Source: Podarcis melisellensis (lineage: Eukaryota). From it: a stretch of 64,000 nucleotides of DNA. The position numbers were made by a program, and so were the translations under genes. The notes beneath the pieces were generated by a model. That model searched no databases. It was not told where the DNA came from and saw only the letters and a list, made by a program, of their open reading frames with translations. Of this stretch, positions 1 to 64,000 are shown in pieces (position 1 is the stretch's first letter; the number at the start of each line of letters is the position of its first letter). The DNA is taken from NCBI GenBank assembly GCA_964234715.1, contig OZ174280.1; one strand, given 5' to 3'.

Positions 1-1244
1 ACAATATAAATATACTCTAGCACTCTTATTTTAAGTATTAAAGAGATAAAACAGCTAAGACTCAACTATTCCTCTTACAACTCATAGCATCAAGTACAAA
101 CAGAATATGAAAGTTGTCGCGTCTAACCCAAGGGGTTCCAGAGCAGAACCCTCTAAGTACTAATCGACACATCACATATTTCCTCTGCTTCCAGCTTTAA
201 TCAGATGGCTTCTAGATGATCAATTAGTAGTCCATGCACCAGATGTGGCACACAGAACTGTTTCTATGGCATTTGAGAATACTGAAAGGCAACCCCCCCC
301 CACCAACATTTGCACTCCCCGGTCACTAGGATGCTCAATGGAAAAGCCCTACATTCAGACTTTTCACTTACATATGGGCAATGGCTCCAGGAGGGACTAG
401 AGATGCGCTTGCAAGTTTCAATAGTAACTAAGTCATAGCTGCCTCATCTAAGGAAATCTTCTTATACCACGGCCTGAAAGTAGCAAATAAAAAAAAATCT
501 AACAAAATGACCCATGTGAGAAGCACTTGTTGACAAGAGAAAAATAATGAGCAAAATAATTCAGACACCTTATGCTAGACATGTGCGGGAGACGGGTGCA
601 ACAAAAAGGCAACAAGCCTTACAGGATCACAGCCGGTCTGAGAAAATAGTTCCTTTTCCCTTACCAATATGATATGACTCATAAGAATGAAGAAAATCCT
701 ACCTATGGCACCTCTAAGATTTTTCTTTTGACCTTGTACTACAAGTTGCCCATTCCTGCACTCTTGTGTCACTTCCTAAGTCTCCGATGCACCAGAGTAG
801 ATGCCCCTCTGTTGCGAGCATCTTAAGAAAGCGGGGGGGGGGGGGCTTTTTATGTTATGGCTTCAGGGACAAGAGATAATCTAAATTAGTGCACGAAAGC
901 TGCCTATGTGCCTGCACTTTGTTTTGCTTTTTTTTTCTCCTTGTGGTAATTTTTGTGTCACTTGCTTACTTACAAATCCATGTAAACTGCTCCACATTTA
1001 GTCCTTGGATAAACACTTTGCTATTAAGAGGGAAAATGACCCATGGAAGGAGACAAGGAGAGGTCCTCGGCAGTAGAGATGCCTGGATTGCTCTGTAATA
1101 ACATTGGTGCACATGCACATGCATAAGCACACATATATACAAATGGTTATGAAACAATTCAACATGTATCTTTTATACTGAGTGCATACACTCAGAAGCT
1201 GTAACCAAATGTGGTTTAGTTTGTGACCATTTAATCTTTATACA

Positions 1245-1440
1245 TTAGAACATAGATAGCTGAGTTACGACGAGTGAGACCAATGGTCTATCAAGCTCAG
1301 TATTCTCTACACTGACTAGCAGTGGCTCTTCAGGGTTTCACATAGCGGTATCTTCCAGCCCTATGCAGAGATACTAGAGATTAAACCTGGAACCTTTTGC
1401 ATGCAAAGCAGATGCTCTACCACAGAGCTACAGCCCTTCC
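1245..1440 (-). mobile_element. tRNA-derived SINE (Squam3-like)
   Basis: Minus strand gtagctctgtggtagagcatctgctttgcatgcaaaaggttccaggtttaatc (A/B boxes), then a body shared with other copies in the window. Confidence 0.75.
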
Positions 1441-2710
1441 TCTTTGCGTAAGATTTCCAACAACAAACATTATCATTTGCATGTTGGAAATACTTTAAGC
1501 AGGCAACACCCTACAGAAATGAAGACAAGGAAAGCACATATTCTTTCAAATCCTTGCTAGTCAAGAAAAAGTGCAAGTCGTATAATTCAATGGACAGTCA
1601 AAAAGAAACTGATGTCAATGTACTTTAGGAGGACCCATTCCAAAATCAGATTCAACACAATATAATCCATTAATGCATAGTTTGTTACTGCAGCACTTCA
1701 TGTTAAAAGCAATAGCTCACTGGGAATGTTTACAAAGTCTCAGATGTTGCAGGATCATATTTTAAAAAGCTAAACATTAACAATATTTTCAAGAATTTAT
1801 AAACCTGCTCCTCTCCACTTTGGAATAACACTGTCAAGTGAGCTTACTTGACAACTAACTGCAAATTAAGGGGGGGGGGGCGTGTTTGAGAATACAGACT
1901 ATTGCTTCACAGCTTATAACTTTGAAGCACAGTAAATTCAAAGGAGAAAGAAACCAACTTCAACAATGTCGATCTAATTGACTAACTTCCAATTAATAAG
2001 TATTCAATAATTATGATGGATTTCATGACAATCCAACCTACATGACTATTTTTTTCCACCCTGGGAAGATACACTTTTGCATTCCTTCAATAATTGATTG
2101 AAGAGGTAATATAAAGTTTCATATTCATAAAGTTCTGTCACTACTGTATTTCTGAATTTATGTAGTCTATTTCTACTGCATCTTTAAAGAACTTACTTCA
2201 ACAACTTGATATGAGCACAAGACACACGTATAAAATCTTACACTTTGGTTAGAAGTTAATTTTCTGCTAAGGCTGAACAGCTGGGGCAATGTAATCCATA
2301 AAATAATGTTCTAGCACTCCTAACACAAAAGTGCTGAAAATTGTTGCCATTAACAATTGAAAATGGTTTTTAAATTGTTATTAATGTGTTCTTGGCAAGT
2401 GTTTTAAACTTAGTTAAGAAAAAACATGATCTAAAAATTTGCAGACCAACTTGCCTATTTATACATTCTCACATATAATAGGTAATAGGTTTCTAAGCTA
2501 TTGAACATTCCACAACTGTGCTTCACTGCCACTGGAGATGATGTAATCTACTCACTCAACTAATGTGCACTGCCACAGACCACATTAGCAATGCTGATAC
2601 ATTATGCCAGTGATCTCTTATTAAATGCTAGCAGAGCAAAAGGAGATATTCTTGACAATTTAGATAGCTTCCCTTTATCATACATGAAGACTGTACCTCA
2701 AAACACACAC

Positions 2711-2858
2711 TTTGCATTCAAAAGGTCCTGGGTTTAAACCTGGCATCTCCAGACAAAGCTAGGAAAGCCTGGAGAGCTGTTGCCAGTCACTGGTAGCCAA
2801 TTCTGAGCAAGACTGACCAGTGGCCTTACTTGATATAAAGCAGCTTCCTATGCTCCTA
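2711..2858 (+). mobile_element. Squam3-like SINE
   Basis: tttgcattcaaaaggtcctgggtttaaacctggcatctccag...ataaagcagcttcctatg. Confidence 0.7.
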
Positions 2859-5254
2859 CAAATATATACATACAAAGAGAAAGAAAGAAAGAAAGGCCCC
2901 TCCATATGTACATGAGCTTTCCAGAGAAACAATGATATGTACCTCTATTTAAATATACTCTGGTAAGTGTAAGAGCTCATTGGTAAAGTACCCATATACA
3001 ATTTTCAATTATGTCTAAATGAGTCATAATGGGGTAAAAATTATCTTCCTATTCTATTTTTTTATTTTCATTGTAAGATTTAGCTATATATATTTAATAA
3101 TTTAAAAAGCATATTGTAGAAGTCTGGCTTTTGACCATCATAAGAAAAACAAACCTATTCCACTAAATATCCAACGCTTGCCCGTTGCTTAATATCGTTA
3201 CTTCCAGATCCAAGTTCCTCATGAGGAAGACATGCAGATTTCACCCACCTGCCAAGCCAACTATGCCTTTAATCTATCAATATGAAATATTTAGACAACT
3301 GAAGACTAAGACTGACACCCATAAATTGCACTACAAAACTATGATTTAGTAAACTAGCAGCAATCTAGACTATTATTCTTAAATCATTTATGCTAGCAGC
3401 GGGCTACTGAAGTGAATGGAGATACTTGATCAACACTAGATGTAGTAGGTTACTCATACACCCCAAAAGTTATTCAAACAAAATCCTGGAAACAGCTATT
3501 AGGAGGCCTGCATCAATTCAGTGCTATACTGCATTAACATGGTTGTTCTGTAAAGGAACTCAATAATAACAATTATTATAATAAACATTTTGGTGAAAAT
3601 ATAACAATGATCATCTAGTTTGGATATTAAATTTACAGGATTTATTGCATTGGCATTCTTTACATATGAAAATTCAATATTTAGCAAATAGCCAGACTTA
3701 TCACTTCTGAACCGTTTTTCTTTCCTTACACTTGCTTCTGATATCTCTCTCACATCTAAGCACTCTGAAAGTTTGTGGTGAGGTAAGAGACATGAAGGTC
3801 TTCCTTCCATATTCATGAATTTGTCTGCACTATACTACCTAGGAAAGTTTCTTTAAAAATTGGGTGAACTCCAATGGTTTTCAAATACAGGGTGTAGAGT
3901 TCCTGGTTGGTCCAAGAGACATACTTGAAGTCTTGGAGAAAGCATTCCAACATGACCTATAAGCACTTTTCCTGGAAATACTGTGGAACATAATGAACAA
4001 GAATGGAAAATTCTGGGGTCCCACATCCCACAAATGTTCTTTGATAAATGTATCTAATGTAATTCAACCTATTGGAATAGGATGGCCAGTATCTACTGTA
4101 GCATTCTCCTGAATACAATCCAAAAACAACTCAAAATTTAAAAGGCTACATGGAACAGATATGGCTAAACAGATACTGACAACAGAAATGTGTAAGAAAA
4201 ATAGAATTTAAAATATATTCTACAAGTTAAAAAGCTTAAAATGAGATAGATATGCACACGTGATCATATAAATTTATTTATTTATTTATTATTTCAGCTA
4301 GCTAACCAAATAATAAAAGTACAAATAACTATGTATTAGGGACTGCATGCTATTTTATACATACATCAGATCCGCAGAGAAGGTCAGTTTTAATTTTTTT
4401 TTACACCGGATCAATTTCCCAGCTTTCATGGTGGTTGATAAAAAGTTTAACTGTCTGATGAAGCATCAGAAATCTGAATGGATATGAGGAGAGGTCTAAC
4501 GCTTTGCATATGCTCCCCCCTTTATAACTACTGTATAACTACCGTATTATTAACCTTACCATGTTCCTACTATCGTCTTATTACTAATTTTAATGTCACC
4601 CTCCACCCCCAGCTTCTATGTTCTCTCTCTTTAGGAAACATTATAAATCCTTGAAAGCCTTAGTGTTGGGTTCACAACTATGCAAAGTAGACCTATACCA
4701 GTTTGCTTCATTTGCATAGTTTATTCAAAGTACAGAATTTTCCTGTTGTGCACATAGCATATAGCCCTGATCAGATTTCAGACTTCCTCACAGGAAATGT
4801 TCACAGTTTTCATTACCAACTTTTAATTTAACTTATGCTTCAGCAATTCAGAAAACAAATATGATAGCCATTAGAAGGTCATGACAACATAGGAGGTACT
4901 AAAAAAAACTGGACATGTTTTGCTTAGAGATTATACAGCTCAATCCCTTCCCTACTTGGGAGTAAGTGCTATTGAGTTCAATGTGATTTACTTCCAGGTA
5001 AGTGAGTAGAACATTGCAGCCTAAGAGGAACTAAGATAGTTCTCTGGATTATTGAAAACTGCTATCATAAAGGAAACAGAGAATGGTTGCTACATGCACC
5101 AAGAGATAGGACTGAACTTTAAAAAAAAGCATTTAAACTGCAGTTTCACAGACTTCTGGTTGATGTTTGAAGCTGTGAATATCAATATGCATTCAGCAAT
5201 AAGTTTTCTGAAGAATTTCCAGAGGAGTAGCCATATTAGTCTCTTGCAAAATAA

Positions 5255-5386
5255 TCTTGTGGCACCTTACTAACAGATTTATTATGGCATAAGCTTTTGT
5301 GAACTCAAGCTGACAAAGTATGCCTGAGTCCATGGAAGCTTATGCCATAATAAATTTGTTAGTATTTCAAATGCGACAAGACTCTG
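5255..5386. repeat. Palindromic Penelope-like element remnant
   Basis: ctaacagatttattatggcataagctt ... aagcttatgccataataaatttgttag inverted arms, with tcttgtggcac / tgcgacaagac outer ends. Confidence 0.6.
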
Positions 5387-6495
5387 GGATAATTTTTCTT
5401 AAGAAGTTATGGAACACTCTGGAGATTTAAGAGAAGCATGAATGAGCATCATTGGTGTGGATAAAGTCCAAGAAACCATGCCATTGTATCTGGCTGAGCT
5501 GGATTATCTCTGAGGTTACTTTTACTTCTATTATTCAGCTGGCACCTTAGGTCACAAAGAATCACATATCTGCATGACAACCAGAACTCTGAAATAATGG
5601 AAGGTAGTGTATTTTCCGAACTTCTTAAAAGAAAAAAAAGCAACAATCTCAAATTAAATTTAACCAAAATGTAATGTAGCTTTTTTCCTTATTAAAACCA
5701 TCACCAGCATAGTTTTAGGAATCACAAGCCTGCAGCAATTTCAAACACCAACCACTATAATTTCACTAGGAGTGATGTCAAATGGATCCAGCTTCCTTTT
5801 CTGATTCACCTAACTTCTGGCTCTTCTCACATCTCATTCCTCTCCAGAAACAAAAGAAGTCCTACGCCAGAACAAAGTAGGGACAATACCTCTCAGCACT
5901 GGAAATAATGCATAGTACTTAAGCTACAATCCTATGCATGCTTATTATGATAGGAAGCTGAAATGAAATCTGTGTAATTTTATTCCTGAGCACACAAGCA
6001 AAGGACTGGGCTGCAAGTTTTCTTACAGAAGCCAACATAGAATCAAAAGCTAAAAGAATCAGTTCAAAAACATCAGGACCAAAAACATTAACCAAACATT
6101 TTGTGTCAGAAAGTGATAGAGAAGATAACATTTTTAAATAGATGAGTTTAGGTGAGATTATGAATACAGATACACGGTACAAAAAACTTACAATAGGAGG
6201 AAAGGGAAAGGAAAACGTGTGTTCTGGATTCTGCAGCCTAATAGCAGGTAGCTCTCGATTCTTAACAAAAACGAGCCTTATAAAAATGACTCGCTTAATG
6301 GGCACAGCGGAACACAGTAAGAGCAAAAGTTTACACCCCTCCAAGTACAGTTCTTTGCTTCTCCAGGAGAGAAAACGAGAGAAGAACCAAAGCCTGTCCC
6401 ATTGGAGGGAAGAACAATAAACTTTTAATACAGATGCCCGACACTTAAGAACCACTACGATTGCAAACCTAAACACAATTAAACTTTTTTTTTTA

Positions 6496-7830
<1,335 letters not shown>

Positions 7831-10079
7831 CAAGAAAGTATGTGCTTACTTGCTGACTGACATGGGTTAACGCACAGGAGAGTAAGCGGTATGTTACCGT
7901 TGACCACATACTTCCTACATTTTTTGTTGGTATGGTCCATCTTTGGATTTGCTTGCACTGGGACGATGAACGTTTGTGGATAATGCGGTTGTGTTGTGTG
8001 AAGGGACTATATATTTTAATGTGTGATGCGTGTGAAACTGACACCGTCTGACTTAATGTGTGCATAGTGTTTCACTGTGCTGATGTGCAGCCATATAATA
8101 TGCTAAGTGTGTATGAACATAACTGAAGCCATAATCAGCAGCCCATCAACTACAGAGCAGTTCCAGTGTCTCCAATGGGATTACTCCAAATTTGGTGGGA
8201 TGTGGAGACTCCAGTCATGTGTACATGATCTGGTTTATGGAGAGTTGTGAATGGGCACATATACAATGGTTGAACTTGTGGGGATGTGAAATGGCCAGCT
8301 TGGATATAAGAGTCATAACTGTTTTAGTATCTAATACATTATAAAAACTTAATTTGAATGGAAGCAAAGAATCAGTGCATGCATTCTTGGTCCTGCACAG
8401 CAATTTTTTCTACATGTGCATGAATTGGGTTGGCTACTGGAAGCAAAGGGAACAAAAATGTAGGGTGCTGCATGTACTGGGGGAGGGAACCCTGAAAATA
8501 GGAGTGTGTGTGTGTGAGAGAGAGAGAGAAAACTGTACCAAGCCCAGTTTATCTGTGCCTTCTATATAGCAGTGGCTAAGCACATCTAATTCTGGTTGGT
8601 TGTGTACATTTGTTACATGCATAAGAAGCAATATGCTCCAGTCACTCTATTAAACTCAGTGAAATTTCTATAGGTGAATATTACAACATCTGTGACAGAG
8701 TGTATGGGAAGTGTTTAATCATATTGGCATGGTGCATATAATGTAGTGTGGCTAATTATGTGCAACTGACTGAAAGTTTCTGACCATGCAATCCAATTGT
8801 GGCCATGTTTACATAGGAGTCACAGGGGCTTACTCCTCCAAGTATGAAGTCATAGGACTGCAGCCAGATTTGTGTATGTGGCAGATTGTGGGTGATGCGG
8901 TGTTTGTGCCTCGGTGTGATGTAATATTTGGAAGAGTGCTTAATCAATGTTATTTTATATGCATTTCAAGATGGAGGAATTGTTATTGTAAAATTCATGT
9001 CGTCTAGTTTGTTGGCAGGACATGTGAAACAATGACTCCCGTAGAATTAGCTGCTCATCTAATACTTTTAACATGCATGTTTTAATCTGTCTAGTTAGGA
9101 TCAGGTCTTACGTGTGAAGTCTGAAACAACCTGGGTCTGTTGCCCATCCTTGCCAAATACTGATTGTAAAATGCTAGGCTGCAGTACTATTTCTGCTCCC
9201 ACCTCCCTAACTACAGTATTCAAAATCTAACATGTTCATGTGTGATAGTTATTCACAGAAACTGGTGTTCACACAGTCCTTAACATTTTGAAGGAGTTAT
9301 CCCATAATATTCAGAATAGTCTAGATAATCTGGTTCCAAATGTTTGTAATATACTATGCACATGTGGAATCAATGAATACTCTCAGAGAAAACTTGGTTT
9401 TAAGCAGCATCTACCTATGTGAATGGTAATTCACAATTATATTTGTGATTAAATATCCTAGCCATACAACATTGTTTGTTGTCCTTAGGGATATCATATT
9501 GGAAAAAACTGTACACTGCCATATCTGATGACTGCACACATTCTTTATTGCTGCATGTTCATGTTGTGTACATATACTGGGGAAGCTATAGCCAACCATT
9601 CCCTGATTTCACATCTGTGGAGAAGCCACTGCCTCCATCTAGCAACCATTGTTTTTAATTACAAACTGAGGTTTAATGTATAGACAAGACCATTACATTC
9701 ACTTTCCTAGTTAAAACATGCTTTGTGCTTGGAGCTACCCATGTTATCTTGATGAGTCAGCTTAAGTTTTGCACATGTGAAAATGGTGAAGTAATTTTAG
9801 GATATTCTTCAATGTCTCTGTCTTCAAAGACAGAACTACCGTAACTGGTTTAGAGTTTTGGGAACAGGAGTTTGCATATTTTGTTCAAAGGCTGAGCTTC
9901 TTTATCCTGCCACAAATGAAGGCAAGTTATTGAAGCAGGTGACAAAGTGACAAGACAAATAAATGGCCTAGGTATGTTTCTGAACTTTGTGGCACGAGAG
10001 GTCCTGAGTGCTTTGATTAGGATAGCTGCAGAAACAGTGTTATTTGTTGCCAGTGTAAAATATAGACATACAATCCTAC

Positions 10080-10470
10080 CTTTCCTCTCCTTATTTAAGG
10101 CAAGAAGTCGCATATTACGTCTCTGGCTTGCTGCCAGGATACACGCCAGCTCGGCAGGCGGGTAGAAAGTGGCGGGGGTGGGGAGGAGAGCGCGGATTAG
10201 TTAGCCCAGTTTGCGAGAGCCGCTTTGCTTGTCTTTTGTCTGAGAGGAAGCATCGAGCTTGAGGATTGGCTGAACGGCCCTCGGCAGAACTACCCAATAG
10301 GAAGGAAAGAAATCCAGCCGGCCGGATGGCGATTGGCTGGGAGCCCCAGTTACTAAGCGGGACAAAGAAAAGAGGGTAAAGGGAGGGGGAGCTGGAGTGG
10401 AGAATGAAAGAGCTTGCAGTGCCCACCTCCGTTCTTCCCCATCAGACTCCACCCCACCCCCCGCTTCTTC
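10080..10470 (-). promoter_or_regulatory. Second CpG-rich CCAAT-box promoter with candidate upstream first exon of PIK3R3
   Basis: Three CCAAT/ATTGG boxes (10265-10269, 10294-10298, 10332-10336), GC-rich boxes and a CpG cluster. Minus-strand donor AAG|gtagga at 10080/10079. Confidence 0.6.
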
Positions 10471-13400
10471 CTTTCGCTAAATGGTGTTTTACTACTCACA
10501 TGAACAATAGACACAAGTGATGCATTACGAATGCCACCGATGAAATCTGGGCACCTCCTGGGTCGGCTGGAGATGTCTCAAAATCTAGCCGTCCCATACA
10601 GAATATTCGAAAATAATTGAGAGGCAACACGCAGCATTAAGGAGAGCTATGGTTTCAAACGCACCGTGGATAAAACTGCACACAACGTCCGCTGCTCTGC
10701 TCCCTCACCCGCTTTGCTTTCTTGTTTTGGCGTTCAGCCCAGTAACCCCGGTGCCCTTTCCAGCTGTTTGGAGAGATGGAAGCGAGCTGGAACTTAACAC
10801 TTCAACGTACAACTCAAAAGATTTCGAGTGACTTTACAAATAATAGTAATAATGAGTTCAGTTCTAGTCAGATACTCTTAAGGCACTTTATAACTACATG
10901 TTCCTATTTAATCACTCCTTTTGAATGAACGTCAGATCTAAAGAGATGCCTGGCCACAGCTGAGAAATAGCGTCTGTCAATTGTACAGATAGCGAGGTAA
11001 TAAGAGCAACCTTCAGAAACCGAGAAACAAATATTAAAAGGGGGCGGAGATTGTACTTTTCGCTGCATCTAAATCAGGAATAGCTAACTTTTGGCCTTGC
11101 CGATGCTTGCCTACAACAACTCCCATTATACCTGACCATTGGCTACAGAGTTGGGCGGGCAGCATCTGGAGGGCCATAAGTTAGCTGCCTCTGTCTTAAA
11201 TATCTATTATACAGGTCCAGATGATATGAATTGAGATTTACTCCAATGACTGTCAGCATGATCCTAGTCATGTTCACTCAGAAGTAAAGCTTACTGCATT
11301 CTGTGGGATGGATGATATCTTAGAAAGTCAAGAATTGCAGTCTCTCTCTCACACCTTTAAATTACATTGTTGTGCTTCCTCATAACCAGATGCTGAGTCT
11401 TTTTACACCAAAGTAAGTCCCCCTGAGTTCAATATAGCTTGCTTCTGAGGAAGTAGGCTCAGGACAATTTGCAGCTTATGCAGCACTACTGTACTTGTTG
11501 CAGCTGACCCAAAACCAGAGGTAATGTGATGCTGTAGTCAGGCTGCAAGCCAAGAAAACTAGAAACAGCACTTTGCAATCATTTTTCAATGAGATGTTTG
11601 AAACTACCTTTAGTCAGTGTAATAGATAGGCCTCAACAAAGTTCAGCTTTTGAGAGAAAAGGAGTATCTCTTTAAGTAAAGAAAGCAAGAATCTTCTAGA
11701 AATTTTAAAACAATGGCAGGGTCACAGGAGCACGGCTTGGAAGGACACATTTACTTGAATGGTGATGGGTGGAATTAATTTGATGTCAAATGGTAATGTG
11801 GGGGAGCTCATAGATGCTTGAAGTTACACACAAATTTGACATCAGAATTGTTATATACCTATCTATTTCACGGAAAAAGACATTTCTGCCTGTAAAATGT
11901 CACTGATTCTCTTCACAACTTTCACAGTTTTGATGAATGTTCATGATGTAACCCTTCCTCTGTGAACTCAGCACACATCTTGAGACACAGAGCTTAATTA
12001 AACCACAGCTTCAAATGTAACATTGGAAGCAGTGTTGAAAGAGACTGCTTTTCTTCTTTTAAAGGTGTTTTTCATTGCTCTGAAAACCAAGCAATTGATA
12101 ATTTCTCCATCCATAGCAACACATATTATACATTCAGTTGATACAATATTTGTGCCAGTTAACCAATCCCCCTGCTGATGGGGTTTTTGGTGAATACTAA
12201 AAATGAATAAAATGGTGTTGAATAATTAGAAGCCTACATTCGCTTTACAGAAGTATGGCAATAGAGATTTTTAAGTTTACTGCTGCTGCTTGAATTATCT
12301 CTATAGGAAGTAATTGAAAGAAAACTGCTGCTACAGTAACCAGATTCCTTGAGGGAGAGAGAGGGCTGCATAAAAGCGTAGCTTTCATTCAAGTAATTCA
12401 CTCTAGATAAATTAATTTTATATACACATTCATTCTCTGATTAATCTATGATAGGAATATATGCCCCCCTTTTTAAAACATTTTAAATAAAAAATATTAG
12501 AAATTATTTCAGTATGTTTCTGTTCAACACCCTCTAACAGAAACAGTGAATCCCAGAAGAATATTATGAGACACTGCGGGGGGTGTCCTCCAGATCTTGT
12601 TGACTCCAACTTCCATCCAGCCCCACTGCAAACATTACCAAAGGTCAGGAATGATGGCCAGTGGAGTCCAGCAATTCCTGTTGGGTGACAGGTTCCCCAC
12701 CCCGATTTAATGCAATGACATTGACATTCAGTGTAAATGTGTGTAGGAACCATGTGTCATCCTAACCATGTCTACTCAGAAATAGTTTTCAGAAGTACAA
12801 AAAAACAACAACAATCCCATTTAAAAACAAAACTTAAGGGAGGGTGGCAAAGAAGCCCACAGACTGAGCATGCTCTATTGGCAAATAATCTTGACTAATG
12901 GAGTGTGGAGGAGGATGGAATAAAGCATCTGGCATTCTGAAAAGGGGCACTCCACACTACAAGATTTTGATGCAGGTCCCACTTGTATGTATTAATTGCA
13001 ACTAAATGCAGAAAGGTATACCCAAGTTTATTTTATTGTAATTAAACCCCCTCCATCAATTCCATTATATATAGATATTGTACATAGATAGCTAGGCCAG
13101 ATAATTTTGCACAATGTTCAGATTAATAGAGGGTTTTCTCCATGTGTCCTACACACAGCCCAAACATGCCATATTCCCTCTTAGCCCAAGCAGTATTTCA
13201 TGGGTCCCATGATCTTTGGTCCCATATAATAAAGGTGATAATATGATGACAATCTTAAAACACTAGAAAGTTTAGAAACCAACACTCTGCCTGCTCACCA
13301 ATGCAACAAAGGTTCACATTGTCAACTGCTATAAACTCTCTTTCATTTCCTTGCGTTTGACAATTTGTACTTTGAGGCAGGATTAAATATTAAAGACCCG

Positions 13401-14064
13401 AGTGTTTTCATGTGTTTTGGAAAAAGCCAGAAGAGCTTCCAGCCGAATATGCTGAACACAGAAAAGCCATTTGAGCCAATCTGCTGGGTTTCTTTTGGGC
13501 AATGCTATGAAAACGTGATAACCAGCGACCTGATTTAGTCTCCAACATGCTTCTACAGCTATATAGGGAGAGAGTATGTGGTGAATCACCACTTCCATGG
13601 AGATTGCAATTCACCTAGCACTGGTGGAAGAATATCAAGACAGAGCCCATAGCAGAAGTACACATTTGATAGGAGAAGATATGGGTTGTGTAGCCCCTCT
13701 TGAGCACAAAAGAGAGCAAAAGTCCTTTCATTTCCAGATTGGGTTCCTTGGCTTAAATGGCACAGCTTGCAGAACATGGGTTGTACCCTTTGCAATTTTG
13801 CAAAGGTGGAAGGTCGATCAAGCTTTATTCAACACTGCAAATCTGAATAGCCCTGAGTCCTACCCTGCTGAAACCCATTTAAAACCTCAGAGCTAGAATT
13901 GGGATAGGTGATCTCAGTGGGCGGCTCATTTAACCTCTTGGGGAGGTGGTGGGTAATGAAACATTATCTTTATATTGAATGCCGCTCTCTCCTTCCTCAT
14001 TTGTATCCATTTCCCCCCAAAGTGACATTTCCCACCATGGAAACAGTAAGATCCCTTTGGAGAC

Positions 14065-14065
<1 letters not shown>

Positions 14066-14121
<56 letters not shown>

Positions 14122-14672
14122 TTTATACCCCACCCATCTGACCACTGCAGGTGGCTTCCAGAAAAATATAAAAAATAATAAAATGCCAGACACTAAAAAT
14201 TTATCTGAACAGGGCTGCCTTCAGATGTTTTCTAAAAGTTGTTTCATTTTTGATCTCCCTGATATCTCATGGGAGGGTGTTCCACAGAGGAAGCGCCACT
14301 GCCAAGAAGGCCCTATGCCTGGTTCCCTGTAACTTCACTTCTCACAGTGAGGGAACCGCCAGAAGACCCTAGGAAGTGGACCTCAGTGTCTAGGCTGAAT
14401 GATGGAGGTGAATGATGGCTGAGGCCTTTTAGGGCTTTAAAGATCAGTACCAACACTTTGAATTGTGCTCAGAAATGTACTGGGAGCTAGTGAAGATCCT
14501 TTAGGATTGGTGTTATATGGTCTTGATGGCCACTCCCAGTGACCAGTCATTTTGGATTAGTTGTGGCAGGCATTTTGGATTAGTTGTAGTTTCCGAGTCA
14601 CCTTCAAAGGTAGCCCCACGTAGAGCGCACTGCAGTAATCCAAGCGAGAAATAACCAGAGCATGAACCACTC
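14066..14672 (-). mobile_element. L2-clade LINE 3' fragment with (TAT)n tail
   Basis: Minus strand reads ..VVHALVISRLDYCSALYVGLPLKVTRKLQLIQN.. (L2 RT C-terminus). The (AAT)n run at about 14067-14120 is the tail. Confidence 0.8.
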
Positions 14673-17600
14673 TACTGAGAAAAAATGGAGAGATGTTAAA
14701 ATTAATCTCCTTATGCAATTAATCAAAATTTGGTCAGCCTACGTGTTTGCAAATATTATGCATTAGTATGAGTGTGTGAATATGTATACATATATGCAAT
14801 ATATTCACCATCTCTTTGATAGACATACACACACAGTCCAGTCATGATCTCCTCAACTCTCTCCCCTTCCTGTTCTCTGAAAAACTCCAGCACAATCTGC
14901 CTTACATTCACAGTGGTGCTGCAGTAAAAATACTCTAACTTTGACCCACCAAGTAGACAAACCATTTTACACGCCACAGAGGAAAGCAAAATTCCCTCAG
15001 GACCAGACCAAACTGATCTGATCTCAGATAAACTTCCTTCCTGTGTACAAATATGGCTATCAGACTCTGAATGTGAAAGTAAGCCTGGACTGTTAAGCAT
15101 CCCCAGTGGAAATTTTCAAAGCAGTACAGAAACAATTGTCCAGATCTTCCAATACTGTATTATATTTCTGTTTGCAGTGGTGGCACTGCAAAGGAACATT
15201 GGGAAGTAAGGGGAGAGAGGACGAAGCAGATTCTGTGGGAACAAGCTCTGCGTTGCGTGCCTGAGCTGTTAAGGATATGTGGAAAAAGCTTTCTTTTTTA
15301 TTCTCATTCGGCAACCGCAGTTCTAGCTGCAGTCCCCAAGAGTGCCATCCATGGTTGTCTTGTCAGTGGTAGTGGTGAGGAGCACAAGCAAGTAAGAGAT
15401 AGCTGCCTGCCTTTGCCATGGCTTATCAACAGAATGGCAATAGCCAAGTTTTGGAGTGACTCTATTACTTCCTTCCCCCCCCCCCCTTTTGGCAGATTTA
15501 AATAAAGATGGCAGTCTTACTTATTCACTCTGCTCCAAGCTTCAAATGAAATGTTACCATGCCCTGTTAGCCACCCAGCACAGAGAGAACTGTATTTACA
15601 TAGTGAAGTACCCATATATTTTGTGACTGCAGATTGTATAATAAAATGAGAAACAGCCACACATTGTTCATAAAGGCAAATGAAACGGGAAAACAAACCA
15701 TTAGCCAAAACAGGTGCTAATAGTGCAAATCCTATACATGTCTACTTAGAAGTAACCCCTACTGAGTTCAATAGGACATATTCCTATCAAGTGAGTAGCC
15801 TAAATGATTTCAAGCCTGTTCACTTAATTTGATTTGTGGCCCTCCTTGACATTGTTTCACTGGAATTTATCAGACTCCCAAATTGCCGCTGGCTGGTGTG
15901 CAGCAAAGTGATGGCAGTGGCAGAGTGTTCTTTTTCCAACGGTGAGTGCTGCCATCCCCTTTCCCAAACACTCTCCATAATACATAAAGATGACTGGCCA
16001 CCTTTAAAAGGAACAATATCACTTGCACAAGACTGTCACAACAGCAAAGTCAGCTGTCTTGTATCAACCAATGTTGCAGTGAAACAGAGCTGCCCAAGGT
16101 CAGGTGATGGTAGTTCCTGCATCCTTGAGGGGACATCTTAGGTTTGCAGAAAAACTCCATTTAAAAAGAAACAAACTAAAAAAATGAGAAGATTGAGGAT
16201 TGTTCACAGAACCCTGACAGCATGAGAGCAGAGTGCAGGAACAACGAGTCTCTGTGCTGGGTGGCCACCAGACCTAGAACTAATGCATCACTGAACCCCG
16301 ATTCTCTTTATTTTCCTTTAATTTATTATGGAGCACACCCCATTTGCAGCTTAAAGGGTCTATTGGAAGTGATTAATTTGATTCGGAGGGAAATATTTCC
16401 TCTGATCCAAATTAACTCTTCCCCATATACACTCATACAAAGGACTATTTAAACTATAAAAGCTACATGCCTCCTAACAGGTTGAAGGGTTTGGGAGAGG
16501 GGAAGCTACAGCATTAGACATCCCCTGATGCCAATTTCCTCCTGAACTCTCCTATACAGTCAGGGCAAGCTAACTATTCTACCCCTCAAGTACTGGATTG
16601 GAGAGAGACAGTTGGAGAGAGACTGGATTGGAGAGAGACAGAGACAGCTGTCCAGCTCTGAACTTGGCTAATATTCTACTGTGTGAGGAGTTTCCTCATT
16701 ATTTCTTCCCTCACCCCAGTTCCTTGACGGGCCTGATCTTGTGTCTCATGAAATCAGTCATGGTAATTTGTTTGACTAAACTTGAAGACTCTAGCAGGAT
16801 TTGGACTAGGCTACATGCATTATTTTATCTCCTCCTCTATCTTCCATGGGGAAAATGTATTTATGTATATTTATTAAGTGGGCCTGATGAATAATGTAGC
16901 CAGATATCCCTTATTTCAAAAACCAAAAACACCAAACACGTCTTCTTTTAGTATAGATAAGTTTCTGAGTCACCACTTATTCTATGAGTTCAATTATACT
17001 ATCATTAAAATACGGAATTACAATCTATTTTGGAACAGGGTGGACTTTCATGGACCTTTCTTTAAAATCTGTGTTAATACTTGCAGTCCTTGGAAGAGTA
17101 TGTCCATAGAGTTTGAGGCTATTAAGTATAGCTCTTGCCCTGTCCACAATTGCTCTATCCATACCTCATCTTGTGTACAGATTGTAACCAATTATGTTGT
17201 CTCTCATCCTTGATTGTACTTGCAAAGTCCCTGATTTTCACCATATGTCCGTGAATAACTCATTTAACAGGGAAGAGATCTTTGCTTAGCTATTTTTCTC
17301 AGTTCAGTCTTACAGATCAGGACAAGCAGAAGCTGCAGCAGAAGTTAAAAGAAATCCTGACAGCATAATTTTGGTACATAGAGAAGGAAACCTTGCAGTC
17401 TTTCTGCTATTTTATAAGGAACAAGGAGTCATCTCTTTCCCAATGCTACAACTCCCGTCTCATAAAAACGCCTAGTTTCTTCACTAAAGTTGCCTCCAGA
17501 CTGTCAGTACCTTGTGGGAAGGATTCAATCTCATACTGTAAATTTTTGCAATTAAAATGGATTAAAGTGTTTTGGCGCAACAAATCCACTTTTACAAATG

Positions 17601-20600
17601 TGGACTTTCTGCAGGGAGGAAAGTGAAGAGAACATACACTAAAAAGTGTGGGATAAATGACAGATTAACAGGTAGGTGTGTAACCACCACGTAAGCAAAC
17701 GGGCGAATGCAAGGTGAATGCTCATTGTTGTATAACCTCCCCCAAAACAAATCAGAACAAAGGCTCAATAAAGACTGGAAATCATATAATCTCCATGTAA
17801 GCTTTATGCAAACAATTCAGGATGAATACTCAATAAAAAGGTCATTGGAGGAACCCCAACTACTGCATGACCCCATCTCAATCACATGCTTTTAGGAAAT
17901 CTTCCTTGTTTCAAAAACTCCCTATTCTAGAATGAAAAATAGCCCCATTTGCACGTTAAATTTTATAGGCACTCTGACTTTTTCACATGCTCAGTTCTTC
18001 AAAAGGAGTTTGCAAATTCAGGGGTGCCAACTTGAGTAAAATATGTGGGGAGCAGTTAAACATAATTGATCACAAGATGTAGCACATGTAAAACATTTGA
18101 ATGGCAATGCCCACTTTGAGGGGAGACCCCTCAAATATTTTATGGGGGGGGGGTTGAAAGGACCTCAATCCCTAGGAGTTGGCTTCTATGGTTGTAATAT
18201 ATGCAGAGATCTATACTTCTTTATAATATGGTGCTTCATATTATATGATGGGTGTGACCCTGTCTTTTAAATAGGATGATATGGACTTCCTAAATAATAA
18301 TGCATTTTGGATATTGTATTTAGGAAGCCCTCAGTGGGATCACATCTGTTTATAACAAGCTGGAGTGTGACTCCAGACATGTAATGTAGCCTGTGGTCTC
18401 TATAGTAAATGCCATTTTCAGTGAAAATTAGAAAGGTTTTTCTATGCCCTTGTTGGAGATTTTCAGGCTGGGGGCTTTCCTGCCCCAACTAGGAATGTTG
18501 TTGAGGCAGTTCTCGTCTCCCTAGAGGTGTGGGAACGGAGGAGTGTCACGCAGATCCCACTGACAGATCTGTAATCTTGTTGTCTTCACCAGCAAAAAGG
18601 GTGCGTGACTGTGATCCAGGACTCAGAGCTGTGGAGGGTGATTGCAAAGATGAGAAAAGGAAGGAGAGGCCTTGAGGGCATGAAAAATTTAAAAAGGCCA
18701 CATTATTTCTTAATAAGTTGAACTAAACATTCAGACGCAGACACCACAAACAAATCTTTGTTGGGGGTATCATTTCCCTCCAATAGCGCACATGCAATTT
18801 GTGCCTTCAAAATGACCCATTTTACCATAATGCATGGTTGCTTGGCTACGTTCGCTCTCCTTGTACATTTTCTCAGATGGAAACATGGTTATGTTTGCTT
18901 GGAAGACGCTGCTTTTTCCTGGCTTCCCTTCCCTAAGGGACACACACGGGACAAGAGCAACCTCTTAGCATCAGGCAAAAATTGCAGCTGCTATATGAAA
19001 GTTTATTTTTTTTTTTTTTACCCTGAAGAGCAGCCATGAAAACATGACTCCACTTTAATGGTAAGACAGTGGTGGGGAAGGAGAAAAGATAGAATGCAAG
19101 AGTTTGTTTATTTACTTATGCTATTTATATACTGCTTAGTTACTGTAGTTTTTAAGCCATGTTTAAAAATTAATCCAAGACCCCAGAAAACCTATTTAAA
19201 ATGCCTGCCTAAATAGAAAGTTCTTTGTCAAGTGCCTCAAGTTCAGCAAGGAGGGGGCATGTCTAATCTCAGCTGGGGGGGGCCAGAATTGGGTCCACCA
19301 TGCTGAATGTAGGGTTTCTGCTGGATACAAGCTATGTATCTGAGCTATGGAGGACCACTAACAGAGACACCCCAGGGCAAATGTGCCCTAATGCTAAAGA
19401 AAAGTAAGCAAATACTGGGTGCCTTTTCTTTACCAATGAGGCGCTACAACCAGCCTCTACTCATTTGGGAATGGAGGGATGCACTACAATCTGCAGGAAG
19501 ACTTGAGCACCAGCACTTTTAATTTGAAAACTCAAACAGAAAAATTTCATTAGAAACTTTGCAAACTTGTTATTAGTTGTTCGATTAAAATCCACATTTC
19601 CTACAAAGAAAAATTGCTCATTACAGGATGAAATCCACTGAGCAGTTATTTCTTTTTGTCTCCACCCCCCCTGCACATTTTCAGTTTATCCCTTGACTTT
19701 TCTAAAACATAAAATAAAATGTAGGAATTACACAGAAGCAGGTTGCATTTAGCTAGGTGTGACAAGCTTTCCTACACAGCTGTTTTAAAATATATGGTGT
19801 GTTTCCATTCAGTTTTTTCCTCCTTGCTCTTATTCTACTATAGAAGTGATAATATATCCCAAAGACAACCTCAAATCTTATATAAATTGGATGATGGTGT
19901 GGAAAGAGAATGACAGCTTCTCTTTTCTCTTCCTCTAAGGACCTGAAACATGTTAGAAGGGCAGGGGGCATATAGGAATAGGGTTTCTCATCAAATCAGT
20001 CACTGTTATCAGTGCAAGAATCATAGTTAAGCTGATTACATTTAGACCCCAGAACCTGTTTCTAAGATCACATGAAGGGTTTGTAAATTCTGCTACTGAA
20101 TTAACCACAGCCAGTCCTCACATGTTTGGGACCCAGGTTTTCAGATTGCAGGGTGCTGCTTTCATACAGACTTGAAACCTTGCATTTTAGAAACTGGACA
20201 CTATCCAGAATGGTTCAGAAGACAGAACGCTAGATTTAAATCTAGGCGATGCAAGCTCAAGTTCGAGATTCATTTGACCCTCTCATATTAAATTGGTAAT
20301 GATACACACACATGGTAGCTCTTCCTATTGCAGCCACCAGCTCAACTCCCTAGCTCCTGGCACTTCCATGAGCATGGCAGATGACCCACCTGAACTATTT
20401 GCCATCAGCAGAGATCCTTCAAAATGTGGACTGGGTTCAGCTTGTGATAAACTATTCAGATGACCAATTCTCATCCTGGGCTACCAGATGGCTACTGGAA
20501 GAGCGAATGAGTGCATGTGATTAAGAGAAGCTCACCTTGCTGGCACTTCCAGTAAGAAGGGCTACCTCCTGCTTTTAGACCTAGGGTTTTAGAGGATTAT

Positions 20601-21599
20601 GAAACCACAAAAAAGTTAGCTTTGGCTCTACACTGCACTGAGTGATCATGAGATGTTTATTGTCTAGCGGGTAAAGGCAAGGTAAATACTGCAGCACTGA
20701 TTAATGGACCAACATACCAGTGCAACATTTAATAACAACAGTTTCTAGGCCAAGAACCTGCCATAAAATGAAAACCTGAATTGTTCCTATGCAAATCACA
20801 GTGACTAGGTTAACACATAATTCTCCCCCTCCCCCTTTGAAACAGTAAGAGCTTTGTAAAAGCTGCCAGCTCCTGAAGAAGCAACTTTTATTACCCAGAT
20901 CTCCCAAACTCTTACCTTTCCTAGTCAAACAGAAATCCAAACAATACACGTTTTGCATTGATAGCACCTTGGAGGCAAGCAACCTGTGCTTTCTAGGGTT
21001 AATTTAACTACACAGGTTGTGTTTTTTTAAAATAACAATGGGGAAGGATGGGAGATGACAAAAGGCACATGGGATGGAGGTGATGACTACTAAATTGCAA
21101 AACTAAAGAGGTGCTTTTTTCTAGAAACAGGTGCTGGTACTCGCCATGAAGTCGTTACAGTAAGTGCCACACTTTTTAACAACAAAAGAGGTGCCAGTAC
21201 TGCATACCCCTGAGTACCCCCTGGGGCACATGTGTGCACAGTGAGGAACACAGGCATGCCTTTAAGTGCACACTTCCATGTAGTATGTGCACATGTGCAA
21301 CAGCCTTCTAAAATTACACAAACTACAGTAAAATCCAAGCTTTCAAGCCAAAGCAAGAATCACAATATCCTTACTGATTTCAGCAGAACTGTACTGTATA
21401 TTAATCAATGGAAATAGTAACAAGGTCAGAAGGTTGTTTCCATCCACCATTCTGAATTGTAAAAGACAGACTTCGCCTCCTTGGCTTGCTTGAGAGCTTC
21501 CCACAGTATTTGGATATCCTTTGTCAGACACAAAATTCTGAGATAGATGGAGATTTGGTTTAGCCATGTGCATTGGTTTAACCCTGAAGAACAGCAAGT

Positions 21600-22940
21600 A
21601 AGGCTATTGTCCTGAACATGCCAACTTGCACAAATTCTGTGTTTCTATGACATATGAAACATTTTCCTGCATCATCTTGAATCACCTGAAAATGAGGTCA
21701 TCTGTGGGCTGATTTCATGCAGCATGCATTCAATAACCATGTGCCGTGTGTGTGTCATAATTGGCAACGTAGTGCCAGTGGAAGAGTGTGTGCAATCTCG
21801 TCTTCATATCTGTGGAGAAACTTCCCCACATCGCTCAAAATGTCATTGCTACATCCATGAATTATTGGGCCTGTATGAAAGCATCCTTAGTTCTCCAACA
21901 CCTTTGTTTGTATAGTAGCATGGCATTGGGCAATTCTTTTGACATTGTTGAAATAGGCAGTCAACATGAATTATGGGTGGCGAAGCCTGGCCTTAAAAGA
22001 CTTCTGTCTGTCCTGGGCAGAGATTCAGCTTTATTATTTTGGTAAGGTGTCACTACACATCTCTGCAGCGTTACATAAAGTAAAACAATTATCAGCCAGG
22101 AAGTGCTATGTTTTCATTTGTGGTTTCTTGTGATGAGGAGGCGATGAGGCAGTGCGGGGATGCAGGAAAACTGGTCCACATGCCAGGAAAGGCAGGAGAA
22201 GTGACAATCACCATGCACAACAGTGGTGGGATTGTTTGACGGGATAGAGAAGAACTTGCAATTCCTGGAGGCGTAGAAAGACAAGGGCTAGGAAACAGGT
22301 TGCAGCAAGTCCCCTGGGAGAGTCATTTTAGCTGGAAGGAAAAGGTTTTTACAAAGGCACTGGAATAGTAGCATGAGAATGAACTGATGGTTTTCAAGTG
22401 ACAACAACTAAAAAGCCCACTTTCACTTTGGATGGATAAGCAATCTACAGCAGCATCAGTAGATTACTTAGAGAGGATTTTAAATACAACAGTAGACTAT
22501 TTCAAGCCTGTGGCATGCTCCACCTCAAATCAAAAACTCTTTAAATTTTAGATGTTGAGCCAATCATGGAAAAATAATTTTTAATATATAAATAAAATTG
22601 ACTGGAGTAATGAATTGCACAGACTGAACCAAGATTCAAAATGAGGGTTCTGCTTGGATTTTAACTAGAACTTCTACCCGTGAAAAGATATGCATTAGCT
22701 TACTGCATAAAAGTTTTTTATTCATTATCTTACCGATAAAGTTTCTAAGGAGGCGCATGCTTTGAATGCAAAAGGTCCCAGGTTCAATACTTGGCACCTC
22801 CAGTAAAAAGATCAGGTAACAGGTGATGTGAAATACCTTTCTTTGCCTAAGACTTGAGAGTTGCTATCAGTTTGAGTAGACAATACTAGGTTGAATAGCC
22901 TAATATTCTGACCTAACTGGTATAAGGCAGCTGCTGCTGA
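21600..22940 (+). repeat. Left arm of ~1.3-kb inverted duplication
   Basis: Reverse complement of about 39560-40900; 22218-22299 matches 40197-40278 at 80/82 nt. Outer boundaries are approximate. Confidence 0.9.
22750..22935 (+). mobile_element. Squam3-like SINE inside left inverted arm (counterpart at about 39560-39760, minus)
   Basis: gcatgctttgaatgcaaaaggtcccaggttcaatacttggcacctccag...tataaggcagct. Confidence 0.7.
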
Positions 22941-23196
22941 TGTCCATCATTATACATCTCTTGACTAGGCACTATGAACAAAAATATATTGTTTGCAATG
23001 TCTATTTAACCAAAACTTACTATTTGTAGAAAGTATTAAAACTATCACCTTATTAAGACACCATAATATTAATTTTAAGTGGTTAAGCACTATAATACTT
23101 GGTTAAAAGAAAGTGGTCTTTCATCAAATGGACAGTTCTATGAGTGCTACACTTGCAATAAAAGCAATGTCATCATCACCATCACTTTGTTTGCTG

Positions 23197-23197
<1 letters not shown>

Positions 23198-23248
<51 letters not shown>
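23198..23248. repeat. (TC)n microsatellite
   Basis: Direct read. Confidence 0.95.
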
Positions 23249-23251
<3 letters not shown>

Positions 23252-24654
23252 ACAGCTTACAATAATGAGAACAAGACACCAAAAAACAAAAACCATCTCT
23301 AGATAACCATCCTATTAGAAAACAGCAAGTGATCTTGAAAGCGAGAATAGGTTAAGATAGTAAATTACCCTTGCCTGCTTTCCTTTTCGGACTTTTCCTG
23401 AAACACAAACCTACCCACTGCCTTTATCCTCACTCGAAACAACACTTTTTAAAGCGCTTATCCAGCTAGTAACGTTTTTAACATGCTAGAGTTGAACTTT
23501 CCAAATCACTTGACCACTAGAAAACCAATATTCACCAAATATCACTAAAAAAACATGTTTGGGCCTGAATCTTTAAAGCCTGGACCTATGTCTAGAAACA
23601 CAGCACAAAAGGAAGTGTGGATGAGTCCTACGACTTAAGGCCTGGCTCAGGTCATAACTGAACTGACCTGAACAGCCGAGAGAAGGGGGGTGGGGGGAAG
23701 GGAACAGGGATCTCTGCAGACCAATGGTTGTGATGCTGCCACACTGAACATAATGCCTGTAATCCATTGCTGATATTCCAGGAGGACTGTATCCTCTACT
23801 GCAGTCCATGAATTCTTAGGGTTTCTTGTCTACATCTGCTGTTCTTGTGCAAAATAACATACAACATTGAACTGGCATATGTATTTGATGTGATTGGTGC
23901 AGTTTGAATCTGTCTCCCCCCCCCCTTTAAAATGTGTGCTAATTAATTTGCACCACTGATTCTGTGCACTTATTCAGCTAGAAACCTTGCTGGTTTGCCT
24001 CCCAGCAGCTAGTCCACTGTCTCAGAAATCAGCTACTTTAGCCTCCTGGATCAAGGCCCATTTCTTTTTGAGCACAAAACGTAAGAGAGATGGATGCAAT
24101 TAGGACAATCCAGCATTTCAGTAAGAATCAAAACCCTCAGCATGGAAATCTGGGAGGAGAACATATCTATGAAAAATGCACCATTATTATGTCAGACCAG
24201 CAAAAAAAGGAAAAGAGGTAAAATGGCACAAAATTTGACAGGTGCATTGAGATGGATACAGCCATATAATGTCTGAGGGGAACAGAATGAAACTGTTGGA
24301 ATCTCTATTAGGGCACATAGATCCCAAGCACGCCCACTTCTATTATTTCATCCATCATTGGTGAAAAACAGTTAACAAGCAACCAACAGCTAAGCAGGCT
24401 AACTTCTTAGCCAATCATCTGGGGAGACCTCTGCAATCCAAAGCCTTCAACATGTGATGACTATGGTTATAGGACATCTAGAGGTCTGACATTCTTCGGT
24501 GTTGCATATTAAAGGAGGGTATGAGGGATCTCCTCATTCCTGTGCTGGATGTCTACTCACTGTAAAAGCTCAAGCCCTAGAAGTTAAAAGCATGCATAAC
24601 CTGCAAAGCATTCAGCCAACAGCAATAGTTGGGAGGTGCCAACTATTGTTGTAG

Positions 24655-24745
24655 TTTAATCTGTGAAGCTAAACATCTTGAAAGCTGGCCAGCACTTGGA
24701 TGGGAGGTCCTCTGGAAGTCTCATGTTAACCGCCTTGGGGTGCCT
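24655..24745 (+). mobile_element. Degenerate 5S rRNA-derived SINE head
   Basis: tctgtgaagctaaac...agcacttggatgggagg resembles the 5S internal promoter segment (agctaagcagg...gtacttggatgggagacc). A weaker second remnant lies at about 24388-24432. Confidence 0.5.
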
Positions 24746-25358
24746 TGCAAAATCAGTAGGGTAGCAATGTAATAAAGATGCATGTGAGTCAGGACCCCAG
24801 TCACCAGGTCACAGCCTTCACGGCAGCAACTAAAAAATGCTAATATAATATGTGTAGCAGGGAAAATATACATTAATTAACTAGATTAATGTTTGGCAAC
24901 TCCAGACTTAATCCAGCTAATGAGGGTGTTAATGTCAGTGCTAGCACTAGAGTTAATTCCTCTGGAGCAGCTCAGATCAAAGTTTTCTTTGTTTCATAGA
25001 GGGATCAAGCAAAAGAAAGGGACAGGCAGCTTTTTGCTTGAAGCAAATGTCCCCAAAGCTGGTTGAGCAGATCTTTTAACCAGGTCTTATAATGAGTTTC
25101 CTGTGAGACCTCAGAGAAGTGGCTTCTTTGACCTCAGCACCCAAGTGGAGATACTGCTGCTTTCCAATCATGGCTGAAATCAGATTAGTTTATGCAGAAA
25201 TTATACAAGGGCAGAGAGAAAGTTTGGAAGTCTATTTATTGTTTTAAAATGGCTGTACGTACAGTTTTTTGAAAGTTAATTTTGGAAAGGTAACATGCAG
25301 ATGTTTCAAATATGTGCACATTCCACATATGGATTGATTAGCATGTACTTAGCTCACA

Positions 25359-25725
25359 GTAGCGCGGGTGGCGCTGTGGGTAAAACCTCAGTGCCTAGGA
25401 CTTGCCGATCGTATGGTCGGCGGTTCGAATCCCCGCGGCGGGGTGAGCTCCTGTCTTTCGGACCCAGCTCTTGCCCACCTAGCAGTTCGAAAGCACACTT
25501 AAGTGCAAGTAGATAAATAGGTACCGCTTTATAGCGGGAAGGTAAATGGCGTTTCCGTGTGCTGCGCTGGTGCTGGCTTGCCAGAGCAGCTTCGTCACAC
25601 TGGCCACGTGACCCGGAAGTGTCTCTGGACAGCGCTGGCCCCCGGCCTCTTAAGTGAGATGGGCGCACAACCCTAGAGTCGGACACGACTGGCCCGTACG
25701 GGCAGGGGTACCTTTACCTTTACCT
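25359..25725 (+). mobile_element. Sauria SINE (Squam1), full length, young
   Basis: tRNA-like head (gtggcgctgtgggt ... ggttcgaatccc), 3' gagtcggacacgact and (acctttt/acctt)-type tail, 13-bp TSD tacttagctcaca at 25346-25358 and 25726-25738. CpGs retained. Confidence 0.93.
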
Positions 25726-25773
25726 TACTTAGCTCACAAGTTGCAAGTGTTATCTAGCAACAAGTAGCCAATA

Positions 25774-25988
25774 CAGTGGTACCTCAGGTTACAGACGCTT
25801 CAGGTTACAGACTCTGCTAACCCAGAAATAGTACCTCGGGTTAAGAACTTTGCTTCAGGATGAGAACAGAAATCGCGCGGTGGCAGTGGGAGCCCCCATT
25901 AGCTAAAGTGGTACCTTAGGTTAAGAACAGTTTCAGGTTAAGAACGGACCTCCAGAACAAATTAAGTTCTTAACCCGAGGTACCACTG
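25774..25988 (+). mobile_element. Tc1/mariner (Tigger-like) MITE, copy 1
   Basis: TIR cagtggtacctc...gaggtaccactg flanked by TA on both sides. Confidence 0.88.
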
Positions 25989-26724
25989 TATTCTGCTATG
26001 TCAGAGGGTACCCAAGCTGGCAAAGCTGTCTACATTCTGGCTACCATTAGTTTACCTGCTCTGAAGTCAGAGATGGCTTGGGCAGCCATAAGCTCGGAGC
26101 TGAACACTAAAGGTTGACTTTGAAAAGCTTAAAATTTGAACTACAAGGCCAATAAGCAAGTTTTGGTAAATCAGATTGCATAAGTATATTCTACCTGACA
26201 TGAACTTCCAAATGACATATTGGCAGTGCAAAGTGACAAAGTGATTTCATAACTGTTCAGTGGAAATATCACTTTGGATACATGATAAAAGTACACGGAC
26301 ACAGATATTCTTCTACTTTATGCAGAAACTCCAAACCTCCCAGCAGTGTGAGCTGAATACAACATGCAAATTCATTTAGATTTATATGTCCAGTATATGT
26401 GTTGTGTGAAAAATATATTTATTTATATCCTACTCTTCCTCTGGGGGAAATCAGAGCAATTATGTAGTTTTTCTATCAACTACGGTATATCCAGTTTACC
26501 CCACAGTCAAAACAGTGGGAGAAGACATGCATTATAATACACTACTTAAGATGGTAGCAGCTTCTTAAAATGGAGGTTCAAAGAATCAGGGCCAGTAAAG
26601 GAAGAGTCTTATTTGTATTTCTTCCTCAGAAAGATTTTCTCTCTTAGCTATTGATTATGTATTATGTATTTCCTTTTTTGAAAGCCACCTTATGAGAGCT
26701 TGCCCATAAAAATATTATGTAAGT

Positions 26725-27001
26725 GTTAAGATGTCAAGGGTAAGAACTAGAGAATTACAGCTGTAACTAATAAGTTTAAGGAAAATTAATGGAAGGGAAC
26801 TAGTAGATAAACTGACTAATGGGTTGCTAAAGAACTGTAAAACAAGGATGCAGCGAAAGGGAGGTATGGGGAAGTCGAAGGAAAGAAGGTGCATGAAAAT
26901 AACATTATGATTTAAATATTTTGTATGTATTTGTTTTTTCTGTTTTGTTTGTGTGTTTTTATTATGTGTTTAAAAAATGAATAAAAATTATTTTTTTTAA
27001 A
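26725..27001 (+). mobile_element. 5'-truncated L1-type retroposon 3' end
   Basis: T-rich 3' UTR, AATAAA, A-rich tail and 17-bp TSD aaaaatattatgtaagt at 26708-26724 and 27002-27018. Confidence 0.75.
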
Positions 27002-27311
27002 AAAAATATTATGTAAGTAAATACTCTTTTTAAAAATGGTATTTCATAGCCATTTGCACCTTATTCTTCTCCCAGAAAAAAAGGCTATTGGTGAGTAAGA
27101 ATACAGGAATGGCAGGAAATTTCCAAGCAAGGCCTCTCTACCACCAGCTCTTTCTGCTGTTTCCTTTCGTGGACATACCCTGGTGAGGAGAGAGGATGCA
27201 TGGCAACAGGGAGGTATCAAGGCAATGACGTCAAACCTTAGACCTGGAGGCTCCCATTGTTGCCTGGAAACATGAGAAATAGATTGAACTAGATCTGATT
27301 TTCCATGATTC

Positions 27312-28152
27312 TGTCATGTCCAAGCCAGGGCTGAGCCAGCATGACCCCCTTAGATGAAGACCTCACTGACATGATGCATGATGTCTTTATGGAGCCTCCT
27401 GACCCCAGCGCTACGCTGGACACCTGCAGCATCTCTGGAGAAGTGATGCCAGGCCTACCTGCAGCAGAGGACCTGACGCGACCCATGAATGAGGTTCCTG
27501 CTTTGCCTATGGAATCAGAGAGGGAAGGTGAACCAACTCTCAGCCCCAGGGAATGCTGGCATCAGATACTGCAAGCACAGGCAGACACCTGTTGAGAGTT
27601 TGCATGCTTCCATGCCCAGAGATGCTAGGCTCCTCTGGAATAAGGGGCCTCCTTTGGAGTAAGGGAACCTTGAAAGCTGAGATAAACATTTGCAGCATGG
27701 GCTGCTTCTGAGTGCCCTGATATCTCCCTGCTGCTGCTTAGAGAGTTTTCTTTTTTGATTAAGTGGTTTATACATTTTGTTAAATACAAATAAATGCTGT
27801 AACCCTCTGGAGTTTGGCTAGCTCTTGTCCTGGGGCCTAGACTCCCTCTCACCTCCAGCTCAAGGGTCAAGCCAGGACCAGACCAAGGCAGGACAAGTTT
27901 CCTAGTGGCACTGGGAATGTTCAGAGTTTAAACCTGAGACCTCTGATGCTGTGATGCCTCCCAGTGTTGACCACCCATCCTCCTAGCAAGACTAGGTTTG
28001 GGAATGGGAAGTATGATAGCAGGAAGATTTGGCTCTGATTCAAGCCCATGACTAATTGGACCCAGTCCTCAGAGGACCCCAGGCTTAATTTGTAATATGC
28101 CTGAGGGAAGGGGTCAAATCCTTGTATTCCCTTTACAAATCCTCCAGTAACA
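27312..28152 (+). mobile_element. Probable Gypsy-type solo LTR
   Basis: tgtca...gtaaca ends, GC-richer than flanks, LTR-like composition; TSD not recognisable. Confidence 0.45.
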
Positions 28153-31100
28153 AGACTAGGCACCATCTCAGCTACAATCTAGGCATTTCCTGCTGCAGCA
28201 GCTGTAAGCTTTCCTTTGTACAAATTAAAACAAAAATGGAATTGCCTAGTTCTTTTAACAGAGAAAACCGGGAGAAAGAACCAGAAGAAAGGGATTTAAT
28301 TATATAGGGCTTCAAAGCAGTGCGGACATACAAAGGAGGATAATGAAATTAAAACGGCTGTAGAAATTTCAACTACAATCTTCATAGTCCAGGATAATAT
28401 GCATGTAACCTACTTGACCCACATATACAGATGCTGCCTAATAAAGAAGATTTCCCTTCAATTATGTCAATGCATAAGGCAAATGCACACCTAATGCCCA
28501 AGCATGGAAAGCAATGGCTGTGTAGCCTAATGTCAACCCTTCTTCAATGAAGATACAATGGGGATTCAAGCACGTCTCCCTGGTGCTATCCACAGTTCTA
28601 TTGATCTGCTATCTTAAAATCTAAATGGCATCTCCATGGCCTTTCTATCTGGCATTCAGTGTTCTCTGATATGTTAACTCCTGCTCCCCTGGACCCTTTC
28701 TCTGTTTAATTTTAACAATACAGGAATCTTGCTTCTAATCTAAGTGTCTCCTAAATTCTCTCACTCCTATTTGTGTCTCCTATGGATAATCTCATACAAA
28801 ATGCTTAAGAGATACTTGATTTATAATTTTAATTGGTTCAACTTTAACCTCCAGCTACTGGTTCTTATTCAGCCATGGGCTATACAGCCTTTCTTCAGCT
28901 TAGTTTTCCTTCTGTTATAAGAAACTCAGGGTAGACCTCTGTGGTTCTTCCCTGCGCTCAAGGGACAGCTTACAATGAGGGTGCTCTGTTGCCCATTCTC
29001 TCTTGCCCATTCTAGCGACGAGTGGAGGAGAGTAACTGCTTACACTTCATTCCTACAAAACCACACTAGGCAGGATTCACTCGATACGTATACTCTACAA
29101 AGGATCTCAAGGGGAAAGCAGCATGAAAAATCCCCTCTCCAAATCATATGCATGGCAAGCAGTAAGCACTACTGTGTAACTGTTCAGTTTTCAGCTCCCA
29201 CCATTTCTGCTCAAAAATTCCAACATCACATAATGATACTCACCTGTTTTGCAATTAAAAGTAAACCAATAACCTTTATTAACCAAAATTCTAGAAAATA
29301 TGGAAAGAACACACTCCATTTGAAAGAAATGCAAATGAATTGCTTTGCTTGACTGTCACCACCATATAACAGGAAATCTATGTTGCCTGCTACAAGGAGT
29401 CATCATAGATCCCAGATTGAATTCCAGGGACTCCTCAGTTTATCCTCTGTTGCAATAGTGGCATCTCTCCCCGCCCCCCTTCTTTCATGTGTCATCTCCT
29501 CTACCTGCTGTAGTAGGCAGGAATTCAGATATGCCACACAGGAGTTAGGTGAGGAAGGGGAGGGAAAATTGGGGGGAGGGAGGTGATGCTTCACCTTCAG
29601 ATTAAGAGAAAAACTTCATTTTATGTAGGAAATCTCCAGGTTACAACATGGCAAGCCTAGCCACTTAGTTTCTCTGAGCTAAACATTGAAGTGTGGAGGA
29701 GAGAGAATGTGGAGATGAATTTCTGTGTTTCTTCTTGTGGTTTAATGGGCCCAACATTAATGAAAAGTGGATAACAAAAAACAATTTTGTAACTTTTTCA
29801 TATCTCACACTAACTTTCCTGGGGTCTTCATTCCATGTAAACCCTTATTAAGCTTTGGATCTGTGGCTGTGATTTTGCAGAACAGAAAAACCAAGTCCAA
29901 TGCTTTGGCATAGCTGTAGTCATTAGAAATCTTCAGACAATGCTTTCCTTTCATCTACAGCACATGCAAACAGAACGGAATTTTGCCAGGCCCAATATAT
30001 CAAATGCAGACAGCTGTTAAGAGAATTAAGTGACTGAACTGGTCAGCTTTTTATGTAGATACTCTTCTGGTTGTTAAATGTGTTACATAGACTTGCTGGC
30101 AACTGGGAAAGGGGGACTTGATCTGCCATGTCAGAGGGGCAGCTTCTGAACATTGCTGAGTCTTCAAAATTAATCCATGACTTGGCTTCCCCTGAAACAG
30201 CAGAAGTAGGCACACAGCAAAAAAATCTGTTGGTATAATCAGCAATTCCCAGTGGGTCCTCCTGAGCAAAGTATGAGTTTGTGAAACACAAGCTGGAGCC
30301 AAAGCTAAACAGATCAGTAGGTGACATAACAGTGTGATTTTCCAAAGAGACTGACGAAGAAGGCAAGCTCTGATTGGTCAAACAAATGCTCCCATACATC
30401 TGGCACATATTTTCTTGGCTGGTGCTCTACAGCCCACAGGGCCTAGAGTAAATGTGAGCAGCTCTCACATGCCCCAAAGCAATAAAAATTAAATTATTGC
30501 AAAATAATAATTATAATAATAATTGAGCTCAGGAAAACGAACTGTGAATGGGAAACCTAGCATCCTCCCCCCCCCACTTTTCTGGGAATGAGCGAGGCAA
30601 AGTTCCCATACTGTCTGGGCTGAGCTGACTGTTTCTGCCCTAGCTGGCAAACTTATTGTGCCACTGGAAAACTCTTAAAAATAAGATGAGCAATGGTTCA
30701 ATAATTGCGTAGGAGCTTGTGTGGAGGTGGAACATGTTGAACATTATGTAAATCGTGCTTGCTGGTTTTCTGGAATATCCAATATTTTCATTTATATATA
30801 ATCTGGAAAGTGTGGCCAGTTTTGAATACTGTTAATGTTGCAAAAAGACTTCTGGCAATTCTAGGTGTGCTCTGACCAATATTCGATTCTGCATTAGTAG
30901 AGGTGGTAAATCTCCTAAGAATGTAATGTGCATCCTACAAGGGCTAAGTGGTAAGAAGCGGCCCCCTCCCTTGAGGCAAGAGACAGATGAGGAAGGCATT
31001 GCAATGTAGGAGGAAGAGGGAAGAGCTTGACTCCAATCTGGAAGGCCTGGAATCTACCGTGGACAAATAATGAAATAAGCAACTCTCAGCATCTGGCAAT

Positions 31101-32639
31101 AAAGAGCAACAATACCTGGAAGAAACATGGGTTGCTATTAGATTCCTACAGTCACTGTCATGTGATAATTACACATGTGACTGAGAGGATCCGCCTCTGG
31201 CCTGAGCTATCATGGGACAAGAAAGGTAACCTCAAAATAAGCACTTGAGAAGCATTCATGATGACACCTCTGATCATGGTTACTTATATTACAGAACGTA
31301 ACCCAATTGCCATACATCATTGGGAATACAGGATACAAGTTCTGAAATCAGCAGAGTGTTAACAGTCCTTGAACTACAAAGGGCAAGGCAAGGCAGGCTT
31401 CAGGGAGATTTCACGGAGAGCACATGCAGGCACAGGAAGCAGAGTCCAATTGTTTCAGTGGGATATGGTTAGTTTTCCGCCTACAGTACTTCAAACAAGA
31501 CTCGCGGATTTACAGTAAATTGCAGCTGTGCCCTCTATGTTTCTGCTGCCAGCAGAAAAAAATACTTGTTCTGCCTTGACAATGGCTAAGTGAGTCATGT
31601 TGGCCTGGTTCCTAAATGGCACAGGGGGTTCAGGTTAAGAGGTGGGCCATCTAGACTCCGCCACATTACTTCTCATTAATGTGTCTTGCCTCTTTCTCAG
31701 GTGCCTCGGTAGAAAGAACAGAATACCTATAATTGCCTTTTACAACATTTTAGCAGAATTGGACAGAATTAGTGGTTTATTGCCATTGTAAGAAAGGAAA
31801 AGAAACATTGTGTAATAGACAAAAGTTATTTGGGAATGAACATCACACCAGGAAAAAGAAAAGGACAAAAATGGCTTATATATGCTGCCCTCACAGTTGT
31901 TCCATATTTGTCTGTAACAACACAGAAAGCCATTGTTGCAGAATAGCAACGATCTCCAGGTAGAGACTATCCATGCACTCAGTTTGAATTACACTTTTAT
32001 TTAGGTTTAAATGGGACAATTTACCAGAATTGTGAATAGTGCCCAGGTATGCAAATGGTTGGGTTTCTCTGTCATGAAACGTATTAGTGCCGATCAGGAA
32101 AGGGTCAAGCCATTGCTTCTGTGTTTACTGTATGAAATGCAAATGCTACCATTCACAATGATACAATTCACAGACAACCTTAAAACTTGCTACTTTTTTG
32201 CACCCTAGATTGAAAAGTAAAGTGTGAACTGGCTTTAAGAGAATCACAGCACAGATCAGCCCAAAGCTTTGGAGCACTAGAGTCTAAACCTTCCCCACTC
32301 CTGTTGGTGTACTCTCACATTGAATAAATGACCTTTCAGGTTGTAATGGACAGAGCTTATAGATCTGATAAACGACTATCCCTTGGAACAGGTAGTCAAG
32401 GAGTTGACCAGAGAGGAGACAAACCCAGATTTAATCCCGAGAGGTGACCAGGATCTAGTGTGGGATGTAAGTATTGTCAAACTGCTCAGAAACAGCAAGA
32501 GAACAGCTTAAACAAGAATTTAGTGAAAAGGAACTTGAGAGGAAGAATCAAAAGAGCCAAAGCTTTTCAAGATGTTTGGTAGTTATTTAAAATCACAACC
32601 ATCAAAGTTCAGATAGAACATCCAGCAGATTAAGAAAAA

Positions 32640-32945
32640 CAGAGACGTGTCCAAGACGATGCCATTATGGTTAACGTGCCATAAAAGGGAAGGTGAGTTT
32701 CTTGAAGAAGTGTCCATCTTGCCCAAATATGGAATATAAAAAGAAGCACAACCCTTGGCAATGCTTATCACTAGAAACATTAAAACAAACAAGAAGCATT
32801 TCTTTAGATACGTAAGGATCAGGAAACCAGTCAGGGAAGTGGTCATATTGTTAGATGACAACAATGCAAAAGGGTTACTGAAGGAGGATGTGGAGATTAC
32901 AGAGGAGCTGAGTAAATTCTTTGCATCAGTCTTCATTGTTGTAGA
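32640..32945 (+). mobile_element. CR1 LINE ORF2 fragment (degenerate)
   Basis: RNIKTNKKHFFRYVRIRKPVREVVILLDDNNAKGLLKEDVEITEELSKFFASVF resembles the CR1 segment between the endonuclease and RT domains. Confidence 0.8.
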
Positions 32946-34278
32946 AAATATTTCCATGTAGTAGGCCTAGGAATGGTGCAAAAGTGCACTAAACTTTGTA
33001 TTTATATATTCATAGTAATTGTGAGAATTTGGTTGGGGAAATTCCCCTCAGCCTACATACTCAAATAGGAGCAGTTGTCTGAGTGTGTTTTTAAGGAATA
33101 GCTATTACACAGTACTGTCAATATCAACTCGCCCCCCCCCCCGCCATAAGGAATTTCAATTAGCTTCATCTTCTTTGTAAGTGGAATTAAGAAATATATT
33201 ATCCTGAGAAATAGTGAATAGTGAAGACAGCTGAAATCAGTACTTCTAATGCGCTGTGAAAAGCTGGTTGTGACCAATCAAATCAAGGCATTCTTCTAAC
33301 TTCCTGAAATGTGTGTTCTGAAGGGGACAGAGAGGAGAATTTACTGAGATGGAATTTGTGTTTTTTGTGGCTACTGTATTGAACCCAGAGCAATTACAGA
33401 GAAGAACAAGGAAAGAGACATGTAACTGACTGGGCCAATAGCTGTGGCTGAAATTTGGCCTTTCTGCACATTTATAATAATTGAACACAGTCAGCATATC
33501 TTCTCTTAAATCTTCAGTTGTGGAGATATAACATTTCTGGACACTGAAAGCATGGTATTTTGTACCTGGGAAAGTAGAAGGCTTCCCCCAGATAATACAT
33601 TAATTGCTATTGCTATTATCAGTGAGACCTACTGGGTATTCCAGTGATGAAATTAATGATGAGCCATACAGCCCTCTGCTGTGCCTGCAACATTTTGTGA
33701 GGTCTTTTATTATTATTTTAATGTCAAAAAATAATTTGTTTAACCCTCAACTTCTCCACTGTGTCACCCCAGTGCGGAGTCCAGCAATATCTATAATCGA
33801 TCTATCATCTATCAGCAGCAAAGCTACTAATACCTGCTATATTGTACTTCTTTAGTGATTAATTGTCAGCAACTCCTTTGAAAGCTATGCTTTCATCCTC
33901 TCTTGTGCTATACAGTTAGCCAATCAAAGAAAGCCTATTGGCCACAAATGCAACCTTCTGTCCATCTTCTTGGCAGCATGACCAAGAGCTAGAACCAACC
34001 AAGAGGCTCACACTTGCCACCTGTTGGACCATCCCATAGATCCTCTCCCCACAATCTAGATCATTACATGTCATAGTCAGGGAGCCAAGCATGCTACATA
34101 ATAATGACAGCAGAGCCAATAAGCCCAGATAACTTTGGCAGTCTGTTGGACACAAGATGGTCTCAAGAGTCGCATCAGTGCCACACCTTTTGCCATTCCA
34201 TTTCCACATTTCCAATTTATCTCATGCTGTCCTATGCCCTGACCCACAAAGATGGCAGAAACATGGGTTGCTCTACCA

Positions 34279-34526
34279 CATGGGTAGGCAAACTAAGGCC
34301 CGGGGGCCTGATCCAGCCCAATCGCCTTCTAAATCTGGCCCGCGGACAGTCCAGGAATCAGCATGTTTTTACATGAGTAGAATGTGTCCATTTATTTAAA
34401 ATGTATCTCTGGGTTATTTATGTGGGGCATAGGAATTCATTCCCCCCCCCCAAATATAGTCCGGCCCCCCACAAAGTCTGAGGGACAGTGGACCGGCCCC
34501 CTGCTGAACAAGTTTGCTGACCCCTG
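34279..34526 (+). mobile_element. hAT (Charlie-like) MITE
   Basis: Imperfect TIR catgggtaggcaaact / agtttgctgacccctg, perfect 8-bp TSD ctctacca (34271-34278, 34527-34534), ggccc subterminal repeats. Confidence 0.85.
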
Positions 34527-36553
34527 CTCTACCAAAAGTCTTTATTCCTTGTATACAAGCCTGGGCCTTGCAGAGACTGAATCACAGGTAAAAAAATAAA
34601 TAAACAGAATTTGACAGCAGCTATGTCTCACAGAGCAGAAACAGCCCATATAGCGAAGCATGATATTCCAGATTAATAGCACATTATAGAAGTAGAAAGA
34701 GCAAGGTCCCCTATCCTGTCATCATCTTGGGATACTTCTGTGATGGAGGAGTAAGAAGAGGAGGAGGAGAAGAGCCATACAGAGGGGTGAAGAGGCCTGT
34801 TTCCAATGACACTATGCAGAGTATGCGAGGTGGGGGGGAAATGAAGACAAGATTTTGACCACTGCAACAAGACTTTGTAAAGTGCAGATGCGGTGCAGAC
34901 TGTACCTGCTGAAGTGTTCCCTTCTATATAACTGAAAAGGATGTGGAAGCCCTCTTACATCTGAACACCTTTGCTCTATATTTCCCCCATCTCTCTTGGA
35001 GCTTACGCTTTCATATGCAGCCCTTTTTTAAGTTCCATATTTTAAATGCCAGAAGGGCCACAGCCTTCAGTCAAACCTGGTTCTATTGACTCTACATGAA
35101 GCAGTGTGGAGGTGGAAGATGGAATATAAACTGTTGCATTTCTAGATGACAAGTTGGGTCTACCTGTGATTGATTTCAAACCCGTGTAGCCATTGGGTTC
35201 CTGGCTAGTTGCCAGGGTGATGGCTAGATCCTGGGATGGAGATATCACTTATCTGCCACTCCATCTTCTCAAGGGCAACATAGCAGTTCAAGGCGATAGA
35301 TAAGGAGATGCAGAACTAATTTTGCAGTAATAAGTTAATCAGCTGACAAAATGGGGTCAATGATGGGGTTACATAAATGTTTCCAGGAAACTGAGAGCTC
35401 AGAAGGTCCAAAGAACAAGGATTCAAAGACTAGTGTGATGAAAGGTCCACATTTTTATTAGGGTGAGGGCTTAATATTAGAATATTCTCAAAGTCTACCT
35501 CACTGGGGTCAGTTCAAACATGGCATGTCTTGTTGCAGTTTCACATGATGTGCAAAGTATGAAGCATTCTGATGCTGTGAATGTTTTTGGAAGTGCTTAG
35601 TTTGATATTCTGATCAGGCAGCTGCATTGCCACTTCCATACCCCACAATATTACCCCAACAGGCTTTGATGCTAGCTTTGAAATGCCAAGACACTGCATG
35701 AGGTATTGCTTGGCTGAAAAACACATTGACATGAGGAATGGAGAGGAATTTTTTTTAGTTAACATTTAATGCAAACCTACAGTATCCAAACCAATACATG
35801 AGCCAAAACACAGCTCTCCTTTCAGATTCTCTGAATCTTTGCAAATTGGGGATTTTTTTTTTACAAGGGCCAAATAAAGTGAAACTGAGAATCCCTGACA
35901 AAGCACAGAAATCTCCCACCTTCACATAGCATTTATGGAACACCTGACAGTCTCATAGTGTGCTTTTTGAAAGGTAAGTAGGAAGCAGTTTTTGGCAAGG
36001 AAATGTTCTTTTTTAAATTTGTCGCAGGAATGTCTTTCTAATCGTGTTACATTTTTGGTACCCATAGCAACTCATCTATTTTGAACTGTGGAACAACGAA
36101 TGTAGTCAATGGGAATAATATGCATAAGAAAGGTGAACTTTATCTGATCTCATTCCTAGGCCGATCTGACCTGCCAATAGTACCAACCGAGCCAGAGAGC
36201 ATGTGTCATTGTTGAGAGCGGGTTGGATGTGTCCATTCAGTCTTTGCAAGCAACTTGACATGCAAAGCATAGTCTGCTATCATTCAAAGAGGAGATGTAA
36301 AAGATGGAACAGTTACAGGCAGTGGAGGCTGGTCCACTAGAGTCAATTGCCCCATCAACATCACTCTACTCTAAGTCTTTTCCCACTTGTCTGCCCTCTT
36401 ATTTATAACCAACCCAAGGGGTGGCATTGGCTGACACCTTCCTCATCCTTAGCCTCAGTGTTGCCCTCAAAGAACACTGCAGAGAGGTCCACCTAATTCC
36501 TGGGTACCAGAGACTGGATTTAGCATGTTAAAATGCAAGTCAGTTACCAACCT

Positions 36554-37227
36554 TGTGATGGCCCCCTAAAGACGGGTCATTAGCTGGAACAAAGGGAGTG
36601 GCTTTGTGCCAGAGGGCAAACTCAGAATCAGCTAGAAAGGCAAAGCCCTTGATGTTGAGTTAGAAGGAGAGTACAGTGGTACCTCTAGATACAAACTTAA
36701 TTTGTTCCGGAGGTCCATTCTTAACCTGAAACTGTTCTTAACTAGAGGCGTGCTTTCACTAATGGGGCCTCTTGCTGCCGCCGTGCTGCCAGCACACAAT
36801 TTCCATTCTCATCCTGGGACAAAGTTCTCAACTCGAGGTAACTCTTCCAGGTTAGCGGAGTTTGTAACCTGAGACGTTTGTAACTTGAGGTACCACTGTA
36901 CAGTAGTTGTTAGGATTTTAGTTGGCTGTGGGAAAAAGGTGTCAGTCTGCTAAATGTAGCAAGAGGGCAGGGTCAGAGCACACTGTGGGCTAACAGCTGG
37001 AATCCAAGGCTGAAGGAATGGGAGAAACAGATTCCTCTTGGAGGGTAATGCTATAAGCCCCTCTTTTGTAGGCTGTGGTTATATGTGTGTGTGTTTAAAT
37101 AAACCAAAAATCATAAAGACACCACAGTCTCCACTGTGCCTCATTTGCAAAGGAAACACAAACCCGGGGTAAGCACCTAAACCCGTGGAATCTTGCAGTG
37201 CTGTGGAGACTGGGGTGGGGTGTAACA
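36554..37227 (+). mobile_element. Probable solo LTR carrying a nested MITE
   Basis: TG...CA ends (tgtgat...tgtaaca), tataa and aataaa in the 3' half; TSD degenerate. Confidence 0.55.
36674..36898 (-). mobile_element. Tc1/mariner MITE, copy 2 (nested in an LTR)
   Basis: Same TIRs and TA TSD; internal sequence is the reverse complement of copy 1. Confidence 0.85.
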
Positions 37228-38098
37228 GAACTTTTTAAAAACCATGGTTAGGATAAAATAAATCCATTCCTCAGATCAGAATTTTTTCATTTGTAAGATA
37301 TTAATGAGTAATAGAAGAAGAAAGTATCTAGTCTGGTGTTCCAAGAACTCATTTCATTAGCTAGCACATCAGGAGGAAAACCTCACATGATCTTTAAGCT
37401 AAACATCAACTAAGAATACTGAATGCAGCTAAAATGTAACTCAGCTGATTTTCTGCTGTCACACACCTCATTGTATCTCCCTCCTGAAACAATGGACGGA
37501 AACTCAGCTCAATGCAAATGAACTCGGCCAAACAATGTGTCTCCGGATCAGCTGCCAGCACCAGTGGGTTTGACCGGCTGCTGCTGCCAGTCAGTCTGAG
37601 ATCTCCATCTCTGGGTTGTTCTGAGTTCAGCTTTGGGAACAGAGAAAGATTAAAAGACCTTCATATTGTGTAGGTGGGTAACTGAATCGGCAGACTGTTA
37701 TGGATTTTCCTGTCATCCTGCAAATTCCAGGACTTCCTTCTTTGAAAAAAGCTAGAGAAACCAAATGCTTGGTGTGTTCCCTGTCTTGCATATATGAATG
37801 AAACACGGAAGGAGATAATAACATTTTGCCCTCATAGGTTCATTTTATAAAGTGGCTGTACATAGGTGTGTGCAGATAGATAATATAAATACAGAGTAAT
37901 ATAAGAGTTATGTTCTCTCTCTGAGTGGCTTGCATATGGTCACCGGATATTGTCCCAAACAGACACTGGTCATGGTTATCTCTTACTGAGCTACACACTT
38001 GCCGTGTAACACTAGACAAAGCTGCCTTGCATACTATTTAAGTACTAGCCTTGGAACAAGGAAAATCATGGTGGTGGTGTTAGTAGAATGGTTTTATG

Positions 38099-38234
38099 CA
38101 GTGCTATTTTTCTAGAAAAAGAGGTGCCAGAACTCACCATGAATGCCTCCCTTATTCTCTTATAATGGCAATGGTGCCCACCTGAGAGGTACTGGAACTG
38201 AGTTCCCGTGAGTTTTGGCTGGACAAAAAGCCCC
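38099..38234 (+). mobile_element. Short hAT-type MITE (family also at about 57044-57180 and about 21110-21215)
   Basis: cagtgctatttttctagaaaaagaggtgccagaactcaccatgaatgcctccctt shared with 57044-57180; near-perfect 8-bp TSD gttttat(g/a). Confidence 0.7.
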
Positions 38235-39559
38235 GGTTTTATATTGTACAGAAAGGTGCTAATCAGCGGGGGGGGGGGGCATCCAATTCCACCCACACCC
38301 CACAACCAAACAATAATGTTGAGGCTGATCTTGATGGGAAAGCAGACCAGGGAGGTATCCAAGGGGAAAGTGTTGCAATAAATGGTTGGTTAATTCAGTA
38401 ACCCTCACATAGACGGGGTAAATGCACAACAAAGAGACAAGAAGAGCACTTCAACATCTGTGCCATATAACTGTTAGCAAGTGTGGGGCGGTGGGAAGGA
38501 ACAGCTTGCCTGATGTAGTCTGCACCCAGTCACAGTCTGAAGACAGGATGTGGGAGGAAGTAGCAAACACTCCAATATTTATTAAATTATATACGCAGCT
38601 GCGTACCTAGGGGGCGGGGCACACTGGGCGGCACTTACCTTGGGGGCGGCATGCCAGAGCCCAAGGTGATGCCCCAGTCCAGGCACCTCAGAGCATGCTG
38701 CACTGCTCCCCAAAGCAGCACGGCCCCAGGGCTGTGCTCATAGGGCGCCAAGCTGCTGCACCCCCCCCAGCCACCAGAGGGGAGTTGAGAAGGACACAAA
38801 AAAAGCAGCATGGGGCTGGCCTCTTGCCGCAGGCTCCCCCTCAGCTGCCTGCCAGCTGAGGGAGAGGCAGTGGGTGGACTCCTTGCAGGCTCTGTGCTGC
38901 TTGAAAAAGCAATGCAGGCCTGCAGGGCGCCCAAGCAGAATGGCTTATCTCCCAGTCCTACCTGAAAATAGTGGAGAATGAACCTGGGACCTTCCGCATG
39001 CATCTGCCCTGTCTCTGAGCTACACCCCTTCCCCATATTAATTCATCACATTTTTGTTCCACTCTTCCTCCTAACAACCCAAGGTGCCTGCATTATATGC
39101 AAACTATGGTTTACCTCCAGAATTGTTTTAAAAATCTGTGTATTTGTTTTTAACTTTGTTACACTAGAAACATTTGCCACAGATTATCCCTACAGAAAAG
39201 ACTGTAGTTTGCATGTTTTTAAAATACATCTTAACCTCAGTCGTAGAGAAAGTTAGTCCTGATAAAGTCTCATCCACTGAGCGCACCTTACTTTATCTGT
39301 ATTGTGCTTGAAACAACTGTGTACATGCTAGTCTTCTACCTCAAGTTTCTGAAGGCAAATAAATTTTTTTTGATGTGTATATATATTCAGAGTCATTTTT
39401 TTGCATTCAAAACAGGCTAATTTTATAAACTGAAATTGTGTTTGTTTTTACATTTATTTATGAGTTTGATTTTTTTCTTAACATTTTCCCTGCATTGTCC
39501 TACGTATAGTTCTCCCCACTCCCGAAAACAAGGAGAGAATGACCTCAAAATGACCTCTC

Positions 39560-40900
39560 CCACTAGCAGAGTTGCCTTACACCAAGTCAAACTATTAGTC
39601 CACCTCTCCCCATTTTGTCTACTCAGACTGGCATCAGCTTGCCAGGGTCTCAAAAGAAGACTTTGCACATGACCTGCTACCTGAACCTTTCAACTGGAGG
39701 AGCCAGGAGTTGAACCTGCAATCTTCTGCATTTTAAGCATGTGTTCTGTCCTTGAGCTAGAATGCAGTTCTAGGGGTAGAAGTACAGTTTAAGGAATTGA
39801 AGCTCTAGCTGAAATCCAAGTAGCATCCCCATTTCAAATCTTTCATCAGTACAATTCATTAACCCATTCAATTATATTTATATAGAAAAAATAGTTTTCT
39901 GTCATTGGGACAAGCTGCAGAGTAGTTTGGTAGAGCATGTATCATAGACTGGAAATAATCCGTTCCCCTGAAATGCTACTTAACCTTCAGGGTAATCAAC
40001 TGAAGCTGCTGTAGGATTGCTTATCTAGCCCCAGTGATGTTCTGAAAGTGACACAAGTCTGGGATTTTGTTGTTGTTACCATGATAGCACTCCACCGAAA
40101 CCCATCAGGTCATTCTCATGCTACTGTTCCAGTGCCTTTGTAAAACTGCTTCTTTTCCATCCAGTTAAAATGACTCTCCCAGAGGACCTGCTCCAGCCTG
40201 TTTCATAGCCCTTGTCTTTCTACGCCTCCAGGAATTGCAAGTTCTTCTCTATCCTGTCAAACAATCCCACCACTGTTGCTTGTGATGACAGTCACTTCTG
40301 CCTTTCCTGGCATGTGGACCAGTTTCCCTGCATCTCTGCACCTCCTCATCACTACAAACCACAAATGAAAACATAGCACTTCATGGCTGATATTGTTTTA
40401 CTTTATGTAACACTGCAGGGATGTGCAGTGACACCTTACCAAAATAATGAAGCTGATTCCCTGCTCAGGATAGACAGATGTATTTTAAGGCCAGGCTTTG
40501 CCACCATAACTACTGCCTGTTTCGAAAGAATTACTCAGTGCTGCCCTGTACAAACAAAGGGAGTGGAGAACTAAGGGTGCTTTCATACATGCCAAATAAT
40601 TCCTGATTTAGCAATGACGTTTTGAGGTATTGGGGGTGGGGAGCAGTTTCTCCATGGATATGAAGATGTGATCACACACACTCGTCCAACACTACATTGC
40701 CAATCATGACACACATGCGGCATGTAGCTATTGAATGCATGCTGTATGGACTCACCCCCACGACCATAGCAGGCAAGGGGTTGTTTTGGAAATTCCTTTA
40801 TGCAACATCTAGGAAGCAGGAAGGTCCATCTAACATGTCTATAAATACAAATTAAATCTGCTCAGATAATCTACAGTAGAGAGATTTCAAGAACAGTAGG
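39560..40900 (-). repeat. Right arm of ~1.3-kb inverted duplication
   Basis: Colinear reverse-complement match to about 21600-22940, including a SINE at the equivalent position. Confidence 0.9.
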
Positions 40901-40959
40901 TGCTTGTTTGGATGGGCACTCACCTACCAGCGAATATGATGCTTGTTCCCCATTGCTGC

Positions 40960-41200
40960 CCTAAAGAATTAGAGAAATTAATGGAGGAGAGGGCTATCAA
41001 AGGCTACAAGCCATTATGGCTATGCTTTGCCCCCACAGCTGGGGCAGTAATGCTTCTGAATACTGGTGGCTGGAAACCACCAGTATTTTGTGCTCAAATC
41101 TTCCTTGCAGGTTACCCACAGGCATCTGGTTGGCCACTGTGAGAACAGGGTGCTGGAATAGGTTGGCCACTGGCCTGATCCAGCAGGCTCTTCTTATGTC
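40960..41200 (+). mobile_element. CR1-type LINE 3' end
   Basis: ..ELEKLMEERAIKGY.. ORF end, then a 3' UTR ending ggcctgatccagcaggctcttcttatg, typical of squamate CR1 tails. Confidence 0.65.
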
Positions 41201-41783
41201 TCTATGTCTGCATGTGCTGACATCAGTTCTCCAGGGTTTCAGATGATAATCTTTTCCAGTCCTAACTGGAGACACCAGGGGTCAATCCTGGAATTTCTTA
41301 CATGCAAATCAGTACGCTTCCACTAAGCTGCATATGTGCTTCACTGCTATATCCCATCTAGCTTTAAAAGGCCAAAGGGAGGCATTTTGCTTGTAAGGTG
41401 GTGATTCCAGAGCACCATACTTTTCAGAGACAGATCCAGATTGCAGTGTTGCAGTGTTCACCTGAAGTAGTGAACAAACATACTCACAGAGACACAGACA
41501 CACTCCCTTGTCCCCATTTCATTCTTTTTTAAAAAACTGATCTGACTAGCAGATGAATCTTAGTTCAATACTGGCAACAGCACAGTAACTTCCATTGCAC
41601 CTGAGGGTGCAGTAATATAGGAGAGTCAGGACTGGCCATGTAACACACAGCTTTGTTCTTCAAGGTTATGAAAAAGCCAGTGGGCAATAGCTAGGAGGCT
41701 GCTGTCACTGCTCCCCCTACAGCATTGGATACCTGAGGCAGTTGCCTCACTTTACCTAATGGTAGAGCTGGTCCTGCACACAC

Positions 41784-41880
41784 CAGCCAAGCAAAAAGGC
41801 TGTGCCTTCAGTGTGAAACTTGCTTTCAGCCCATTTCTTGTCTGACAAATCTCACAGTAGAACATAGGTCTCCTATCCAT
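41784..41880 (-). CDS. Candidate alternative first coding exon of PIK3R3 (MDRRPMFYCEICQTRNGLKASFTLKAQPFCLA)
   Basis: ATG in strong Kozak context (aagcATGg). 97 nt = 32 codons + 1 to donor CTG|gtgtgt, the same phase as the p55 exon. Embedded in about 1.1 kb of non-repetitive, promoter-like DNA. No expression evidence. Confidence 0.4.
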
Positions 41881-44859
41881 GCTTTGGATTTGTTTTAGAA
41901 TAATCCACATTCTGGCAGGATCCGAATGCAAGCCTGGGTGTGAAGGGTGAATGCGAAGCACTTCTGGTGGGAGCCCTTTATTCAGGGACAAGGCAAGCGT
42001 ATTTATTTTCTCCTTACTTAATTTCAACCTTGAGAATGCACTGATCTTCTCCACACCGCCCCCCCCCCCGCTTCTCTGGGTTGAGGATGACGATTTCTCT
42101 TGACTCCATTCCAAGAATGCTGTCTTCTCTTTATTGATGGGGATTGTGCCGTTCATTCTTATCAGAGGAATAGGTTTCAGCTATGCTCTCGCTCCATTAG
42201 CTCCGATACACCGTGGGGAATAAAGCTGCCCATCTCCTTCACTGCGAATGCCGGCAATGGAGCGCTACCCTGGTTGCTGCCAACTCAGTGATGTCATCTT
42301 CAACTGCAATGCGACCTCCCCTCCTGGCCTTGTGCAAAACTCCCTTAATGAGGCGTCTGTGCTCCTGGCTGCTTCCCTGTTGGCACTCAGGAAAGCAAAG
42401 GGCGTGCTGCACAAATCCATCTTTGCAGGCATTCATCTTTATTGTTGCATACTGACCCAAAGTACCTCTCTCCCTCCGATGAGCCTGATTGAAATTCAAT
42501 GGGAGAAAAAAAAATGCCAGGAGAACAATTTGTCCTTAACTAAACACAGCCTTTTTCTTCCCCCTCCCCCCTCCCCCTCTGTGCAGGAGCTGCTGTTAGT
42601 TTGCTTCCAAGATTCTCCTTCGGGCAAGGATAAAAGATTGGGAGCCTGAATTTCTAAACATTAGCTAAATCTAGTGGATGGACCCGTCCCCACACCTCTT
42701 CACTGTACAGCATTTACAGTCAGATGCAAAATACTATACGCAAGATGCAGCAGCAACCCCCCAAGAAAGTAACGTGAGATTCCTCTTCTCTGTTACAGGA
42801 GCCTATTTCCTCCGGACAAAGCCTGCATACAAGGCAAGGCTGCACCTTTTTATTCTGATGAACTGCCCTGGTCATTTTATTTTAAATAGCAGCTGAGATT
42901 ACTGTGCTAATCACTAAAGAAAATGCATGCATTCCCAATAGGGCTTCTTACTGAGTTTGCTCCGTTTATTTGATAGGAGCATAGGAAGCTGCCCTGGACA
43001 TAGCTCAGGTGGCTAGAGGGTGATGCTGATAGCACCAAGGTTGAAGGCTGCATATTCCTGCATTGCATGGATTAGATGATCTTCAAGGTTCCTTCCAACT
43101 CTAGAATTATATGATTTTATGTATATACCAAGTCAGACCATCTAGCAAAGCACTGTCTATGCTGACTGGTAGCAGCACTTCAGGATTTGAGACCGGGGTC
43201 CCTCCCAGTCATACTTGGAGACGCTGGGGGGAAAATGCTGTTTCCCTGCAGTCCAGGGGAAGTAATTTCCCAGCTGTCTGCCTATGTAGTTTGCATCCTA
43301 TTCTGCCCCTAGGTGGCTCACATGTGGACCTCATTTTATCCATCCTGCAATGTAGGTTAGTCCGAGGGAATTAGACTAACAATTAACAATCCTGCAATGA
43401 AGGTTAGTCTAAGGAATGATTTACCCAAGGTCATTCAGTGAGCTTCTTGCATGAGCAAGGAACTGAACCTGAGCTTCTTACAATCAAATCTGTGATAGAG
43501 CCACCTCTGAAAGACACAAATATATTTTTCTGGGAAGTTTGTGAAAATATTGCATAAGAATTATAACGTATGTCTGCCTTAGACAATGTCCATATGGCAA
43601 AACTCTTGAGAGAATGTTCACACTTTACTCTCTCTGGAATTCTAAAGTACACAGATTATGCTTCCAATATTACACCACCACAAATCTTGTTGTTTTCGGA
43701 ATGTACACCCAACATTCTAACCCAGTTTCCCTCAACCTGACGCCCTACAGATATTTAGGACTACAACTATTTAGGACTGCTATCATCTCTGACCACTGGC
43801 CATGCTGTCTGGGGGTGATGGGGCTTGTATTCCAGAACGTCTGGTGGACACCAGGTTGTAGGAAGGCTGCTGTAGCATGCATGTTTTTGCTTATGCTTCA
43901 GGGAGTGCATTTGACAAATGCTGTCTCCGAAGGTTTGATGATGTCATCACTGCACTCTCAGTGGAAAGTTCCGTTGACTTTAGCCAAAACTGGACAAGGT
44001 CTCTAGCACTAGGAAATGTTGTATTTTCCTAAGGGTGGCCAAAAGAGCATGAATAGCTTCATATTCACAGCAAACACGATGGTGATAGAGAATACCTATG
44101 TGAGATACAATATATATATATATATATATTCAATCAGTCACTGGTAATTCTATTCTGTGGCTCCCAAGGCCTGTTTGTAAAAATATAGTAATAACCTATT
44201 CTTGCAGTTAGATCATGAGTTGGTTGGACAGAAGGAGAAGAGGAGCAGAGCATGAGGAGGTAATGCAAGACAGTGTGAGGGCAGCAGCTGCCTAACAATA
44301 CTAGCACACAGCTTCAGCATTTCATTGCAGAGCTTGTGATTTGGGCCTCACATGATTGCGATAAAATCACAAGAGCAGCCATCTGGGTGTGTATGCATAT
44401 ATTTGGCAATCCACAATGGTACAGTATCTTCACAACACTGAGACCTTCTGATAGACTAATCAAAATGTAAAACATAGAGGACACTTGAAGTCTGCTAGTG
44501 CTTTCACTATACTTCTCCTCATTAACATCTCGTATCAGTGTTGTGCTAGGCACTGTGCAGAACACAGAAATCATACAGAGCCTGCTGAGAGTTCTTGCAG
44601 CCTACAATAGCCAGGCATGACAGGGATGGACAGAGGCCATTGGGTAGTTGACAGTTAAGGTACAACAGAGGAGATGAGGGGCTGCTGTGGTCTGTATACT
44701 TATGGAAGTGAAGTGCTCTGAAGCAAGAGACACCTGTGATGGTCTCAGGAATAATCAAAATAAGAGATATTTGTCAACCAACTTCTTAACTATGGTAGGG
44801 GCAAATAGTGGCACCTTAATTCAGATGGAGTTGCAAAATGAGCCTTAAAAGCCATGTTT

Positions 44860-45053
44860 NNNNNNNNNNNNNNNNNNNNNNNNNNNNNNNNNNNNNNNNN
44901 NNNNNNNNNNNNNNNNNNNNNNNNNNNNNNNNNNNNNNNNNNNNNNNNNNNNNNNNNNNNNNNNNNNNNNNNNNNNNNNNNNNNNNNNNNNNNNNNNNNN
45001 NNNNNNNNNNNNNNNNNNNNNNNNNNNNNNNNNNNNNNNNNNNNNNNNNNNNN
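44860..45053. other. Assembly gap (194 N)
   Basis: Run of n. Confidence 0.99.
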
Positions 45054-46490
45054 TTGATATACTGTATTGCAATAGGCCCCTCTGAATCTGTGTGTTCTCT
45101 GAATGTGTCTCACGCTCAGAACAGTTTGAGCAAAGAATTTATAGCCAGCTGGGTACACATAGAAATGCATAGATGCATAGAACAACACTGTTACAAGTAA
45201 CCATATTCTGTTTCTGACAGCAATGGCTGATAAGACCAGGTAGTATATTTTGTGACCAAAGACACTGGATGAGGGTGCTGGAAGCATGGTGGTAGGTGAT
45301 GCACAATTGATGACCCACCCCAGTAATACCTCCAGCCACTTGCAAATGATATTAATGGAATGTACCTGTGTGAGGAGCTACTAGCCAGTCATCAGCTACA
45401 TACCATGGCATTGATCCAGCCACCCCATGCCTCCAACAAGACTCCTGTCATTAAGAGAATGGGGCTCTATTCCCCACCCACAATTTGGTTCCTGTTCTGC
45501 AGTGGCAGACATCCTGTGTCTGCCACATCACCTCCTTGCTATTCCTGCCCTCCTACAGTCTACATTCCTGTAACCTGATACCTGCACCAAATTCATTGAA
45601 AGAGAATAGAATGTAAGCAACTGCAATCTGGATATGGTGAGGCTGAAATTCTCTCCACCCGCCTCCCCACAACTCCCCGCTCTGTATCCACACATACACC
45701 ATCATCCATTTGCATAAACTATTAAGCAGCAAGCTAAATAGATGTGGCCTCTTTAGGCTGTAATCCAGCGCTGAGATGAGCTAAGCGCACAGCACTTACT
45801 GCTCCATGTAATCAATTCCAGTGCAGCACATTCATTATCGTTGCCTTTAGCATTAATATGTCTCATAAAGAAAATGCTCCCATGTGTTGCCCAAGGCCTC
45901 AGCAGCTTGTTCGCTGCCCCTAGTTCTCTCTGATTCCTCCTTTAAAAAAATAAGTAAATTAAAAAGCAGCTCTAATTATTGTCCCTGCTTCCATGGATTC
46001 CATTCAGCCACTGATCTCCATGTGTCAGCGTCGGGTTGTGGGCAGCTGTGTGAGGTGAGCTGGGGGCCAGGAACTATGGGATGAGCCAGAAGTCAGGAGC
46101 AAAGGACAAAATCAGTAAGCAGGATCACGGAGCTAAGCCAGGTGTCAAGACTGAAGAGCAAGTCAGAACTGGAGGACACAGAAGACAGGATTGAGGTGCA
46201 AGCCAGAGGTCAGAACCAAAGGACAATATATGAACACACCAGAGCTCAGAAATAGGTTCAAGCAAGACTCAACTGGCACAGCAAGGACTGCGCCTGCCTG
46301 TTCAGGAAGATCCAATGGCCAACCTGGGTGGGCAGAGTCAGTTCAGGGCCTGAGGGTACTCCACTGAGTAGCTATTCACATGCAGTTCAGTGGCTCACCA
46401 CTAGGGGAGCCATCCTGATGGCTTCCACCACTCCTTTCTTATGTGGATATAAGTTTCTGAACAATGTCAACAGAAGCTTGGTGAGCTACA

Positions 46491-46710
46491 CAGTGGTACC
46501 TCGGGTTACATATGCTTCAGGTTACAGACTCCGCTAACCCAGAAATATTACCTTGGGTTAAGAACTTTGCTTCAGGATGAGAACAGAAATCGTGCAGCAG
46601 TGGCGCAGCAGCAGCGGGAGGCCCCATTAGCTAAAGTGGTGCTTCAGGTTAAGAACAGTTTCAGGTTAAGAACGGACTTCCGGAACGAATTAAGTTCTTA
46701 GGTACCACTG
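46491..46710 (+). mobile_element. Tc1/mariner MITE, copy 3
   Basis: Near-identical to copy 1 (ctaacccagaaat...gaactttgcttcaggatgagaacagaaatc...), with a small deletion at the right TIR. Confidence 0.85.
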
Positions 46711-47589
46711 TATATACACTAATGTTCTCTGCAGGATGCAGCAGGTGATTTTCCATGTCTGTCCCTTACAGATTTGAGGATCTGGTATGCGCAATCTGCA
46801 TTGTGCCATTCACCAGCCCAGTCTTCATCTGCTCTACAGACAGTTTCTGATTCAGGGTTGGCACATTGGGGAGTACTGAGGAACAGCATCAACTTATAGC
46901 TGCCACACACCATTCTGTTTAAGCAAGAGCCACACGTTCTATTCCCATTGCTGCTGCTTCAACCCAAGTGGAGGCATGATTAACTGCACTCCAGGCATGG
47001 CCAGAGTTGCAAGGCATTCATCTTAACATGTGAACCACTGCTTCGGTCAATTAACCAAGGAGGTAAATCATGGGTGTCTCTAAAGCCAGATCTCCTATAA
47101 TAAGGGAGCAAAAATTTAGGTGGCCAGAAACAACTGGTGCCTAGAGCAGTTGGTCCTGGTGACTGGGTTGGTGAAGAGTCGTTGCTGTTTTGTTTTACGG
47201 TTTTATTTCACAGTGGTACTTTTAAACCTTGTACAGTGAATTGAATGCTGGATGAGTGGCACAGAAATATTTAAGTCCAATAAGATTAGTAAAGATAGTG
47301 ATGACTTCCAGGTATGCATGCCCTCTGCCATCTCTGTGTTAGGAAGTGCCTGAATAGAAGACAAAAGGAATGCACCACCATTACAACTGAGTGGATAAGT
47401 TCACAGGCTCCCAAGAGAGGCAGGGATGCTGTTCACCAATAGAAGGAAGACGGACCAAGGCAAGAGGCAGGTTGTCACAGCCAGAGTGCAGAACAGCAAG
47501 GAATCATCATCATCATCATCATCATCCGGTTATGGAGGCACTGGGTTGCATCCCCTCATAATTCTGCACCAAGGGTCATGGCCACACGG

Positions 47590-47590
<1 letters not shown>

Positions 47591-47627
<37 letters not shown>
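47591..47627. repeat. (CA)n microsatellite
   Basis: Direct read; a (TCA)n run also lies at about 47503-47526. Confidence 0.95.
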
Positions 47628-47629
<2 letters not shown>

Positions 47630-50600
47630 TGCCACTGCCAGGGGGAGTCTCTGTAAGTTCTGCATTGTTTTAGCTGCTGGCCTAGCTCTCATAAAAGAAA
47701 TAAACGTGCATTAGACAGCATCAACTAAGGTGTGCCATGCCAGGGATGTGGCAGGAATGTGATCAGTAAAATAAATCCAAATGAATCAATTTTTGGCATA
47801 TTCAGTATGAGAAAGCAGAAGTTGTCTCAAGCCACTAGCCACTCCATATCCCAGAGTGGAGTTCAGTCATGGACTTTTCAATAGAACAGAGTCCAAAGTT
47901 CCCTGTCGAGGTGAAATCTGGTGTGGGCAAAACTCATCCCTGCCCTCGTGCTGCCCACCCCCTTGAGCTCTGGGCCACTGCCTCCCCAACAAGAATCCCC
48001 TGGCAGAGTAATGTAGGAATGAAGGTATCAGCTGGTAGTTGCAGTGAAGAACTAAGGGAGGGGAGATGTGAGGACAACACTGAGTCCCCCACCTCCCAAT
48101 TTCAATCCCCCTAAATTGCTTACTCTCCCATTAGGCTGCCTACAAATGTGACTGCAAAATTGGGGGGCCATTTTTGCTCAGCTCTGCTTTTCAGCCTCTC
48201 TGTGATAACAGGCTTTTAGTCCTCTGATACAACACAATGGCTGGGATCCAAACTCCTTCAGGTGCCTACAAAGAGCGTCTTTTAAGGTGCCTGTGTGTAC
48301 ACAGCAGCGCTTCCCACTTTCTTCTTCTTCTTGACAGCAGGTCTTTGTGCCTCATAGCAGGATGTTTCTGAAGTTGCTACAGTTTTGGAGGCAGCAACAT
48401 GGTTTAGTTTAAAAACTAATGAGTCCCATGACTTTTTTTTTTTGAGAAAGACCATTTTAAATGTTTGACCTCACTAAGGTTTAGAAATCTTCTGATCTGC
48501 ATTGGCCATTGTGACAAAACTCCAGGATAATGAACTTGATAGAATCAACACAGGCTCATGCCGGATTGTCAGAATATGTCTGACAGAGTGCATCAGAAGG
48601 CTGATAAATACACCACTCTCTGATTGTATGAATGGTTGGAATGTGTTACACTTCCAGCTAAACGAAATGTGAGTACAATTAACATGAAAGCTTTTAAAAA
48701 TGCCTAATAGCAGCAAAGAACGAGTTCAAGCAGCATCAGGACTACAGGAAAAGGAGAGGGAGATATCAGCTCCTCCTCTCCACTGTGATCATCCCGTTCA
48801 GACTTGCAAACAGCAGCAGGGGTGGCAATTTTTCCAGACTATGGCAGGGGAGGAAAGGGTTAAGCTCTTCTCTGCACTCTCTGAGCTCTTGATGTTAGGA
48901 CTCGCCTACAGCTGCTATACTTTTTTATTTTTTTAGAAAAGTATTTTCATTGCATTCATGCAATTAATGTCATGCCTAGTTTAGCCCTTAATCAATGTTG
49001 ATCAGCTTGAGCACCTACACTGTAGCATGGAGTCTGGATTTCCCTTCCTGCTTTGATTCTGGTAACAGAATTAGAGTGGCACTGATTTTGGGTTTAGTGG
49101 TCCGCGTTAGTCTTTGTTGCTGCATATTAGCATGGATTTCTGCGTACCAGGAAGTTGGGCTTGAAGCAGACAATTAGTGGGCAGGAGTAGGAACAATGGT
49201 CAGTTGAAGAATTCTAGGAAGTGTCCATTTAAAGGATCACAAAGGCACTACCTTCTTCCAAGGTGGCAGGTTCCAAGGCCACTTACACTCTGGCACCAGT
49301 GCACTCCCACTGCTGGTATTTCAAGCTGTGTATATGCAATATTACCAACAAACCTGAAGCTTCTTGAGAAATACTGCTGTTTGATATGTTTTCCCCTCAA
49401 ATTACCTTCCACCTGATTAGAAAGCCACATTCACTTCGCAGATGACAACTTCATAAATAGGAGTTGGGGAGCTGCAGGTGTGGGAAAACCAAATAATGTG
49501 CACCAAGTGAAGACATTTCTGCCTCATCTCTGGTGTACAGAAATGTGCAAATGTGACCTGAAATGCAGTCTGGGAAGGCGGCCGGGGTGGGGTTTGACCT
49601 CGCTGTGTTTTAAGCTGCTAATGTGTACATAGCCCAAGTCTCTTAAAGCCGGTGACTGATGACTTAATCCAAATGGTTTGTTTCTCAAATGCTTTTCTGA
49701 GTGTTTTTACTCCCCTGTTTCTAGCCAACGCTGCTATGCAAAATTGCCACAAGTTCTTTTCTTTTCCAATACCTGATGCGTTTGATGTCCGTTTTCTCCC
49801 TCTGAAGAAATCAATGTCTGTATCAGTAGATGAATGTATTGGTTTTGCCTCTCCAAGACAAGCCTTTTCAAACAAGATGGTATATTCTGTAGCCACGTCA
49901 TTTTAATTAAAAATATACCAAGGAGCTATTCATACTGGGGGCACATGAAAGGTTTCAGCAACATGCCCTGGAGCAGTTCAAACTTAATAAAGTCAAGGTG
50001 GGCCTTGGAGGACACCAGGCTTGCCTTTGATGGAGCCAAATAGATTTATAACATCTTCTAACAGCAAAGAGTTTTGTTCTTAGCAAAGAATATTTGATGG
50101 GGTATATGCAACGTAGTGGGAAAAGAGTCATGGGGGTGGGGGAGAGAGAAAAGGAAGACTTTGTTGTTTTGTTCGTTAGAGAACTCAGCTAGGAAAGTGC
50201 GGCTTAACCTCTTCTTTGCTTATACTGTAGCATGTTTAATTTCAAAACAAGACTGGACCAGAACACAAACTCCAGCCTGATTTATCTAGTCTTGCTTCCA
50301 CCTGCGATGTCAATTTGACATCTTAGAAAGAAGGCAAATAATCTAGGATAGGTTAGAAGGAGGGAAGAAAACAATAACTGATAAGAATATTTACTTTTAC
50401 AGCACATAAAAAGACCAAGGGGATGGCCAGTGAAATTTGTAGGCAACAGGCTTTGTGACATTACATGACCTTCCCTTTTTAATCTGCTTGGCTAGAGCAG
50501 AGAGCACGAGAAAAGTGGCAAATTCAGCTATCAGTTGAGGAAGTATGCTAGCCATGTTTACATCTTTGTCAGCTAATGAGGCCCAAGTACCTTTATACAA

Positions 50601-52999
50601 TATCCACAGCTGCTGTGGCTTTTGCTTTCCTTTGACCGTGCCATACTGTCCCTTGCAAAAAGCTAGAGAAGTCTCTCCATTTCTGGCAAATGTCTCAGTT
50701 CATTCAATCAATAACTGCACCAGAAAAGGGTTGTTTGAAAGCCTTTTGATCAAAGATATCGTGTGACCACAGCACAGCACATGACTCCCTATGGCATCAG
50801 AGAAATTCAGCCAATGGCAGCCAGAGGATATGACAAGTGGGTAGGTGACTCATTTGAAGGATGCTCATGGACCTGCTGTGAAACCTTGAGGTCTGTTGCA
50901 AGTGTCAACTTCATTGAAACAGCAACTCAATCACATTTTATTGGATTTAGGGAATCACCTGGTAAGAGTAAGATAAGGAAGACTGAACTAACAGAAAAGT
51001 GATAAGAGGAGAGAGGGAGGTGGACACTCCAGGAGATTTGACAGCGAACAATATTTGCTGTTCTGGTGGGTCACCATTATATGAAATTATATTGTTCTAC
51101 CAAATATATATCACACACACATGCATTCAAAAAAAGAAGAAAACAGTAAATATTGTACACTGTTATGGAGTTTTAAATTTTATACGTGTATATTTATTTG
51201 GCATATGCTATAGTGGTAAAAAGCTTGGAGGGAGAACTGAGCATGGAGGTTGGCTCAGGTGGTCTGCATCTTAGCCAAGGCCCTGTCAACTAGGGCATGA
51301 GCGAGTGAGAAGAGGAGGTCCTTGCAGTTCACAATTCTCATGTCTCAACCCCCAAGTTGCTGGTGGTATGGCAGCAAGCCAAGTAGCGTTTCTGCTATGT
51401 GTAGGGTGGGGCTGGAGATTGATATTAAAAGCTGCTATAAAGAAAAACTAAGCAGGCACTAGCAACCAAACCAATGAATATGATAAGAAGCTGAGTTGGA
51501 TGGCATGAAAAAGGTTGGACATAATGAAAAGCATATTAGAATATAACTGGGCCCAACTCTTATCTGAATGAAGCAACTGCATATTTTTACCGCTTCCCCT
51601 GACTGATTGATTGACAGACTGCATTGACTTGGGGGTGTTTCTGAGCCAAACCATGGCTTAGCCCTGGGTAGTGCAGCAGGGCTGATGGTTCACCCCGTAC
51701 AGGGGCTAATGCAAAAGGAATATTCTGATGACTGCCTTTGTGGGAGCACTGACATTGCATCAGGACTTGAACCAATCTCACGGAGCAGTGGTTCCCAATT
51801 AGCTAAGTACTGTTTTCCAAAAGCCAAGCCATAGACTCCCTACTTTTGAAAATGTCGATACCTCTGTGGTGGTTTTTGTTCTGTGAATGGTGCCACCATA
51901 CCCTCCAACATGTCCCAGCGCAAAATTGGGCTGCGCTCTCATGTGAGTTATGTGACCCGCATGAGAGCACGGCACCCAAAAGATGCACATCTGGCTGCAA
52001 TCTCACACGTTTTGGGGCTCTGTGTTCTCATGCGAGATGTCCCAGTCAGTTGATAGATATGTGCCACGGGCCTCCTGGAGGACCTCCAATTGGGACCACC
52101 CTGGAGGGTTGTGGAGTTGGCTGGGTGCTGTGCTAGCTTTTGTTTCTACAGCTATTGTTGTGGCATGGAATTTGCTGCTGAGAGTACACAGAACCACATT
52201 TATGCTATGCCAACATTAGCCCTAGCATAGAGGGACCACAGGATCATCCTGAAAACAAAACTTTGCTCGACTGTAAGAATGCAGATGCTTAGAGATCTGA
52301 TTAGAATCACACAAGCGCACACATATATATGAAAATAAATAAATCTGACATACTGTCAATGTTTAGATTATTTTTCTTTTCTTTTTTTACATTTTCACAA
52401 GAGCAGGAAATTAGAGGGAGCAGACAATCATTATTTAATGGCAGCAGAAGCTCAGTTTCAGATGCATATCTAGGCAAATTCTTCCAAGCATAGCATATAC
52501 CCCCTCCCCCCAATATGAAGTGATTGCTGGCTTGGCATATACATCACCCCTGAGAGTCAAAGATAAGGAAAAGCCGTGCAGGTCAACCCGAACATGAATT
52601 GTTGATAAAATCTATATAGCACACAGCACAGTGAATTAGCATATATGTACAGAGGAGAGAGCAATGGCATTGTAACATTTATTACAGTGAGCCATGAATG
52701 AAAAACAAGCATCAAACAGAACATGCACACTGTATGAGAAGAACAGGTCAACAGGGATTGGGGGGCACGGGGGCAGACCTTGCTACCAGACAGGTAGCAT
52801 CAGATTTTGACAAATGCATTTTCATGCCTGAAGTGAAGAACAAGATGGTGCCTCCCTTCCGTTCAATGCACGAAAGTCAGCTGAACTGACAGATGAATCT
52901 TACTTCAAAATTGATAACGGTATAAATCAGTATCCATATATATAAATCAGTATCCACACATATAAGGGAATTCTAATTAAAAATGGCACATAGATGGCA

Positions 53000-53420
53000 T
53001 CACACACCAATACAGATTTCTAAAATAACATCTGGACACTTGCCATATTACTGGCTTGGGGGCAGAGGTACATTTCCTCTGGTTTATACTGGGATTGCTT
53101 GCTGATTTATATATTTGGATTAATGTTTAGAGGGAGATCTCCAGTATATGTAGAAATGATATTGTAATGACCTGCCCAATTTTCATTGTTAAATCTCTGC
53201 AATGGCTATGTGTGTAATTTATGCTCAAAAGACCTCCTAACATGGATGCTGGCTGCAGCCAAAACCTCGATAGTGGAACGACGGAAAACACTGAAGGACG
53301 TGCAGTTAACACTTTGGTACAAAAATGTGTGGATACTAGTGATTTCAGACAAGGGTTCCCAACACATCACAGTGGCTCTCCCAAAGGCTGGACCGGTTCC
53401 ATGCATTAAAAAGTGTGTGC
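53000..53420 (+). mobile_element. Old L1/Tx1-like ORF2 C-terminal remnant
   Basis: ..LLTWMLAAAKTSIVERRKTLKDVQLTLWYKNVWILVISDK.. resembles the L1 ORF2 C-terminal AAK/W motifs; degenerate. Confidence 0.45.
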
Positions 53421-53639
53421 AGGTGTGTATAGCTGCTCTTTACTAGGACTGTAAAAGAAGGATTCAGACAAACATCTGAGTGATGCAGTCACTGAGTGTG
53501 GGAACGAGCCATTTGACTTGCCTGGCGCTACCAAACAACACCTCCTGGAATTCCTTTGCAAGGTGTGTGGTGTGGCAGGAAGAGGAAAGTTGTGTTCTTA
53601 CACTTTGGCTATGGCATGTCACAGCTTGGCTATGAAGAA

Positions 53640-53822
53640 CTGTATCTCAGTGGCAGGGCATTTTCCTTGTGTACAGAAGGTCCCAGATTTAACCTTTGAC
53701 ATCTCCAGGTAGGCATGGGAGACACTTCTATCCAAAACCCTGGAGAGCCACTACCAGTCAGTGCAGACGATATTGGGCTAGATGGACTTGACTCAGTACA
53801 AGACAACTTCCTGTGTTCCTAG
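53640..53822 (+). mobile_element. Squam3-like SINE
   Basis: tctcagtggcagggcat...aaggtcccagatttaacc...acaacttcctgtgttcct. Confidence 0.7.
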
Positions 53823-56800
53823 GAACTTCAATTACTTGATTGACCTCTGCCATCTTCCCTTTGGCTGCTCCTCAGGAGCCACCCAAAGGGAATGACAAGA
53901 AGTGGCTCAGTCAATATTTGGTAGAAAAGATTCAGGATTGAGACCAGGGAGGGGAAAAAATATTGTCAGGAGAGTTGTGGCACCTGTCACCAATGGAAGT
54001 GAGACCTTGCCATCACAGGTGGTTAGGATGCTGAGGCTGATGTAGCACAATGCTATTGGTTGTTGGTTGATTCTGTGCCACAGATGGTCATGATTCTGAG
54101 GGTGGCAGTGACTTTTGGGAAAAAAGAGAGAGTAATTTCTCTTACAAATGGTACATAAAAACAAAAAACAAATAAACAAGTCATCACTGAAGGAAGCTTA
54201 ATTATCTGGCATATTAGTCCCAGGAAGACTGATTAGGGAGTAGGTAGAAATAATTGATCATTCAGTTCAGTAACTGATTACTTTGTGCTGTAGTTTATCA
54301 TACAGTTATGTCACTACTGTTGGCTTAATCACTGGACCCTCATTCCAGATATGGAGGAACTAGTTGTAGTGACTCAGTGGAGAGGTATAGGCACTCCAAA
54401 CATGCTCAGAGGTATCCTACAATCAGCTTTTCAATAAAGTTGTCTCAGCTTAGGTATCGTATAGTATGGTAGGCTCATACTCCAGAACCCTATGAAACCA
54501 GGGGACCAACTTAACTAAATTTGTAGGATGTAGTCCATAAACTATATTATATTCAGTGTTCTCTAATTATAGATGGCTGGATATATAACCATGACTGGAT
54601 GTGTGAGACACAGTAATCTGCCAGGACAAAGGGTTCAAAACCAGTGGGAGCAACTGGGAACTAGTTGGGAAAGAGCTGTTTTGGATTGAGAGTCAGAACT
54701 ACTACTGCTCTGAGACTAGTATCATTTGCCCATATGCAATTCCTTCTGTGTCCATATAAGGCCTGTGTAACCTGTACATTCCCTAAAACAGTAAAGTGAC
54801 ACTTACAAGGACATGATAAATCTCCAGTGCAGGTGGGTGTTTCGATGTACAGTTCTAGCAATGTCAGCTTGAATCAACATCACGACTTTGACTTCTGCAT
54901 CAACCACAACTACTGCCTCCACAATGAAACCGAAAGGAAGGATAGCTGCTGGCATTTCCACCTCCAGCTAGCAGGGAATGTATGTAAATTAACCACTACC
55001 AGCACCATGCTCCTGTAAGGCTGATAAATGGGAAAAATAGGGCACTTGTCAGCCACCTAATAGGTGTCTGTGAGCTCAGATCACAAGGAAAGGGGCTGAA
55101 TGACAGGATGGCTAGGAGACATGGCCAGATTATAATAGGGCAGTTGGAACGATTACACAAGAGACCATGCTTGCAGACTCTGAACTTTATATCTTTACTG
55201 CTTTTTAAAAGTAAGTCTCTAGATCTCCAGGAAGTAAAGTTATGAAGCAAAATGTGCAGCCAACTTTTTGAAGCCATTTCTGGAAGATGAGCCAGCCTGG
55301 CTGCTCATACTTTTCAGTGTTTTAAGCCAGTGAGTAAAGTCTGAATTGTTTTATGGGTGTTTGAATGCCAGGCTACAGGAACCCCAGGGTCCTAAAGAGC
55401 TGCTATTTCCTTGCTCTTTAATGCACTCTTCCTGCTTATTTTCCAGTCCTTGAAACTGCTGTAGTTTGCCCTTCCTTTCTAGCAACCAAAATTCACATTT
55501 CTTGTGGTGGGTTCATTTGATATCACATACACCCTATATTTTCAGCAAATACTGTTGCACAATAGTGCAAATGGGTGTTAAATAATCCTCCTTCCCCACA
55601 AATGGCAAATGCAAAATGTGAAAATTTGAAAAGAGGCTTTGAGATGTCTCCTACTGTGTAGGAGATGAACTCCAGGAACTCATTAAGAATTCACTATATA
55701 GTTAACTTACAATGCAATGGTAAACATGTCTGCTCCTAGGTACGTCTTTAGTAGAGCTTGACGTAGGGACGGACAGGATTGCAAAATCAAACAATTCCAA
55801 CACAACTGAATTATTATTAATAGAATAAAAATGATTCCATAACATTTAAAAATCCATTTTGTTATCTCAGTGATTTTGCCATTGGGAAAGAACATTAGTA
55901 AGTGGAAACAGATTTTGTCTTTTTTTTGTACTGAGAAGTTAGGAAAACTCTGACTGTGCTTTTTCTTACTATTTTACCTATAAGAGTAAAATCATCACTA
56001 AAATGAAAGCAGTTCACACTGCTTTCCACAGTCCCCTATGCCCAGTGGCTACAGGTCTAAGTTAATCAATCCTAGGAATCAATCCTTTGTGCATACGTAC
56101 TAACCTGGGAGTAAGCTCAGCTGGGCACAAGTGAGACCTATGCATTTAAAATATACAGTAAACATGCCAATTTAATATTCCTTGAAGCCTTGAAGTTATA
56201 CAAATTTGCAAGGAAGGAATGGCAAAAAACATGGTCCTTTATAGTACAAATATAAATTAATGGAACTGAAATTTGATGCCTGTGATTCATGCACTGTCCC
56301 CTTTTGCAGCCATTGATGCCTCTTACATCTTCACAACAGTGAAACTGTACTTGCTTAGAATATTTTTTTGGAATCCACAGAAATTTATGATTAAGACACA
56401 CATGAAAAAAAATGTGTTTATATCATTTATATCAGGCTTCTTCTTCTGATTCCTTTGTTCAGGTAAAGTGAAATAGTGTACTTCACCTGAATTTCCGGAA
56501 ATTATGGCATGAGATTTTGTGAACATTTCCTGTTTTGATCTAGTTCTGCCCCTTTAAGACCAAGCTTGTGTGGCCTTTGCCAAAGGGGATCGAACCCATG
56601 AATGAGTACCTTGGCACCCTGCATTCAGCTGGCACAGCACACGTCACTCACAGTTTCCACAGCTGATTGGAATGTTCAGAACTGTACCCAGCAAATTGCG
56701 GCTTGGTGAGGGTTTCGGAGAAGAGAATTTGACACTGAGCAGATTAAGAAAGCTATACTCACTGTATGCTTGGAGCCCTGGTATGTTTCAGAGGGCTCTT

Positions 56801-57043
56801 CTTGCATCTCAGATTAAGAAAAGGCAGTGTAGATACTAATTTCACAGTGACGTGGTTGTTCATATTCTGCCTCAAAGAGCCTCTGAGACTTAGCCTTTAT
56901 GGGTAGGATTCACCTAATAAGCCATGTCAGTGAAAGCCCCGTGGAAGGCCCATTGCACAAGTGGTAGGCCTTGCACCCCCAAAAAAACTGGCTCAAGGGG
57001 GTGTGGTGGTGGTGGAACTCCTAGAACAATAAATGGGCAGTGC

Positions 57044-57180
57044 CAGTGCTATTTTTCTAGAAAAAGAGGTGCCAGAACTCACCATGAATGCCTCCCTTGT
57101 TCTCTTATAATGGCAATGGCACCCACCAGAGAGGTGCTGGAACTGAGGTCCTGTGAGTTCTGGCAGAATAAAGGCCCTGG
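57044..57180 (+). mobile_element. Short hAT-type MITE, second copy
   Basis: High identity to 38099-38234; degenerate 8-bp TSD ggcagtgc/ggccatgc. Confidence 0.7.
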
Positions 57181-58292
57181 GCCATGCCCTTTTGGTCGCA
57201 CAATCAATGGAGCTGACAGCCCTAACATAATAAAGATAATGGATTATTATTTGTAAGGAAGAGAGTTCTGTTGTTTGAGCTGTCACCTGCCTTCTTAAGG
57301 AATACAACCCAGAAACAGGCCTATTCTCAGTGTAGGCTCAAGGTCAGCATCCTAGGGCAGCTACTGTGCCCCACACCGTGCCGCCAGCACTGTCATCTTC
57401 CCCATGCCTTCCACATAGGGTAGTTGGCTCTGTGAGCCTCCATTTTACTTTCTCACTATAGCACGGAATGACGCTGCATCTGGTGCTCTGGACCACTGCC
57501 AGGATTAGGCTTTGGATTTAAATGGCAGTCTGGGGGTCCAAAGGCCCCCTCAAACCTGGAGCTGGCCCTGCCTGTCCTTCATATGTTGTTTAGCAAAACT
57601 AGACCCATTTTGCAGCTTTTTTTTTTGCAGAAGGAACTACTAAGGGAATTTTATAACCAACAAATTCTCTTCCGCAGAGTCAACTGTGCTACAGGCATGC
57701 GGCGTGTTCTCAATTCCCAATCCTCTGCTGTGTCGAATGTTTCCAAAACTCTTGCAGTAGGAACAAAGTGGGAACAGGACACAGCTGGGCTGGTCCGATC
57801 GTCCGCCAGCTGGGAAGGCATGAAAAGGGAGAGCTGGCAGGACTGTTTTTCACTCTGTTTCAGAGTCTGACGTTCATAATGTGAGGAATGGTTCTCTTTC
57901 AAAGGACATGAAATGGAAATATTCCCCTTCTCTTGGATGTTTTGGAAAGTGGATTTCTGTTTGAAAAACACCTTTTGGGGCAAAGAGGTTTTGCACCAAA
58001 ATTCTTTGCCAGTTCCTGGAATTGCTAAAAAGCAGAAACAACTGGAGAAGGTCAGGAAATGAAAACAGCTCTGGGACAGCAGAACATTTCAACTTAAAAG
58101 CTGCCCGCTGATAGAAAGATGAGTTACAGAAGCAGAACTTCATTTAGAAAATGTGGACTTGTGTAAATCCCATGAAAAAACACACAAACTGAACCTGTGA
58201 TTTAAAAGTGGGAAAGCAGCAGGAGGGAAGAGGGTAGGGTGGCCATGTGGCCGACTTTAGGGAAGGTAGCCCACTATTTGAAAGGCTGTCCA

Positions 58293-58550
58293 TGTTAAGT
58301 CGTGGGTGAACATATCAAACGACACAGTGATTCTTCAAACAGCTCTTGTTTATTCACAGGCCAGAACTGAACTGAACTGAAGGGTTCAGTCAGCCTGCTT
58401 ATATAGAGCTCCACTAGAACGCAACAGTAACCATTTTCTGTAACTATCCAATCACTGAATGTCACTTTCCATCCCTTATTTGCATATGTGGACCTAAACT
58501 ATCTACAGTATCCCCCTGCTGGCCCAGGGTGAGAACTTCAGTACATAACA
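58293..58550 (-). mobile_element. Solo LTR (258 bp)
   Basis: TGTTA...TAACA termini and perfect 5-bp TSD gtcca. On the minus strand: octamer, CCAAT, TATA (ctatataa) and AATAAA in LTR order. Confidence 0.85.
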
Positions 58551-59161
58551 GTCCAGTCCAAGTTTAAATGAACCATTAGATGGGTCAGCAGGAAGGACCT
58601 TGAAATGCAGACTCAGCAGGCACACAGGTCAGCTGGTCACAATCTTTCCCACTGCAGTGATATGTACTGTATTTATATTTCAAAGATAGCAATTACTTCT
58701 AAATTTGCACCTACACATATAAACCAGCATATGTAAATATAATGTAAACCAGTGTCCTCTTTTTACACTAACCTTTCCTCTCTCTCTCTCTCTTTTGGTA
58801 ATGCATGTGACCACTCTAGAAGAGGATGCCAACACCTAGGCCTGCCTGCACTCTCTCTACCCACAAAACTGCCTCACCCAAAGCTGCCTTTCTTCTGGCA
58901 GGCATTACTTTTGATCATAGAGCTTGACTGAAAGAAAAGCTTTCTGCGGAGGAGGGTTTTCTTTGCAGCAGAGGAAACTGGGAAGCAGGAGGGGAGGATT
59001 CAAAACTCACACCAACCTTTTATCCCCACGCAATTGACAATATGTCTACTGGTCTGCCACCATTTTATCTATTGCTAAGCTCTTAACAGACTGCTAATCA
59101 ATGCCCAAAGTATGCCAACATCTTTTGGCTTCCTTCTGTTTATGGTGGGAAACCAGTTAAG

Positions 59162-59163
<2 letters not shown>

Positions 59164-59209
<46 letters not shown>
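59164..59209. repeat. (AC)n microsatellite
   Basis: Direct read. Confidence 0.95.
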
Positions 59210-59211
<2 letters not shown>

Positions 59212-60221
59212 AGGCCATACACTGCTAAATTTCAGTCTGACCAAGTCATACTGGCCTGGAATCCACATACAGATCCAGGTATTCACAATTTCAGGATGTA
59301 TGTGGCCCATGTGGTCCCTGTAAAAAGGTCTCTCAAAGTGTGTGTGGGGGAATGTTTGTGGGAATGCAATTTAGCAAATGACAAGGAGATATAATTGCAG
59401 TTTTTTTTAATTAAACAAAAATTCTCATAGGACAAATGTGGTGGAGAGGTGTGCCTTTCTGTGGCTTAACGGTCAAGAAAAGCTCAAATGTGCATGCTCA
59501 AGTGTGTCCCAATGCTGTGTGTGGCCTGTGGCTCCCTCCTTTTGGAAGCTCTGCTGCAGCTGATAGCCAATGCAGCATTTACTTGCTTATTGGGAAGCAA
59601 CTGCTACTTGACTTGTCAACCGTCCTTCTCCCTTTGCTAAAGGAGGCTTACTGTGGGTTTATGTGTGCCATGGGTTCACCACCCCTGCTGACTGCTATCA
59701 GAAGTGGACTTCAAGCTACACAAGACTGGTGAGAAGAACCATGCAAGCTTATGACTTTCATATAACCTTTCTTCCTGGTCAAGGTAAACTGCTTTCTCAC
59801 TCTTACACTAACCCAAGTTAGAAAATGAAAGGGGGAAAAGAAACCCCCAACACACCCCAAATGTTTGATCTGATGTCTTAAGGTTTAAAACCCACGCTTG
59901 ATGGCTAAATATACCCGGTTGCTTCAGCCTTTCCTTGTATGTGTATTGCAAACTCTGTATCATTTTAGTTGCTCCCTACTGAATCCTTTCCAGTTTGCTT
60001 GCATTCTTAAAATATGCTGACCTAAACTGGCCACTTTCCAGCTAGCCAGTGCTGAGCCGAGGACCAATTTTTACCTCCTGTGCCTTGAATCACATTATAG
60101 GCAAGTTCGTCCGAGAGGTGCTTCTGAGGAATAGGCTGACTAATCAGACAAATGACTGGGGGATGTCATTTGCCCACTGATAATTTGCCCATTCTGCCAA
60201 ATCAAATACAATTTTGACTCA

Positions 60222-60814
60222 GGAAGAAATGGAGGTAGTGAGAGATTTTACTTTCTTGGGCTCAATGATCACTGCAGATGGTGATCAGGCAATGACAGGC
60301 CTAGACAGCATCTTGAGAAGTAGAGACATCACCTTGCCAACAAAGGTTCGTATAGTTAAAGCTATGGTTTTCCCAGTAGTGATGTATGGAAGTGAGAGCT
60401 GGACCATAAAGAAGGCTGATCGCCGAAGAATTGATGCTTTTGAATTATGGTGCTGGAGGAGACTCTTGAGAGTCCCATGGACTGCAAGAAGATCAAACCT
60501 CTCCATACTGAAGGAAATCAACCCTGAGTGCTCACTGGAAGGACAGATTGTGAAGCTGAGGCTCCAGTACTTTGGCCACCTCATGAGAAGAGAAGACTCC
60601 CTGGAGAAGACCCTGATGTTGGGAAAGATGGAGGGCACAAGGAGAAGGGGGCGACAGAGGACGAGATGGTTGGATAGTGTTTTCGAGGCTACCAGCATGA
60701 GTTTGACCAAACTGCGGGAGGCAGTAGAGGACAGAGGTGCCTGGCGTTCTCTGGTCCATGGGGTCACGAAGAGTCGGACACGACTAAACGACTAAACAAC
60801 AACAACAACAACAA
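60222..60814 (+). mobile_element. BovB (RTE-clade) LINE, 5'-truncated 3' end
   Basis: ORF 60214-60795 carries the BovB ORF C-terminus (ITLPTKVRIVKAMVFPVVMYGSESWTIKKADRRRIDAFELWCWRRLLRVPWTARRSN...VHGVTKSRTRLND), followed by an (AAC)n tail. Confidence 0.95.
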
Positions 60815-61287
60815 GTTCTCTTGCAAGGATGATGTGTCATCAGAAGACTTTTGCTTCTTGTTGACAAATGCTAAAGTTTAATCTGTCTTGGGTGGGTAGC
60901 GAGGGTGTATTATCGACAGAGCTTCTTCCTTAGGAATGTTGGAAATGTTTCACTGTGGGTACTTTCTAACTCTTGAAGCAAGGGATGTGGTAAGACACTG
61001 ACCTGGTTCACACATCACACTAAACCAAGCCATGGTGGTGTGCAGGCCTCAGGAAACGGGACTGAAGCCATTTTACTCCTTCCTGTTCATTCTGCTGTCG
61101 CACTGTGCTAAGCCATGGTTTGGCTTAGTTCTTCAACTGAGCCTGGGTTTGTGGTTTTGCTCTCTCCAGACTAACAACAACCTGCAACCAAGATTTGTCC
61201 TATGGTTTATGGCTTGTGGTTTATCCGGGAGAGCTACTTCACATGCCGGGGTTTGGATGGTACCCTAAGCCAACCTATGGCTTAGCT

Positions 61288-61423
61288 CAGGCTTCCTCAA
61301 ACTTGGCCCTCTAGATGTTTTTGGCCTAAAACTCCCATGATCCCTAGCTAGCAGGATGAGTGGTCAGAGATGATGGGAATTGTAGTCTCAAAACATCTAG
61401 AGGGGTAAGTTTGAGGAAGCCTG
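61288..61423 (+). mobile_element. hAT MITE nested inside an older palindromic MITE (about 61003-61530)
   Basis: Perfect 17-bp TIR caggcttcctcaaactt / aagtttgaggaagcctg and 8-bp TSD gcttagct. Confidence 0.88.
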
Positions 61424-64000
61424 GCTTAGCTCAACACAGAGCAGCATAGCAGCAGAACAACTGGGGAGCCTGCACATTCACATGTTCGTGCTAAGGTCAC
61501 AGTTTGGATTAGTATTACACGTGAATCTGGTTAGTCTCGCATTTTCACAATGTGTTTCTGGATAACCATGGTTGACAAGGGCCATAAGTCAATGGAGATG
61601 AATGAGTAAAGAAGACGTTAGTAAGTACTCATGATACAAGTTAGTATTACATGCAAATTTAGTTAGTCTTGCATTTTAGAATATTATTAGAATGTGGTCT
61701 TTCACACTTTAAGGCTGCAGTTCTAAGCCCACTTACCTGGGAGTACATTTAATGGGACTTACTTCTGAGTAGTCATGGTTAGGATTGATGCCTTTCAGGG
61801 GAGTAAGGCTGAAATGAATCCCATTGGTCTCAGTGGTGCTGACTTCTGAGTAGACATGTAAAGGATTGCACTATAAAATGCATGTAGGATTGCTAACCAT
61901 AAGCACGTAAGTGACTCAACATATTTATTTATTTGAGAATAGCACTGATCATTGCTATTTGTCTAAGGGAATTCTATCAGCTGTATCTTAATGTGAGCAG
62001 GATGACAGGACTAGCTTCTGTGTGGCATATATCACTTTGGCATCCCTACATTCATTAGTCTAGTCTCCCATTTCCGCATTATTCTGTATCTCTTAAAAAA
62101 TTCCACTTGAAAATTTACATCTAAATACATATTTTTGAATATGCAGTCTCAAAAAATACGCATTTCTAAATGAACTTTTTCTAAAAATATGCATTTGAAT
62201 AATTTTTCAGCTACGAACTATACAACAGAAAATTCAGAGAAGTGTGAAATCTTAAGGATAATTATGTTTCAATCTGCACATTACTCTGGGAGCTGCAGAT
62301 CAGGTCAGTTTTCTATCAGAATTCAGATAAACTGCATTCTTCCAGGATCCCACTTAACAACACACTTCATTCTGGCCAAATGTCCTACTTTTCTTTCTAT
62401 ATATTCTTTTATGATTCTTACCCTTTAAAAAGTTTTTATTTTTAAATCTGATCATGTGCACCTCCACCTATGCACCCATTCATTGTTTCCACTCCCACCC
62501 CCACATTCTCAGCAAAGTTCTTGGCTAGTTCAGAACCTAGTTTGCAGACTCTCTTCCCCACATCCCTGTGCAATTTACATCTCCCAACAAAAATGTGCAG
62601 TGTCAGTGGGGCATACACAGCTGGTGATATGCAAATCTACAAGAAGTAACAACCTGAGCCTTAAGCCCATTGTAGAAAATTAAAGAATAACCCACTAAAC
62701 ATGAGAGGAGGAGGAGGATCACATACGGATGGCCGAAATGCAAAACGATGGGCGAGAAAAGAGAACAGGAAAAACAGGTTAAGATCAGCAACAATGGGGC
62801 ATTGCTCTGTGTAAGGAGTTTTGGGGAAAGCATAATTTTGTGCTCCGAGAAAGATGACACAAAAGCACATTTGGATTTCTTTTAGCTAACCATTTTTAGT
62901 GCTACCCCCGCTCCAGCATTGTTTTCTGTGCTTTGTTTTTCTTTTCTTACTCACAGCCAGCCATCAGACTATACCCCAAAGGTAAGGCATGCTGCTTTAA
63001 AACACATCCCATTATCTGGCTTAATTTGTGGTCTAAGTAGTTGGACTGTTCTCAGGACAATGTTTCGTCCCTCTCCCTCTCTCTGGCTCCTCTGGAGTGT
63101 TCATTATTATGTGGCTGCATGAAAAGCAGGCAATGAGGTGGGAGGCAAGGTCACAATAGTGGACCTGGGACTCTACAGCTTGCTCATTAAGGACAGGCAT
63201 TTACAACAGCACACGCAGAGCCTCCCTTCCAGAGACAGACACTTTCAAAGCAGTAAGAGATGAATGACAAGGCCTCTTGAGCAATATGCACATCCAACAA
63301 AGGGGGCATCTTGAGCTCTGCAGGGAAAGCACTTTGTACTTTGGAGAAGTGTTATAGAAATAACCATCATAATGTTTATCGATCAATTGTGTTTAGGATT
63401 TTTAAAAAACCTGCTCCATCCTAGTATCCACTAAAACGAAATCTGATACAAGATGAAAAGTACCCCACGCTGACTTAACTCCCTATCCCAGGCACTAGAA
63501 ATCGGGCCGCATTTACAGCACGTCTGAAAGATGCTCAGGTTTCGATACTGGCAAGATTTCGGAGGGGCTTTCATTATGGTGGAGTAGCAAGCTTCTGTAC
63601 GTGCAAATCTGGTGAAAGGGTGGTACTATCAAGACTCTTCATTGTTTTTTTTCCTTTAAACAGGGCTACTAATCTTAGAGGTTGTCTTAGAGCAGTGCAA
63701 GTCTATACGTATCTATGCAAAAGTAATTCATTGTGCTCAATGGGGCTTGCTACCAAGCAAGTAGGAGCAAAATTGCAGCCTTATGGTCAGACCTTATGTG
63801 TTAGTACTCACAAGCAAGTCCTGCAGAATTCAATGGGGACTTACTCTCAAGTAGACACACCTACTATCACAGGTTTTCAGTTACTAGCATGAAAGATACA
63901 ACATCAGGGTCCCTGGATGTGGACTTTGGTGCAACAAGGAAAATGATCCCTTGAGCTTATGCGTATTATGACCACTCTCTATTTGTTCTCCAGCAAGCCA

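What the first reader, a model, noticed from the sequence alone, without database searches (positions are those of the whole stretch)
21600..40900. Long-range inverted duplication (~1.3-kb arms, ~17 kb apart) with a nearly invariant core
Seen: about 21600-22940 is the reverse complement of about 39560-40900. The outer parts are heavily diverged with many indels, and both arms carry a diverged SINE at the same relative position and orientation. This points to an old local duplication rather than two transposon copies. Yet 22218-22299 versus 40197-40278 match at 80/82 nt (49-nt perfect run), and 22030-22140 versus 40345-40450 is also very similar. Inference: the uneven conservation implies purifying selection on a duplicated regulatory element, gene conversion between arms, or selection for base pairing.
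Basis: partly seen in the sequence, partly recalled or inferred. Interest (0 to 1): 0.78.

Follow-up and report, generated by a model that had tools for sequence, protein, structure and literature searches.

The report
Old two-copy inverted duplication, noncoding
A 1.2-kb stretch of non-coding lizard DNA sits twice, in opposite directions 17 kb apart; its middle is more alike than its edges, most likely because the two copies once corrected each other, and nothing found here shows a function.

Summary
Window 21706-22938 is the reverse complement of 40758-39565, so the arms are 1.23 kb rather than 1.34 kb. The quoted 80/82 match, the 49-nt perfect run and the 103/110 block are exact.

Contigs of three related lizard species show exactly two copies at 80% likeness or more. 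Only the SINE at the inner end of each arm is multicopy. So this is an old local inverted duplication that predates those species, not a dispersed repeat.

Identity is uneven:
- Core 21976-22395: 90.9%.
- Left flank: 80.5%.
- Right flank and SINE: about 67-72%.
- A change-point test was beaten by 0 of 200 permutations.

The 82-nt "nearly invariant" sub-core is not distinct from the 420-nt core (P=0.16).

The core has stops in all six frames, no Rfam match and no stable local fold. Its indel-to-substitution ratio matches the flanks. It picked up at least two lineage-specific substitutions.

My best reading is past gene conversion between the arms, long since stopped, followed by neutral decay (about 45%). 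A pair of constrained regulatory elements is not excluded (about 28%). Deeper orthologues could not be fetched, so the choice stays open. Interest is low to moderate.

The parts
21706..22938 (+). Left arm of the inverted duplication: ~1 kb of low-copy non-coding DNA plus a SINE at its inner end
   Evidence: blastn self-comparison; MAFFT alignment A1
39565..40758 (-). Right arm, the reverse complement of the left arm
   Evidence: In species A its contigs lie on the left arm with 25 mismatches and 15 gap letters over 21976-22271, the same counts as in my alignment.
21976..22395 (+). Left-arm core: 90.9% identical to the right-arm core (37 mismatches, 4 indels of 1, 11, 3 and 4 nt), K80 0.098
40097..40505 (-). 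Right-arm core
22218..22299 (+). The 80/82 sub-core with a 49-nt perfect run (partner 40197-40278). It is real but not significantly different from the rest of the core.
   Evidence: P=0.16 within the core
22701..22938 (+). Old tRNA-derived SINE at the inner end of the left arm. It is multicopy genome-wide.
   Evidence: Depth 21,698 against a baseline of ~37 in bin 22700-22899. Its best match in the window is the SINE of the other arm.
39565..39782 (-). The same SINE at the inner end of the right arm, with the same junction and orientation relative to the low-copy part
22939..39564 (.). 16.6-kb spacer between the arms. It shows no further mirror homology and no recognisable coding domain.
   Evidence: The sensitive minus-strand blastn finds only an unrelated abundant SINE pair, 25759-25997 vs 36911-36665. 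Pfam finds nothing above its cut-offs in the 18 spacer ORFs scanned, out of 30 ORFs scanned window-wide.

Best explanation
About 1.23 kb of non-coding lizard DNA, made of ~1 kb of low-copy sequence plus an older SINE already sitting at one end, was duplicated locally in inverted orientation. The copy lies 16.6 kb from the original. This happened long before the sampled sister species split.

While the two arms were still very alike, they exchanged sequence by non-allelic (interlocus) gene conversion. Large indels and accumulated mismatches then shut conversion out of the flanks first, so the central ~420 bp was homogenised last. That centre now shows about 40% of the left flank's divergence (less against the right flank): K80 is 0.098 in the core against 0.23 or more in the flanks.

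Conversion stopped well before species A, B and E diverged, and the core has since decayed like neutral DNA. On this reading the element has no function of its own.

Shown here: the duplication, its copy number of two, its presence in three species, the uneven identity, and the absence of coding or RNA-family signals. Inferred: conversion as the cause of the uneven identity.
For: Two copies only, in all three species.
- At place 22211 the total depth equals two contigs in A (36.4+29.4=65.8) and in E (103.1+129.2=232.3). In B the total is 19.9, of which one listed contig gives 8.7; the second B contig over this stretch is not listed.
- The arm bins run at 1.3-2.2 times the single-copy baseline. 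The SINE bins run at hundreds of times baseline.

A longer-than-expected identical stretch relative to overall arm divergence is the classical pairwise signature of past conversion, as described in PMC4467073. Here the 49-nt run has P=2e-4 at arm level, and the change-point LLR of 47.3 was reached by 0 of 200 permutations.

The core looks younger rather than constrained.
- The indel/substitution ratio is 0.108 in the core against 0.125 and 0.087 in the flanks, and the core tolerates an 11-nt indel.
- 5 of its 37 mismatches are CpG-to-TpG/CpA changes.
- Transition/transversion is 23/14 in the core and 80/60 in the flanks.
- Mismatches within the core are close to evenly spread (dispersion index 1.56, P=0.053; longest run P=0.16).

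The core still changes.
- 22211 C is derived in the left arm of species A. Both contigs of E carry T, as does all B depth there, and so does the right arm of A.
- The contig breaks at 22097 and 22119 in B and E imply that the mismatch at 22099 is specific to A.
- A-E divergence in the core centre is 3/175, against 4.4 expected from the background rate of 2.5%.

No coding, RNA-family or local-structure signal competes with this reading.

From general knowledge, not tested here: close intrachromosomal repeats that start out identical convert readily, and conversion ceases as identity falls.
Against: Recent concerted evolution is not seen. The right arm of species A, B and E differs from the left arm of A by 14, 13 and 13 mismatches over 22097-22271. 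Any conversion is therefore older than these species, which makes it indistinguishable from constraint on present data.

Identity does not fall smoothly towards both edges, as a simple edge-effect model would predict. The left flank is flat at ~80% right up to the boundary.

The between-species comparison has little power. The likelihood ratio is only 1.1-2.3 for neutral decay against 2.5- to 4-fold constraint.

No outgroup or deeper orthologue was available, so the core and flank genealogies could not be compared.
Confidence: 0.45

Rival explanations
1. Twin cis-regulatory elements. The duplicated ~420-bp core is an enhancer, silencer or insulator kept by purifying selection in both copies, a redundant or shadow pair in mirror orientation. 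The flanks drift freely.
For: The core's divergence is 0.2-0.4 of the flanks'. Core vs left flank gives p=1.9e-4. Both copies persist in three species. The core is somewhat richer in G+C than the right flank, 0.46 against 0.34-0.39. Mismatch clustering inside the core is borderline (P=0.053).
Against: Indels are not depleted relative to substitutions, and one indel is 11 nt long. CpG sites decay in the core. Lineage-specific substitutions sit in the core centre, and A-E divergence there is near neutral at 3/175. No chromatin or expression data exist. From general knowledge, the prior that a random 400-bp non-coding piece is constrained in both copies is low.
Confidence: 0.28
2. No special process. 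Local differences in mutation and indel rate and in alignability produce the gradient. The right flank is AT-rich, the SINE was originally CpG-rich, and some segments were replaced.
For: The right flank has 34% G+C and many large indels (15, 17, 13 and 10 nt). Stretches such as 22448-22544 are only ~50% alike, which suggests replaced or misaligned sequence. Younger SINEs in this genome are CpG-rich, with observed/expected CpG of 0.8 at 25.2-26 kb, so an old SINE would have lost many sites.
Against: The core differs two-fold from the well-aligned, compositionally similar left flank (9.1% vs 19.5% mismatches, p=1.9e-4). Restricting the comparison to alignable blocks keeps the three tiers at 91%, 80.5% and ~70%.
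Confidence: 0.14
3. Selection for base pairing. Both arms lie in one primary transcript, and the core pairs as long double-stranded RNA across the 17-kb loop. Such pairing could drive back-splicing (circular RNA), RNA editing or small-RNA production.
For: The arms are perfectly placed to pair if co-transcribed. Three runs of organism F, guessed to be RNA, hold part of the arm, and one 268-nt contig lies on 21848-22115. An ORF with a CxxC motif on the minus strand at 41752-42156 could be the start of a gene that reads through both arms. This is unverified, with Pfam E about 0.04 only.
Against: Transition mismatches that would keep G-U pairs (14) are not significantly more common than those that would break pairing (9), counted from the mismatch types. 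No exon was found between the arms. The organism F contig has depth 2, and its size matches what random low-coverage DNA would give: 76 Mb of contigs is about 4% of an assumed ~1.8-Gb genome, or roughly 250 nt per 6 kb. It also crosses only the left part of the core.
Confidence: 0.05
4. The arms are the terminal inverted repeats of one decayed giant DNA transposon of ~19 kb (Polinton/Maverick-like), or two copies of a dispersed repeat family.
For: The total span 21706-40758 is 19.05 kb with 1.2-kb terminal inverted arms. From memory, that is within the size range of Polintons.
Against: Only two copies exist at 80% likeness or more in three genomes, and the 2.4 kb of spacer next to the left arm that was laid (22940-25300) is at single-copy depth apart from repeats. 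None of the 18 spacer ORFs scanned has a Pfam hit above cut-off. No target-site duplication was found at either arm: the best matches are 8 nt with one mismatch, which 95 of 199 random flank pairs equal or beat. An ordinary SINE is embedded at the same place in both arms.
Confidence: 0.03

Closest known systems
Small intrachromosomal inverted segmental duplications shaped by interlocus gene conversion (human segmental duplications, PMC4467073; sex-chromosome palindromes, from memory)
   Same: There are two low-copy paralogous segments, close together and inverted. A stretch of identity is longer than the overall divergence predicts. A repeat element sits at the duplication boundary.
   Different: The arms are very short (1.2 kb) and old (70-91% identity, where studied cases are mostly above 90-95%). 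There is no ongoing concerted evolution, since paralogue distance is the same in three species. There is no gene in the arms.
Duplicated conserved non-coding elements and redundant (shadow) enhancers (for example PMC6299655; the classic duplicated-CNE work is cited from memory)
   Same: Two copies of a non-coding block are retained near each other, with a better-conserved centre.
   Different: No cross-species conservation beyond neutral was shown. Indels and CpG decay are tolerated. There is no chromatin or reporter evidence. Classic duplicated CNEs come from whole-genome duplication and sit next to paralogous genes, not from a 17-kb local inversion-type copy.
Intronic inverted repeats that promote exon circularisation or RNA editing (inverted SINE pairs, the Sry inverted repeats; from memory)
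   Same: Inverted complementary arms flank a segment, and the complementary stretch is far longer than the 30-40 nt said to suffice.
   Different: No exon is known between the arms, there is no evidence of a spanning transcript, and G-U-preserving changes are not in excess.

Membership tests
Dispersed interspersed repeat / transposon family | Many copies across the genome | tested here: not met
   At 80% likeness or more, the arm outside its SINE is covered by two contigs per species. Depth is 1.3-2.2 times baseline, while the SINE bins reach ~600-900 times baseline or far more. There is no third copy in the window.
Dispersed interspersed repeat / transposon family | Target-site duplications at the copy ends | tested here: not met
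   The best flank matches are 8 nt with one mismatch, no better than random window pairs. The age of the copies limits the power of this test.
Segmental duplication with interlocus gene conversion | Low-copy paralogous segments sharing collinear unique sequence and embedded repeats | tested here: met
   1.23 kb collinear, including the same SINE at the same junction.
Segmental duplication with interlocus gene conversion | A stretch of identity longer than the overall paralogue divergence predicts (a GENECONV-type signal) | tested here: met
   The 49-nt run has P=2e-4 at arm level. The low-divergence segment has LLR 47.3, reached by 0 of 200 permutations. Constraint would give the same signal.
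Segmental duplication with interlocus gene conversion | Paralogues more alike within a species than orthologues between species (concerted evolution) | tested here: not met
   Over 22097-22271, the right arm of A, B and E differs from the left arm of A by 14, 13 and 13 mismatches, while the left arm of E differs by only 3. There has been no conversion since these species split, and older conversion is not excluded.
Segmental duplication with interlocus gene conversion | The core genealogy is younger than the flank genealogy in species that branch between the two dates | not testable with these tools
Conserved non-coding element / duplicated enhancer | A between-species substitution rate clearly below neutral | tested here: inconclusive
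   A-E divergence is 3/175 in the core centre against 4.4 expected. The likelihood ratio is 1.1-2.3 in favour of neutral. Power is low at ~2.5% divergence.
Conserved non-coding element / duplicated enhancer | Indels depleted relative to substitutions | tested here: not met
   The indel/substitution ratio is 0.108 in the core against 0.087-0.125 in the flanks. There are only 4 events.
Conserved non-coding element / duplicated enhancer | Open chromatin, enhancer marks or reporter activity | not testable with these tools
   No such data were reachable.
Structured RNA gene (microRNA, snoRNA and similar) | A match to a known family, or a stable conserved hairpin | tested here: not met
   Rfam finds nothing in either arm with E below 4.5. 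There is no tRNA. The best 110-nt fold z-score inside the core is -2.4.
Protein-coding exon | An open frame shared by both copies, with an excess of synonymous differences | tested here: not met
   The best-conserved gap-free block, 22197-22344, has stops in all six frames in both arms. No frame shows a synonymous excess. The 11-, 4- and 1-nt indels lie in the core.
Polinton/Maverick-like giant transposon | An interior that encodes a polymerase, integrase or capsid genes | tested here: not met
   None of the 18 spacer ORFs scanned (84-135 aa) has a Pfam match above cut-off.

The most novel reading that the evidence does not exclude
The two cores are a functional mirror-image pair: a duplicated enhancer or insulator bracketing a 16.6-kb segment. 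Alternatively, they are complementary intronic arms whose pairing in a pre-mRNA is used for back-splicing or editing. On either version the pair has been kept by selection in both copies since well before the sampled lizard species diverged.
Probability: 0.3. Interest if true: 0.5.

Novelty: new member of a known kind. Interest (0 to 1): 0.25.

Why it matters
If the conversion reading is right, this is an ordinary relic. It is a small, old inverted duplicate whose centre was homogenised for a while. It has some use as a worked example of how short local duplicates decay in a lizard genome, and as a caution that "uneven identity" does not by itself indicate function.

If the twin-element reading were right, it would be a locally duplicated, mirror-oriented regulatory pair in a squamate. 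That is mildly interesting for work on enhancer redundancy, and it is testable by reporter assays. Neither outcome bears on a long-standing open question.

Tried and rejected
**Tested and rejected**
- Multicopy repeat: rejected by contig depth in three species and by the lack of a third copy in the window.
- Larger mirror duplication: an abundant SINE pair (25772-25997 and 36665-36900) lies at similar distances inside the arms. No homology exists between 22940-25759 and 39565-36911, and that SINE is closer to a third copy at 46490-46713, at 85% against 76%. I treat the pair as independent insertions.
- Coding exon: rejected.
- Known RNA family, tRNA or microRNA-like hairpin: rejected.
- RNA-mediated copying that ends at the SINE 3' end, or a transposon with target-site duplications: no duplications above chance. 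The mechanism of the duplication stays open.
- Giant transposon with coding interior: 30 ORFs scanned window-wide, 18 of them in the spacer, with nothing above Pfam cut-offs.
- CpG retention asymmetry between the arms: 4 CpGs kept only in the left core against 1 only in the right core, not significant.

**Led nowhere**
An exact look-up of eight arm ORFs found none in the protein collection.
- Table 3 of read laying is truncated, so between-species differences could not be mapped site by site along the core.
- The bacterial promoter/terminator scan is irrelevant to a lizard and was ignored.
- Earlier scan notes gave no gene name for this window.
Full report

Yes. A blastn of the window against itself gives a single strong inverted pair: 21706-22674 vs 40758-39799, at 76.1% over 1025 columns. 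With relaxed scoring it runs from 21706-22938 to 40758-39565, at 72.9% over 1286 columns. The repeat finder lists nine collinear inverted blocks of 49-148 nt at 83-94%.

- 22218-22299 vs 40278-40197 is 80/82.
- The longest perfect run is 49 nt.
- 22030-22140 vs 40451-40342 is 103/110.

The only correction concerns the outer ends. The outermost ~100 nt (21600-21700 and 40765-40900) are 39-47% alike, which I read as no homology. The arms are therefore 1.23 kb.

Each arm ends on its inner side with an old tRNA-derived SINE (22701-22938 and 39565-39782). The two are collinear and in the same orientation. Each is the other's best match in the window, at 70% over 185 nt. So the SINE was there before the duplication.

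**2. Copy number and age**

I laid contigs of four public runs on 19900-25899 at 80% likeness or more.
- Single-copy bins of species A lie at about 37-41.
- The arm bins lie at 49-83.
- At place 22211 the total depth is exactly the sum of two contigs in species A (36.4+29.4) and E (103.1+129.2). In B the total is 19.9 and only one of its contigs over this stretch (8.7) is listed.
- The SINE bin 22700-22899 stands at 21,698.
- Other repeats in the stretch reach thousands to millions.

Both an orthologue of the left arm and a right-arm-like contig are present in species B and E. These differ from A by about 1-2.5% in the listed pieces. The duplication therefore predates their split.

From K80 distances, the flanks (0.23 or more) are at least 9 times, and the core (0.098) about 4 times, as diverged as species A and E are from each other (0.025).

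There is no third copy in the window. There is also no further mirror homology inside the spacer. An abundant SINE pair lies at similar distances from the arms but is more similar to a third copy elsewhere, so I treat it as independent insertions.

**3. Is identity uneven?**

Yes, in three tiers.

| Region | Coordinates | Identity |
|---|---|---|
| Core | 21976-22395 | 90.9% (37 mismatches, 4 indels) |
| Left flank | 21706-21975 | 80.5% |
| Right flank | 22396-22700 | 66.8% (71.5% in alignable blocks) |
| SINE | 22701-22938 | 59-70% |

A scan for the best low-divergence segment gives LLR 47.3, reached by 0 of 200 permutations. Core against left flank gives Fisher p=1.9e-4.

The 82-nt "nearly invariant" piece is not a separate feature. 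Given the core's own rate of differences, a perfect run of 49 or more arises in 16% of permutations. The dispersion of differences within the core is only borderline (index 1.56, P=0.053).

**4. What the core is not**

- It is not a coding exon. The best gap-free block, 22197-22344, has stop codons in all six frames in both arms. No frame shows an excess of synonymous differences. Indels of 11, 4 and 1 nt lie in the core.
- It is not a known RNA. Rfam at its gathering thresholds finds nothing in the arms. With E up to 10, only chance-level hits appear. ARAGORN finds no tRNA.
- It is not a stable local hairpin. The best 110-nt z-score inside the core is -2.4.
- The whole 19-kb span is not a recognisable giant transposon. 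None of the 18 spacer ORFs scanned (30 ORFs scanned window-wide) has a Pfam match above cut-off. The 2.4 kb of spacer that was laid is single-copy outside its repeats. No target-site duplications exceed chance.

**5. Why is the centre more alike?**

Three readings remain: past gene conversion, purifying selection on both copies, or local rate differences. The data reachable here lean towards conversion followed by neutral decay.
- The indel-to-substitution ratio of the core (0.108) is that of the flanks (0.125 and 0.087). This fits a younger coalescence, which lowers both kinds of change alike. Selection usually removes indels more strongly.
- Five of the 37 core mismatches are CpG decay.
- The transition/transversion ratio is similar in core and flanks.
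- The core has kept changing. The C at 22211 is derived in the left arm of species A. The contig breaks at 22097 and 22119 in B and E show that the mismatch at 22099 is specific to A.
- In the core centre, the left arm of species E differs from that of A at 3 of 175 places, against 4.4 expected at the background rate.

A run of identity longer than the overall divergence predicts is the classical pairwise signature of historical conversion (PMC4467073). It is present at arm level (P=2e-4).

Several points count against over-reading this.
- Conversion is not ongoing. The right arm of A, B and E differs from the left arm of A by 14, 13 and 13 mismatches over 22097-22271.
- The left flank does not decline towards its edge.
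- The between-species test has almost no power. The likelihood ratio is 1.1-2.3.

The pairing reading gets no support. Transition mismatches that would preserve G-U pairs number 14, against 9 that would not, counted from the mismatch types. No exon or spanning transcript is known.

Three runs of organism F, guessed to be RNA, hold a small share of the arm. The one that was laid has a 268-nt contig at depth 2 on 21848-22115. Its size is what random low-coverage DNA would give for a 76-Mb contig set, assuming a genome of about 1.8 Gb. I therefore do not count it as expression.

**6. Mechanism of the duplication itself**

The inner boundary of both arms falls within about 20 nt of the SINE's 3' end. 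That fits either a breakpoint guided by the repeat or copying of a read-through transcript that ended at the SINE tail. With no target-site duplications detectable in copies this old, I leave the question open.

**7. Context**

I could not name a gene in the window. CpG islands lie at 6.8-8.1 kb and 9.9-10.8 kb. An earlier, unchecked note of this scan proposes a promoter and first coding exon at 41750-42900. There I saw only an ORF with a CxxC motif on the minus strand, with chance-level Pfam zinc-finger hits. Earlier notes on other pieces of this genome call the animal a lizard.

**8. Verdict**

The cause of the uneven identity is not settled, and I put it as follows.

| Reading | Probability |
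|---|---|
| Past gene conversion | about 45% |
| Twin constrained elements | about 28% |
| Rate and alignment heterogeneity | about 14% |
| RNA pairing | about 5% |
| Transposon readings | about 3% |

This is a new member of a known kind, a small inverted segmental duplicate. It is of low to moderate interest unless orthologue trees or chromatin data show constraint.

**9. Limits**

- The look-up of sequencing runs and read laying allow one call each, and both were used.
- No vertebrate genome collection was on hand.
- The N run at 44860-45053 was left untouched.

Noticed in passing
window 25300-25997, 36665-36900, 46490-46713: These are copies of an extremely abundant, CpG-rich SINE-like repeat. 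Summed contig depth reaches the millions against ~37 for single-copy DNA, and observed/expected CpG is 0.8. Copies are 76-85% alike. Many contigs show a variable 41-50-nt skip at 25721-25772.
   Followed up: partly
window 21100-21299 and 23500-23699: Two further multicopy repeats flank the left arm, at about 33,000 and 1,950 summed depth in species A. They are unrelated to the arm's own SINE.
   Followed up: no
window 21848-22115: A run of organism F guessed to be RNA (X18) holds a 268-nt contig at depth 2, with 3 differences. Two further runs of that organism hold 8-12% of the arm's words. This could be low-level transcription or merely sparse DNA.
   Followed up: partly
window 22206-22217 (partner about 40279-40290): A patch of 7 mismatches in 12 nt sits amid long identical runs. 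It lies on the 5' side of a small hairpin (stem 22208-22229) whose 3' side is unchanged. It looks like one complex mutation.
   Followed up: no
window 6800-8100 and 9900-10800: Two CpG islands (G+C 0.50-0.64, observed/expected CpG 0.60-0.78) are likely promoters. ORFs scanned there had no Pfam match.
   Followed up: partly
window 41752-42156 (-): A 134-aa ORF contains a CxxC motif after a basic stretch. Its Pfam zinc-finger hits are at chance level (E about 0.04). An earlier scan note proposes a promoter and first exon here. If that is real and the gene is on the minus strand, both arms would be intronic.
   Followed up: partly
window 60214-60795 (+): A 193-aa ORF looks, from memory, like the C-terminal part of an RTE/Bov-B-type LINE reverse transcriptase. 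Pfam gave no hit.
   Followed up: partly
window 38099-38227 and 57044-57172: A direct repeat of 129 nt at 91.5% identity, not characterised.
   Followed up: no
window 1366-1437 (-): Rfam scores a tRNA at 35.8 bits here, but ARAGORN calls none. It is probably the tRNA-like head of a SINE. The arm SINE head has a weak match at 1380-1410.
   Followed up: partly
window 44860-45053: A run of 194 N, an assembly gap or masked stretch, left as it is.
   Followed up: no
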